DNA from: Trypanosoma brucei
Lineage: Eukaryota
Length of the DNA stretch: 64,000 bases
NCBI GenBank assembly: GCA_000002445.1
Contig: CH464491.1
Coordinates: 864,001 to 928,000 of the forward strand
Reading direction: 5' to 3'
Of this stretch, positions 1 through 64,000 are shown piece after piece. The notes beneath the pieces were generated by a model. It did no database searches. It was not told where the DNA came from and was given only the letters and a program-made list of their open reading frames with translations. Both the position numbers and the translations under genes were made by a program. Within the stretch, counting starts at the first letter, position 1. The number at the start of each line of letters is the position of its first letter.

Positions 1-599
1 AGTTCCCCGCCCGAATTCGTGCGAAAATAAATTGTGTCTTCCCACGCAAGGACCAAGCAGGTGAATACTCCGGAGAGAAAAAGTGAAACCTTACTTTTAA
101 CCATTCCTTAACGGATGACAGGCAATTGGGGTTCGTTACCTCTCAATATCTCCTTTTCAAACTGCGCACCCCTCTTCCCATTTGCACCTACTCCACGCTT
201 GTGAACTCGAAGTCAGGTGAGAGCGGATTAAATACACGAAGAATGATAAAGGGGGGAGGGGGACTAGATACTCGCCTTAACACTTGTCAGCTCTCTCTTT
301 CAAAAGCACACCCATACAAATCATGCCCCACTCCCGCGCGGCGCCCCAAAAGGGGGTTCGAAACAAAAAGAAAACTGAAAGAGGGGAAAAGCAAAACGCC
401 AATGGAAAATAGTGGTGTATAACCGTACCTAACTTCCACTAACGTCACCTTGTCACCCTCGTACCATCACCAGAGACGCACGTACGCATCTACACACAAA
501 CTGCGAATGCGCGGTGCAAAAGGATAAGTAAAACGCTGAGCGGTCACGCGGGTCCTTTCCCTGCCTCACAATAGACGAAAAACAAGCACTTACACAAGT

Positions 600-1688
600 C
601 TAGCGGGAGGAAAACCGCCGAATTACCAACGCAGACAAAACCACGACCACACCCGTAGCCACCAAAACGGAACTGACACGGTACGAACCGGGCCACTTTA
701 CTTTACCCGGACCGCGATCCGCCCCCGTGCGCCTCGTTTTTTCTGCGGAAGGCAGCTTCTTTTGCACGGAGCGGGCCTCCGTACCCGGTGAAAGTTCCTT
801 TGTTCCACCGAAGGAAAGCACAAGAGTACAGTGCCGCCCCTCCTTTGTATCGAGGACCAGGCAGCGACGCCCATCAAGAGAGATGCCCATCAGAGCAAAA
901 GGTGTCGGAAGATCCTCCTGCAAGCTGTCTACCAGAACTTTATCGTTCTTGTACTCCAATTTGTGCACGCGACCGCCTCCTCTCAACCCCACAAGCACTT
1001 TGCGGGATGACAAAGCACACAACAACAACTGCGCCGACGTCCCTCCCACCGCCCCATTTGTTGATAACATAGGAAAGAGTTTCTTAAACACTTCTAATTT
1101 CTTTACGGTGCTTCGAGTAACGTAAAACGCTTGAACCGTCCCGTCCTCATACAGCGCAAAACAGAAGTACCCTGCGCTCGCAACAGTAAGCACACGATGA
1201 TCCCTTTGAGGGAGCTTAACCGCTGCAAGCATCTTCTTAGTGTCGAAACTCCAGTATTTGATCGTCTGAAACTCGGAATACAACAAGGCCACTCGCCCAA
1301 TTTGCATAAAGCATCCCACTGCACTGTCCTTGAAGGACACTGAGAGATTTTTTTTCCACACGAACAAGCTGCACCCCGCGGGTCCACAAGCCATCAGCTG
1401 CCGGCTCTCGATCCACATGAGTTGTGTCACCTTCAAGCACGATGCCTCTGCTAACATATCCCCTACCTCGCTCCCATTAAACTGGTATATCCGAATAACA
1501 CATTGATCCGGACCCGACTGCGACCTGAGGCCGATCGCTATGGCATGATCTTCTTCACAACAAGCGAAGGCAAGCACCTCACCACCGTACACAATGTATG
1601 ACTTTTGATCTGAGCCCTTCTCGAGTAAATGTAGTTCTCTCCCCCTGCCTGCTGTGAATATAAAGGACCCATTTGACAGTGCGGTCAT
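600..1688 (-). CDS. Hypothetical protein, 362 aa. Predicted beta-propeller/WD-like body with a single C-terminal hydrophobic anchor (tail-anchored), possibly a Sec12/PREB-like ER GEF
   Basis: ATG-initiated ORF (cat at 1686-1688 on the + strand). Repeated hydrophobic beta-strand-like blocks (e.g. GEVLAFACCEEDHAIAIG, ALYEDGTVQAFYV). C-terminal 25 aa VSSVLVATGVVVVLSALVIRRFSSR is a TM helix followed by only basic residues. A cytosolic beta-propeller plus C-terminal TM is the architecture of Sec12, but no Sec12-specific K-loop was recognised. Confidence 0.5.
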   Translation of the reverse strand: MTALSNGSFIFTAGRGRELHLLEKGSDQKSYIVYGGEVLAFACCEEDHAIAIGLRSQSGPDQCVIRIYQFNGSEVGDMLAEASCLKVTQLMWIESRQLMACGPAGCSLFVWKKNLSVSFKDSAVGCFMQIGRVALLYSEFQTIKYWSFDTKKMLAAVKLPQRDHRVLTVASAGYFCFALYEDGTVQAFYVTRSTVKKLEVFKKLFPMLSTNGAVGGTSAQLLLCALSSRKVLVGLRGGGRVHKLEYKNDKVLVDSLQEDLPTPFALMGISLDGRRCLVLDTKEGRHCTLVLSFGGTKELSPGTEARSVQKKLPSAEKTRRTGADRGPGKVKWPGSYRVSSVLVATGVVVVLSALVIRRFSSR

Positions 1689-2104
1689 CCTACGTGAGGA
1701 ATAAGGAAAGAGAGAAGGGTCAAATGAGGAAGGGCGTTAATAAAAGATGTCCAACGAATAGGACGCTAAGGTAAAGCCGGTATCACGTTTTGCTAAAACA
1801 CTATCAACAACTAAAAATGATGTAAGACCAAAATAAAGTAAGAAAAAGACAAAACCAAGAAACAACTCCCTTAACCCTAAAGGACTCTATGAATACCTGA
1901 TGCAGAAGGAAGAAAAAGAGAGCAATAGGGTAATAAGGCATGGGAAACAACATCAAAGTTCGACAAAGCACCGCATATTTCGTAGGTGTGCTGTGAAGAA
2001 AACACGCAGAGGAATAGGGAAGAGGGAAATCCTGCCCGGGGGCGGCGCGCCTTACGAGCACACATATGGTTCTAACACAACTTTACATGTTACATTACCC
2101 ATCT

Positions 2105-2938
2105 TCACTGAATGCAACGAAGTTTTCGCAAACGGAAGCCGCGGTATGCTGCCTGAATTATAGTGGCGCTCCTATCGAACGCTGTCGCTATGGTTTCCTC
2201 AAAGTGGAGTTTGTGCCCTTCAAACGTAAGCCGTTTTTCCACGGAAGCAAAGACATCAGCCGATAGTAAGATTCTGGAGAAAAAACTATCTTCTATGTGC
2301 TTCCTCGCCATCGTCTCCTCTTCCTCAAGACTAACCAACCACGATGGCAAAACCACCGCCGGTTTTGAGTCACCATCTTCGAAAACGTCAGGCACGCGCC
2401 GCCACATCCAACCAGGTTTCCACTGACAAAGTTTCAAAAAGAAACTTTCCAAAAATTGAAGGGCCACGTACTGACGGTGCACTGACTCCAGGCGGCCGAC
2501 GTACGCCAACGATGAAACGAGAAAAGCGCTAACGATAACACGTCGCCCCTCCTCCTCCCTCCGTACAAAACGCTCAATTGCAGCCAGTCGTGTGTGCTCT
2601 GCGAAGTGCTTCCATGCAAAGCGGTCCGCATCCTCCTCAATGAATTCGCGCTCTATAGTTTCGTCTTTTATTGCGTACATGATGGCCCTGTCGAATACCT
2701 TGTTAAGAGAGGCGTTGAACTCCCGTATCCATAATGCGCAGCCCATAAGATACTCCCGGACAATCGCCGTCCGCCCCGATCCCTCTTCCGGGAACTCACT
2801 CTCGAAAGGGATACCCCACAGTGTCAGCAGCGCAGGAGCCAACGTGGGTGGGGGCCGCGTAAGTTTCTTCATTTTCGCCTTGTTAGCGGCCTCGAAAAAG
2901 TCATCGTCCGGGTCCTTCATAGCCGGTAGTACAAACAT
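2105..2938 (-). CDS. Hypothetical protein, 277 aa, with C-terminal IQ calmodulin-binding motif
   Basis: ATG at 2936-2938 (cat on +). C-terminus ...IIQAAYRGFRLRKLRCIQ matches the IQxxxRGxxxR consensus. Acidic/helical body. No other recognised domain. Confidence 0.5.
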   Translation of the reverse strand: MFVLPAMKDPDDDFFEAANKAKMKKLTRPPPTLAPALLTLWGIPFESEFPEEGSGRTAIVREYLMGCALWIREFNASLNKVFDRAIMYAIKDETIEREFIEEDADRFAWKHFAEHTRLAAIERFVRREEEGRRVIVSAFLVSSLAYVGRLESVHRQYVALQFLESFFLKLCQWKPGWMWRRVPDVFEDGDSKPAVVLPSWLVSLEEEETMARKHIEDSFFSRILLSADVFASVEKRLTFEGHKLHFEETIATAFDRSATIIQAAYRGFRLRKLRCIQ

Positions 2939-3744
2939 CGCTTCCGAGACACTAGTCCTTCACGTAAGTGCAAATATGACGCTCTAAGTCTCGAGCTAAA
3001 ACTTGAAGCAATACGGAAGAAGGTATTCTACGGCAACAGAGCAAGGCAAAGTTTCAAAGTGCAGTACAGCCCTTAGGGAATGAATAAAAAACTGAATTAC
3101 CCGCTCTTCCGCAACAGATGTCCCCGACTCCTGCCTCATTTCTCTTCTGACTGCATCCGAACAAGAATATTGTAGAAGTATCTAAAAGTAGCTTACACCA
3201 TCAGATGATAACCCGGGGGGCAGATGCTTCTGAAATCGGTCACTTCTTCTTAGCGCATGGTTAATGCCGCGTCGGTCCTACGCACCACATATAGCGTCCA
3301 CGAGGTTGGATTCCCAGCCCCCTACCTTTCATACTTATATTCTTCTCCGGCTTCCCTGCTTTCCGTCTTCCATTTCTCACCACTTCTGTTGGCAGCCTCA
3401 CCTGCAAAAGCGCCACTCCTCCTCATCCACAGCAGGTACTTATAATGAGAGGGCTCCACGTAGGTAGAAAAATAAACAATGGAAACGAAAAGAAAGCACG
3501 ACACAAGAAAAAAACCAAAAGCAAGGGAGATACAGTTCCTGGTGTCGCACGCTTTCCCACAGACCAGAAACAAGAACTGACCGGGCGGATGGACAGAACG
3601 GAGTATTTGTATATACTAATACTATTGTTATTAATCATTAAGCGATGAAACCTTTCTTTTCCTCTTTTCCTCTGACTCGCTATCACATCAGCCAGCACCC
3701 AACAGCGCAAATGTGGTGCCGGTCCCTACTTAATAAGCAGTACA

Positions 3745-5712
3745 TCAGCGTCTGTCGCGTCTGCCGTTAGATTTCACCTTACCCGTGAAGAGATGCTTCG
3801 GCCGAAGGTTCGGTATGGCACGATCACCCTCTCCCTTCTTAGCTTGAAGGTTGCGCGGGCGAGCGACCACCTTACTCAGCTTCACAGCACGCAGCTTCTC
3901 ATTGACGTCTCTGTACCCCTCGCCGCGGTTTACGCTAAGTGAGCGATCGCGAGTCGCAGAGTGAGAACTAATGCCACGCGTTGTTTTGGTAGACATGTGC
4001 GAAGATGAACGGTCCCGCATAACTGCCTCCTGTGCAGCGGACAAGGACCGACCTCTCTTCGCGGACGAATTCGTGGTTTCAGATGAACAACCAGGGGTTG
4101 CTGAGCGATCGACCTGGCTTCCCGTTCGCTTGTTAAACTTCTCAATTGCAACTGATTGCCGCCTAGTGCGACGTAGTGAAGGGTTCTTCATAGCCCTCTC
4201 CATCTTAATCACCTTGATTTTGTCCCTGATAAAACGAACAGCCTCGACAGTAGACTCGTGTAACTCATATTGTGGACGTTTCTTAGATGCCTCCAACTCC
4301 AATTCCTGCAGACGTGCGTCCTCCTCTGCTTCCAATTCCATCAACCGCTCATGGATGTCAGGGTCTACGTTATCGTAGATGTTGTGCCCGTCCATGATAT
4401 CAGGGATGATATCATCCACCCATTCGGGGTTCTCTAGATCCCATGTCTTCCGCTCATTTGGTTGGTACTGTCCAGGTCCCCCATTTTCCCACTCATAATC
4501 CCGTTCCGTTTTGCGGCGCTCGCGCACTGGCTCACCGGATGCAAGTCGCTGGCGAATCTCTTCCACTGAAGGGGGAACATACGCAGGTCTTTCCACGTTA
4601 TCGCGTTTCTGCGGCACCGCACAGTAGAGACGATTTTGTATAGCCTGAAACCGACCGCTCCCTTCCTTTTGTTCCGAACGATGTGCAAGCAGCGTTTCAC
4701 ACGCCAAAGTCTTGAGGCCGCCTACGCCGGCGTCAGTGAGCGTGCTGGTCGTAATCCATTTGGCGCCACACTCTTCAATGGCTGTCATAACGAGAGATTG
4801 CTCTTCTGCCGTAATGTCGTCGAAAGTACACAGATCACTCTTGTTGAATACGACAATCACCGGTTTGCCAGTGAAGAGGGGGCCAATAGACTTGAAAAGG
4901 GAAACCTGCTGGGCTATTGAATGCCCGCATTGAGTGCTAAGGTCCATGAAGAAGAGAATGCACGCACGAAGATGGGCAAGTGCGGTGATCGCTTGCATCT
5001 CAATAACGTTGCGCTCCTCAAGGGAATGGTCCAGAATACCCGGAGTGTCAATTACCTGCCAACTGGCATACTTGAAGTCCGTGTGCCCGACGAAGAGAGA
5101 CTTTGTTGTGAAGGCATAGGGTTGTACTTCTACATCCGCGCGGGTGACCTTGTTCATGAAACTTGACTTACCGACGTTGGGGAACCCCGTGATAAGCAGT
5201 GTTCGGGCGTTGGGGTCAATAGAGGGCAGTCGAGACATGTGTTGCCTCACTTTCTCCAGGTATACCAGAGCGCTCGTGAGCTTTTTGCAAGCGGTTGCCA
5301 TGCGGCCAAGGGCTGCGCGCTTCAACTGCTTACAGCGGTAGAGAGAGTCACCGTATTTCAAAAGCCGCACGTAATCACGGCCCACATTATCCACCATGTG
5401 TCGCACCGCGCCGACCTGACCCAGCGCCACCTTATAGTGGTCGCGGTCGTACAATACATGCATCAAATCGCCGTAGAACGGGTGGATGTCATCCATTCGC
5501 GGAAACTCGGTTAGGATGTGGGTGAGCTTTTCGTTGATGGTTTTCTGCGTGAACTTCACCTTCCGCATGTAGAACTGACGAATGCGGGAAATATGATACC
5601 CCTTGTGGACCACGGTTGGTGTCTTTCTCTGCGTTTTGGAAAGAACAATGTCGATGAAGTCCTTGTATGAGGGGACAACAGTCACCGTTTTGAAATTGTA
5701 GATTGTCGACAT
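3745..5712 (-). CDS. NOG1: Nucleolar GTP-binding protein 1 (NOG1), 60S ribosome biogenesis GTPase, 655 aa
   Basis: ATG at 5710-5712. N-terminal NOG1 domain; G1 [10 protein letters not shown]3 DTPG, G4 NKSD; NOGCT-like acidic/basic C-terminal tail. Collinear with eukaryotic Nog1. Confidence 0.93.
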
Positions 5713-7180
5713 CTTTCCAGAAACGGATATGAACGAGATGTTAAACTTCTTTGCTTACTTCCTCGCCAGAATGCCTCTGCAGTGAACGGCTGGGTTACAG
5801 TTTGCTTGGTTCACCTGCTGAATACCTCTTCCACTCCACTACTTCACAGCTTCACCTTTTCGCGCGCACCTTTCCTTACCTCTTTTTCCTTCGCGTTTAC
5901 TCTCCTCACGCACCCAACTGCTTCTGATGTACCGCCTGTTGCGTTCCTCTAAGACGTAAAAAAACAAAGTTAGGGTTGAAATAAAAAGCACTTGCCGTAA
6001 CATGTATGTCTGTACCAGGAGAGCAAAAGAGTTTCGTCAGCTCCGCTCGCACATTTCCTTCCCCCCCCCCTTGCTGCGCATGGAAAGAACAATCGCGGAC
6101 AGGGGGAAAAGAGAGGGGAGGGATTGGGGCAAAACGGATACAACGTGTGCGCTGGGGCAAACCATCTGATTTCCATCAACAAAGAGGGCAAATGTGAGTA
6201 ACGAAAAAAAAACAGAAAAGGGTTCATTAAGGTCAACTTTCATGCAACCTCAACGAAAATAATGAGGGGAAACCATATCCTGACCACGCTCCACCCCAGG
6301 ATGCTACACTAACCCTCACCCGACTCACAAATTCCTCCTCATTCCAGGCGCATACAAAGACCCGGTAGCGGTCCCTGTACATATCGGAAAGACACACGAC
6401 CACAGACGGAAGCCATCAGCAGACCATTACTTCGTCTCTAACGGCAGCCGTCGATTCAGCTTTATTATGGTAATTATTATCGCTAGATCTTGCATTTTGT
6501 TCATTATTTATGTTGTTGCCGAGGGCATCAATCGCCGCGTTTGCCGGAGATGTCGGTTCCTACCGGCCCCTGCCGCATCAACGTCGTTACGACAGTGCAC
6601 TTATTCAGCCACAACAACGATAACAATACCCCGACTCAAGGATCGAACATGGCATTGCAACCGCTGTTGCAGCTTCAACGTGTATAACCACCCAAAACCA
6701 ATTTTCGTGGACTTGCGCCGCGGGAAACTGAACGGCACAAATGAAATGAAACAAACACCAACACAAAACTTAAATGTGCTCATTTATAAAAATGCAAAAA
6801 AAAAAAAACAACCGCCCGGTAACCCGGCACCCGGTGCAATTCAATTTTTCTATGCGCACAAGACAGACTGCAGTGGCAAAGTACGAGCGAAAACAGAAGC
6901 AAAGGAAATGAGTTCTGCCAGCTTCCCGGTAAGGCCCAGCAAGGGGACTTTCAACTGCACGTACCGCAATTCGTTTACCTCATGAACTGCTGCATAAGGT
7001 GGATGAGAGCCGAGCACGTACGCAGCTGATACCTAAACACATGCTCTGAAAGGACAATCCGCTTCTTACCAGCTTCAATGTCTCCTTATTCTTCCTCGAT
7101 TCCATCGCAACCACTCACAAACCGACGACGTAACCCTCTTCTGCCGCCCACAGTGCGAAAAAGGATCGCCTAAAGTAGAA

Positions 7181-9106
7181 TCAAATGGTTACCCTGGGCT
7201 GCCCCACCTCCGTTTCTGTGTATCCGCCCACACCATCCAACATCATAATATCATGATGAAACTTCTTTAACGATTCACGGTGAGATGTCGTTATTAACGT
7301 CATACCCTCATCCAAAAGTAATTTGTACAACGTTGGCTCAATGTTTTGGGACACCGCGCTCGTGCACTCGTCTAAAAACACAAAGGTTGGCCGATGGTAA
7401 AGTGCGCGAACAAACGCCACGCGCTGCCGCTCACCTCCAGACAGCACCTCTGACCATTCTTTCCATGCATCCAACCCTCCCACGCGCGTCAGCAGTCCTC
7501 TCAACCCAACGCGGGTGGCAAACTCTACAAGTTTGGCGTCTTCGATATCACCTGCCCGCTTGTCTGCCTCGGAGGTTGGGTAAGTGAATTGAGTCCGTAG
7601 GGTCCCCGGGGGGAGGTAAACCCGCTGCGTCAGTACAACCATCTGGGATGGGGGAGGACGTTTCAGGGAGCCCTCACGCAGGGACCACACGCCAGTGATA
7701 ACGCGGATGAGGGCCGTCTTTCCAGCTCCGTTACAACCCATTATGAGGACGTGCCGGTCCGCCTTGAATGTTGCGTTGTAATTGGCAAGAATCATCTTGT
7801 CAGATGGGGAGAGAATGTACGCGTTCTTAAACACAATCTTATCGTCACTGGACTCTTCCACCAAACTTAGCGTCGTCTCCCGTTCGTTTCGCTCGAGGGA
7901 ACGAAGAGAATCCTGTAGCTCCCCAACACGATGGGCGCCGCCACACACAGCGCTTACCTTTAGGTGGATTGAAAAAAGCCTTGCGATGGATTTGGCCAAC
8001 GAAGTACACAGCTTCGCGTTCCGTGCATACAGTTGCGCCATACCAGCGGCATCCATGCTATCTGCACGACGGGCAACAGCGAATCCACAAACTGCTAAAC
8101 CGACGCACGTCGATCCATACTCAACAAACATCGAGCTGACTAAGGTGCTCCACCACTTAAGGCGCTTAATGTTACTTTCCAATCGCAGGTACGATCGAAG
8201 GAGACGATCAGCAGTCGCACGCTCAACATCTGCACCGCGGTAAAACGCCACCTCTTCCGCGTGGTGAAGGAGCTGGGTGTGCATCGTGCGAAGGTTGCCC
8301 TCCTTTGCGTGACTGGCTGCCATCATAGTTGCAAAGTTTGGAAGAATTAGTCGAAATAGCACGGCAACGAATGCGTAGTATGAAAATATGAGCAGGGATT
8401 CGTTGTGACCACCGTGCTCGGCCAGCGCAGAAGAAAATGTAACGATATCCATCGACGGTTTTAGTATAGAAGGTATCAAAACCGCAAGTTCTCTGCTGAA
8501 GCACTGGACATCATTCGTCACACGATGGCCCGGGTTGTCCACGGTGCCTGTAGTTGCAAGGTCGTAAACCCGGCGCCCCTGGAAGTACTCTTTATGAAGA
8601 GCATGCTGAAGCCGCTCCCGAAACCGCCACTCTATTGAGGAAATTGTGTAGCCGATGCCCACATTCACTACGGTTGCGGGTAAGGCATATAAAGCGATAT
8701 CACCGATGCCAAGTAACAATTCCCTAAAGTTCTTCTGAACGAGTGCCTTAACGTTATTCCCGGCTACCCGGGACAACATCAGCGTCAACCTGGTGCGAAG
8801 GGCGAGCAGCAACGTCAAAGCAACCATAGTACCAGATTCAGGGGAGAGAACACTGGGAAAACAAATACGGAGAAGCCCCACAACCCGCCAGAAGAGGGTG
8901 CTGTCGAAGCGTACAGTGGGTCGTCTATGTCGACCGGACGCCTTACCTGCGTGTCGTCGCGGCGATGATGGGTTTGCTCGGCGAGCAAGCACACACTTGT
9001 GTACGCCCTGAAACAGTAGTGCTATTACCACCAAAAGAGCATACTTCGCATGTGAGAACGGGGAGGCGACTAGTAATTGCTTCAGCCCGTCAAGTACAGA
9101 ACTCAT
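7181..9106 (-). CDS. ABC half-transporter of the ABCD (peroxisomal/glycosomal, GAT-like) family. N-terminal TMD plus C-terminal NBD
   Basis: The ORF-caller start at 9109 is TTG; the first ATG is at 9104-9106 (641 aa). Walker A GCNGAGKTA; ABC signature LSGGERQRVAFVRAL; Walker B VFLDECTSAVS. The ABCD-specific EAA-like motif EEVAFYRGA is between the TM helices. Multiple predicted TM helices in the N-terminal half. Confidence 0.88.
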   Translation of the reverse strand: MSSVLDGLKQLLVASPFSHAKYALLVVIALLFQGVHKCVLARRANPSSPRRHAGKASGRHRRPTVRFDSTLFWRVVGLLRICFPSVLSPESGTMVALTLLLALRTRLTLMLSRVAGNNVKALVQKNFRELLLGIGDIALYALPATVVNVGIGYTISSIEWRFRERLQHALHKEYFQGRRVYDLATTGTVDNPGHRVTNDVQCFSRELAVLIPSILKPSMDIVTFSSALAEHGGHNESLLIFSYYAFVAVLFRLILPNFATMMAASHAKEGNLRTMHTQLLHHAEEVAFYRGADVERATADRLLRSYLRLESNIKRLKWWSTLVSSMFVEYGSTCVGLAVCGFAVARRADSMDAAGMAQLYARNAKLCTSLAKSIARLFSIHLKVSAVCGGAHRVGELQDSLRSLERNERETTLSLVEESSDDKIVFKNAYILSPSDKMILANYNATFKADRHVLIMGCNGAGKTALIRVITGVWSLREGSLKRPPPSQMVVLTQRVYLPPGTLRTQFTYPTSEADKRAGDIEDAKLVEFATRVGLRGLLTRVGGLDAWKEWSEVLSGGERQRVAFVRALYHRPTFVFLDECTSAVSQNIEPTLYKLLLDEGMTLITTSHRESLKKFHHDIMMLDGVGGYTETEVGQPRVTI

Positions 9107-10825
9107 CAAAAGGGGTTTTACCGGCTCCTTTTAATTTTCCTTCTATTTTTCTGTGTTCCCCTTACACCTACGAAATGTATAGACTTCGAGCTCAGTACCC
9201 TGGGAGACAAAAAGGTTATGGCAAGACTCTCTGCGTGCGCTCCACGCTGTAGGCACTAGAGTACGGGCTGGGTGGGCGCAGAGTGCGTACGTCCCTCTGT
9301 TTCCACGCCCTTCAGCTTATCCCGGTTTTTCTGCTGCTCAATGTCTTAAAAGAAAAAAATGCAGGGACGAAAAAGGCTTATGACAACGAAGAGCTTAAAT
9401 GCAACAATAAGAGCGGTGTAGGCAAACACCTCCTTATTCATCCACCTGCCCTCCTCAGCAGCAGTTATAGTTTCAAGGAAAGGAAGAAATAAAACTACTT
9501 GAGTAAAAACAGTAGCAAGAGTGACGTTCAAAAAACTTTAAAGGCCGTCGCTTCCATCTCTTCTCGGCTCCATTTCAGCGAAAAGATTCTGGTCTTCATC
9601 CACAAGCGGCTTCACACCCTTTCTTACATTCACCAGATACTTCTTTTTTTTTTTTGCTCTGTCACCACCCTTGTGGCTTCTGTCCCCCATACAAAAACAC
9701 AAATACAAAAAATGAAGAAGCATACTCCAACACTTCAAAATATCAAAAACTGTCGTGTTGATTAACGTTGGGGGCGGGAAAAGCAAAGATTTACCGCAGC
9801 ATACGTCACGGGAAAAAGAAGACAACTCAACCATCATCTCATCACCAAAAATGTTTCAATTCTTTGTACATTCTTAACCTCCAACAATGTACCCCTTAAG
9901 CTATACAAACAACGAAGGGTGATGGGATCAATGTATTCTTTTGTACAGTACCGCATTCCTCTTTCGTCCATTCGATTATTCATTTGTTTTTCCCACTACA
10001 CTTAAATATTTTTTTTCGATTGATTTTCTGTTTTTTTTCACTCTCTGCCTCGAAGAAGTTACAGAATACAGTACACATATGGAGGCGAACCGCGTGCCTG
10101 ATTCGACGCGGTAGCAGCAGCCATGGACCGCACGTGCGATCCTCCACAATTCAATTCCCACTGAAAGGAGGAAAGGGAGAATATTCTCGTCAGAAAGCTC
10201 GTAAATAAATTAGATGAGAGCAAACTCCCCTTCTCCCTTGCCCCCCCAACCCCCATCATTTTTCACAATAAACGAAAACAGTAAAAAAAAAAAAGAAAAA
10301 TTGCCGCACAGAAATGCACATCAAAGGCGGGGGGAAGATTGCAAGAAAGAGAGAGGTGGACGCAGGAAAGTGCAATGCTATAAGGAGGGAGAAATAGAAG
10401 AAAGAATATGAACACCGAAGCAAACGTTACGCTATATACATATTATAGATGAAGAAGACTGGCGTCTACCATTCCCCGCCCTTCCCTTTATAACAGTATG
10501 AACATTTTATTGCTCGTTCATTCACAAAAGTCATTCATAACCATTGGCTTTGTTCACAATTCCCCGTCCCAACTATCTTTGTGGTCTCTTACACTCCTGC
10601 AGAACCAAAAAAAAAAAAGCGTCTCCAACGCGATACATCCACCACATGATGTGCCTTTTCAATTTTAAAAGGGAACCGCACAGCAAGTGGGGGGAAAAGA
10701 TTAAATAAGTGCAAGCGTACACAAACCAGATACAACAACACAAAATGACGTAAACTGAACGAAAGACAAGGGAGCCAAAAACAGGTGCTAAAGACTAAAT
10801 TAAAAAAAGGAAGCGAATACATCTC

Positions 10826-12193
10826 CTAGCACCCGCATCTGTCGGTCCCACGTTTGCCTATCTTAGGCAAGCGCGGAAGGGCTTTGTGGAACTTAGACTC
10901 ACTATCATCTTCGCCAGTGGCCGCTGTGTTCCGCTTTTGCTTACTTAATAATTCATTGACCTCATCAGCGATCCACGGGTGCTTCATCGCCCGCCGAGGA
11001 GTGGCACGCGAGTCCGGAACCCACTCAAGGAACAGCTTAACGAAACTGACAAATGGATCTCCCTCCGGCAGTCCAAGGAACGCCGCAATATTCTTGGTTC
11101 CCGGAAAGCGTATCTTAAGTTTGCTGTTGGGAACTAATTTGGGTGAATAATTTGCGCTTGCTTCAAAAAACTCATGTTTGCGCGGGGAACGAAGTATAAA
11201 ATCACGCGGCGGGGTCCCTAAAAACTCCATTATGCACGCCATCTGTTCCTGCTCGCTTTCACCTGGGAAAATGGGGTAGCCGGAGGCGAGCTCGCAAAGA
11301 ACACATCCATAACTCCAAAGATCTATGCACCTGGAGTAGGGACACCCTAGAAGTACCTCGGGTGCACGGTAGAAGCGCGATTGGATGTAGGTGAACAAAC
11401 GGGCGTTTTCAAAGCAAGAGGAGCCCAAGTCAATCACTTTCACTGCCGTGTCATTGGGTGACCTGAGGAGTATGTTTTCCGGCTTCAGATCACAATGAAT
11501 AATGTTCTCTCGCCACATGTAGGAAAGAGACACGAGAACACCAGCCCCAATCTTGCGAACGACGTCTAACGGCAATGGCTTGAACCTGCGTTGCTTTAAG
11601 TAAGTGTACAAGTTACATCCTAACAGCTCGTATGTAATGCAGACATGGGAACGAAAGGTGAAATTATCAATCATTTGGACTATTCCGTAGATCCCTGAGG
11701 GGTCACCTTTCTTCAAATGACTCAAAATCTGCACCTCAATCTTTGCTTGTGCGGTGAAGCGTTTCCTGTTGCGGATAATCTTTAGCGCTACAGTACAGTT
11801 CTTGCAGTGATCAACTGCCTTAACCACCTGTCCGAAGGAACCACTCCCCAGTGTGCTTAAAACCTCGTAGCGGTATGCGATGTGGTCACGTAGTCTGATG
11901 AGGTAGTCCCCTCTTTCATCATCATACCCCTTGTTATGGCCTCCTTCCACCGGTGCCTGAACCTTGCGGTCACAATTTTGGCCAACGTAATATACTTCCG
12001 AGTAGCCCTTTATCTCGTCCATCTCGTACGGAGTAAGATGAGCGGAATGAAAGTCATTAGCGGGGACTGCACCTTCGTGCAACACATTTAGCCGCATCCC
12101 CTTGCCCCCTTGCGGTTTCGTACAGAGCGCAGGAACCTGCGTGCTCCTGCGGAAGTCATGGTTTTCACCCGCCAACCTGCGAGAGACATCCAT
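10826..12193 (-). CDS. DYRK-family dual-specificity protein kinase, 455 aa
   Basis: ATG at 12191-12193. DYRK homology (DH) box GYDDERGDY upstream of the kinase domain. GSGSFGQV glycine loop, VALK lysine, HCDLKPENILL catalytic loop, DLGSS, activation loop FTYIQSRFYRAPE (DYRK YxY-type), CMGW-like region. Confidence 0.92.
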   Translation of the reverse strand: MDVSRRLAGENHDFRRSTQVPALCTKPQGGKGMRLNVLHEGAVPANDFHSAHLTPYEMDEIKGYSEVYYVGQNCDRKVQAPVEGGHNKGYDDERGDYLIRLRDHIAYRYEVLSTLGSGSFGQVVKAVDHCKNCTVALKIIRNRKRFTAQAKIEVQILSHLKKGDPSGIYGIVQMIDNFTFRSHVCITYELLGCNLYTYLKQRRFKPLPLDVVRKIGAGVLVSLSYMWRENIIHCDLKPENILLRSPNDTAVKVIDLGSSCFENARLFTYIQSRFYRAPEVLLGCPYSRCIDLWSYGCVLCELASGYPIFPGESEQEQMACIMEFLGTPPRDFILRSPRKHEFFEASANYSPKLVPNSKLKIRFPGTKNIAAFLGLPEGDPFVSFVKLFLEWVPDSRATPRRAMKHPWIADEVNELLSKQKRNTAATGEDDSESKFHKALPRLPKIGKRGTDRCGC

Positions 12194-12476
12194 CCCTCGT
12201 CACTTACTACTAATACTACTAAAGTAAGAGAGCCTCAAGAAGAAACAAAAAAAAGTGCGCGCAACATGTGCGGAAATGATCAAATAGTAAAAAAAAACTG
12301 TAGAAAAACTAGAAAGATCCTATGTACAAAGACGCAAGGCTACACCACCCAATACACATGGTCATCCAGAGCAATACAGAGACACTTTCATACCCCGTAT
12401 GCGCACACAGCCTGCATAAATGAACCACTAAAGAAAAGGGGAAGCGGGAGCGGAGGTGTGGGTCCCCCTCCAGAAG

Positions 12477-13730
12477 CTAAAACTTGCAAGCTTCCAAAGA
12501 GTGCACTATTGCTCCCATACGGGTGTACCAGTCCATCCACTCATTCGGTTCCTCCGTAGGGTTGGGCTCGTGGAGGACAAACAAACGTTCAGAGTAGTCC
12601 TCGAAGCCTACAGGGAAGAATACATGCTCCGATGCGAGGCCACCGCATGGAAGCCGAAGCGATGGGTTGGATTCAATCAAGGTCGGGATGTGAACTGTAG
12701 GAAGAGAGGAATACTCAACCGTGTACCCCAGCATATACCACAAAACCTCCGTGGAGGTCACTATTGTCCAGCAGGTGTGGCATTCGCTGCATAGAGCAAC
12801 ATGGCCATACTCTGTCATCACGCGCAAGTTGTTACACCGAATGCGGCGGATATTGGAATCTTCGGGGGTTGTGCGAAGCGCGCGCACCAGCTGCAGCACA
12901 TTCAACGCCAAGGGCCCACGAAAGGGAGGTGAAACATCCTTCAACACTGATGGTGCGGCCGAAATATCGTATAGTTTGGACTTCAGAAGCAACCCTTCAT
13001 GCTCCGCCTCGCGACGTTGGATCTCCGCAAACCACTTGGCCGCCTCTCTTTCATCAAGCATTTGCTGAACGGCATTTTTTTCACTTTTCCTTTCCATCAT
13101 TAAAGCTGCCCGGGCCCGCTTCTCCTCGGCAGCACAAACATCACGACTCTCTACCTCCATCCGCACCAGGTCCACGACGTTACCTGCCAGGCGTTTCTGC
13201 CACGCTTCCGTTTGCGCCAGTCTCAACACATGTTCATCATACAAGTCCTCGACCCAAGCAAGTGGTGGGCATTCCTCATAATTCAAGTTTTCTTCTGAAA
13301 GTATTAGTCCGCTTGCGGAAGTGTCAAACAGAGAACCTACAACGGTGCAAAAGTCTTCAAAGAGTTGCTCAATTGCTACGCACATCCGTTCATTGTATAT
13401 TTGCTTGTCGGGGTCCTTTTCCCGACCCTTGTGCAGAATCTTCACCACACGAGGACGGCAATTCGTTATTAAGGTTTGAACCGACACTGCCTGCGAGTGC
13501 AGAGCAACTACATCTCCTCTGTCATCATCCTTGAAGGCGTCAATGAGCACGGCGGTCTCCTGCTTCAGTTGATCCACAAGGGCGCAAAGTTTCTTGTACT
13601 CAGTCATTCCAGGGAAGAGCCACACCCCTCTGCAACCGAGTGAGAACAGCAAAAACTTCCCTCTCCCCTTTCGACTCGAGAGAATGAGCAGAATGATAAA
13701 GTTTGACAGCACCAATGTCGCGTGAAGCAT
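12477..13730 (-). CDS. Hypothetical protein with central coiled-coil/charged region and Cys/His-containing C-terminal domain. Alternative start at 13607 gives 376 aa
   Basis: ATG at 13728-13730. The first 41 codons encode only L/F/S/I-rich sequence (pyrimidine-rich on the coding strand) and may be a 5' UTR/polypyrimidine tract. An in-frame ATG at 13605-13607 (MTEYKK...) is the more likely start. No family recognised. Confidence 0.5.
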   Translation of the reverse strand: MLHATLVLSNFIILLILSSRKGRGKFLLFSLGCRGVWLFPGMTEYKKLCALVDQLKQETAVLIDAFKDDDRGDVVALHSQAVSVQTLITNCRPRVVKILHKGREKDPDKQIYNERMCVAIEQLFEDFCTVVGSLFDTSASGLILSEENLNYEECPPLAWVEDLYDEHVLRLAQTEAWQKRLAGNVVDLVRMEVESRDVCAAEEKRARAALMMERKSEKNAVQQMLDEREAAKWFAEIQRREAEHEGLLLKSKLYDISAAPSVLKDVSPPFRGPLALNVLQLVRALRTTPEDSNIRRIRCNNLRVMTEYGHVALCSECHTCWTIVTSTEVLWYMLGYTVEYSSLPTVHIPTLIESNPSLRLPCGGLASEHVFFPVGFEDYSERLFVLHEPNPTEEPNEWMDWYTRMGAIVHSLEACKF

Positions 13731-13851
13731 GATGACGACGAAAGTATAAACTTTGGAACACGTAACATAGCGAAAAAAAATAATAAGTCGAGTATGGCAC
13801 TCTACATGCCCAACAATGCCAACAAATCTGCCTCGCTTAGTTACATTTTAT

Positions 13852-15024
13852 TTAAAAGTCGGGGGAACAACCAGAGCCCAACTGCAGTTGAATCACCTGT
13901 GCCAGACGGTCCACGAAATACTCACTGTTAACTATAGCCTCATATGGATTCACAGCCACAGTGTACCTCACTTCAACATCCTTGTCCAGTATGCTTTTCC
14001 CTGTTTGAGCATCCCTCAAGTCCACAATAGATTTGTCCTCTCCAATCGATATGTTGTCGTCAAAAAACACGTAAAGGCGCGCTTTATCAGGCGTCGGTTC
14101 TGGTATTGTAGCAACCGGAAACACCTTCCCGCCACAGCGGCTTTCCGCTTTCTGTGCCCAATACGGATAATAATCAACAATCCCCGCCACGCCATTAGAC
14201 TTACTGGCGTACTCCACCAGTTGTTCTTCGAGGGCGGAGAAGTTCGTTTGGTAGACAGCGGTACATGACGGCATTTGTCGTAACTGCTTCATCGCATCCG
14301 AGGGAGAAAGTGTCCCCGTGTCCTCAGGATAGACCACCACCGCAGCGGTGTTGGGGCCGTAGCAAAGGAAAAGATCATCCTCATCGCGGAATATGCACCC
14401 CGTCACTTCAGGAACATATGCCTCCTTCAAGCGCTGAAGCATCGGTCCCCGCGGTAAGTGCTTGTGTTTGCCTTGAACAAACTCCCTCCACTCTTGGAGG
14501 ACACTCCCCAGCTCGGTCCCAAATGTCCTGAACAGAAGCGTAAATGGCCAGCTGAGTTCAGAAAGGGTGTTAATAAATTCAAAAAAGGACGGAATGATAA
14601 GCTGGTCGGGTGTTGCGGTCAGGACTGTCCTTTGTTCATCAACATATCGTTTAAAACCTTCGCCCGGTTGCCCGGGGCGTGTAAAGGCACTAAGAATGGA
14701 TCTTCTCTTTGCCGAGACATCCTGCCACAACCGATTTTTCTCAGCTCGAGAAAGATCTTGCATCCCTGGAGGTTCCTTGAATTTTTCATCAATGTACTGG
14801 TCGTACGTGACCAACCCGGTACGATCACCGGCCTGACCAGGGCCCAAAACAGCGGTCCAGCCCTCACCAGAGACGCGCCCCCATACGTTTGCAGCAACAT
14901 TACTATTCATAACATCCTCCATTGTTCGCCCCCCTGCAGAGTCCACCTGAATAATAGTTTTATTGATATCCATGTTTATGACGAGGTGTCTTCGGGGGCA
15001 CTGCTCGAGGAACAGGCGGGACAT
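13852..15024 (-). CDS. Hypothetical protein, 390 aa. Possible HAD-superfamily (5'-nucleotidase-like) fold with a variant motif I
   Basis: The ORF-caller start 15033 is TTG; the first ATG is at 15022-15024. N-terminal hhhhDxNxT (VINMDINKTII) resembles HAD motif I with Asp+2 replaced by Asn. C-terminal LYVFFDDNISIG resembles HAD motif IV (DD). Assignment is tentative. Confidence 0.45.
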   Translation of the reverse strand: MSRLFLEQCPRRHLVINMDINKTIIQVDSAGGRTMEDVMNSNVAANVWGRVSGEGWTAVLGPGQAGDRTGLVTYDQYIDEKFKEPPGMQDLSRAEKNRLWQDVSAKRRSILSAFTRPGQPGEGFKRYVDEQRTVLTATPDQLIIPSFFEFINTLSELSWPFTLLFRTFGTELGSVLQEWREFVQGKHKHLPRGPMLQRLKEAYVPEVTGCIFRDEDDLFLCYGPNTAAVVVYPEDTGTLSPSDAMKQLRQMPSCTAVYQTNFSALEEQLVEYASKSNGVAGIVDYYPYWAQKAESRCGGKVFPVATIPEPTPDKARLYVFFDDNISIGEDKSIVDLRDAQTGKSILDKDVEVRYTVAVNPYEAIVNSEYFVDRLAQVIQLQLGSGCSPDF

Positions 15025-15968
15025 AGCTTTCAAGACTACCGCAGGACAAAAAACAGCGCCTTAAAGAGAATGAGTAAATTAAGGCTTGGAGGCACTACTT
15101 GAAGAAATGAAAAAATGATGCATGGGCGAGGAAATACATCACGCAAACAATAGCCACACATGATCAGCGCTAAAACGCGCTTCTTACATCCAGCAGTCAG
15201 ACAAACACTGTCCGCTGCAGCGCGTTTCGACGGATTCTGGCGACGCACAACAAAAAAGAATGACAAAAAGCTGACGGCTCACACTCATTTTCTGTCACGG
15301 GGAGGTGGGGAACGTCTTGGCGTGCGCATGAGACTACTACCGCTCGAAAAATATATATTCCCCCCTCCTCTCTCAACACGCAGTCACTCCACCCTGCACC
15401 AGCGAGCGGCACTCGAGCTAGTCGTTGCAGTCATTTATGTTTGGTATGATTCAAGACGGCTCCGCACAACCTTTGGGGTATCACCAAACACACGTCGCCG
15501 GGATGCTAACTTCACCCCAGGGTTATAGGCAAAAAAAAAAAAATGAACACCCTCTCAGAAACACCGTATTAACAGGAAACATGAAGGTGTCGGGAATTTC
15601 AAACGAATCACGACATTTGCTTGAACGTAAACACATCGACGGGAACGACTAACAACATCCTTGTGTATGTGACACCTCCTCCTCATCAGATCGCCCCCAG
15701 GTTCAAAACTGTGGCAAGAACGGCCTTGCGGATACAACAGAGAGGGGAATCGTTTTAAACAGACAAGCAGACACGGGTGGTTCAGCTTTCAAGGGAGCAA
15801 TCTCAAACACTGCCCGCGCTGATGTGGGGCGACTGGTGGCTTCGTACACCACACCCATCGAGGACAGACAAAGATCTCAAAACAATGGTCGATCTCTCAA
15901 AGACGCCCCCTCCCTCTCCACACATAATTTCCACACAACAGAAGGGTTCTCAAGGTCATGGAGGAGCG

Positions 15969-16586
15969 CTACCGTATGAAGTAGCGCTGTACGCGCAGGG
16001 GATGAATCTTCGTAATGCGTGGAAATATTTCCAGTAGGTACCACAGGATGTGGCCCACCAAATCAGCCATCACTTCAGTACCAATACCAACTTCACCGAA
16101 CATAACGCTCATCAGAAGGAATACAAGGGGGAGGTATCGCACCTGCACCGTCAAAAGACCAAAAATGCTCGCCTCCTGATGAGGCAGCAGCCGCCCAAAG
16201 AGATACACCAGCGTCTTCGAAAACTGGTTACTGAGGTATGGTGTTTCTATCGCACGAGTGCTTCTGAGGAAAAGTAAAAGCCCTGCCCCAGTAAAGAGGG
16301 TCAGGCAGTAGTCTAGACGCCGTCGGTGGAAGTACTGCAATTCAATGCTGCTGCTCACCATATATAACCAGTGTAACTCGATAATACTACTCAGGTTGAG
16401 AGGGCCAAAGTAAAAGAATGTTGAGACCAGCCGCCAATAATGCTTTTCTTGGAACGCGAGGGTAGGACTGAAAATCATCTGCAGTGGGTGGACGAGGCCG
16501 AATGAAACTAGCACAACCGAGATCACACTAAGACACAGCAGCAGCCTTGTTACTGGCGGTATCTCCCATAGAAAGTTAAAGTCCAT
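15969..16586 (-). CDS. Derlin (Der1-like) ERAD rhomboid pseudoprotease, 205 aa
   Basis: ATG at 16584-16586. N-terminal EIPPVTR motif (Derlin signature Y/F-x-IPP-V/I-TR). Four TM helices. C-terminal LVGHILWYLLEIFP aligns with human Derlin-1 LVGHLYFFLMFRYP. Confidence 0.85.
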   Translation of the reverse strand: MDFNFLWEIPPVTRLLLCLSVISVVLVSFGLVHPLQMIFSPTLAFQEKHYWRLVSTFFYFGPLNLSSIIELHWLYMVSSSIELQYFHRRRLDYCLTLFTGAGLLLFLRSTRAIETPYLSNQFSKTLVYLFGRLLPHQEASIFGLLTVQVRYLPLVFLLMSVMFGEVGIGTEVMADLVGHILWYLLEIFPRITKIHPLRVQRYFIR

Positions 16587-16955
16587 GGCAACAATCAGCC
16601 TGGAAGCGAGATGTTCTCCGGAGATGTCCGTGGGGTCCTCCTAGCTAGTTCCAAAGTAGCAAACATGAAAATGTAGTGAGGGAGATGAAGTTAACGTACG
16701 GAAGGAGCATACGGCACTCATCAACAGAGAATACGGACGTAGGAAAATTAAAGGAGAAAAAACGGGCGAAGGTATCTTCTGGTCACCCGAAGCAAGCACC
16801 CACTATAACTCTTTTCCAGGGAGAACAGGCGGTGCGGGTTGCACATCGCGGGGCGGTCGCTCCCCGGCTTGTTCCTCCCGTACACACCCCGCTGCACGCC
16901 GCACACCGCTTTTTCCACGTCCATCATCCCACAAAAACGGGTCAGAAACACCCCA

Positions 16956-17534
16956 TTACATCTCAAGAACCTTCATTAGCAACAAACCTGAGAGGAGCAT
17001 AAGAGAGGAATTCGCTACTCCAACGATGACACATGTGTTGATGTCCCACTCCGAGTCCGACAAGCTACGGAGATGGTGAATAACCCACAATGATGTCAGC
17101 ATAAATACGCCACTGAACATCATGAAGGCCACTAGTACGCCCACTTCTACGAATCTGCGATCGCGGCAACGCGTAAACGTGAGTGGTGTGCTTGCAAGCA
17201 GCATTAGAGCAGCAAGACACACCTGCCACCTCAGAAGGGTCTGCACGAGAATTCCCTGTTGTCCATAAGTTAATAGGTAGAACGTAACAAGTAACAGTGT
17301 TAGAAGTGACCACAAAGCAGGCCATGAGATGAAAACAAAAGGCAACATATGTTCCCTCCTTGCACTCTGGGGAGCCATTCTCTCTAATTTGCGTATACCA
17401 TCTTCGATGAAGGCATCATACTTCCTTTCCAGGTACTGAAGTGACTCAAACTCTCCGGGTGATAAGTTACCGCAGTCCCTCGCAGCTCGAAGGGTGTCCA
17501 ACTGGTACTCATCTTCTCGGGTAAAGTCACCCAT
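16956..17534 (-). CDS. Hypothetical small multi-pass membrane protein (about 192 aa)
   Basis: The ORF-caller start 17591 is GTG; the first ATG is at 17532-17534 (MGDFTRED...). Soluble N-terminal 70 aa followed by 3-4 hydrophobic helices. No family recognised. Confidence 0.45.
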   Translation of the reverse strand: MGDFTREDEYQLDTLRAARDCGNLSPGEFESLQYLERKYDAFIEDGIRKLERMAPQSARREHMLPFVFISWPALWSLLTLLLVTFYLLTYGQQGILVQTLLRWQVCLAALMLLASTPLTFTRCRDRRFVEVGVLVAFMMFSGVFMLTSLWVIHHLRSLSDSEWDINTCVIVGVANSSLMLLSGLLLMKVLEM

Positions 17535-17968
17535 CACATTCACATGTGATATATTAACCAACAATGCAGTCTTGGATGTACGAAACGCCACGCAGGGCCT
17601 TCCACTCCCTTCCTACCGAAACCCCACGGTACAAATTAAAAATAAGGAAGGTAAAGCACAGAAAAATGTAAGCAGTGCTATTAAAAGGCCACAGGTCAAA
17701 GTATCAACCTTATACCTGTAAAAGGTGCATTCCTCCTTGGCAGTCTTAGGGCTCCACGGGAGCTTACATGGACGTTAAAACCTCTGGTGGCATCGTCACG
17801 GGACAAAAAAAATGGGAAACTACTTTGGTAGCACAATCCCGTTCCCGCTAACAGCCCCCACGTCAGCCTATCCTCACGCTCATTTTTACGAACAAAGAGT
17901 AAAAAAGTGTAGAACCTGGCCAGCAAAAGAGGTGCTTCTGCCGCCAACGTTCGTCACATGGAGTCCGC

Positions 17969-20900
17969 TCACGTCGATTCCAACGACGCCTCATCATCAC
18001 TATTCTCCCCGTTCCGCGATGCAGCTTCGTCCTGGGACTCAGTCGTCTCTTCCTCCCCCATCGTCCACGTATCACTTCCGTCGCCACCGCCATCCACCTC
18101 GGCAGAATCCGAGTCACTCGTTGTTTCTGTGTTGCTGTAATACTCCGGGGAGTCGGAAGCGCTTGCCCATTCATAAGAATCGCTGTCATCTTCACCATCA
18201 TCGTCATCTTCGTCATAACCTCCAGACCAAGAACCGTTGTTTCCTACCTCGTCATCGTCATCGCTCTCCGCAAGACCTGCCCCACTATCATTACTCCGAT
18301 CGTTTTGTGGGAGCGAGAACGCTTGTTGACCAGGTAGCGGGCCGGAGGATGTTGAGAACACACGCACTACGGCTGCTGCGTCACCATCGAGAATCGCAGC
18401 ACAGTAACGGTCCGATGGTTCAATGGCAAAGGCTCTGAAGGCTGGGCGCACTTCTGTTGAAAACACGGTCTCAAATGTGTAACTATCAACCACTGAAAGA
18501 ACTGGTGTAGCCGTGTGAGACAACGCAGATGCTTCGCGAAAGCTATAAATCACACGTCTAAAAGGGCTGGTGTAGAAACTGCTGCTGTTCCTGAAGGAAG
18601 GTACGGTCTGCAGTATGGACAGGGTCCGCAAATCCCATACCTTTTCATCAATCATCACAAGGGGGTTGAACGGATGAAAAATATTGCAAAAGGAGTTGGT
18701 AAAACGGTCAAAACGACAGATGGGTCTGTCACCGCACCGAACATCCCACAGAACAGCGTCACTGAGAACAAGCTGAGAGAACTGGTCAAAGGTGGCTACG
18801 TTGTCAACGTTTTCCCCAACCCACGACGGATCGCTAAAATGACGCACCTCACATTGCGCCCTGAGGTCGTAAAGACGGCAGGTGTGCTCCTCGTCACACG
18901 TTGCTAACAAATATGTGTTACAACAAGAGAACATGGCCGCACGGCTATCCTCAACCTGGTACTTCACCGCAGGAAGCTCATTACGACCCATCACAGCTAC
19001 CTTGTGCTCCGCGTTTACCAACCCCAGTAAGGCACTATCGTCAGACACGTAAATTCCAACGACACTACCGTTATCGAAGGCCAAGTGCTGTTCTGACAAC
19101 TTGTCGTCCGTGGAATCATCTGGGAACGTGTCAAACAGAGCAATCCCGCCTTCAGAGGTTCCCACAACTAGTGTCTCCCCACCATCGCAAAAGGCCACAC
19201 TATCGCCCTGAAGTTCATCTCCACTCCCCGTTATGTCGAATAAATAACCCGGGTTACGGTACGTAAAGTGGTTTTCGTTCGTCCTTGTGCGTAGTGAGAA
19301 ATCTAATCCCATCTTTTGCACCAAGCGCCTGTTAAACGCGTTTCGCGTTTGATCAACAGGGGCATCCAGTGGGTAGTAAACATGGCCCTTCCGCAAATCA
19401 AATTGAGGCAAGGTTGTAATGGGATTGGTGCACTTCTCATGCTGTTGTCTCAGGTAAGAGCGCACAATGCCATCAAGGGTGGGTGCCCCGATGGGGGACA
19501 GTGCCATATCGGGCGAGGCATTCGCCGAATGTTGTGCCATTGCGATGTCACACGAAAGAGGAGCGTCACGCCGAAGGGCTGAAGCCGCATTCAGCAACCC
19601 CTCCGTCTCTAAGTGGCGGCAAATCAGCTCCAACAGTGATTCACGCGAATAACTTATGTGAGATCGAGCGATGACAGCCTGGCGTTGCTCCAACTCGACG
19701 GGGTCCACAGAAACGGACGGAGTGGTCCTATTCGTCTCATCGAAGAGAAAGCACTTGATGTTCTCCATAAACCGACCTGTTGCGTGCACCTCGCTCGCCA
19801 CATAGCGCGGCCCCATCATGGTTAAGTACTCCTTTTGAATATCTCCATATTGGGTCATAAGCTCCCGCGCCACTGAGCCAACCCCTAGAGCATCAAAGAG
19901 AAGACGTGTATCAGCATACCGTCGAAGGGTAACCATCAGTTGCAGTGCCCGTGCGACCACGGGAAACAACTGCAGCTTAACCGACATTGCCGGATCCTTC
20001 CGAACTTTCAAAACCTCCAACAGCGTACGAACGCCGTCGTTTGCTCGGATCATACCACAAACGCGGTTAAAGGTGGCCACACAAACATCGTCGTTTTTGT
20101 CAGCGGGTAATCTCGTTAAATTCAACAGTATCTGCAACGAAGTAGCAACACACGGAATGAGATGGGACTCCCTAGAGGCGTTTCCGTTTTGGAACGCCGA
20201 TGTTAATTCACTCACTATCATAATCAAGTGCGCAACCCCCGATTCAGGGTACTGAGCATCGGCAACCAAGGGTCGGAAGAAGGGTACAACTACCAAAACA
20301 CAAAGCACATTTAGCGATGCGGCAAGTAAGTCCCATCGACCCTGTGTGAAGTAGAACTGCGCACAACGTAGCAGTATCTGGTGAAAATTATTATCCGCGA
20401 AGAAACGAAATGCAGCAAGCCTATCTCGAGTAAGCAGGCTTTGGATTGTTTCGGTAGATATATCCGGAATAGTGGCAGAAGGGGCCGACAAATAACCGAG
20501 AACCGATTCCACGGTGGCAGGGTCTCGGGGCAGTGACCTCTCTGGTGCAGAATCGGTCACTAAAACCGATAAAAATCTGTGCTTCCGGAATATGACCCTC
20601 GTGGCCAACATCAGATGAGAAATCAAGTAAACGTAGGCGCACTTTAACGCCGCCAATGTTACTCCTGGACAAATAACATCAAACTGTTCTTCCGAACTCT
20701 GTAACAGCCGCTCTATTAAGCCAAGTGTTGCTTGGGGCCCTTGATGCGCGTCAAAAAAGGTAACAACATAAGGGAAACTCAAAGCAAGGAAAAGGAAGCC
20801 TCCCGCGCTGCCTTGTACGTCGTGACTCGAGGCAACTTTCCACTGATGCAGAATGAAGTTCAATATCGGCTCGAAGTATTCACCATGGTTTCGAAGCAGG

Positions 20901-22921
20901 TTCTCAAACACCGCAGCTCTAGCTAATTGAGACAGCACGATGCAGCACCCATACATTGTCACTGGATCTAAACGGCCATCAGTTAACTTTATGATCTGCT
21001 TCAAACCTCCCAGTTCTAGGAAAATCAAAGCGAGTTTCTTGTGGGTAAACAAAGAGTTTAGAACCCAACCAACCCTACCCACCAACTCCCGCATTTTTCG
21101 GTAATGGCTCTTAGTTGTTTGTAGTTCAGCACTCCAGTTCAAACGAACTTCAAGTAATTCGCGTTCGTCCGCGTTCATTTCCACATTGTCCTCTGATAAG
21201 ACGAACCCCAATGTTTTTTTCTCCTCCGTTTCCACAGCTGCAGTAGCTGCATCCAAATCGACTCGACTCAATACGTAGAACATGGATTCCACTGTTTGGA
21301 ACTGGAGAGCAGGTAGAACTGTCTCTCGTTGGTGACAAAGTGCTCCCACGACGGCGCAACACAACATAAACTCTTCCATCTTGAAGTCAATGTTTTCTGG
21401 CATCAGGGTCTGAATATTCAAAAAATGATCCCACGGAACAACTTGATCGTTTGGACCCTTGTACTTGTAGCGGAAGAATCGGTCCCCCTCACTCTCGTGA
21501 GGGGGACAGTCGACACTCCTTATCCAACGAACAACCACTTCCTCTGCCGTAGTTACCTCCACAACCTCACCAAAATCGCATTTTTTCCCTTGGTCATTGA
21601 AGCACCACATAGGACCGCGACCTACCCTGTCACCCCTTCGTGGCTGCCAAAAATCTGGTAACTTCCGAAAACGGGGTGATTCCTCTCCTGTTTCGAACTT
21701 CCTCTTTTTGTGGGGCCTAGATATCAGATCATCTCCTCCCCCTTGATTAAATTCTGCCAGGGCAGATTCATGTTCCACCTCTTTTATAGGTATGGTTGAC
21801 CTATCAAACATTGGAGATGAAGAGGCTTGCTCAGATCCCGCAAACTGCGAATGTGAAGAAAGGGACATCTGCTTTGATTGGGGCAACACTTGTTGCGCTT
21901 CCTTCACGCATGGCACCCCTACGGAGCTCCCAGCAGCAACTTCGGGTGACGTCTTACGTGAGAGCGTGGGAGAATTCAGCTCACTCCTGATAACGGCAGA
22001 GTAGTGTCTGAAGGGGGATCGACTCCATCTTTGTGAGGGAGATATCCCATTGTTTTCAGGATAACCAAATATCCGGTGAACCAGATGTCGCAATCTCTGA
22101 AGCAAAACCCGCGGCAACTGTTGACTAAGTGCCTCACCTACCGCTTGGTCATCCTCTTCAAGCCTGCTAAACACCAGAGAGAGGGCAATAAGCCGTTTTT
22201 GTCTCTTCTTCTCTCCTATGATAACTTTACAGAGATCTTGTATAGGTGTAGAGTCAAAAAAATTTCCCCGTGATCCCTCCACCAGCAAAAACGCCGTATA
22301 AGTGGCGATACTTTGTGTCCTCACCACACTTTTATAAAGGATTGGCTCACTCTGAATTGATCTTCCCTCAGATCTCGACAACAAATCATCCCGTTCCACA
22401 TTAAAATTAATCATTTCTCCCATGTATTCACAAAAGGGTGCATTATTGCAAACCGTTTTGATAAGAGACTCAAAAGGCGCGCGATCCTGTAGACTCATCG
22501 TGCTAGCATAAACGTCAGTACAACGTTTATACTCATCATGAAGAATTTTCGCTAATTGACCCCACAGAAAAAGTTCAAGATTTATGTACTCTTGTAGCAG
22601 GGTCAGTGTTTGTTTGTCACCGCTTTCGGTGTCTATTGTTTCTCCCTGTGACTCGGGGGAAGTATTCCTTGCCTGAGCCCTAAGTCTTTCTTTTAGCATT
22701 TTAATCTGCTTCTGGGCCTTCGTGAGACGTCGCATGATGTGTTTGAGTGTACCGACTAATTCGGCTGACACAATGATGTCATCTTCGAAGTTTTCCTCCC
22801 CGCTCCGCTCTGCAAGCTCATTGAGAACATTAAACGACATATTATTTGCAGCATCGTCTACCGATAAAGTCGTAAAGTGGTCAGTGCCATCTGCAAGACG
22901 ACTCCCTTGCAGATTTTCCAT
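17969..22921 (-). CDS. Large (about 1650 aa) DCAF1/VprBP-like protein: helical (ARM/HEAT-like) N-terminal region, LisH motif, WD40-like beta-propeller, acidic Asp/Glu/Ser C-terminal tail. Candidate CRL4 (DDB1-CUL4) substrate receptor
   Basis: The ORF-caller start 23035 is TTG; the first ATG is at 22919-22921 (MENLQGSRL...). LisH-like motif SRESLLELICRHLETEGLLNAASALRRDA (about nt 19570-19665). WD-like repeats from about nt 18440-19400 (e.g. TCRLYDLRA, VLWDVRCGD, KVWDLRTL). Last 95 aa about 50% D/E/S (about 17972-18260). The domain order matches metazoan DCAF1. Confidence 0.6.
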   Translation of the reverse strand: MENLQGSRLADGTDHFTTLSVDDAANNMSFNVLNELAERSGEENFEDDIIVSAELVGTLKHIMRRLTKAQKQIKMLKERLRAQARNTSPESQGETIDTESGDKQTLTLLQEYINLELFLWGQLAKILHDEYKRCTDVYASTMSLQDRAPFESLIKTVCNNAPFCEYMGEMINFNVERDDLLSRSEGRSIQSEPILYKSVVRTQSIATYTAFLLVEGSRGNFFDSTPIQDLCKVIIGEKKRQKRLIALSLVFSRLEEDDQAVGEALSQQLPRVLLQRLRHLVHRIFGYPENNGISPSQRWSRSPFRHYSAVIRSELNSPTLSRKTSPEVAAGSSVGVPCVKEAQQVLPQSKQMSLSSHSQFAGSEQASSSPMFDRSTIPIKEVEHESALAEFNQGGGDDLISRPHKKRKFETGEESPRFRKLPDFWQPRRGDRVGRGPMWCFNDQGKKCDFGEVVEVTTAEEVVVRWIRSVDCPPHESEGDRFFRYKYKGPNDQVVPWDHFLNIQTLMPENIDFKMEEFMLCCAVVGALCHQRETVLPALQFQTVESMFYVLSRVDLDAATAAVETEEKKTLGFVLSEDNVEMNADERELLEVRLNWSAELQTTKSHYRKMRELVGRVGWVLNSLFTHKKLALIFLELGGLKQIIKLTDGRLDPVTMYGCCIVLSQLARAAVFENLLRNHGEYFEPILNFILHQWKVASSHDVQGSAGGFLFLALSFPYVVTFFDAHQGPQATLGLIERLLQSSEEQFDVICPGVTLAALKCAYVYLISHLMLATRVIFRKHRFLSVLVTDSAPERSLPRDPATVESVLGYLSAPSATIPDISTETIQSLLTRDRLAAFRFFADNNFHQILLRCAQFYFTQGRWDLLAASLNVLCVLVVVPFFRPLVADAQYPESGVAHLIMIVSELTSAFQNGNASRESHLIPCVATSLQILLNLTRLPADKNDDVCVATFNRVCGMIRANDGVRTLLEVLKVRKDPAMSVKLQLFPVVARALQLMVTLRRYADTRLLFDALGVGSVARELMTQYGDIQKEYLTMMGPRYVASEVHATGRFMENIKCFLFDETNRTTPSVSVDPVELEQRQAVIARSHISYSRESLLELICRHLETEGLLNAASALRRDAPLSCDIAMAQHSANASPDMALSPIGAPTLDGIVRSYLRQQHEKCTNPITTLPQFDLRKGHVYYPLDAPVDQTRNAFNRRLVQKMGLDFSLRTRTNENHFTYRNPGYLFDITGSGDELQGDSVAFCDGGETLVVGTSEGGIALFDTFPDDSTDDKLSEQHLAFDNGSVVGIYVSDDSALLGLVNAEHKVAVMGRNELPAVKYQVEDSRAAMFSCCNTYLLATCDEEHTCRLYDLRAQCEVRHFSDPSWVGENVDNVATFDQFSQLVLSDAVLWDVRCGDRPICRFDRFTNSFCNIFHPFNPLVMIDEKVWDLRTLSILQTVPSFRNSSSFYTSPFRRVIYSFREASALSHTATPVLSVVDSYTFETVFSTEVRPAFRAFAIEPSDRYCAAILDGDAAAVVRVFSTSSGPLPGQQAFSLPQNDRSNDSGAGLAESDDDDEVGNNGSWSGGYDEDDDDGEDDSDSYEWASASDSPEYYSNTETTSDSDSAEVDGGGDGSDTWTMGEEETTESQDEAASRNGENSDDEASLEST

Positions 22922-35200: not shown

Positions 35201-35673
35201 GCGTAGGGCTCGCACTTTTACCCCTCAGAAGGCAGGCAATAGACATATATAACCGCGAATGCTCGTGCTCCAAACGCCTGAAACGTCGTGGGCTCACAAT
35301 TAAGACCCCTTTCGGCAGGCCGAGCCCGACCTTGGTAGGTACCACAGCACTCCGTATTGGGGAATGTGGCCACGAAGCCTCCCGAAGACATCACGCTAAC
35401 CGTCTCTTTTCCCTCTACCATGCAGAAAACGCACACGCCAAAAGGGTGGTTCCGCCCCCCTCCACATGGTGGCACAATGGAACATGCCAAATTGTTAAGT
35501 GTTTACCTTTTTTTTTTATCGGCCGCAGGAGGAGAGCAATAAGGCGAGATTGTTGTGTCCACGTCGGCCGCTCTGGCGTTGGTCGCACTGGACTTGCCCT
35601 CGATGTGTGGCGAGACGTTCACTAACGGCTGCAGTGGCCCGGCCGTTGTTTCCACAGCTCCAGCATAGATGCC

Positions 35674-35690
35674 GGGGGGGGGGGGGGGGA
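35674..35690. repeat. G17 homopolymer inside a GC-rich (roughly 60% or more GC) 800-bp block of the strand-switch region
   Basis: gccgggggggggggggggggaatgg. ORFs in the surrounding 35.5-36.3 kb region are Arg/Cys/Trp/Gly-rich, which indicates non-coding GC-rich DNA. Confidence 0.9.
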
Positions 35691-38600
35691 ATGGATGCTG
35701 AGCCGATAGGCACACCGACTCACGTGGGTGTGGCGATGTTACCCTTCCGCGGCAGTCAGAGGTGCAGCACCGTAGCTCAACAGTCTGGGCTGCCCGTGCG
35801 AGGTGGGGGAAATGTACGGCCCTGCTTTGCGCTAAGCGTATTCAAGCTGCCTGTTTCCCAAGATGGGGCGTGGTGACATTGCTCCCGCAGCTTGCGTCGC
35901 TTGCCTCGGTTGGTGCAATGCGTAGATGCCGTGGGTGGCCGAGGCCTGGTTTATTTTACTTTATTTCCCGCCCGTGGCCAGGGGATTTGTGGGTAGCGCG
36001 TCCTGGTTGCGGCTTTTTCGTGTGCTGGATGGGGTGGTGTGTAACACGCTCCGTCTGTTCTGGCGTCCTGCTGAATGTTTCAGACGGAGGTCATCCGCTA
36101 GCTCGTATATTATAGTATGGCACGTTAAGGGATCGGTTCTTCCGCGGTGATCCTGCTTAAGGGGTCGTCTGGCAATCCATAGCTGCTTGGCGCTATCTGC
36201 AGATGGGCCGAGAAGTTGAGGAGCTGTCCAAGCTGAATGCATACCAGTGTCATATTCCACCGTAGCGAGGGGAGCCTATACTGTTGTCAATGTTGGGGGA
36301 GAAAGCAGGCATTTTCTCCCGATCTCATTTGGTTGATGTAGGTCCTGGAGTTTTTATATATGTTGGATATTGGGTGCGCTCGGCGTTGGAACCAAGGCAA
36401 CTGTTTAGTATCATTCGCTAAAGTGCTAAGGGTCTTCCAGGTGAAGGGGAAACGCACAAATCACCCTCGAGAGGGCTGAATATATTTAGTGTTAACCAGG
36501 TAGAACAATCTATTCAACGGAGGCGATGACACTCATAGCAAAAAAAAAAAAAGAGATATCTGTCCACTCCTTTTGTTTTGCATGCGGGGACGACTGGATA
36601 ATGATTCACTTTTTTTCTCCCCCCCCCCAGGGGCAGTGGGTTAATGCCTTATCATGCGGACCGCGTAAGACACCGGTGCTATTCAGGGACCGATTGAATT
36701 GTCGATGAATAGCCATTTTGTAGGTTAACACTTCGTTATTTTGCTGTGATTCATTTAAACCGCACGGAGCTTGAAGATTCTAGTGGCAGTGTCCGGAGCG
36801 GAACCGTGTGGGGAGGATGGGGGGAGACTTTTTTAAAAAAATTAAAGCAACTCTGTATTTCTGTGTGGAGGAACAGTCAGTGTGCCTGGTGGAGCAACAA
36901 GGTGCCAGCAGAATAACTCTGTTTCACTTGGAAAGTTTTTTTTTTTTGCTGTGAAGGACACGATGTAGAGTCTTACAGAATTACCCTGTTTCACAGGGTG
37001 GTAGGAGATGTAAATGAAATGAATGATGCACACTATGCATTTGGTATCTTTGAATGTGAATTTCGTAGTCCCCAAAGTTTATAGGTTTGTTTCGCAGCGT
37101 CATTACATCAGTTATACCACCGTTGTGCACGAAGCACGACAGTGTCGGTGGAAATGAACAGAAGAATTAAACGGATGAATGCATGACGTAATATCAAATT
37201 GAAGCGTGACGGCCGCTAGGAGGACAATTAAGGGGGTTATTAGGAAACACTATGATGTAGTAGAAGCGTGTGACAAACCTTGTTGCCCAAGCACCGGGAT
37301 GCCGGCGACCCCATTCCTGACATCAGCAACACACTTGTTAAAAATATGTGCTAGCGCTGGGGGACTGTAGCTCATGTGAGCTTTGGAAGCGGCACCCAGA
37401 AGACGATATGCAGTCCGTTTAAATGCAACTTCTCAGTCATTTGATACAAACATAGGAGTTTCTCAGGGATGCCGGCGGTAGTTCTAAGCGAGATTTTGTT
37501 TACGGTGGCTTGTAATAGTGCTGCCACATGCTGAAATAGGGAAGTTTATGCCTTTTACCTAAGTGTTTGGAGCTACCGAATTTTTTTTGATGGCGTGGGA
37601 TTTGGATTAATTCATGTGCTGTAGTTTCTCCTTTCCTCACTTTGCAGTGGGCAGCTGGGTAGGTACCGAGTGAATATTATATAAAAGTGCTGCATATTGA
37701 TATATCCGGGAGACAAGACACACTACAGATGGTTCTGTATTCATCAATGATGGAAACCCTGTTGTAGGTGGCAGAGGAAGTCTTTATTTTGTTTCCCTTT
37801 AAATCTGTGCTGTTGATTACTTTCTGCGTCGTGCACCGTTACAGTTGTTTTAAAATTTAACTCTTCGTGATGATATCTTTCTTTATATCTGGTTTCGTTT
37901 GTTATTACAGCTCTGCACGTGTTTACTAAAAATCGCATTCTTTCTCGTAACGAGAATATATTTGCTAATTTAAGTTTAGTCCTCTGCTTTTTTTTTTGCG
38001 TTACGACAAAGGGGGTTCATATTAAATGTAGAGGAATAATGTTTTTCTGATTGCAGCAATATCTTTCCCTTTCTCCTTTCTTCTATTAGGGAGCCTCCGA
38101 TGCTCGTTGTGGGGGCTTGTGGTTTATTACTCTTCTTGTTTTTATCCGTCGCTGCACGTAACGGAAGTTTCTGTTGGGTTGTGTTGATGCTACGGTGGTC
38201 TCCCGAGGGAATATGGGACAATATGCGTCACAAGTTATCGGGTTATCACAACAGCTTCTGTGTTCTTTTTTAAAAATCTTGCTTACCGCTACACGAGCAT
38301 TGGACTACTTACGCGTTCTGTCTCACGTTTATGATTCTATATGCCTTTTTTTTGTTTTTGAAATGTGAAGCGGGGGTGCGGTATTTTTGCTTTAGGCGAG
38401 TGCTACGGCTCTCGTTGGTGAGAATTGCTCATACTGTGCTTGATTTTATAGGTACTTACATTTGCTTTAAGATACCATTTTTACTATTTATATGTTTTGG
38501 CTCAACCGTTGATCGAGATGGTTGTTTCCCTGTCCTTCTTGGGAGTCCGCGTTAAACGAGTGTCGGTGATGAATGTTCTGTAGCTCTGCTTTCCGTGAAG

Positions 38601-40151
38601 AGGTAATTCCGCGAAGTGACTCCCAACCATTTTTGGATTGACAGTTGCTGTGTGCATTAAATGTTCATGTATTCCTCGTAGTTTTGCCATTCTTGAACGT
38701 GGTCCCGTGCACGCGGTTGCGGCGCAGCATCCTCTGTATGACGTTGTAAAGATGTATCCCATTTACGCGCCAGTAAGAAACACAGGTGAGAAAGGATATG
38801 AGCTCACTTTGTTTGCTGGTGTGAATGTGACTCACATTGTGGTTATTCTTACTGCTCTGTGTTAATCTGGAATAATTATGAGATGATATCCTTCACGCTG
38901 CGTGTACCTGCAAAGGAGTTATTATTTCATTGTTGTCGCCTGAAACTTTTATTGACCGATTTCGTTGCAGCGCTCTTCATTTAAAGAGAAATTTTATTCA
39001 CCTTTGCGTCAATTTATGCTTCTTTAAGTGTCGGTGCTTTTGTTCATGCCCTGCTTGCCCTGATCCAGTGTGTAACTTATATCAATGGCGAGGAGTGGGT
39101 TGTGGATTTTTTTGTATTCTAGTGATGCGCACTCCTATTGTTTGAACTGTCTAAGTTTACTGACAACACGTGCACACACATATGGGATACATTTAACATG
39201 TCACAAATTTCTTTTCAGCGTATATTCTTCACGTAACGTCGTCCCACGGGATGTCTCCACATATCCTTTTTGCGGTGGCAGGGTTTACTCCGACTTCTTA
39301 TTGTTTTACACCCCGAGCTGCAACGACTTTTTGTTTACTTTCATTGGTGTGCGGTGTGGGTCTCGACGGGACATTTCCCTTCCGTACCCCCTTTTTTTTG
39401 GGGGGGGGGTGTATTTGAACCCGACCTCAAATTTTGTTGGCGACCAAAGTAGAGTGCAACGAGAAACTATTTTTTCCTACTCATTTGCTAATATATGCTA
39501 TGACCAGGAGTGTAGAAGTTCAAATTTCACGAGGTAGATTTTTGTCATTTATTCCTTTTTTTTCTTTTTAGATGGGGTCACATGTGGTGATTGCAAATCA
39601 TTTACCTCGTTTCATACTCATCTACCGGACGGGGACCGTCACGGAACTTGTGATAGTGAACTGTTGTGGAGGGGGCGCTGTTTATTGGGCTAGATCGTTC
39701 TTACTTTTTTTTTTAAATATTTTGTTGTATTATTTACGCCCATTCATCCTAAATATAGGAGTGGCGTGCATCTTCATCAGATTGGAGGACCCAATTGAAG
39801 TAGTGCTAATAATGGTTCGATGCGCAGACATTTCGAGCATAGGTATTTGGAACATTTTATGTAACTTTTGAAGTTGAATGTACTGTCTACAGCAGTAAAC
39901 AGCTCAGGGATTGGATCACTGGTTGCTTCATGGTTGTAGAAAGTACTCTTATTCTTTGTTTTAAAAAAAGTAATGTGCACTCAACTGTTTAAGTTGCAGT
40001 GAGTGGCAATTGAGGCCATATCCGAATACTGAAATATCATTTGTTACCTTTCCCCCACTCCTAAAAAGTAGGCTAATCTGGTTGTTTATTAATACCGTCC
40101 TTCGAACCTTTTTTTAATGCTTATTACTGGTGTGAATATTGTCTGAATTGG

Positions 40152-40172
40152 TATATATATATATATATATAT
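40152..40172. repeat. (TA)10 microsatellite about 175 nt upstream of the eL42 gene
   Basis: tatatatatatatatatatat. Confidence 0.9.
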
Positions 40173-40345
40173 GTTGATTTAGAATTTCATCGTGTTTATT
40201 ATAACCAGAGATGGTGACATCACCTTCTCTATTTCCCTCTTGTCACTGCCCACACTGTTTAATTCCTAAGTTTTTTGAGAAACATTCTATTAACATTGTG
40301 TTTTGACCTTAATTTCTACTTCTGTACTAGCTCCGACAGCCCAGG

Positions 40346-40666
40346 ATGGTCAACTACCCGAAGAAAAAGAAGATGCACTGCCCTGATGAGCGGTGCAACG
40401 CTCACAAGAGCTTCAAGGTTGTGCAGTACAAGGCTGGCAAGGCGCGCCTGTACGCCCGAGGTAAGCGTCGCTACGACCGCAAGCAGTCTGGTTATGGTGG
40501 TCAGACAAAGCCCATCTTTCACAAAAAGGCGAAGACGACCAAGAAGATTGTTCTGAAGCTTCAGTGTTCTAACTGCAAATCGATTATCCAGAACGTGCTG
40601 AAGCGCACGAAGCACTTCGAGCTGAACGACAAAAAGAAGACTGGCAACAAGGACCCCACTTGGTAG
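40346..40666 (+). CDS. RPL44: 60S ribosomal protein eL42 (L44/L36a), 106 aa
   Basis: ATG at 40346. [77 protein letters not shown]... is near-identical across its length to eukaryotic eL42, including the [19 protein letters not shown] core and zinc-binding cysteines. Confidence 0.97.
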
Positions 40667-40970
40667 GTTGTGCGGCGAGACTGATGACATCCGGTTTGAG
40701 CAGTATGAACTTTCTTTTTTTCTTTTCATCTTCTGTGTTCTAACTGTGTAATTACGATGGTGTATGAGCGCGCCGAGTTGGCAGGGTGTGCGCAATCTCT
40801 ACTTTTCATTGCGTACAAGCATCATTATACCTCCTTTTAACAAAAATATCTTTATTTTACATACTTCTATTGCCATTTACTTTGGTGAAACTGAACTGTG
40901 ACAAAACGCTATGAAGAATAACCAAGCACAATTAATTGTAAAAGCAGCGAGATTGGATTAAGGGGGAAAG

Positions 40971-42605
40971 ATGATGGCATCTAACCTAGCATACATAAAT
41001 CCCGGAGGGAAACAAGCCCGGAAGGCTAGTGCACTCGAGATAAATATGGTTGCCTCCCGTGGATTACAGGAAGTGCTCAAGACGAACTTGGGCCCCAGAG
41101 GCACAATGAAGATGCTCGTTTCAGGTGCTGGGCTTATTAAAATTACTAAGGATGGAATCACTCTTCTAGGTGAAATGCAGATTCAACACCCAACTGCTGT
41201 TTTCATAGCTCGCGCCGCCACTGCCGTCGATGACATCACTGGTGATGGGACGACGAGCGCAGTCCTTGTGATTGGTGAAATGATGCGGCAGTGTGAGAGG
41301 TACATCCAAGATGGTCTTCATCCTCGTATCCTGACGGAGGGCTTTCGACTTGCCCGCAACGAAGCAGTTAAATATTTGGAGGAAAGCGTCGTTGAGATCC
41401 CCGTTGCCACTCGTCGAGAATACCTCACAAATGTCGCTCACACTGCCCTCTCAACGAAGGTTAACGCACACATGTCGGTTCAACTGGCGGAGGCTGTGGT
41501 TGACTCTGTGCTCGCTGTTGTCCCCGAAGATGGAAGAGAAATTGATCTACATATGGTTGAGGTCATGCACATGAAGCATCGCCTGAGCTCGGATACTCGT
41601 TTTGTGAACGGGATTGTTTTGGACCACGGTGGTCGTAATGACAACATGCCAAAGTACCTGGAGAATGCCTACATTCTGGTCTGTAACGTTTCTCTTGAGT
41701 ACGAGCGAAGCGAACTGAACACCGGTTTTTACTTCAAGGATGCGGCGGAGAAAGCGCGTATGGTTACCGCGGAGCGGAAGGTAACAGATGACCGCGTTAG
41801 GGACATCATTGCTCTAAAGAAACAGGTTTGCACGAAGGAAAATCAGCGCAGCTTCGTTGTAATCAATCAGAAGGGAATTGACCCGATTGCACTGGAGATG
41901 CTGTCCAAGGAGGGGATTTTGGCTCTACGGCGTGCCAAGCGTCGTAATATGGAACGCCTTATTCTGGCCTGCGGGGGTGAGGCCGTAAACACAACCGAGA
42001 ACCTCACAGTGGATGTCCTTGGTGAGGCTGGACGTGTACAAGAGTACACATTGGGTGACGACAAGTACACCTTCGTGGAGGATGCGCGTAAGGGTCGGAG
42101 CTGCACATTGCTTGTCAAGGGACCCAATGATCACACTATTGCCCAACTCAAGGATGCCATTCGTGATGGTCTTCGTGCAGTCAAGAACGCTTACGAGAGG
42201 GGTGGCGTTCTCGCAGGCGCCGGCTCGTTTGAGGTGGCTCTTCACGACCATCTGACCCGTTATGCTGACACCGTGTCAGGTAAACAAAAAATTGGTGTTC
42301 GAGCGTACGCCGATGCCATCCTTGTCATACCGAAAACCTTGGCGGAGAACTCCGGCCTTGATGTTCAGCAGTGCCTTATTTCCCTGCAGGAGGCCAGCCG
42401 ACGAGCACGCCAGGAAGGGCGCTGGGTGGGCCTTCGACTCGACACGGGAAGCACCGTTGACCCGCTAGCGGCTGGGATCCTGGATAACGTCCTTGTGAAA
42501 CGAAGTATTCTAGAGACGACTGGAGAGATTGTCGCCCAGCTACTACTGGTAGATGAAATTATGAAGGCTGGGCGCCGCGGAGCCGGTGCCCCCCCGTCGC
42601 AGTAA
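40971..42605 (+). CDS. CCT6: T-complex protein 1 subunit zeta (CCT6) chaperonin, 544 aa
   Basis: ATG at 40971. NLGPRGTMKMLVSGAG, QIQHPTA, ITGDGTTS, HPRILTEGF, VLDHGGRN, AYILVCNVSLEYE, VVINQKGIDP, ALRRAKRRNMERL, VKNAYERGGVLAGAG collinear with human CCT6A. GDGTTS ATP-binding motif of group II chaperonins. Confidence 0.95.
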   Translation: MMASNLAYINPGGKQARKASALEINMVASRGLQEVLKTNLGPRGTMKMLVSGAGLIKITKDGITLLGEMQIQHPTAVFIARAATAVDDITGDGTTSAVLVIGEMMRQCERYIQDGLHPRILTEGFRLARNEAVKYLEESVVEIPVATRREYLTNVAHTALSTKVNAHMSVQLAEAVVDSVLAVVPEDGREIDLHMVEVMHMKHRLSSDTRFVNGIVLDHGGRNDNMPKYLENAYILVCNVSLEYERSELNTGFYFKDAAEKARMVTAERKVTDDRVRDIIALKKQVCTKENQRSFVVINQKGIDPIALEMLSKEGILALRRAKRRNMERLILACGGEAVNTTENLTVDVLGEAGRVQEYTLGDDKYTFVEDARKGRSCTLLVKGPNDHTIAQLKDAIRDGLRAVKNAYERGGVLAGAGSFEVALHDHLTRYADTVSGKQKIGVRAYADAILVIPKTLAENSGLDVQQCLISLQEASRRARQEGRWVGLRLDTGSTVDPLAAGILDNVLVKRSILETTGEIVAQLLLVDEIMKAGRRGAGAPPSQ

Positions 42606-42904
42606 AACAGTCGATCTATATTAAATTACCAGAAAAGAAAACAACACTGAGGAAAACAGCCTTTCAGCTTAATAGACAAAAGAAATGAAAAAGAAAATTA
42701 AGGCATAATTTTTTTAAAAGTGTGATTAACGCATAGGGGAAAATGAAAGTACTTTCGGCATAAGTTGGTTCGTGTTTCCCTGTGTGGATGGAGAGAGGCA
42801 TCTTCACTTTTGTGTTTTTGCGTGTTTGTTTGTCCATGCGTCAAATGTGTGTTCAACAGTTGGGGTAACTGGGTTGAATCTGCAATTTTTTTGCGTTACC
42901 GTTT

Positions 42905-42938
42905 CGACGCTTCGCTTTGTCTTCTTGCGTGTCCGTAG
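42905..42938 (+). promoter_or_regulatory. Polypyrimidine tract plus AG: candidate trans-splice acceptor for the dynein heavy chain mRNA
   Basis: ttcgctttgtcttcttgcgtgtccgtag immediately upstream of the 69-nt in-frame leader before ATG 43008. Confidence 0.45.
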
Positions 42939-43007
42939 GTGGAACGATTAAGCAACGAGAAGAGGAGTTACGTAAATCAAACAAGCAAACTAAGGAAAGG
43001 AACCCCG

Positions 43008-46000
43008 ATGGCGAAGGGCGACAAGGAAGAGGCACCCGTCGATAGGCGTGTTCAGTGGCTTGAGCAGCGCATCATTACCGGGTTAAAGGCCAAACCGGTA
43101 GAGACGCGTAAGCTCATTGACAATGAGGAGAGCCGTGGGCAGATTACTGAGTTTCTTGACACAACGGATGCTCAGCACCTGTATGTATACCAGCAGTCTG
43201 GTGGGCTGCTTGTTGCTCGCATAGACGCACCGGAGGAACTTAAGAAAAAGGGCATGTATTTCTCCAAGAAGAAGCGTGAGAGAATTAGTGACGAGCAACA
43301 CATGAGGGGATGTATTGTCTTTGGTGATCTGTGTCCCGACGCACTTAACGGTCTCAATTCGGTGACGCGGAACGTTTACGCGGAACTCATTAAGAAAGAG
43401 AAGCGGAATGTAAGTCAGATACCTGATGTTGCTGTTGCGGAGCTTATGGAGGACACTAACAAGCTCTTGGCGCATATGTTAGTGACACTTGGGCTTAGTC
43501 AAGGAAAAACTCTCCTTCCCTTGCCTCCCGTACAACTACCGTCGAGGGTTGGCGATGGCCCCTTTGATTCAGAGTTCATTTATCAGCTAGAGAGCTCCAT
43601 CATTGCTTGGACAACGCAAATCCGTGCGGCGATAGATTCATCCCCAGAAGATATGATTGACTGTGGCTCTGAAAAAGGGATACATCCCGGACCACTCAAC
43701 GAGATAGCCTTTTGGAAAGGTAAAGTGGATAATTTGGCCAACTTGGAACAGCAGTTGTACTCTGTGAAGGCGCTGAAGATTTTAGTAATCCTGAAAAAGT
43801 CTCAGAATGGTTACTACCAACCATTTTCTCAGCTCATGAGCGAGCTTAAAGAGGCATCTATCGAGGCACGGGACAATTACCGCTTTCTCAAACCAATCGA
43901 AGACGAATTCGCCGCCATGTGCCCCACCTCTCCGGGTCATTTGGAGTTTACCCAACTAGCGTCGAGCGGAACCTTCCAGAGGCTTTTCCACTATCTGTTT
44001 CTTTTGTGGACTCAGTCGGGATTCTACAACACATCGACGAGGTTGGTCGTATTGCTTCGTCAAATGTGCAACGATCTCATTTCTATGGCAATTGAGTATG
44101 TGAACGTTGAGGAGTTTGCAAAAGGCTTTGAGAAAAAAGATGCCATTGCACGACTTGCAGAAACTCTCTCTATTTGTGGCCAGTTCAAGGCAACATATTT
44201 CCACTACAAGTCCCATGTAGCAACAGTGGCGAAACCTTGGAACTTCCAAAATTCTGCCTTCTTCTCGCGACTTGATGTTTTTCTGGAACGGTGCCATGAT
44301 CTTATGGACATTATGGAGACGGCTGTTCTATTTGACAAGATGGAGAATATCAAGGTTGGTGGTACGAAGAGCGTACTGCACACCAGGGAAGCAGAAGAAA
44401 TTAAGGCCGAATTTGATACTGCCTATTTCAAATTCTATGGTGTCGAGTACAACTTGCTGGTTCCTGACGAGACGCGATTTGAGGCCGATTACTGCGAAAT
44501 TCGGGACACAATTCGTGAACTCGAACGGAGACTCGGCACGATCCTCGTAACCACTGTTGACGACGCCAAAGCTATCTCAGAGGTATTCAAGGCGGTTGAC
44601 ACGTTTGACGGATTTACTGATCGCACTGTTGTTCAGATGGAGTGGTCAAAGAAGCAAAAGGTTGTCTTAGAGAGTTTCTACCAGGATCTTATCGAGGCCC
44701 AGGAGACATTTTATCAGGGTGACTCGTCCGCAGCTTATCCCAACATACCACCACTTGCAGCGGCCGTAGTCAGATGCAGTGCCCTGTTGGACCGAATCAA
44801 CGAATCTTACTCTCGTGTCAGCGAACTTTCCAGTGCTGTTCTTGAAAGCGAGGCTGGTAAGGAAACTATGGACCTGTACGAGACGCTGAAAGATACCCTG
44901 AAAGAGGCTATCCGCAAGAAATATGAGTCGTGGTGTGGTGACGTTGGGCATATCAGTATGGAAAAGCTTAAGTTACCGCTGTTGGAGGTGGACGAAAGCA
45001 ATAAACTAAAGGTCAACTTTGATGATGCGCTTGTGAAGACACTGAGAGAGGTGTACTATTTGGAGGTGATGAATTCTTTTGATGCTCGTGATCGGCAGAA
45101 GCTTGAGGTCCCCCCTGAAGTTCAATCCGTTTTTGAGAGGCGTGAGAAGTACCGCTCTCAGACTATAATGCTCGAGCACGTTAGCACGACTTACAACGGC
45201 TTTATGAGTTCTCTGCGTCACGAAGACGAGAGACCGCTTATCCAAGCCGAGTTAACTGCCTTTGAGAGTGTAATTCAACGGGGAACGACGGAAGTGCGGT
45301 GGCAGGATGGGGACGAAGTTGACGCATTCATTGACCTCGTTCTGAAGAAGGTGGATGCAATCAGCCGTGTCGTTACATCTTTCCATTCCAATGTTCAGCA
45401 GATGGTAGAGTCGTTGGAAGAATATCGCAGGACCGATAAGCTTTTGCCCATGAATCGCGCGGATGGGGCGAAGACAATGTCTGAGCATGAACTGAGGAAA
45501 ACCTTTGAAGAACACTTCAAGAAGAGACATCGCGATATCGCTGAGAGAGGGGAGTGCATTCATGCACTGCTAAATGAGAGCTTTGAAGCAGTCAACGAGC
45601 TCAAACGGAGTGAGGGCTCGCCTCTGGTTTCCCGTGATTCTGAGGATTGGCAGAAGTATGTGTCATATGTGGATGGCGTCGTGACAAAGGCAATAAATGA
45701 ATCGGTCATCCACTCTCTGACGTGTGTGCGGGATCAGCTCGACCCCGAGTGGATATCAGAGAATGAAGGTACTCCGTTGGTGGACGTACGGCTGATTATT
45801 ACAAAGGGGGGGCCAAATGTAACTGTGTGCTCACGATACGAGCCACACATCGATTGCGAAGGATCCAGTGAACACTCTATTCGAAGCATAGTGAATAGCT
45901 TCATAGCAAACGTCGGGGCGGGAGCTGGGCTCATTAAACCGTTGGTTGACGGCCGCAGCTATTCCGAAGAGGCAGACAATAATGAGGATGTCCAACGTCT

Positions 46001-49000
46001 GAAGGGTGAGATCGATGCGCTCTTGCGTCAAAACTTCGAGGCTTGTGAGGAGTATCGTTGCAGTTTTGATGAGTTCAAGCATCTGTGGGAGACCAACAGG
46101 AAGGCATCCTTCGCAGCCTTCTTGGAGAAGGACCAAGTCACCAAGTTCCACTCCAGTTTAACGGACGAGGAAAGCGTCAAGGAAGTCGCACCCGTTTCCA
46201 AGGAGTACTTCGGCGTTAGCCTGCAAGACTTTGACAAGGCCATCACAGAATACGAGCGTATCGGTTCGAGGATCAATGCCACAGAAGAAAGGCACATTGA
46301 AGGGTTTGTGTCAATTGACGTAAAGCCTCTTCGCGCAGCCTTGCGTGACACATGTAAAAAGTGGAAGGATATGTTCTCTGACTACTTAATGAACAAGATT
46401 AAGTCCAATCTTGAAGATCTTTATGCTTTCATGAACGAAGCAGATGAGGGTTTAGACGTCGAAGTTCTTGATGGTAATGTGGAGTCGTTGAAGTGCGTTA
46501 TGAGGTGGATCAGAGATTGCCGAAGAATGAATAAGGAGGTGATGGGCGACGATGAAGGCGGCGAGACTGGAGGAATGTTTGCCCCCATTCAAGCGGCGAT
46601 ACGTATGCTGAAAAGTCACGCGAATACTTCATCCTCACTTGATGTCGAACTAGCGAATATTGAGAAGCTTGAAGAGCTCCGGAAGCCGGCACCCGAGCAA
46701 TGGGTCGCACTTAATAAGAAGGCACTGAACGTACGGGCGCAGAACTCCATTGTCCAGGACAGGGAGGCAGAGAAGGTGAAAGAGCAGGTTGTGCTATTTG
46801 AGGAATCACTGCGTCAGGAGGCGGCGGAATTTAAGCAGTTGAACCTCTTTAGCTACGCCATTGACAGAGAGATTGTCTACATCGAGCTGGATAAAACTTA
46901 CAACCACTTCTTGGATATTGAGAAAGAGGCAAGGAAACTCCAAGACTTGCAGGAGTTGTTTGATTTAAACCCATCCCTTTTTAAGGAAATACGAGAATGC
47001 CGAGTTGAGTTGATGATGCTAAAACAGGTGTGGGATCTTAATGAGCACGTCATGTCCCAGTTTACTGACTGGATGAAGTCAACGTTTAAGGATGCTGATG
47101 TTTCGTTGTTTGAAGATGAATGCAAAAAGCTGTCAAAGCAGCTTCAGCAGCAGCCCTTGAAGGTAAAATCCTGGGAGTGCTTCAAGGGCGTTGATGAACA
47201 GGTGCGTAACATGAGGACATCACTTCCCCTTTGTCAGTCTCTTAGTTCACCAGCTATGCGTCCCCGGCATTGGAACTTACTAGTTACGACAACAAAGCAA
47301 CCCGGCAGTATCGACCCTGATGCAAGTGACTTCACGCTCTCAAAACTGTTTGCGCTCGGTCTCCACAAGTTTTCCGACGAGGTGGCGAATATTGTTGAGA
47401 AGGCCGAAAAGGAACTGCGCATTGAAACTAACCTGAACAAACTAATCGGAATATGGGAAAAGATGATTTTTACGTACACTGTGGATGAGCAGCTGAACAC
47501 CCACCTACTGGGTGCTGTTGATGATGTCGTGGAGCAGTTGGAAAACGACAACAACGCTCTCTCTTCCATGCTCTCCGACCGGTTTGTGGAGCATTTCTAC
47601 GACAAGGTACTCCTGTGGCAGAAGAATCTCGGTATGGTGGACACTTGCACTGGTAAGTGGGTGGAGATACAAAGGCAGTGGATGAATCTTTTCCCCATCT
47701 TTGTGTTGTCTGCTGACATCAAGGAGCAGCTGCCGGAGGATGCAAAGAACTTTGCCGAAGCAGATCGCGTTTTTCGACTGCTCATGAGTAAGGCCCACAA
47801 GTACACCAACGTCATTGAGGTTGTTTGCAGTGATGTCTTGAAAAATGAGGTGGGACGGGACGAAGGACTCGAGCACACCCTCAATTACATACAGAGTATC
47901 CTTGTTCAGTGTGAGAAATCTCTTGCTGATTACCTCGAAACCAAGCGCAAAATATTCCCGCGCTTCTTCTTTGTGTCTGCCACTGACCTTATCGACATCC
48001 TTTCTAAGGGTTCGGATCCGCGGGCGGTGATGGTGCATATGAGCAAGATTATTGACTCAGTCGACACCTTCTCTTTTTCGGATAATCCCAATCCCCAGGC
48101 TGGACCGAAAGACGCATACGAAATGATATCCGTACAAGGGGAGAAGGTGGCTTTGGCAGAAGATTTCACATGCGAAGGCCCCGTTGAAGTGTGGCTGAAT
48201 GGTCTCATTGGTGCGATGTGCAAGGCCGTCAAGAAGCAAATCAAGGAGGCGAATGCGAGCTACGTTGAGAAACCACGTAATGAATGGATCTACCAATATC
48301 CCTGCCAGGCGGTTATTGTGGCATCGCGTATTTGGTTTACGACTGAGGTCCACCAAGCGTTTATTCAAATAGAGGAGGGAAATGATATGGGTATGAAAGA
48401 TTTGCTCAAAAATCAGAAGGTCCAACTCGACAGCTTGATCAAGGAGGTACTAGTTGACCGAACGTCAAATGAGCGTAAGATGCTGGTCCATCTCATTACC
48501 ATCGACGTCCACAATCGCGACATCGTTCAAACGATGGTTGATGAACGTGCTGACGCTGTTGACGCTTTCTGTTGGCAATCGCAGCTTCGCTATTACTGGG
48601 ATGATGCGAAGGGCAACGAAATTAGGATAGCAGATGCTGAGTTTATCAATGGTTACGAATACATCGGTTTGTGTGGCTGTCTGGTGATCACAAAGTTGAC
48701 CGATAGGTGCTATATCACCCTAACTCAGGCCCTTAGGCTCAAGAAAGGCGGTGCACCCGCTGGCCCTGCCGGTACGGGTAAGACGGAGACCACAAAGGAT
48801 CTTGCGAGGAACATGGGTATTGCGTGCTATGTGTTCAACTGCTCAGATCAGATGAATTACATTACCCTTGGGCAAATTTTCAAGGGGTTGGCGATGTCTG
48901 GTTCCTGGGGTTGCTTTGACGAGTTTAATCGTATCTCCATCGAGGTGTTATCTGTCGTTGCTACTCAGGTTGGTTCCATTCTTAATGCACTGAAGGAGCA

Positions 49001-52000
49001 GAAGAAGCGGTTCCGCTTCATGGATGAGGAGATTTCAATCACACCCTCGGTGGGTATGTGGATTACCATGAATCCGGGTTATGCTGGTCGTACAGAACTT
49101 CCCGAAAACATCAAATCGCTCTTCCGACCATGCGCTATGGTCGTCCCTGACCTCAAAAATATTTGTGAAATTATGTTGGCTGCTGAGGGCTTTGGTGACG
49201 CCAAGGATCTCGCATTGAAGTTTGTCACCCTTTACCGTCTAAACAAAGAGCTTCTCTCACCTCAAGACCACTACGATTGGGGTCTCCGTGCGGTCAAGTC
49301 TGTGCTTTACATTGCTGGTGCTCTGAAGCGCGGCGATCCGGACATCCCTGAGCGCAATGTATTGATGCGTGCGTTACGTGACACCAACATGGCTAAACTT
49401 AGCAAAGATGATGTGTACGTCTTTATGGGACTTATCCGTTCCCTCTTCCCCAACTTGGATGTGCCTAAGAAGGACAAACCAGAACTTGCCGCAGCTTGCA
49501 AGGAAGTATGCCGTGAGCAGGGGAACCTTCCGGGTGAAAACGATATCTTCATCCTAAAGTGCGTGCAGTACGAAGAGCTGTTACACGTGCGCCACTCCGT
49601 GTTTGTCCTTGGACCTGCGGGTAGTGGTAAGACGGAGTGCTGGCGATGCCTCCAGGGTGCTCTCACAAAGCTGCATAAGGATGAGTGGAAGGCGAAAGCG
49701 GTGGCATCTTGCCTTAACCCTAAGGCAATCACATCTAATGAATTGTACGGCTACTTTACGCCAAACAAAGAGTGGCGTGACGGTGTCTTGTCTACAATCT
49801 TTCGTGACTACGCATTGGAATCAAAGAAGAGACGCAACATGAAGTGGATCGTTTTGGATGGTATCATTGACGCAGAATGGATTGAATCGATGAACACTGT
49901 GATGGACGACAACAAGATGCTGACACTTGTGTCCAACGAGCGTATTCCGTTGACAGACTCCATGCGTATGATTTTTGAAGTTTCCCACCTTCGTAACGCT
50001 TCTCCAGCCACTGTTTCTCGCGCTGGTGTTGTATTCATCAATGAATCCGACCTTGGTTGGGGGCCCTTCAAGGACAAGTGGATAGCATCAAGGGACAGAC
50101 GTGAGGGAGCGATGTTTGACAGTCTGTTTGATAAGTACGTTCCGTTCGTTTTTGAATTCTGGAAGCGTAGCATGAAGCCCATCGTTGCTGTTATGGACAT
50201 CAATGTCGTACAAACTATCTGTTTCCTTCTAGAGGGTATATTTGGGCGGATGCAACAAGAAGAATTATCAAAGAACCCGAATGTATTCGATGTGTGTGAG
50301 AAGTACTTCGTGTTTGCCGTTATTTGGGCCTTTGGAGGGCCACTTCCGGGCTCAGACGGGCGCGTGGATCAGCGTATGAACTTTTCCAACCAGTGGAAGA
50401 AGGAGTTCCCTAATATGAAGATCAGTGACACAGGTTCTGTCTTTGACTTTTATATTGATAAGAAAAAGGATGAGAACGGGGTTTATCAGTACGAGTGGCG
50501 GCCATGGAGCGAGCTTGTGCACCCATACGTACCCGATCCGGACAGGCAGCTTTCCACGGTTTCTGTGCAAACTGCCGACGGTGTCCGCATGTCGCACCTC
50601 ATGAGTTTGCTTGTGGATAATGCAAAGTCCGTTATGCTCGTAGGAACTGCGGGAACAGGTAAGACGAACTTGATCATGTCAAAACTTAGATCGTTGAACG
50701 GTGAAGAAACACTTTTCCGTGTAGTTGCCTTTAACGCGCGAACGTCGTCGAGTGGTCTTCAAGCAGTGATGGAACAGTCATTGGAGAAGCGCTCGGGTCG
50801 TACGTATGGACCGTTTAATCGCAAGAAGCTTGTCTTCTTCCTTGATGACATGAACATGCCTGCACCAGACAAATATGGAACACAGGAGGCCATTGCTCTA
50901 CTGCAGCAACACGTCAACTACGGCTTCTGGTATGACCGTGTTAAGATTATTCAAAAGGAAGTGGTTGATTTGCGTTATGTTGGCGCAATGAACCCCAAAT
51001 CCGGTACGTTCACCATCTTAGACCGTCTGCTGAGGCACTTTGCTCTCTTCTCGACCAACATGCCTGAGCGAGCGGATTTGGTGAGTATCTACGGTCAAAT
51101 TCTTCAAGCGCACACAAAGGACTTCCCTCGCGATATACGCGACGCGTTCACCAAGATAATTACGAATGCAACTATCGAGTTGCACCATTTGGTGGCCAAA
51201 CAGTTCTTTCCGACCGCCGTTAAATTTCACTACCAATGGAACATGCGTGAAATGTTCAATATATTCCAGGGGCTCTGCAAATCTCATCCAAAGATTCACA
51301 CTACTCCCTTACAAATGGCTCGCCTCTGGGCTCACGAGTGCAATCGTACTTTCCGCGATCGTATGTCGGAGACAGAGGATATGAATCGCTTTGATGCGCT
51401 GTTTGTTGAGGTGATTTCCCGCGCCGGTTTCACTGACATCCAACCGAAGGATGTGCTCCAGGAGCCACTGCTCTGGGGTCCCTTCCTTACGTCTTCCGAG
51501 GGTGAAGAAAACGTGTACGAAGAGTTCACTGTGGACGCGGCACAATCATATCTCATCAAAAAGTTGGATGAGTACAACGATAACTACGCTCGTATGGACC
51601 TTGTTCTGTTCAACCAAGCTGTGGAGCACCTCTGTCGCATTGCTCGTATTACGTCGAATCCCCGTGGTAACGCGCTACTTGTTGGTGTCGGTGGTTCTGG
51701 CAAACAGTCGCTTGCACGTTTGGCTTCTTATATTAATGGTCACGACATTTTCCAGATTCTTGTGACGAGTAGCTATGGTATCGCTGAGTTCCGTACGGAT
51801 ATGCAGGAACTCTACCGCAAGTGTGGTTTGAAGGGATATCCTTTCGCCTTCATCATCACCGACACCCAGATAGTATCTGAAGACATGCTCGTTTACCTGA
51901 ACGATATGCTTGCTAGCGGAAATGTCCCAGAGATGTTTAACCAAGATGAGCGAGAAGGTATTGTGGGATCCATAATGAACGAGGTTAAGGTTGCCGGTTA

Positions 52001-55000
52001 TGCGGACTACTCCAATCCAGATACCTGTTGGGAGTACTTCATCAACAAGGTGAGGTCGCACTTGCATATCATTCTCTGCTTCTCCCCTGTCAGTAAACAT
52101 TTTGCTGTCTGGTGCCGGCAGTTCCCTGCACTCGCCAATACAACCGTCATTGACTGGTTTCTGCGTTGGCCAGAGCAGGCTCTCAAGTCCGTCGCAAATC
52201 GCTTCTTATCGAAGATCGAGCTTGGCGGGCCGGAGATGACAAAGAATATCGCTGACTTCATGGCTTTCTGTCAGGAGAAGGTGACGGAGATGTGTGAAGA
52301 ATATTATGTTCAGGAGAAGCGACATGCTTACACAACCCCCAAGTCGTTCTTAGAGCTTATCGCTTTTTATAAGGAATTGCTTGGGAGAAAAAGAGAAGAC
52401 CTCAACGACAAAACGCAGCGCTTGGTTAGTGGTATTGACAAAATCAAGGAAGCTGGAGTTCAGGTCGCGGCTCTGCAAGAGGTCCTCCATCGCGAGAGCC
52501 AAGAGGTGGAAGATGCGCGTCAGAAGACCGCAGCACTGATGGAAACTGTGGGAAGGGAGAAGGCAATTGTGGAGGAACAAAGTACGATTGCTGCAAAGGA
52601 GGAGGAGAAAACCAATAAAATCGTTGCAGAGGTCGAAACTTTTGAGAGAATGTGCTCTGAGGATTTGGCCAAGGCCAAACCGCTCGTGGAGGAGGCCCTC
52701 GCTGCCCTCGATACGCTCGACAAAGCGTCAATATCAGAACTTAAAAACCTTGGTAAACCCCCTGTGGACGTGCAAATGGTAGCCATTTGTGTTCGCGTGC
52801 TGACATCTAACCCGCGTGCTATTCCTTCTGTAAAGAACCGCACGTGGGCGGAGTGCAAAAAGATGATGAACCAGGTCGATCGTTTCCTAGCAGAGTTGAA
52901 GGGATTTGACGTGAACAACATCCCGCAGGTTTGCATTGACCAGATTCAGATGTATATCACAAACCCTGCGTTCGACCCCGAAATCGTGAAGACGAAGTCA
53001 TTTGCTGCAGCAGGTTTGTGTAAGTGGGCTGTCGGTATCAACAAATACCACTTAGTCCGGTGTGAGGTTCGCCCCAAGGAGGAGCGGCTTGCTGAAGCAC
53101 AAGAGCGCTTGCACCAGAGCAAAACTGCGCTCAAGAAAGTTCAAGACAAGGTGGCTGATCTCAATTCGAAGCTTCAGGCGCTGATTGCGCAGTATGATGA
53201 AGCAGTGGAGTCTGCCAACGCGATTGAGAGGAAAGCGAAGAAGACGATGCTAAAGATGGAGCTTGCTCAACGTCTGGTGTCTGGTCTTGCCGATGAAAGT
53301 GTTCGATGGGGAGATACTATTGAGCAGTTACGAAAGGCAGCGGACCTTCTGGTGGGTGATGTGCTATTGGGCGCTTCATTTGTTTCTTATATTGGACCAT
53401 TCTCAAAGGTCTTCCGTGAGCGTATCGTAACTGAGGAGTGGCTTCCTATGGTCAAGCAGTTGGGTATACCGATGACGGAGGACCTTGATATCACCATGAA
53501 TGTTCTCACATCCGAGGCGGCGGTTGCGTCCTGGAACAACGAGGGGCTTCCCTCGGATAAAGTTTCCACGGAGAACGGTGCCATTGTGACTAACTGCACG
53601 AGGTGGCCTTTGATCATCGATCCACAGCTTCAGGGCGTGAAGTGGATTCGCACGCGTGAGGAGAAGAATGGCCTGAAGGCTATCCAAACCACTCAGAAGA
53701 CGTGGCAACGCACCCTGCAGACGTGTATTGAGGAGGGGCTTCCTTGTCTTATTGAGTCGCTTGGTGAGTTCATTGAACCTGTGTTGGATGGTGTTCTCAG
53801 CAGGCAGACATTCAAAAAAGGTGGTCGTCTTTTCATTAAACTTGGCGCAACTGAGGTAGAGTATAACCCCAACTTCCGATTATTTTTGCAGACTAAGCTT
53901 GGTAACCCAGCATACGGTCCAGAGGTTAACGCACAGACGACTCTAATTAACTTCATGGTGACGGAAGTTGGCCTTGAAGACCAGTTACTTGCAGTTGTTG
54001 TTAACCAAGAGAGACCGGACTTAGAGAAGAAGCGGGGTGCATTACTTCGGCAAATGAACACTATGACAATTGAGCTACAGAAGTGCGAGGATGGACTTCT
54101 TTATGAGTTAACCAACGCAACCGGCGACATATTGGAGAACATATCCCTTATCGAGAACCTGGAGAACACGAAAAAGAAAGCAAAGGATATCAATATATCG
54201 TTTGCTCAGGCGGTATCCACTCAGAAAGATATTGCGCAAAACCGTCTCACATACACTTCTGTCGCTGTGCGTGGTTCGCTTCTGTTCTTCCAGATTGATC
54301 AGCTTTGGAAAATCGACCACATGTATCAGTACTCACTGGAGGCTTTCATGGTGGTGTTTAACAAAGCGCTGGCAAAGGCAGTACAACCAGAAGATAAGAA
54401 GGACGTGGCGAAGCGTGTGGAAAATGTCCTCCGATCCATTATGGAAACAGTCTTTGCGTATGTCTCACGTGGTTTGTTCGAACGCCACAAGCTAATCCTT
54501 TCCAGTTTGCTTACCTTCGCAATTCTTCAACAACAAGGTGAGATCGATTCGAAACAGCTGGACTTCCTTCTGCGTGGCAAAAAGAAGACGGGTATATTGA
54601 GACCTGAAACCGTTGTGGAATGGTGTCCTGAACCTAACTGGGCTGCAGTGCAAGCCCTTGCCGATGTGGAGGGATCAGTGCCACCGTTCAATCTGTTGCC
54701 CGGAGATGTCACGGAAAACAACCGTTGGAGGCAGTGGGCCGAAACCGAGAAACCAGAGGAGGAAAAGATGCCGTCAGAGTGGAAGAATTTAACTCAATTC
54801 CAACGCCTTCTCGTTCTCCGGTGTCTGCGTCCTGATAGGCTAACAGCTGCCCTCGAGACTTTCGTTTGCGACAGCATCGGCCGCTTCTTTGTTTCGGATC
54901 AGGCCGTTGATATATCTGTTTCTATCAACGAGTCTACAACGACGACACCGCTCTTCTTCATTCTTTCCCCCGGTGTAGACCCGGTTCGTGCGGTAGAGGA

Positions 55001-56984
55001 GGCTGGTCGCAAGCTTGGTTTCACGTATGATAATGAACGGCTCTTCAACGTTTCACTAGGCCAAGGTCAAGAGGTTGTAGCTGATCGGGCTCTGGAGCGG
55101 TGCTTTCTGCATGGTGGATGGGCGCTGCTGAATAATATCCACCTTGTCGAGAAGTGGCTTCGGGGTTTGGAGCGACGGTTGGATAGTTATGCAGAAATAT
55201 ACACTCGCATGGCACAATTACGAAAGGAACGTGACGAGAAGCGTGCTGCAGAACAAAAAGTGATGGAAGATTCTGGGAGTGAAAAGGCCACAAGTCTTGC
55301 TGGAGATGATGATGATGAGGCGCAAAAGTCTGTAGACGGTTCAACCGTCAAAGAGGAAAGGGCAGATGATGCTGAGGCGGATAAATCGAACGAAAGCAAC
55401 TCGAAACATTTGGGTGAAGAGGTGGCAGAAGGAAAGGAGGATGACGATGATGACATTCCCTTTGAAGGCCCCAAAGGACATCCGCAGTTCCGTGTATTCC
55501 TGAGCGCGGAGCCCTCCAACGTAATTCCCATCGGCATTCTTCAACGCTCCATTAAGCTTACATCCGAACCTCCTACTGGTATTCGCTCCAACATCGTTCG
55601 TGCATTGAGCAACTTCAGTGATGAGCCGTGGGAGAGGAGCGCAAAACCGACAGAGTTCCGTTGCATCATGTTTTCTATGTGCTTCTTCCATTCTGTCGTT
55701 GTGGAGCGTAAGAAATTTGGTCCGCTGGGCTGGAACCGTGTGTATCCTTATAATGCTGGAGACTTGACCACATGCTTGGAGGTTGCTGCCAACTACATTG
55801 AGGACAGGCCAAAGGTACCGTGGGAGGATTTGCAGTACGTTTTTGGTGAGATTATGTACGGCGGACACATTACGGACGATTGGGACCGTGTATTGTGTAT
55901 GGCATACCTGCGTACATTCCTTGTGCCCGAGTGTTGTGATGGACTTCAGCTGGCCCCAGGAATCGAAGTACCCGCTCCAATGAGTTACAACGAATACATC
56001 GATTGGTTGGTTAATGGCGAGGACTTCCCCGCGGAGTCTCCGCTCCTCTTTGGTTTGCATCCTAACGCAGAGATCAACTATAGAACTGTGCAAGCCGATG
56101 TCCTCTTTCGTACAATCAATGAACTGCAACCCAAAAAGCACGCCGGAGGAGATTCGCTCAGCCCTCAGGAAGTTGTCCAGCAGAAGATTGACGAGCTTCG
56201 TGAGCGACTTCCAGAACGGCACAATTTGCAGGACTTGTCGGAGCGGTTGGAGGATGAACGGTCGCCGCAGCAGCACGTGTTCTACCAAGAGTGCGAGCGC
56301 ATGAACGTCCTTATTTCAGCGCTGAAGGTATCACTGGAGGAATTAGATCTTGGTCTTAAGGGTGCCCTTTCGATGACCGCTGTTATGCAGACGTTGTTTG
56401 ATGAGATATATCTCGACAAGCTTCCAGCCGTATGGGAGAAGGTTTCCTTCCTCTCTTTGCGAGCTCTTGGGTCGTGGATGGAAAACTTCCTTCTTCGTAA
56501 CGATCAGTTGGTGAACTGGACCGGCGAACTGCAAACTCCGAAGGTAACGAACATCGCGCTCTTTTTCAATCCCATGTCTTTCCTCACTGCCATTATGCAA
56601 ACTACATCCATCGTAAACAGCTTCGATCTTGATCAGATGTCACTCGTGGTTGACGTTCTAAAGAAGTCTGCGGATCAGATCGAGACGAGTGCCCGTGACG
56701 GTTGCCATGTGTCCGGTCTCTCCATGGAAGGTGCCCGCTGGGACACGAGCACGTCTTGCATTGAGGAGAGCAGAATGAAGGAATTGTATCCAAAGATGCC
56801 CATCCTGACGATCCGTTCGTTACCACTCTCTAAAATCGACCGACGTGACCAGTACGAATGCCCAGTTTACAAGACACAGCAACGTGGACCCGGTTTCGTC
56901 GTCGGTTTCTGGTTGAAGACGAAGCAGCCAGCTAAGAAATGGACTATTGCTGGTGTGGGTCTTATCCTTGATGTGGTGGAGTAA
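43008..56984 (+). CDS. Dynein heavy chain (about 4659 aa), probably axonemal
   Basis: The ORF-caller start 42939 is GTG; the first ATG is at 43008 (MAKGDKEE...), downstream of a polypyrimidine tract and AG at about 42905-42938. Four P-loops: AAA1 GPAGTGKTETTKDLA, AAA2 GPAGSGKTECWRCL, AAA3 GTAGTGKTNLIMSKL, AAA4 GVGGSGKQSLARLAS. Stalk coiled-coil region, AAA5/6, C-terminal CPVYKT motif. No introns, single 14 kb ORF. Confidence 0.96.
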   Translation: MAKGDKEEAPVDRRVQWLEQRIITGLKAKPVETRKLIDNEESRGQITEFLDTTDAQHLYVYQQSGGLLVARIDAPEELKKKGMYFSKKKRERISDEQHMRGCIVFGDLCPDALNGLNSVTRNVYAELIKKEKRNVSQIPDVAVAELMEDTNKLLAHMLVTLGLSQGKTLLPLPPVQLPSRVGDGPFDSEFIYQLESSIIAWTTQIRAAIDSSPEDMIDCGSEKGIHPGPLNEIAFWKGKVDNLANLEQQLYSVKALKILVILKKSQNGYYQPFSQLMSELKEASIEARDNYRFLKPIEDEFAAMCPTSPGHLEFTQLASSGTFQRLFHYLFLLWTQSGFYNTSTRLVVLLRQMCNDLISMAIEYVNVEEFAKGFEKKDAIARLAETLSICGQFKATYFHYKSHVATVAKPWNFQNSAFFSRLDVFLERCHDLMDIMETAVLFDKMENIKVGGTKSVLHTREAEEIKAEFDTAYFKFYGVEYNLLVPDETRFEADYCEIRDTIRELERRLGTILVTTVDDAKAISEVFKAVDTFDGFTDRTVVQMEWSKKQKVVLESFYQDLIEAQETFYQGDSSAAYPNIPPLAAAVVRCSALLDRINESYSRVSELSSAVLESEAGKETMDLYETLKDTLKEAIRKKYESWCGDVGHISMEKLKLPLLEVDESNKLKVNFDDALVKTLREVYYLEVMNSFDARDRQKLEVPPEVQSVFERREKYRSQTIMLEHVSTTYNGFMSSLRHEDERPLIQAELTAFESVIQRGTTEVRWQDGDEVDAFIDLVLKKVDAISRVVTSFHSNVQQMVESLEEYRRTDKLLPMNRADGAKTMSEHELRKTFEEHFKKRHRDIAERGECIHALLNESFEAVNELKRSEGSPLVSRDSEDWQKYVSYVDGVVTKAINESVIHSLTCVRDQLDPEWISENEGTPLVDVRLIITKGGPNVTVCSRYEPHIDCEGSSEHSIRSIVNSFIANVGAGAGLIKPLVDGRSYSEEADNNEDVQRLKGEIDALLRQNFEACEEYRCSFDEFKHLWETNRKASFAAFLEKDQVTKFHSSLTDEESVKEVAPVSKEYFGVSLQDFDKAITEYERIGSRINATEERHIEGFVSIDVKPLRAALRDTCKKWKDMFSDYLMNKIKSNLEDLYAFMNEADEGLDVEVLDGNVESLKCVMRWIRDCRRMNKEVMGDDEGGETGGMFAPIQAAIRMLKSHANTSSSLDVELANIEKLEELRKPAPEQWVALNKKALNVRAQNSIVQDREAEKVKEQVVLFEESLRQEAAEFKQLNLFSYAIDREIVYIELDKTYNHFLDIEKEARKLQDLQELFDLNPSLFKEIRECRVELMMLKQVWDLNEHVMSQFTDWMKSTFKDADVSLFEDECKKLSKQLQQQPLKVKSWECFKGVDEQVRNMRTSLPLCQSLSSPAMRPRHWNLLVTTTKQPGSIDPDASDFTLSKLFALGLHKFSDEVANIVEKAEKELRIETNLNKLIGIWEKMIFTYTVDEQLNTHLLGAVDDVVEQLENDNNALSSMLSDRFVEHFYDKVLLWQKNLGMVDTCTGKWVEIQRQWMNLFPIFVLSADIKEQLPEDAKNFAEADRVFRLLMSKAHKYTNVIEVVCSDVLKNEVGRDEGLEHTLNYIQSILVQCEKSLADYLETKRKIFPRFFFVSATDLIDILSKGSDPRAVMVHMSKIIDSVDTFSFSDNPNPQAGPKDAYEMISVQGEKVALAEDFTCEGPVEVWLNGLIGAMCKAVKKQIKEANASYVEKPRNEWIYQYPCQAVIVASRIWFTTEVHQAFIQIEEGNDMGMKDLLKNQKVQLDSLIKEVLVDRTSNERKMLVHLITIDVHNRDIVQTMVDERADAVDAFCWQSQLRYYWDDAKGNEIRIADAEFINGYEYIGLCGCLVITKLTDRCYITLTQALRLKKGGAPAGPAGTGKTETTKDLARNMGIACYVFNCSDQMNYITLGQIFKGLAMSGSWGCFDEFNRISIEVLSVVATQVGSILNALKEQKKRFRFMDEEISITPSVGMWITMNPGYAGRTELPENIKSLFRPCAMVVPDLKNICEIMLAAEGFGDAKDLALKFVTLYRLNKELLSPQDHYDWGLRAVKSVLYIAGALKRGDPDIPERNVLMRALRDTNMAKLSKDDVYVFMGLIRSLFPNLDVPKKDKPELAAACKEVCREQGNLPGENDIFILKCVQYEELLHVRHSVFVLGPAGSGKTECWRCLQGALTKLHKDEWKAKAVASCLNPKAITSNELYGYFTPNKEWRDGVLSTIFRDYALESKKRRNMKWIVLDGIIDAEWIESMNTVMDDNKMLTLVSNERIPLTDSMRMIFEVSHLRNASPATVSRAGVVFINESDLGWGPFKDKWIASRDRREGAMFDSLFDKYVPFVFEFWKRSMKPIVAVMDINVVQTICFLLEGIFGRMQQEELSKNPNVFDVCEKYFVFAVIWAFGGPLPGSDGRVDQRMNFSNQWKKEFPNMKISDTGSVFDFYIDKKKDENGVYQYEWRPWSELVHPYVPDPDRQLSTVSVQTADGVRMSHLMSLLVDNAKSVMLVGTAGTGKTNLIMSKLRSLNGEETLFRVVAFNARTSSSGLQAVMEQSLEKRSGRTYGPFNRKKLVFFLDDMNMPAPDKYGTQEAIALLQQHVNYGFWYDRVKIIQKEVVDLRYVGAMNPKSGTFTILDRLLRHFALFSTNMPERADLVSIYGQILQAHTKDFPRDIRDAFTKIITNATIELHHLVAKQFFPTAVKFHYQWNMREMFNIFQGLCKSHPKIHTTPLQMARLWAHECNRTFRDRMSETEDMNRFDALFVEVISRAGFTDIQPKDVLQEPLLWGPFLTSSEGEENVYEEFTVDAAQSYLIKKLDEYNDNYARMDLVLFNQAVEHLCRIARITSNPRGNALLVGVGGSGKQSLARLASYINGHDIFQILVTSSYGIAEFRTDMQELYRKCGLKGYPFAFIITDTQIVSEDMLVYLNDMLASGNVPEMFNQDEREGIVGSIMNEVKVAGYADYSNPDTCWEYFINKVRSHLHIILCFSPVSKHFAVWCRQFPALANTTVIDWFLRWPEQALKSVANRFLSKIELGGPEMTKNIADFMAFCQEKVTEMCEEYYVQEKRHAYTTPKSFLELIAFYKELLGRKREDLNDKTQRLVSGIDKIKEAGVQVAALQEVLHRESQEVEDARQKTAALMETVGREKAIVEEQSTIAAKEEEKTNKIVAEVETFERMCSEDLAKAKPLVEEALAALDTLDKASISELKNLGKPPVDVQMVAICVRVLTSNPRAIPSVKNRTWAECKKMMNQVDRFLAELKGFDVNNIPQVCIDQIQMYITNPAFDPEIVKTKSFAAAGLCKWAVGINKYHLVRCEVRPKEERLAEAQERLHQSKTALKKVQDKVADLNSKLQALIAQYDEAVESANAIERKAKKTMLKMELAQRLVSGLADESVRWGDTIEQLRKAADLLVGDVLLGASFVSYIGPFSKVFRERIVTEEWLPMVKQLGIPMTEDLDITMNVLTSEAAVASWNNEGLPSDKVSTENGAIVTNCTRWPLIIDPQLQGVKWIRTREEKNGLKAIQTTQKTWQRTLQTCIEEGLPCLIESLGEFIEPVLDGVLSRQTFKKGGRLFIKLGATEVEYNPNFRLFLQTKLGNPAYGPEVNAQTTLINFMVTEVGLEDQLLAVVVNQERPDLEKKRGALLRQMNTMTIELQKCEDGLLYELTNATGDILENISLIENLENTKKKAKDINISFAQAVSTQKDIAQNRLTYTSVAVRGSLLFFQIDQLWKIDHMYQYSLEAFMVVFNKALAKAVQPEDKKDVAKRVENVLRSIMETVFAYVSRGLFERHKLILSSLLTFAILQQQGEIDSKQLDFLLRGKKKTGILRPETVVEWCPEPNWAAVQALADVEGSVPPFNLLPGDVTENNRWRQWAETEKPEEEKMPSEWKNLTQFQRLLVLRCLRPDRLTAALETFVCDSIGRFFVSDQAVDISVSINESTTTTPLFFILSPGVDPVRAVEEAGRKLGFTYDNERLFNVSLGQGQEVVADRALERCFLHGGWALLNNIHLVEKWLRGLERRLDSYAEIYTRMAQLRKERDEKRAAEQKVMEDSGSEKATSLAGDDDDEAQKSVDGSTVKEERADDAEADKSNESNSKHLGEEVAEGKEDDDDDIPFEGPKGHPQFRVFLSAEPSNVIPIGILQRSIKLTSEPPTGIRSNIVRALSNFSDEPWERSAKPTEFRCIMFSMCFFHSVVVERKKFGPLGWNRVYPYNAGDLTTCLEVAANYIEDRPKVPWEDLQYVFGEIMYGGHITDDWDRVLCMAYLRTFLVPECCDGLQLAPGIEVPAPMSYNEYIDWLVNGEDFPAESPLLFGLHPNAEINYRTVQADVLFRTINELQPKKHAGGDSLSPQEVVQQKIDELRERLPERHNLQDLSERLEDERSPQQHVFYQECERMNVLISALKVSLEELDLGLKGALSMTAVMQTLFDEIYLDKLPAVWEKVSFLSLRALGSWMENFLLRNDQLVNWTGELQTPKVTNIALFFNPMSFLTAIMQTTSIVNSFDLDQMSLVVDVLKKSADQIETSARDGCHVSGLSMEGARWDTSTSCIEESRMKELYPKMPILTIRSLPLSKIDRRDQYECPVYKTQQRGPGFVVGFWLKTKQPAKKWTIAGVGLILDVVE

Positions 56985-58363
56985 ATGAGGAATAAAGTTA
57001 CCAATTACAAGAGGCAAAAAAGGTGGAAAGATGTGTGTGAATACTTATGCACACAGATGTATATATGTCTATGTATACGAGTTGTGGGGATATGTTGAGA
57101 TTTTTGTGCTTTCGTATGGCTATGAGGCTGCCCCATTTTTTAATCATTAACCCCCCCCCACCGAAAGATAGATGCCCCTTGATGAATATTTTGTATTTTT
57201 TTCCGTTTGTCACTGTGTTTAGTCCACATGGATGGATTACGGGGGGTGATGTTTGACCTTGTTTGACATTGTCGCCTACTATTTTCGTGCAGTGACGGCA
57301 CTGCGGATACCATTATTAGAGCTTCATTCTAATTTTTTTTATTTGTAGAGGAGGCTCTTTCGTAGTCCTCTGTGTACCCACGTGCAGCACACACGCGTTG
57401 CGTGGGCGTGCCTGGGGATGTGCCACCGTTCCGTGGTTGATGATGTTCTCTGTAACTGAAACTGTCCAACCCACTGTTCGCTTTAATTTGATACTTTTCT
57501 CGTTTCATTCTTTTTTTTTTTGCGTTGTGGTGTGACCGCTCCTTTAGGTGGAGCAATCAAAATGTTTATACCTCTCTAGGTTATAGTTTCGTGTCCCTGT
57601 TTATATACGTGTACGCATGCATGTGTCTCCTACAGGGAGACAGGGGTCGCGTCCGCTGAGGGTGATGCATTGCTGTGTCGTATGGAGAGGTTCATTTGCT
57701 GCATCCCCGTTTATGTTTTTCCATGAAGCTTGAGTCGATTCACATGTGCTTCAGGGAAAGATAGCGCCTGTGGAGTGAGGGGTGGGTTGTTACACAAGCT
57801 GTACATCGCAGCCCTGGGGATCGTGTCAAATTTGTCATCTTAAGTCGTCACGTAATTTGGTGAACTATTATTGTCCAGCCTGCGTACACGTGAACGAGGA
57901 CGGTGCGCACTGCAGAGTCCCCGCATTTTGGAATGGGGTTTAAAATACGTCGCTCAATTTCACGGCAGCCGTGCTATTAGTGATGTTATTTGATTGTCTG
58001 TTACTTCACATAAATGTATATTACGTGGTTCGCCGCTTTTCGAATGTTGCGGTGGAGGACCAATATACCTATGAAGGGGGGAAATGAGCATTTGGTGATA
58101 CAATAACCATACAATTTCCCTTTTTTTTTTTTTGCGCACTGTCTGACCACCTGCTTCCGTGCAGCAGCCGTGGTGATGTAAACTTCCGACGCTATACTGT
58201 ATATCACTGTGCTAGTTCAGCGGAAGAATCCACTATTTAGTGTGTTGCCATAACTGTATTCATCGCGCTTTATTTATTTGGTAATATCGTCATATTGAAG
58301 ACACTTTCCCAGCGGGTGCTGCGACGGCCCGCATACTTCACTACGTGTACTTACCGAAACAAT

Positions 58364-58409
58364 TTGCGCATCCTTCTTTTTTTTTCTATTCTTTTTGATT
58401 GTTGGATAG
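58364..58409 (+). promoter_or_regulatory. Polypyrimidine tract plus AG: candidate trans-splice acceptor for the POLI-like polymerase mRNA
   Basis: ccttctttttttttctattctttttgattgttggatag, ending 27 nt upstream of ATG 58436. Confidence 0.45.
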
Positions 58410-58435
58410 TTTATCTTTCTCTTCCGCTTGCGATC

Positions 58436-61400
58436 ATGCTGCGGCGGCTCTTCAAGCCGCAGCTGATGGTCCCTTGGTCGCGACAGCCTCCAACCTGCTG
58501 CTCCTCCCAAATAATCAATATTATTAGCCGTGGCCTTTCCCAGAGGGGGGAGCCGCTTGGTGCAGCAGCACCGTCAAGTGTGAGTTCCGTTTCCGTGCCT
58601 CCAGTGGCGTCTTTGCACACACCTGTCATGCACAGTAATGCATTTGCAGCCTCTGAGGTAAAAAAGCTACTTGCGAAGGCACAGTACTCGCTTTTCACGC
58701 TGGGGTGGAATCCAGGCACGGATGATTACTGTATTTACTGTGCCACAACAAATGAGCTTGTTCGAGCCAAGAAGGATACCCTCTGGAAAGCTATCTTCTG
58801 GATGGAGGGGCGCATTGGGGACGACTACATCGCAGGTCTTTTATTCCCCAGCGATGGGACCCCTGCACTCACGGAGGTGGCAGCTATGGTGAGAGAGAAG
58901 TGCCGCCGCCAAGTCGTTGTCGCTCCAGACACCTGGGGCATATGTTACCTGACACTTAAGAATCAACGGGACTTTGTGAGAGGGATGGAGCTCCCCGCCA
59001 GTCTTGAGCATGCCGCCTTCCTCCTTATGCGCGCGATGTTTAACTCCTCCCTGATCGAACCATCCGTGTTCGACGTCACTTCCGGTGCGTACATATCTGC
59101 TTCGTGCGCCGACTCTGTGAGTGCCGCGCGTGATTGCTTAGTAAGTTGGTGGGTGCTCTTCAATGTTCACAAGAAGTTCGGCACTTCGGGCAGCAGAAAG
59201 TTGATTGACCCTGTTGAACAAATCGTGCGGCGCGTAGTGAAGACTGTAAACGTCTTTGTGGTGGACATCAATGTGAGGGTTGGTAAGGGTACCATTTCGG
59301 AGGGGTTCACAATGATTGTCACCATCTACGATGCACAGAGGAGGTCGCAGTCAGTTCATATGATTCGTAGCTTGGCTGAAGAATCCGCGAAGCGAAATAC
59401 GTTAAACGGTTTACTGTTTGGAGAAGGGACTTCCGCTATCTCACTATTTGTCCCAACAGATCGTACAAAGTCATCACAACTCCTCGCGTTCGCGCGTAGC
59501 TGCAGGCCTTCATGCCCTTTCTTTGTAACGGAACCGTCGAGCTTGACGCCCTTCTTCTCTGGGGCCCCGGTGACTGATGGCCTCAGCGAGCAAAGTGACC
59601 CGCGCTCCACTTGGGCACTGATTCGTACCAACTGCTTCGCCCAGTGTCCTGGTAGGAGGTTGGAGGAGGTGCTAGACAGAAAGTTGTTGCAGGGGTTTAC
59701 AGCGGTCGCCAACAGGTTGTACTCTGACCGCCTGCATCGTGTCTCACCGGCACTGATGTCGGCCGCGAGTAGCATTCCCCTACGTGAGGAACCGCGTGTT
59801 GCATGGGAGCGCGTCGCCAGTCTTGTTGAAGAAGAGCGCAAAAACCCCGTTGCACACGTAAACAAGTCTGCCTTCCTCAATAATGTGACCATCACTGACG
59901 CCGAGGTTGTCTTCCGTCTGCAGCAGTGGCACTCGACGATATATGAAAGTCCCGACCGTCTGGAGCGGGAGCGAGAGGCACTAGAGGGTCTCCAGCGGTA
60001 CTTGGTCGTAGATCTTGAAACTACAACGGTACGGCGTTACAAACGTGTTGCGAATCCTTTCACCAAGGAGAACTATGTTGTGCTCTCCGGTGCCCGCGAC
60101 TACAGGGGACAAGTTTTCATGCCCAGCCGCTACTACAGCCGGAACGTTGCACTGCGTTATGACGATTTGCATGTTACCAGCACCCACTCTTTGGTTAAGG
60201 GTTCGTCTAAGCACTCTCTATTTTTACCACCATTGGATGACTACGACGTTCTTGTTGGGCACAACATCAAATTCGACTTGCTGCATATGTGGAGAGATGT
60301 GGAGCTGAGGCGTTTTTTGAAGCGCGGTGGCAAAATATGGGACACCATGTATGCCGAGTACCTTCTGACCGGTCACGAGGTGAAACTGGGTCACGGTGCA
60401 GGTTTAGAGGAGGTGGCGAAATCATACGGTGGTCAGACACCAAAACTGGATGCTGTGAAGCAAGCGTGGTCGTCGGGAAAAGACACGTGCGAAATACCGT
60501 ACCGCACTTTGACGCAATATTTGCACGGTGATTTGGAGAACACAGAACTTATTTTCAAGAAACATATAGAACGAGCACTCGCGCAGAGGCAGGTGGTCAT
60601 CATATTAGCTCGCATGGATGGACTTTTGTGCACTACCGAGATGGAATACAACGGACTGAAGACAAACGTGCAGCTGGCCTTGTCGCAAAGCAATGAGCTG
60701 ATGTGCAAAGTGAAGGAGCTACGAAGGCATCTGGACAATTCGATACCGAAAGAGATATCTATCGACTGCCGGAAATATTTCAACTGGGCGTCTAACCAAC
60801 ATCTTATTGCCTTTTTTTTCGGTGGGAAGCTGAAGTTGAGCACTAATGCACGCGAGAGCAGGCTCCTTCCTGGTGAGGTATTTGAACGCCACACGCTTTA
60901 TGCTCGTCCAGAGGACTATGATAAGACTGAGTTCCCCAAGGGTGTCTTCTTGCGGCCCCCAGTGTATGTAGTCGGGCCCGCCGACTGTCTCATGGCCACT
61001 GGTGTATCACTCGACAAAGGAACCAAATTCTTCAAAATGTATTTCGAGGCATACGTGAAACAAGCTGGTTTTAGGAAGAGTTCTTCCGTGACGGACTCTC
61101 TTAGACGTGCGATGGTTTCTGTTTCACGCATCGACCAGGAGAAGTGCAGCAACCCAGATGCACTTGTTAATTTGTTGCCGAAGCGCCACCTGTTTTTGTT
61201 TGCTGCCTTCACGCCCACAAGCGATGGGACAATAAGTAAGTTATTCCTCAAGAATGCGATAACCGGGGAATCTCTGACCATTGCAGGAGATTGTGCGAAC
61301 AAAGTGGAGCGACTGCGTGCTTTCATGGAGGGGCAGGTGGAAGCGCACACAGAGATGCTTGTCGATGCGGACGGAGACGGCAGCGCCCCAGCAAATAACA

Positions 61401-63325
61401 ACGCATTCGCCGATGCCCACATTACGATCTTAGCTAGGGATGCTCCCTTTTCGTGTGCACGGTTGCTGCATTCAGACGAAGGGATCAGCGCGTACCTGTC
61501 GTTACACGATGGCCTCAATCCCCAGGAAGATGTTGGGCAACGCTATGTCATCACTCTGGCGGATACTGTTTCCACGCTGTCGTACTACCGATATATGTAC
61601 GGATCTGATACGGAGGCAGCATACGCCGATAAAACAAAGGTTGATGAGTCGAAGTTGGTGGTGCCTATGAAGGCTCTTCCCCGGCCGTGCTCGTCAAGAG
61701 GTGCGACCTCAGAGGCATTCAAGAAGAAGCTTGTACAGGAAGCCGCAATGAAACCGGAAGATTGGTGCAATTTGTATATTGACATTTTCCTTCACATCGG
61801 GCATGCTGCTCTTTGCCGCGAATCGCTTGAAACAGAGGCTGGGTCGAAGAAGGCGCGCAAGTCCAAGGGAAAAGGTGGAATTAGGACACCCGGTGATCTA
61901 CCGATTCTTCTCCGCGAGCGTAGCGCTTTTATCGGCTACTACAACTCTCTTCCGGACGATGAACGCAAGAAACTAGCCCTCATGACTATGCTCGGGAGGA
62001 CCTGTGGTACTGCCTTTGATGCCTTTGCAGTAATGTGCTCGCATGATGACATAGTGGAGGTTAATATTGGGGGTCGCTTAAATCAGTATGTTCCCAGCCA
62101 ACTTGACGCAGAGCAGGTGATGCGCAAGTTTAGGAGCCCGACGACGCGTCAGTTGCAGGTGGGGGAGGACTCACTTACGTACTTCAAGAAAACTCATGGG
62201 GATAAAACTGCTGAGACGATTTTGGAATTACGGGCCATGGAAAAACTCATTGGTACATACTACGAGAACACTGACGATGGAACAGGAATGGTTTCACTTG
62301 TGCACGATGATGACAGTTGCATACACCACGAGCTAATACACAATAAGACTAACACTGGTCGATTGGCGAGTGCAAATCCGAACTGCCAGAACATTCCCAA
62401 GGAGGATAAATCACCGTTGCGTGAAATGTTTGTCAGCCGTTATGGCGAAAAGGGAATGTGTATTGAGGCAGATTATTCACAGCTTGAAGTCGTCGCATTG
62501 GCTGTTCTTGCGAATGATCAGCAAATGTTGGAGGATCTTCGGTCTAATGTGGATTTCCACTGCAAACGTGTTGCGATGATGCGTCCCGACCTGCAATATA
62601 CTGAGATTCTCAAGAAGGCAAAGAAGGACAAAGAACCGGAGTTTGTTAAGTTGCGTCAGCAAGCAAAAATCTTTTCCTTCCAACGACAGTATGGTGCCGG
62701 GGTTAAGATGATCAGCGAGAGTACTGGGTTAACGCAGGACCAAGTGCGCCATTTGATCGAAAAGGAGAGGGAGACTTACCGCGGGGTGGATGTCTTCAAC
62801 AGTATGGTTGCTCTATCTGCTAATAAGTTCGATGCCTCGCTGCAAAATGGCTCTCGAAATGTCCGAGGGCACCAGATTTTCAAGGGCATGTTCCCTGTCA
62901 TCACGGGTAGCCGATACATCTTCACGGAGTCCGATGTGCCAGAGGGACTACTCCGAAACAAGTCACTCGCCGTCAAATCAACTAATTTTTCTCCAACACA
63001 CCTTAAGAATTACCCAGTGCAAGGGTTTGCCGGTGAGATTGTGCAAATTATGCTTGGGGTGTTGTGGCGCCACTTCCTTCGGAAGGACAACTACGGGGGG
63101 TTAGCTGTACTAATCAACACCGTGCACGACTGCGTATGGATTGACTGCCACATGGATGTGTTGCAAGACGTTGTCTTGGAAACTGATGGAATTATGAGTA
63201 GCGTACGCGATGTCCTGAATCGTCTTTACCCTGAGATGGAGGTGTCTGTGGACTTCCCCTGTGATGTCGTCGCAGGAGAAAACATGGGCGCCCTGCGCCC
63301 CGTTGTCATTGAGGAGACACTGTGA
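58436..63325 (+). CDS. Family-A DNA polymerase with 3'-5' exonuclease domain and N-terminal mitochondrial presequence. Kinetoplastid mitochondrial POLI-type (POLID-like by size, about 1630 aa)
   Basis: The ORF-caller start 58295 is TTG and overlaps the polypyrimidine tract 58364-58409. The first ATG at 58436 gives MLRRLFKPQL..., a typical trypanosome mitochondrial targeting start. Exo I VVDLETT, Exo II GHNIKFDLLHM, Exo III YLHGDLENT. Pol motif A CIEADYSQLEVVALA, motif B RQQAKIFSFQRQYGAG, motif C TVHDCVWIDCH, and a NYPVQGFAGEI O-helix-like region. Confidence 0.9.
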   Translation: MLRRLFKPQLMVPWSRQPPTCCSSQIINIISRGLSQRGEPLGAAAPSSVSSVSVPPVASLHTPVMHSNAFAASEVKKLLAKAQYSLFTLGWNPGTDDYCIYCATTNELVRAKKDTLWKAIFWMEGRIGDDYIAGLLFPSDGTPALTEVAAMVREKCRRQVVVAPDTWGICYLTLKNQRDFVRGMELPASLEHAAFLLMRAMFNSSLIEPSVFDVTSGAYISASCADSVSAARDCLVSWWVLFNVHKKFGTSGSRKLIDPVEQIVRRVVKTVNVFVVDINVRVGKGTISEGFTMIVTIYDAQRRSQSVHMIRSLAEESAKRNTLNGLLFGEGTSAISLFVPTDRTKSSQLLAFARSCRPSCPFFVTEPSSLTPFFSGAPVTDGLSEQSDPRSTWALIRTNCFAQCPGRRLEEVLDRKLLQGFTAVANRLYSDRLHRVSPALMSAASSIPLREEPRVAWERVASLVEEERKNPVAHVNKSAFLNNVTITDAEVVFRLQQWHSTIYESPDRLEREREALEGLQRYLVVDLETTTVRRYKRVANPFTKENYVVLSGARDYRGQVFMPSRYYSRNVALRYDDLHVTSTHSLVKGSSKHSLFLPPLDDYDVLVGHNIKFDLLHMWRDVELRRFLKRGGKIWDTMYAEYLLTGHEVKLGHGAGLEEVAKSYGGQTPKLDAVKQAWSSGKDTCEIPYRTLTQYLHGDLENTELIFKKHIERALAQRQVVIILARMDGLLCTTEMEYNGLKTNVQLALSQSNELMCKVKELRRHLDNSIPKEISIDCRKYFNWASNQHLIAFFFGGKLKLSTNARESRLLPGEVFERHTLYARPEDYDKTEFPKGVFLRPPVYVVGPADCLMATGVSLDKGTKFFKMYFEAYVKQAGFRKSSSVTDSLRRAMVSVSRIDQEKCSNPDALVNLLPKRHLFLFAAFTPTSDGTISKLFLKNAITGESLTIAGDCANKVERLRAFMEGQVEAHTEMLVDADGDGSAPANNNAFADAHITILARDAPFSCARLLHSDEGISAYLSLHDGLNPQEDVGQRYVITLADTVSTLSYYRYMYGSDTEAAYADKTKVDESKLVVPMKALPRPCSSRGATSEAFKKKLVQEAAMKPEDWCNLYIDIFLHIGHAALCRESLETEAGSKKARKSKGKGGIRTPGDLPILLRERSAFIGYYNSLPDDERKKLALMTMLGRTCGTAFDAFAVMCSHDDIVEVNIGGRLNQYVPSQLDAEQVMRKFRSPTTRQLQVGEDSLTYFKKTHGDKTAETILELRAMEKLIGTYYENTDDGTGMVSLVHDDDSCIHHELIHNKTNTGRLASANPNCQNIPKEDKSPLREMFVSRYGEKGMCIEADYSQLEVVALAVLANDQQMLEDLRSNVDFHCKRVAMMRPDLQYTEILKKAKKDKEPEFVKLRQQAKIFSFQRQYGAGVKMISESTGLTQDQVRHLIEKERETYRGVDVFNSMVALSANKFDASLQNGSRNVRGHQIFKGMFPVITGSRYIFTESDVPEGLLRNKSLAVKSTNFSPTHLKNYPVQGFAGEIVQIMLGVLWRHFLRKDNYGGLAVLINTVHDCVWIDCHMDVLQDVVLETDGIMSSVRDVLNRLYPEMEVSVDFPCDVVAGENMGALRPVVIEETL

Positions 63326-63456
63326 GCGTTAAAGCATATGTGTCCTATAGCAGTAACGTCTCACTGCTCGTTTTGTTGTTTTGGATCCGACTCATTCTCT
63401 CTCAAAACTCCTTCCTCCACACTTTTCAGTGAAAAGATACCCATCCCCTTTTGTTT

Positions 63457-63471
63457 GTGTGTGTGTGTGTG
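63457..63471. repeat. (TG)7 microsatellite in the 3' flank of the polymerase gene
   Basis: tgtgtgtgtgtgtgt about 130 nt after the stop at 63325. Confidence 0.85.
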
Positions 63472-64000
63472 AAGGGAAGTGAAATGAAATGAAACGGAAA
63501 AAATTAACCATAGATCGGTAACCTAATAAAGCGAAGGAGTTCCATTATAAAAATTAACTACACGCGTATGGGCGCATGAGTGTGTGTGGGTATAATCTAA
63601 GTAATTTCGAAGGTAGGCGGATGCCGTATTCCATAGAAGGTATAAACAATACCAAAGGATCGAAGAAACGAAAGGGAGAGCGCGGATGAAGAAAGCTCAC
63701 ATAGATAAGTATGGGATCGAATACGATCCAAGTTGGTTTTATTGTTTGGTTTTGCTGGTGTAGCTGATACCTTTCTTTTCTACTGTTTCACTTCTTTACT
63801 TTGATAAATGTGCGGAAAATTGCTTTATCTTTTTTGTCAGCAAGAGAGTTTTCTCTTTTATTCTAAAAATGAAGTAAAAAAGGCACGGTAAGGAGCGCCC
63901 ATGGAGCTTCGAGGGCATGCCAGTTTTCATGCCCTTCTGTTTTGTGTTACAAAAGGCAAAAGTTTCTCTTTTCCTCCGTTGGCTTTCTTTTTTTTTTCCT

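What the first reader, a model, noticed from the sequence alone, without database searches (positions are those of the whole stretch)
17969..22921. DCAF1/VprBP-like architecture (helical N-terminus, LisH, WD40, acidic tail): candidate CRL4 substrate receptor
The 1650-aa protein has, in order, a long helical region, a well-formed LisH motif (LLELICRHLETEGLLNAASALRRDA), a WD-repeat-like region and a C-terminal tail that is about 50% Asp/Glu/Ser. This is the exact domain order of metazoan DCAF1, the CUL4-DDB1 receptor hijacked by HIV Vpr/Vpx. A clear DCAF1 ortholog in kinetoplastids would be relevant to CRL4 biology in these parasites. I infer this only from motif order.
Basis: inference. Interest (0 to 1): 0.55.

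Follow-up and report, generated by a model that had tools for sequence, protein, structure and literature searches.

The report
Trypanosome DCAF1 (VprBP) ortholog
This Trypanosoma brucei gene, annotated only as "hypothetical protein", is a true ortholog of human DCAF1/VprBP, a substrate receptor of the CUL4-DDB1 ubiquitin ligase; it most likely is the unnamed "DCAF" already co-purified with trypanosome CUL4, and it carries an extra MIB/HERC2-type domain that animal DCAF1 lacks.

Summary
The observation and the interpretation both hold.

- **The gene.** Window 17969..22921 (-) encodes a 1650-aa protein identical to T. b. brucei TREU927 XP_828401/Q386J2 ("hypothetical protein, conserved").
- **Sequence evidence.** The only strong solved-structure matches are human DCAF1: E=5e-30 with the single sequence and E=1e-78 with an ortholog profile. 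The match is collinear across the ARM region, LisH, H-box region, WD40 and tail.
- **Motifs.** Both WDxR motifs (WDVR 1392, WDLR 1429) and the FDxF motif between them are conserved.
- **Structure.** An AlphaFold model of the C-terminal module matches 44 human DCAF1 chains before any other WD40 protein.
- **Gene identity.** By position, next to Tb927.11.3180 and two genes from MCA1 (Tb927.11.3220), the gene is almost certainly Tb927.11.3190. That protein is the best-enriched "DCAF" in a published TbCul-D (CUL4) pull-down, after the bait and DDB1.

CRL4 association is therefore already published. The named DCAF1 orthology is not: that paper did not make it, and a 2025 review table lists DCAF1 as absent from Trypanosoma. 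Automated annotation already calls the T. theileri ortholog "HIV-1 Vpr-binding protein".

One new detail is a divergent MIB/HERC2 domain (residues ~425-500), shared with Provora DCAF1 and absent from a sea-urchin DCAF1.

Overall this is a correct finding of modest novelty.

The parts
17969..22921 (-). Complete coding sequence, 1650 aa plus stop (184.7 kDa, pI 5.0). Identical to T. b. brucei TREU927 XP_828401/Q386J2; inferred to be Tb927.11.3190.
21902..22624 (-). N-terminal helical module (residues ~100-340). It is conserved in euglenozoan-type family members and two other protist proteins, and was not detected in animal DCAF1.
21698..21709 (-). KKRK (residues 405-408), a candidate monopartite nuclear localisation signal in a Ser/Pro-rich linker. 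A basic cluster is kept in the T. theileri, T. vivax and Novymonas orthologs.
   Evidence: the function is inferred
21422..21649 (-). Divergent MIB/HERC2-like beta-barrel domain (residues ~425-500; G-D-R-V-G-R-G-P-x-W ... Q-G ... V-V-V-R-W).
19655..21124 (-). Armadillo-type region (residues ~600-1089), homologous to human DCAF1 ~374-845 and to the same region in 139 family members.
19547..19651 (-). LisH motif (residues 1091-1125), aligned to human DCAF1 LisH 846-878, the dimerisation element.
19394..19483 (-). PTLDGIVRSYLRQQHEKCTNPITTLPQFDL (residues 1147-1176). This is among the most conserved linear motifs outside the propeller and corresponds to human 1002-1031.
19307..19354 (-). H-box-like segment DQTRNAFNRRLVQKMG (residues 1190-1205), aligned to the human H-box NFTSRLNRRASFP (1049-1061). 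R1198 is invariant in 21 diverse family members.
   Evidence: the model has low confidence here
18332..19234 (-). WD40 beta-propeller (residues ~1230-1530).
18737..18748 (-). First WDxR motif, WDVR (1392-1395), matching human WDVR with R1247.
18701..18712 (-). FDRF (1404-1407), matching the human FDKF F1255/F1258 motif that is needed for DDB1 and Vpr binding.
18626..18637 (-). Second WDxR motif, WDLR (1429-1432), matching human WDLR with R1283.
17972..18289 (-). Acidic C-terminal tail (residues 1545-1650): 36% Asp+Glu, 54% Asp+Glu+Ser, no Lys.

Best explanation
The gene encodes the Trypanosoma brucei ortholog of DCAF1/VprBP. It most likely works as a substrate receptor of the CUL4-DDB1-RBX1 (CRL4, TbCul-D) ubiquitin ligase.

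**Inferred mechanism, by homology with human DCAF1**
- The H-box-like helix (~1190-1205) and the WD40 propeller with its two WDxR arginines (R1395, R1432) dock onto DDB1.
- The LisH motif (1091-1125) pairs two receptors into a dimer.
- The top face of the propeller, the armadillo region, the acidic tail and a lineage-specific MIB/HERC2-like domain offer surfaces for substrates or regulators. These are probably nuclear or nucleolar proteins.

**Shown here**
- Homology and collinearity with DCAF1.
- Conservation of the DDB1-binding motifs.
- A DCAF1-type propeller fold.
- A MIB/HERC2-type extra domain.

**Shown by others**
- Tb927.11.3190 co-purifies with TbCul-D, DDB1, RBX1 and NEDD8.

**Inferred**
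- That this gene is Tb927.11.3190 (from position).
- The docking mode on DDB1.
- Dimerisation through LisH.
- The identity of the substrates.
For: **Sequence**
- phmmer against all PDB chains returns only human DCAF1 with E<0.1. The full-length chain 7v7b_A scores E=4.9e-30 in two collinear stretches: q621-1152 to h378-905, and q1145-1644 to h1000-1479.
- A profile of 11 orthologs gives DCAF1 at E=1e-78. The ARM stretch scores i-E 1e-7 and the ARM-to-tail stretch i-E 1e-68. The best non-DCAF1 WD40 protein scores 1.7e-12.
- WDVR at 1392 and WDLR at 1429 sit 37 residues apart, as in human, with FDRF between them. In human DCAF1 the double mutant R1247A/R1283A loses DDB1 binding (PMC3928422).

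**Structure**
- AlphaFold2 of residues 1140-1545 gives pTM 0.63 and a confident propeller core.
- In Foldseek against the PDB, ranks 1-44 are all human DCAF1 (E 1e-18 to 2e-15, TM ~0.8 on the target). WDR5 follows at 5e-14 with TM 0.62.

**Family**
- An exhaustive HMMER search finds 355 representatives, 168 of them at E<=1e-10. Most of those inspected are 1200-1900 aa with paired WDxR motifs and acidic tails.
- Members that carry a name are called DCAF1 or VprBP: sea urchin 'DDB1- and CUL4-associated factor 1-like', K11789 in two Provora species, and 'HIV-1 Vpr-binding protein' in a JGI record and in T. theileri.

**Gene identity**
- The window protein has 0 differences from the TREU927 entry.
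- The next ORF downstream is 192 aa on the minus strand, which matches Tb927.11.3180 at Tb927_11_v5.1:901311-901889(-).
- A metacaspase ORF lies two genes upstream, and MCA1 is Tb927.11.3220.

**Published interaction**
- In the TbCul-D pull-down, Tb927.11.3190 ('DCAF') has the third-largest enrichment, after the bait and TbDDB1. RBX1 and NEDD8 are also present (PMC12816148 supplement).
Against: - **H-box register is unsettled.** phmmer pairs R1198 with human R1057 and puts Ala at L1054. MAFFT on 21 sequences pairs R1198 with human R1053, so R1199 falls at L1054 and Q1202 at R1057.
- **Low model confidence.** The AlphaFold model is unreliable for residues 1140-1223, so no helix-loop-helix could be confirmed structurally. 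It is also weak around the WDxR loops, at model residues 267-301.
- **Weak Pfam LisH support.** Pfam's LisH model does not reach threshold on the T. brucei sequence; support for LisH comes from the alignment to DCAF1.
- **Gene ID not read directly.** The link to Tb927.11.3190 rests on gene order and coordinates, not on a sequence or ID lookup.
- **No functional data.** No substrate is known. Co-purification does not prove receptor function.
- **Divergent N-terminus.** The N-terminal ~600 residues do not align with human DCAF1.
Confidence: 0.85

Rival explanations
1. It is a DCAF1-family protein whose main job in trypanosomes lies outside CRL4. It could be an adaptor for a HECT ligase, as human DCAF1 is in the EDD/UBR5-DYRK2 complex, or a chromatin or nucleolar scaffold that uses the LisH, acidic tail and MIB/HERC2-like domain. 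CUL4 association would then be secondary.
For: Human DCAF1 serves two ligases (PMC6821201 and PMC3847654). The extra MIB/HERC2-like domain belongs to a family otherwise found in the ubiquitin ligases MIB1, HECTD1 and HERC2. Nucleolar proteins co-purify with TbCul-D.
Against: The DDB1-binding determinants are conserved under selection from Trypanosoma to Novymonas and beyond. The protein is among the most enriched partners of TbCul-D, at a level similar to DDB1. No evidence for a HECT partner was found here.
Confidence: 0.08
2. It binds DDB1-CUL4 but acts as a regulator or assembly factor, not as a receptor that presents substrates. For example, it could hold the ligase in an inactive oligomer.
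For: Human CRL4-DCAF1 forms an autoinhibited tetramer through LisH and a contact between the WD40 domain and RBX1 that involves the R1247 loop (PMC8591539). Both LisH and the equivalent arginine are conserved here.
Against: In human the same protein is still a bona fide receptor; oligomerisation regulates that role and does not replace it. Large conserved putative binding surfaces (propeller, ARM, MIB/HERC2-like domain, acidic tail) argue for client binding.
Confidence: 0.05
3. It is a generic LisH/WD40 protein whose resemblance to DCAF1 is convergent motif order, not homology.
For: Pfam gives only weak, generic WD40 hits and no DCAF1-specific family in the copy searched.
Against: The match to DCAF1 runs collinearly over about 1000 residues at E=1e-78. 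It is more than 60 orders of magnitude better than the match to any other WD40 protein, and there is a DCAF1-specific structural match.
Confidence: 0.01

Closest known systems
Human DCAF1 / VprBP (PDB 7V7B, 7OKQ, 5JK7, 4PXW)
   Same: - The order of the ARM region, LisH, the conserved LDxI..YLRxQH motif, the H-box region, a WD40 propeller with two WDxR motifs and an FDxF motif, and an acidic tail is the same.
- It is the best sequence and structure match by far.
- Both proteins associate with CUL4-DDB1; for the trypanosome protein this comes from the literature.
   Different: - WD40 identity is only ~20-25%.
- The linker between LisH and the conserved motif is ~20 residues, against ~120 in human.
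- The first ~600 residues do not align with human.
- A MIB/HERC2-like domain and a KKRK cluster are present.
- No counterpart was found for the reported casein-kinase-like and chromo-like segments of human DCAF1.
- Two H-box positions probed in human (L1054, R1057) are not clearly conserved in T. brucei.
DCAF1/VprBP (K11789) of the Provora protists Apiculatamorpha spiralis and Papus ankaliazontas
   Same: They belong to the same family and carry a MIB/HERC2 domain in the N-terminal third, upstream of the ARM region.
   Different: In Provora the domain passes Pfam's curated threshold (37.9 and 38.4 bits against 33.5). In T. brucei it is divergent (17.6 bits) and has a longer C-terminal extension.
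MIB/HERC2 domains of MIB1 (4XI6) and HECTD1 (2DK3, 3DKM)
   Same: - The G-x-R-V-x-R-G-P-x-W ... Q-D/G-G ... G-x-V ... V-x-W signature is shared.
- MIB1 is the top PDB hit of a profile built only from euglenozoan-type sequences (E=4.3e-6).
   Different: - The host protein is a CRL4 receptor, not a RING or HECT ligase.
- The match is below Pfam's threshold.
- The model has only moderate confidence (pLDDT 68.5).
- In MIB1 the domain helps bind Notch ligand tails (from the title of PDB entry 4XI7); no ligand is known here.
Other T. brucei CUL4-associated WD40 proteins: WDR1 (Tb927.10.15080) and Tb927.8.840
   Same: They are reported partners of TbCUL4/TbDDB1.
   Different: They are different genes on other chromosomes. 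WDR1 has two WD40 repeats plus a PDZ domain. Tb927.8.840 is restricted to Trypanosoma. Neither was analysed here.

Membership tests
DCAF1 / VprBP | C-terminal WD40 propeller closest to the DCAF1 propeller, not to other WD40 proteins | tested here: met
   phmmer hits the DCAF1 WD40 chains at E~2e-15 and no other family below 0.3. The profile gives E~1e-36 for the DCAF1 WD40 chains against 1.7e-12 for the next WD40 protein. Foldseek ranks 1-44 are all DCAF1.
DCAF1 / VprBP | Two WDxR motifs ~36 residues apart (human R1247, R1283) with an FDxF motif between them | tested here: met
   WDVR is at 1392 and WDLR at 1429, with FDRF at 1404. The motifs are invariant across the 11 orthologs aligned.
DCAF1 / VprBP | H-box / helix-loop-helix N-terminal to the propeller that inserts into DDB1 (human 1049-1079) | tested here: inconclusive
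   A homologous segment, NAFNRRLVQKMG, aligns to NFTSRLNRRASFP, and one Arg is invariant in 21 sequences. The register differs between methods. The AlphaFold model is unreliable here, with pLDDT<50 for model residues 1-84.
DCAF1 / VprBP | LisH dimerisation motif between the ARM region and the propeller | tested here: met
   Residues 1091-1125 align to human LisH 846-878 in both the single-sequence and profile searches. Pfam's LisH model is below threshold in T. brucei but passes in the Provora member P0125.
DCAF1 / VprBP | Large armadillo-type region homologous to that of DCAF1 | tested here: met
   Profile positions 623-745 match human 374-493 (i-E 1e-7), and positions 853 onward match human 601 onward. 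Residues ~600-1089 align continuously with 139 family members, including sea-urchin DCAF1. The fold itself was not predicted here.
DCAF1 / VprBP | Acidic C-terminal tail | tested here: met
   Residues 1545-1650 are 36% Asp+Glu with no Lys. Acidic tails recur across the family.
DCAF1 / VprBP | Physical association with DDB1 and CUL4 | not testable with these tools
   In published IP-MS, Tb927.11.3190 is enriched with TbCul-D next to TbDDB1. The identity of this gene with Tb927.11.3190 is inferred from position.
DCAF1 / VprBP | Casein-kinase-like and chromo-like segments reported for human DCAF1 | tested here: not met
   There is no kinase or chromo Pfam hit. The human N-terminal ~370 residues have no aligned counterpart. 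These segments are features of the human protein and are not usually treated as defining the family.
MIB/HERC2 domain (Pfam PF06701) | Score above Pfam's curated threshold (33.5 bits) | tested here: not met
   The isolated T. brucei segment scores 17.6 bits (E=0.0037), and the T. theileri ortholog scores 13.5 bits. The homologous segment passes in Provora DCAF1, at 37.9 and 38.4 bits.
MIB/HERC2 domain (Pfam PF06701) | Profile-level and fold-level similarity to solved MIB/HERC2 domains | tested here: met

The most novel reading that the evidence does not exclude
A MIB/HERC2 domain in the N-terminal arm may be an ancient feature of DCAF1. It is retained in Euglenozoa and Provora, two distant eukaryotic lineages, and lost in animals. 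It would give the receptor a second, independent client-binding site. In trypanosomes this domain, together with the acidic tail, could recruit the nuclear and nucleolar proteins that co-purify with TbCul-D (NOP60, Nopp44/46, nucleoplasmin-like proteins). That would link CRL4-DCAF1 to nucleolar or chromatin protein turnover in an organism that lacks most metazoan DCAF1 substrates.
Probability: 0.25. Interest if true: 0.5.

Novelty: new member of a known kind. Interest (0 to 1): 0.35.

Why it matters
- **It names an unnamed component.** The most enriched unnamed component of the trypanosome CUL4 ligase gets a precise identity.
- **It corrects the record.** A 2025 review table lists DCAF1 as absent from Trypanosoma. 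The primary proteomics paper reported only three T. brucei hits, none of them this gene, from searches with 27 human DCAF sequences.
- **It bears on eukaryote evolution.** With DCAF1 present in Euglenozoa, the receptor is probably very old, possibly dating to the last eukaryotic common ancestor. Human structural and mutational knowledge (H-box, WDxR arginines, LisH dimer, and the WD40 pocket bound by small-molecule ligands in many of the PDB entries) can then be carried over to design experiments in the parasite.
- **It raises a testable question.** The extra MIB/HERC2-like domain may be a lineage-retained client-binding site.
- **It is not a new kind of system.**

Tried and rejected
- **Word-indexed homolog searches.** All three reached only close trypanosomatid relatives and a few fragments. 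The third, with a 21-sequence profile, was swamped by generic bacterial WD40 proteins. This limited the AlphaFold alignment to 9 rows and probably explains the moderate confidence.
- **Direct confirmation of the gene ID.** The exact-product lookup found nothing on record. The supplement files that would give the length of Tb927.11.3190 were truncated. Legacy IDs and the UniProt accession found nothing useful in the literature.
- **The afdb50 fold library.** It was not available.
- **Is the target WDR1, the published CRL4 receptor for TbPLK?** No. WDR1 is Tb927.10.15080, on another chromosome, with a WD40+PDZ architecture.
- **Does the plus-strand ORF 17812..18438 matter?** No. It is a His/Pro/Arg-rich antisense reading of the acidic-tail codons, not a gene.
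Full report
**1. The observation**

The minus strand of the window carries an open reading frame from 22921 down to 17969. From the first ATG it encodes 1650 aa.
- The quoted LisH-like string starts at residue 1096.
- The last 106 residues are 54% Asp+Glu+Ser, with no lysine.
- Two WDxR motifs lie at 1392 (WDVR) and 1429 (WDLR).

The protein has no differences from the T. brucei brucei TREU927 entry XP_828401 / EAN79289 / UniProt Q386J2, which is annotated "hypothetical protein, conserved". It has three differences from the T. equiperdum protein that heads its 90% cluster. The window is therefore TREU927 chromosome 11.

**2. Is it DCAF1?**

*Sequence.* A plain phmmer search against every PDB chain returned human DCAF1 and nothing else below E=0.3. 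The full-length chain 7v7b_A scored E=4.9e-30 in two collinear stretches:
- query 621-1152 on human 378-905, covering the armadillo region and LisH;
- query 1145-1644 on human 1000-1479, covering the pre-propeller segment, WD40 and tail.

A profile of 11 trypanosomatid and related sequences raised this to E=1e-78. The ARM stretch was independently significant (i-E 1e-7), and the stretch from ARM to tail scored i-E 1e-68. The best unrelated WD40 protein reached only 1.7e-12.

*Structure.* AlphaFold2 on residues 1140-1545, with a 9-row alignment, gave a moderate model (pLDDT 62, pTM 0.63). It has a confident all-beta core and weak N-terminal and WDxR-loop regions. In Foldseek against the PDB, ranks 1-44 were all human DCAF1 chains (E 1e-18 to 2e-15, TM about 0.8 normalised to the target). 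WDR5 and other propellers began at rank 45 with TM about 0.62.

*DDB1-binding determinants.* In human DCAF1 these are:
- the H-box at 1049-1061, where L1054P and R1057E abolish binding;
- the two WDxR arginines, where R1247A/R1283A abolishes binding;
- the FxxF motif at 1255-1258 (PMC3928422; PMC6821201).

The trypanosome protein keeps WDVR, FDRF and WDLR in exactly the same arrangement. These are invariant in all orthologs aligned. A segment NAFNRRLVQKMG aligns with the human H-box, and R1198 is invariant across 21 diverse family members. The register is not settled. phmmer pairs R1198 with human R1057, while MAFFT pairs it with R1053. In the MAFFT register, the positions of L1054 and R1057 are Arg and Gln in T. 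brucei, but Leu and Arg in Novymonas. I rate the H-box as present but unconfirmed.

Just upstream lies PTLDGIVRSYLRQQHEKCTNPITTLPQFDL (1147-1176). It is among the most conserved linear motifs outside the propeller in the whole family.

**3. The family**

An exhaustive HMMER scan of 1.84 billion representatives with residues 560-1545 found 355 proteins at E<=1e-3 and 168 at E<=1e-10. Most of those inspected are 1200-1900 aa, match near the C-terminus, and have paired WDxR motifs about 37 residues apart and an acidic tail.

Members that carry a name are named DCAF1 or VprBP:
- a sea-urchin "DDB1- and CUL4-associated factor 1-like";
- a JGI "HIV-1 Vpr-binding protein";
- two Provora proteins labelled K11789 VPRBP/DCAF1;
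- the T. theileri ortholog, "HIV-1 Vpr-binding protein" in NCBI.

A 2025 paper's table also labels an L. major protein VPRBP. I could not check that sequence. Residues ~600-1089 align continuously with 139 of these proteins, including the sea-urchin one.

**4. What differs from animal DCAF1**

The first ~600 residues do not align with human DCAF1. They contain three features.

(a) A helical module at ~100-340. It was found only in euglenozoan-type sequences and two other protist proteins.

(b) A Ser/Pro-rich linker with a conserved KKRK cluster at 405-408, a plausible nuclear localisation signal.

(c) A conserved block at ~425-500 that is a divergent MIB/HERC2 domain. The evidence for (c):
- Pfam MIB_HERC2 scores only 17.6 bits on the isolated T. 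brucei segment, against a threshold of 33.5.
- jackhmmer links the block to the homologous N-terminal segment of the two Provora DCAF1 proteins. There MIB_HERC2 passes threshold at 37.9 and 38.4 bits.
- A profile built only from euglenozoan-type sequences has MIB1 as its top PDB hit (E=4.3e-6). With the Provora sequences included, the E-value is 1.4e-13.
- Foldseek alone was not significant.
- The sea-urchin DCAF1 has no such domain.

Two further differences were seen. The linker between LisH and the conserved pre-propeller motif is about 20 residues, against about 120 in human. There is no kinase or chromo-domain signal.

**5. Which gene is this, and what is already known**

The next ORF downstream on the same strand (16956..17534) is 192 aa. 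A supplement of Canavate del Pino et al. (PMC12816148) lists Tb927.11.3180 as 192 aa at Tb927_11_v5.1:901311-901889(-). With that offset the target lies at 902324-907276(-), 435 bp upstream, which leaves no room for another gene. A metacaspase ORF lies at 30643..31797, and MCA1 is Tb927.11.3220. The target is therefore almost certainly Tb927.11.3190.

In that paper's TbCul-D (CUL4) immuno-isolation, Tb927.11.3190, labelled only "DCAF", has the third-largest enrichment after the bait and TbDDB1. RBX1 and NEDD8 are also present, along with nucleolar proteins, nucleoplasmin-like proteins and importin alpha.

The paper does not equate it with DCAF1. Its searches with 27 human DCAFs retrieved three other T. 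brucei genes. A 2025 review's conservation table marks DCAF1 with a minus sign for Trypanosoma. In the held text the check marks are not rendered, so I read the columns from the minus signs and from the statement about CSA.

The earlier CRL4 study in T. brucei concerned WDR1, a different gene, Tb927.10.15080.

**6. Mechanism**

The best-supported reading is that this is the DCAF1-type substrate receptor of trypanosome CRL4.
- It docks on DDB1 through the H-box-like helix and the WDxR face of the propeller.
- It dimerises through LisH, as in human DCAF1 (PMC8591539).
- It presents clients bound to the propeller, ARM region, acidic tail or MIB/HERC2-like domain to the RBX1-bound E2.

Homology, motif conservation and fold are shown here. 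Association with CUL4-DDB1 is shown by others. The docking geometry, dimerisation, nuclear targeting and any substrate are inferred.

The rivals are less likely:
- a mainly CRL4-independent role;
- a regulatory role instead of a receptor role.

Convergent resemblance is excluded.

**7. Verdict**

The biological novelty is limited:
- the family is well known;
- automated pipelines already name some orthologs VprBP;
- CRL4 association of this very protein is published.

What is added is the explicit and well-supported statement that T. brucei has a DCAF1 ortholog, contrary to a recent review table. Also added are a residue-level map of the conserved DDB1-binding motifs and the observation that euglenozoan and Provora DCAF1 carry a MIB/HERC2-type domain. 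Interest 0.35; new member of a known kind.

Noticed in passing
window 21422-21649 (-), residues ~425-500 of the target; also P0059 245-290 and P0125 293-337: DCAF1 orthologs of Euglenozoa and of two Provora species carry a MIB/HERC2-type domain in the N-terminal arm. A sea-urchin DCAF1 does not. This could be an ancestral feature lost in animals, or independent gains.
   Followed up: partly
window 23846-24751 (-): The gene immediately upstream of the target encodes a 301-aa protein with a DOT1 histone-methyltransferase-type domain (Pfam DOT1, E=2.5e-16) and a hydrophobic N-terminus. From memory, the studied T. brucei DOT1A and DOT1B are on other chromosomes, so this would be a further DOT1-like protein.
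   Followed up: no
window ~24800-30600: A stretch of about 5.9 kb between the DOT1-like gene and the metacaspase gene has no ORF longer than ~180 aa on either strand. It has raised G+C (0.55 at 26-28 kb) and strong A-over-T skew (+0.26). No tRNA, Rfam family or tandem repeat was found. It could be long untranslated regions or a decayed element.
   Followed up: partly
window ~31800-40970: Gene orientation switches here. All ORFs of at least 180 aa with a family assignment below ~31.8 kb are on the minus strand, and all from 40971 on are on the plus strand. GC skew changes sign near 36 kb. This looks like a divergent strand-switch region between two polycistronic units.
   Followed up: no
window 17812-18438 (+): A 208-aa His/Pro/Arg-rich ORF overlaps the 3' end of the target on the opposite strand. 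It is the antisense reading of the Asp/Glu/Ser-rich tail codons and is very unlikely to be a gene.
   Followed up: partly
window 21698-21709 (-), residues 405-408: A KKRK cluster sits in a Ser/Pro-rich linker, and a basic cluster is kept in the T. theileri, T. vivax and Novymonas orthologs. It is a candidate nuclear localisation signal. Importin alpha was among the proteins co-purified with TbCul-D in PMC12816148.
   Followed up: no
window 19394-19483 (-), residues 1147-1176: The motif LDxIVRxYLRQQHxxCxNPIxTLPxFDL, just upstream of the H-box, is among the most conserved linear segments of the family outside the propeller (human 1003-1031). The papers read here did not assign it a function.
   Followed up: no
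window 600-16586 (-) and 40971-63325 (+): Neighbouring genes are ordinary housekeeping genes. On the minus strand: NOG1 GTPase (3745-5712), a peroxisomal-type half ABC transporter (7181-9109), a protein kinase (10826-12193), a Der1-like protein (15969-16586) and a metacaspase (30643-31797). On the plus strand: a TCP-1/cpn60 chaperonin subunit (40971-42605), a 4681-aa dynein heavy chain (42939-56984) and a family-A DNA polymerase (58295-63325).
   Followed up: partly
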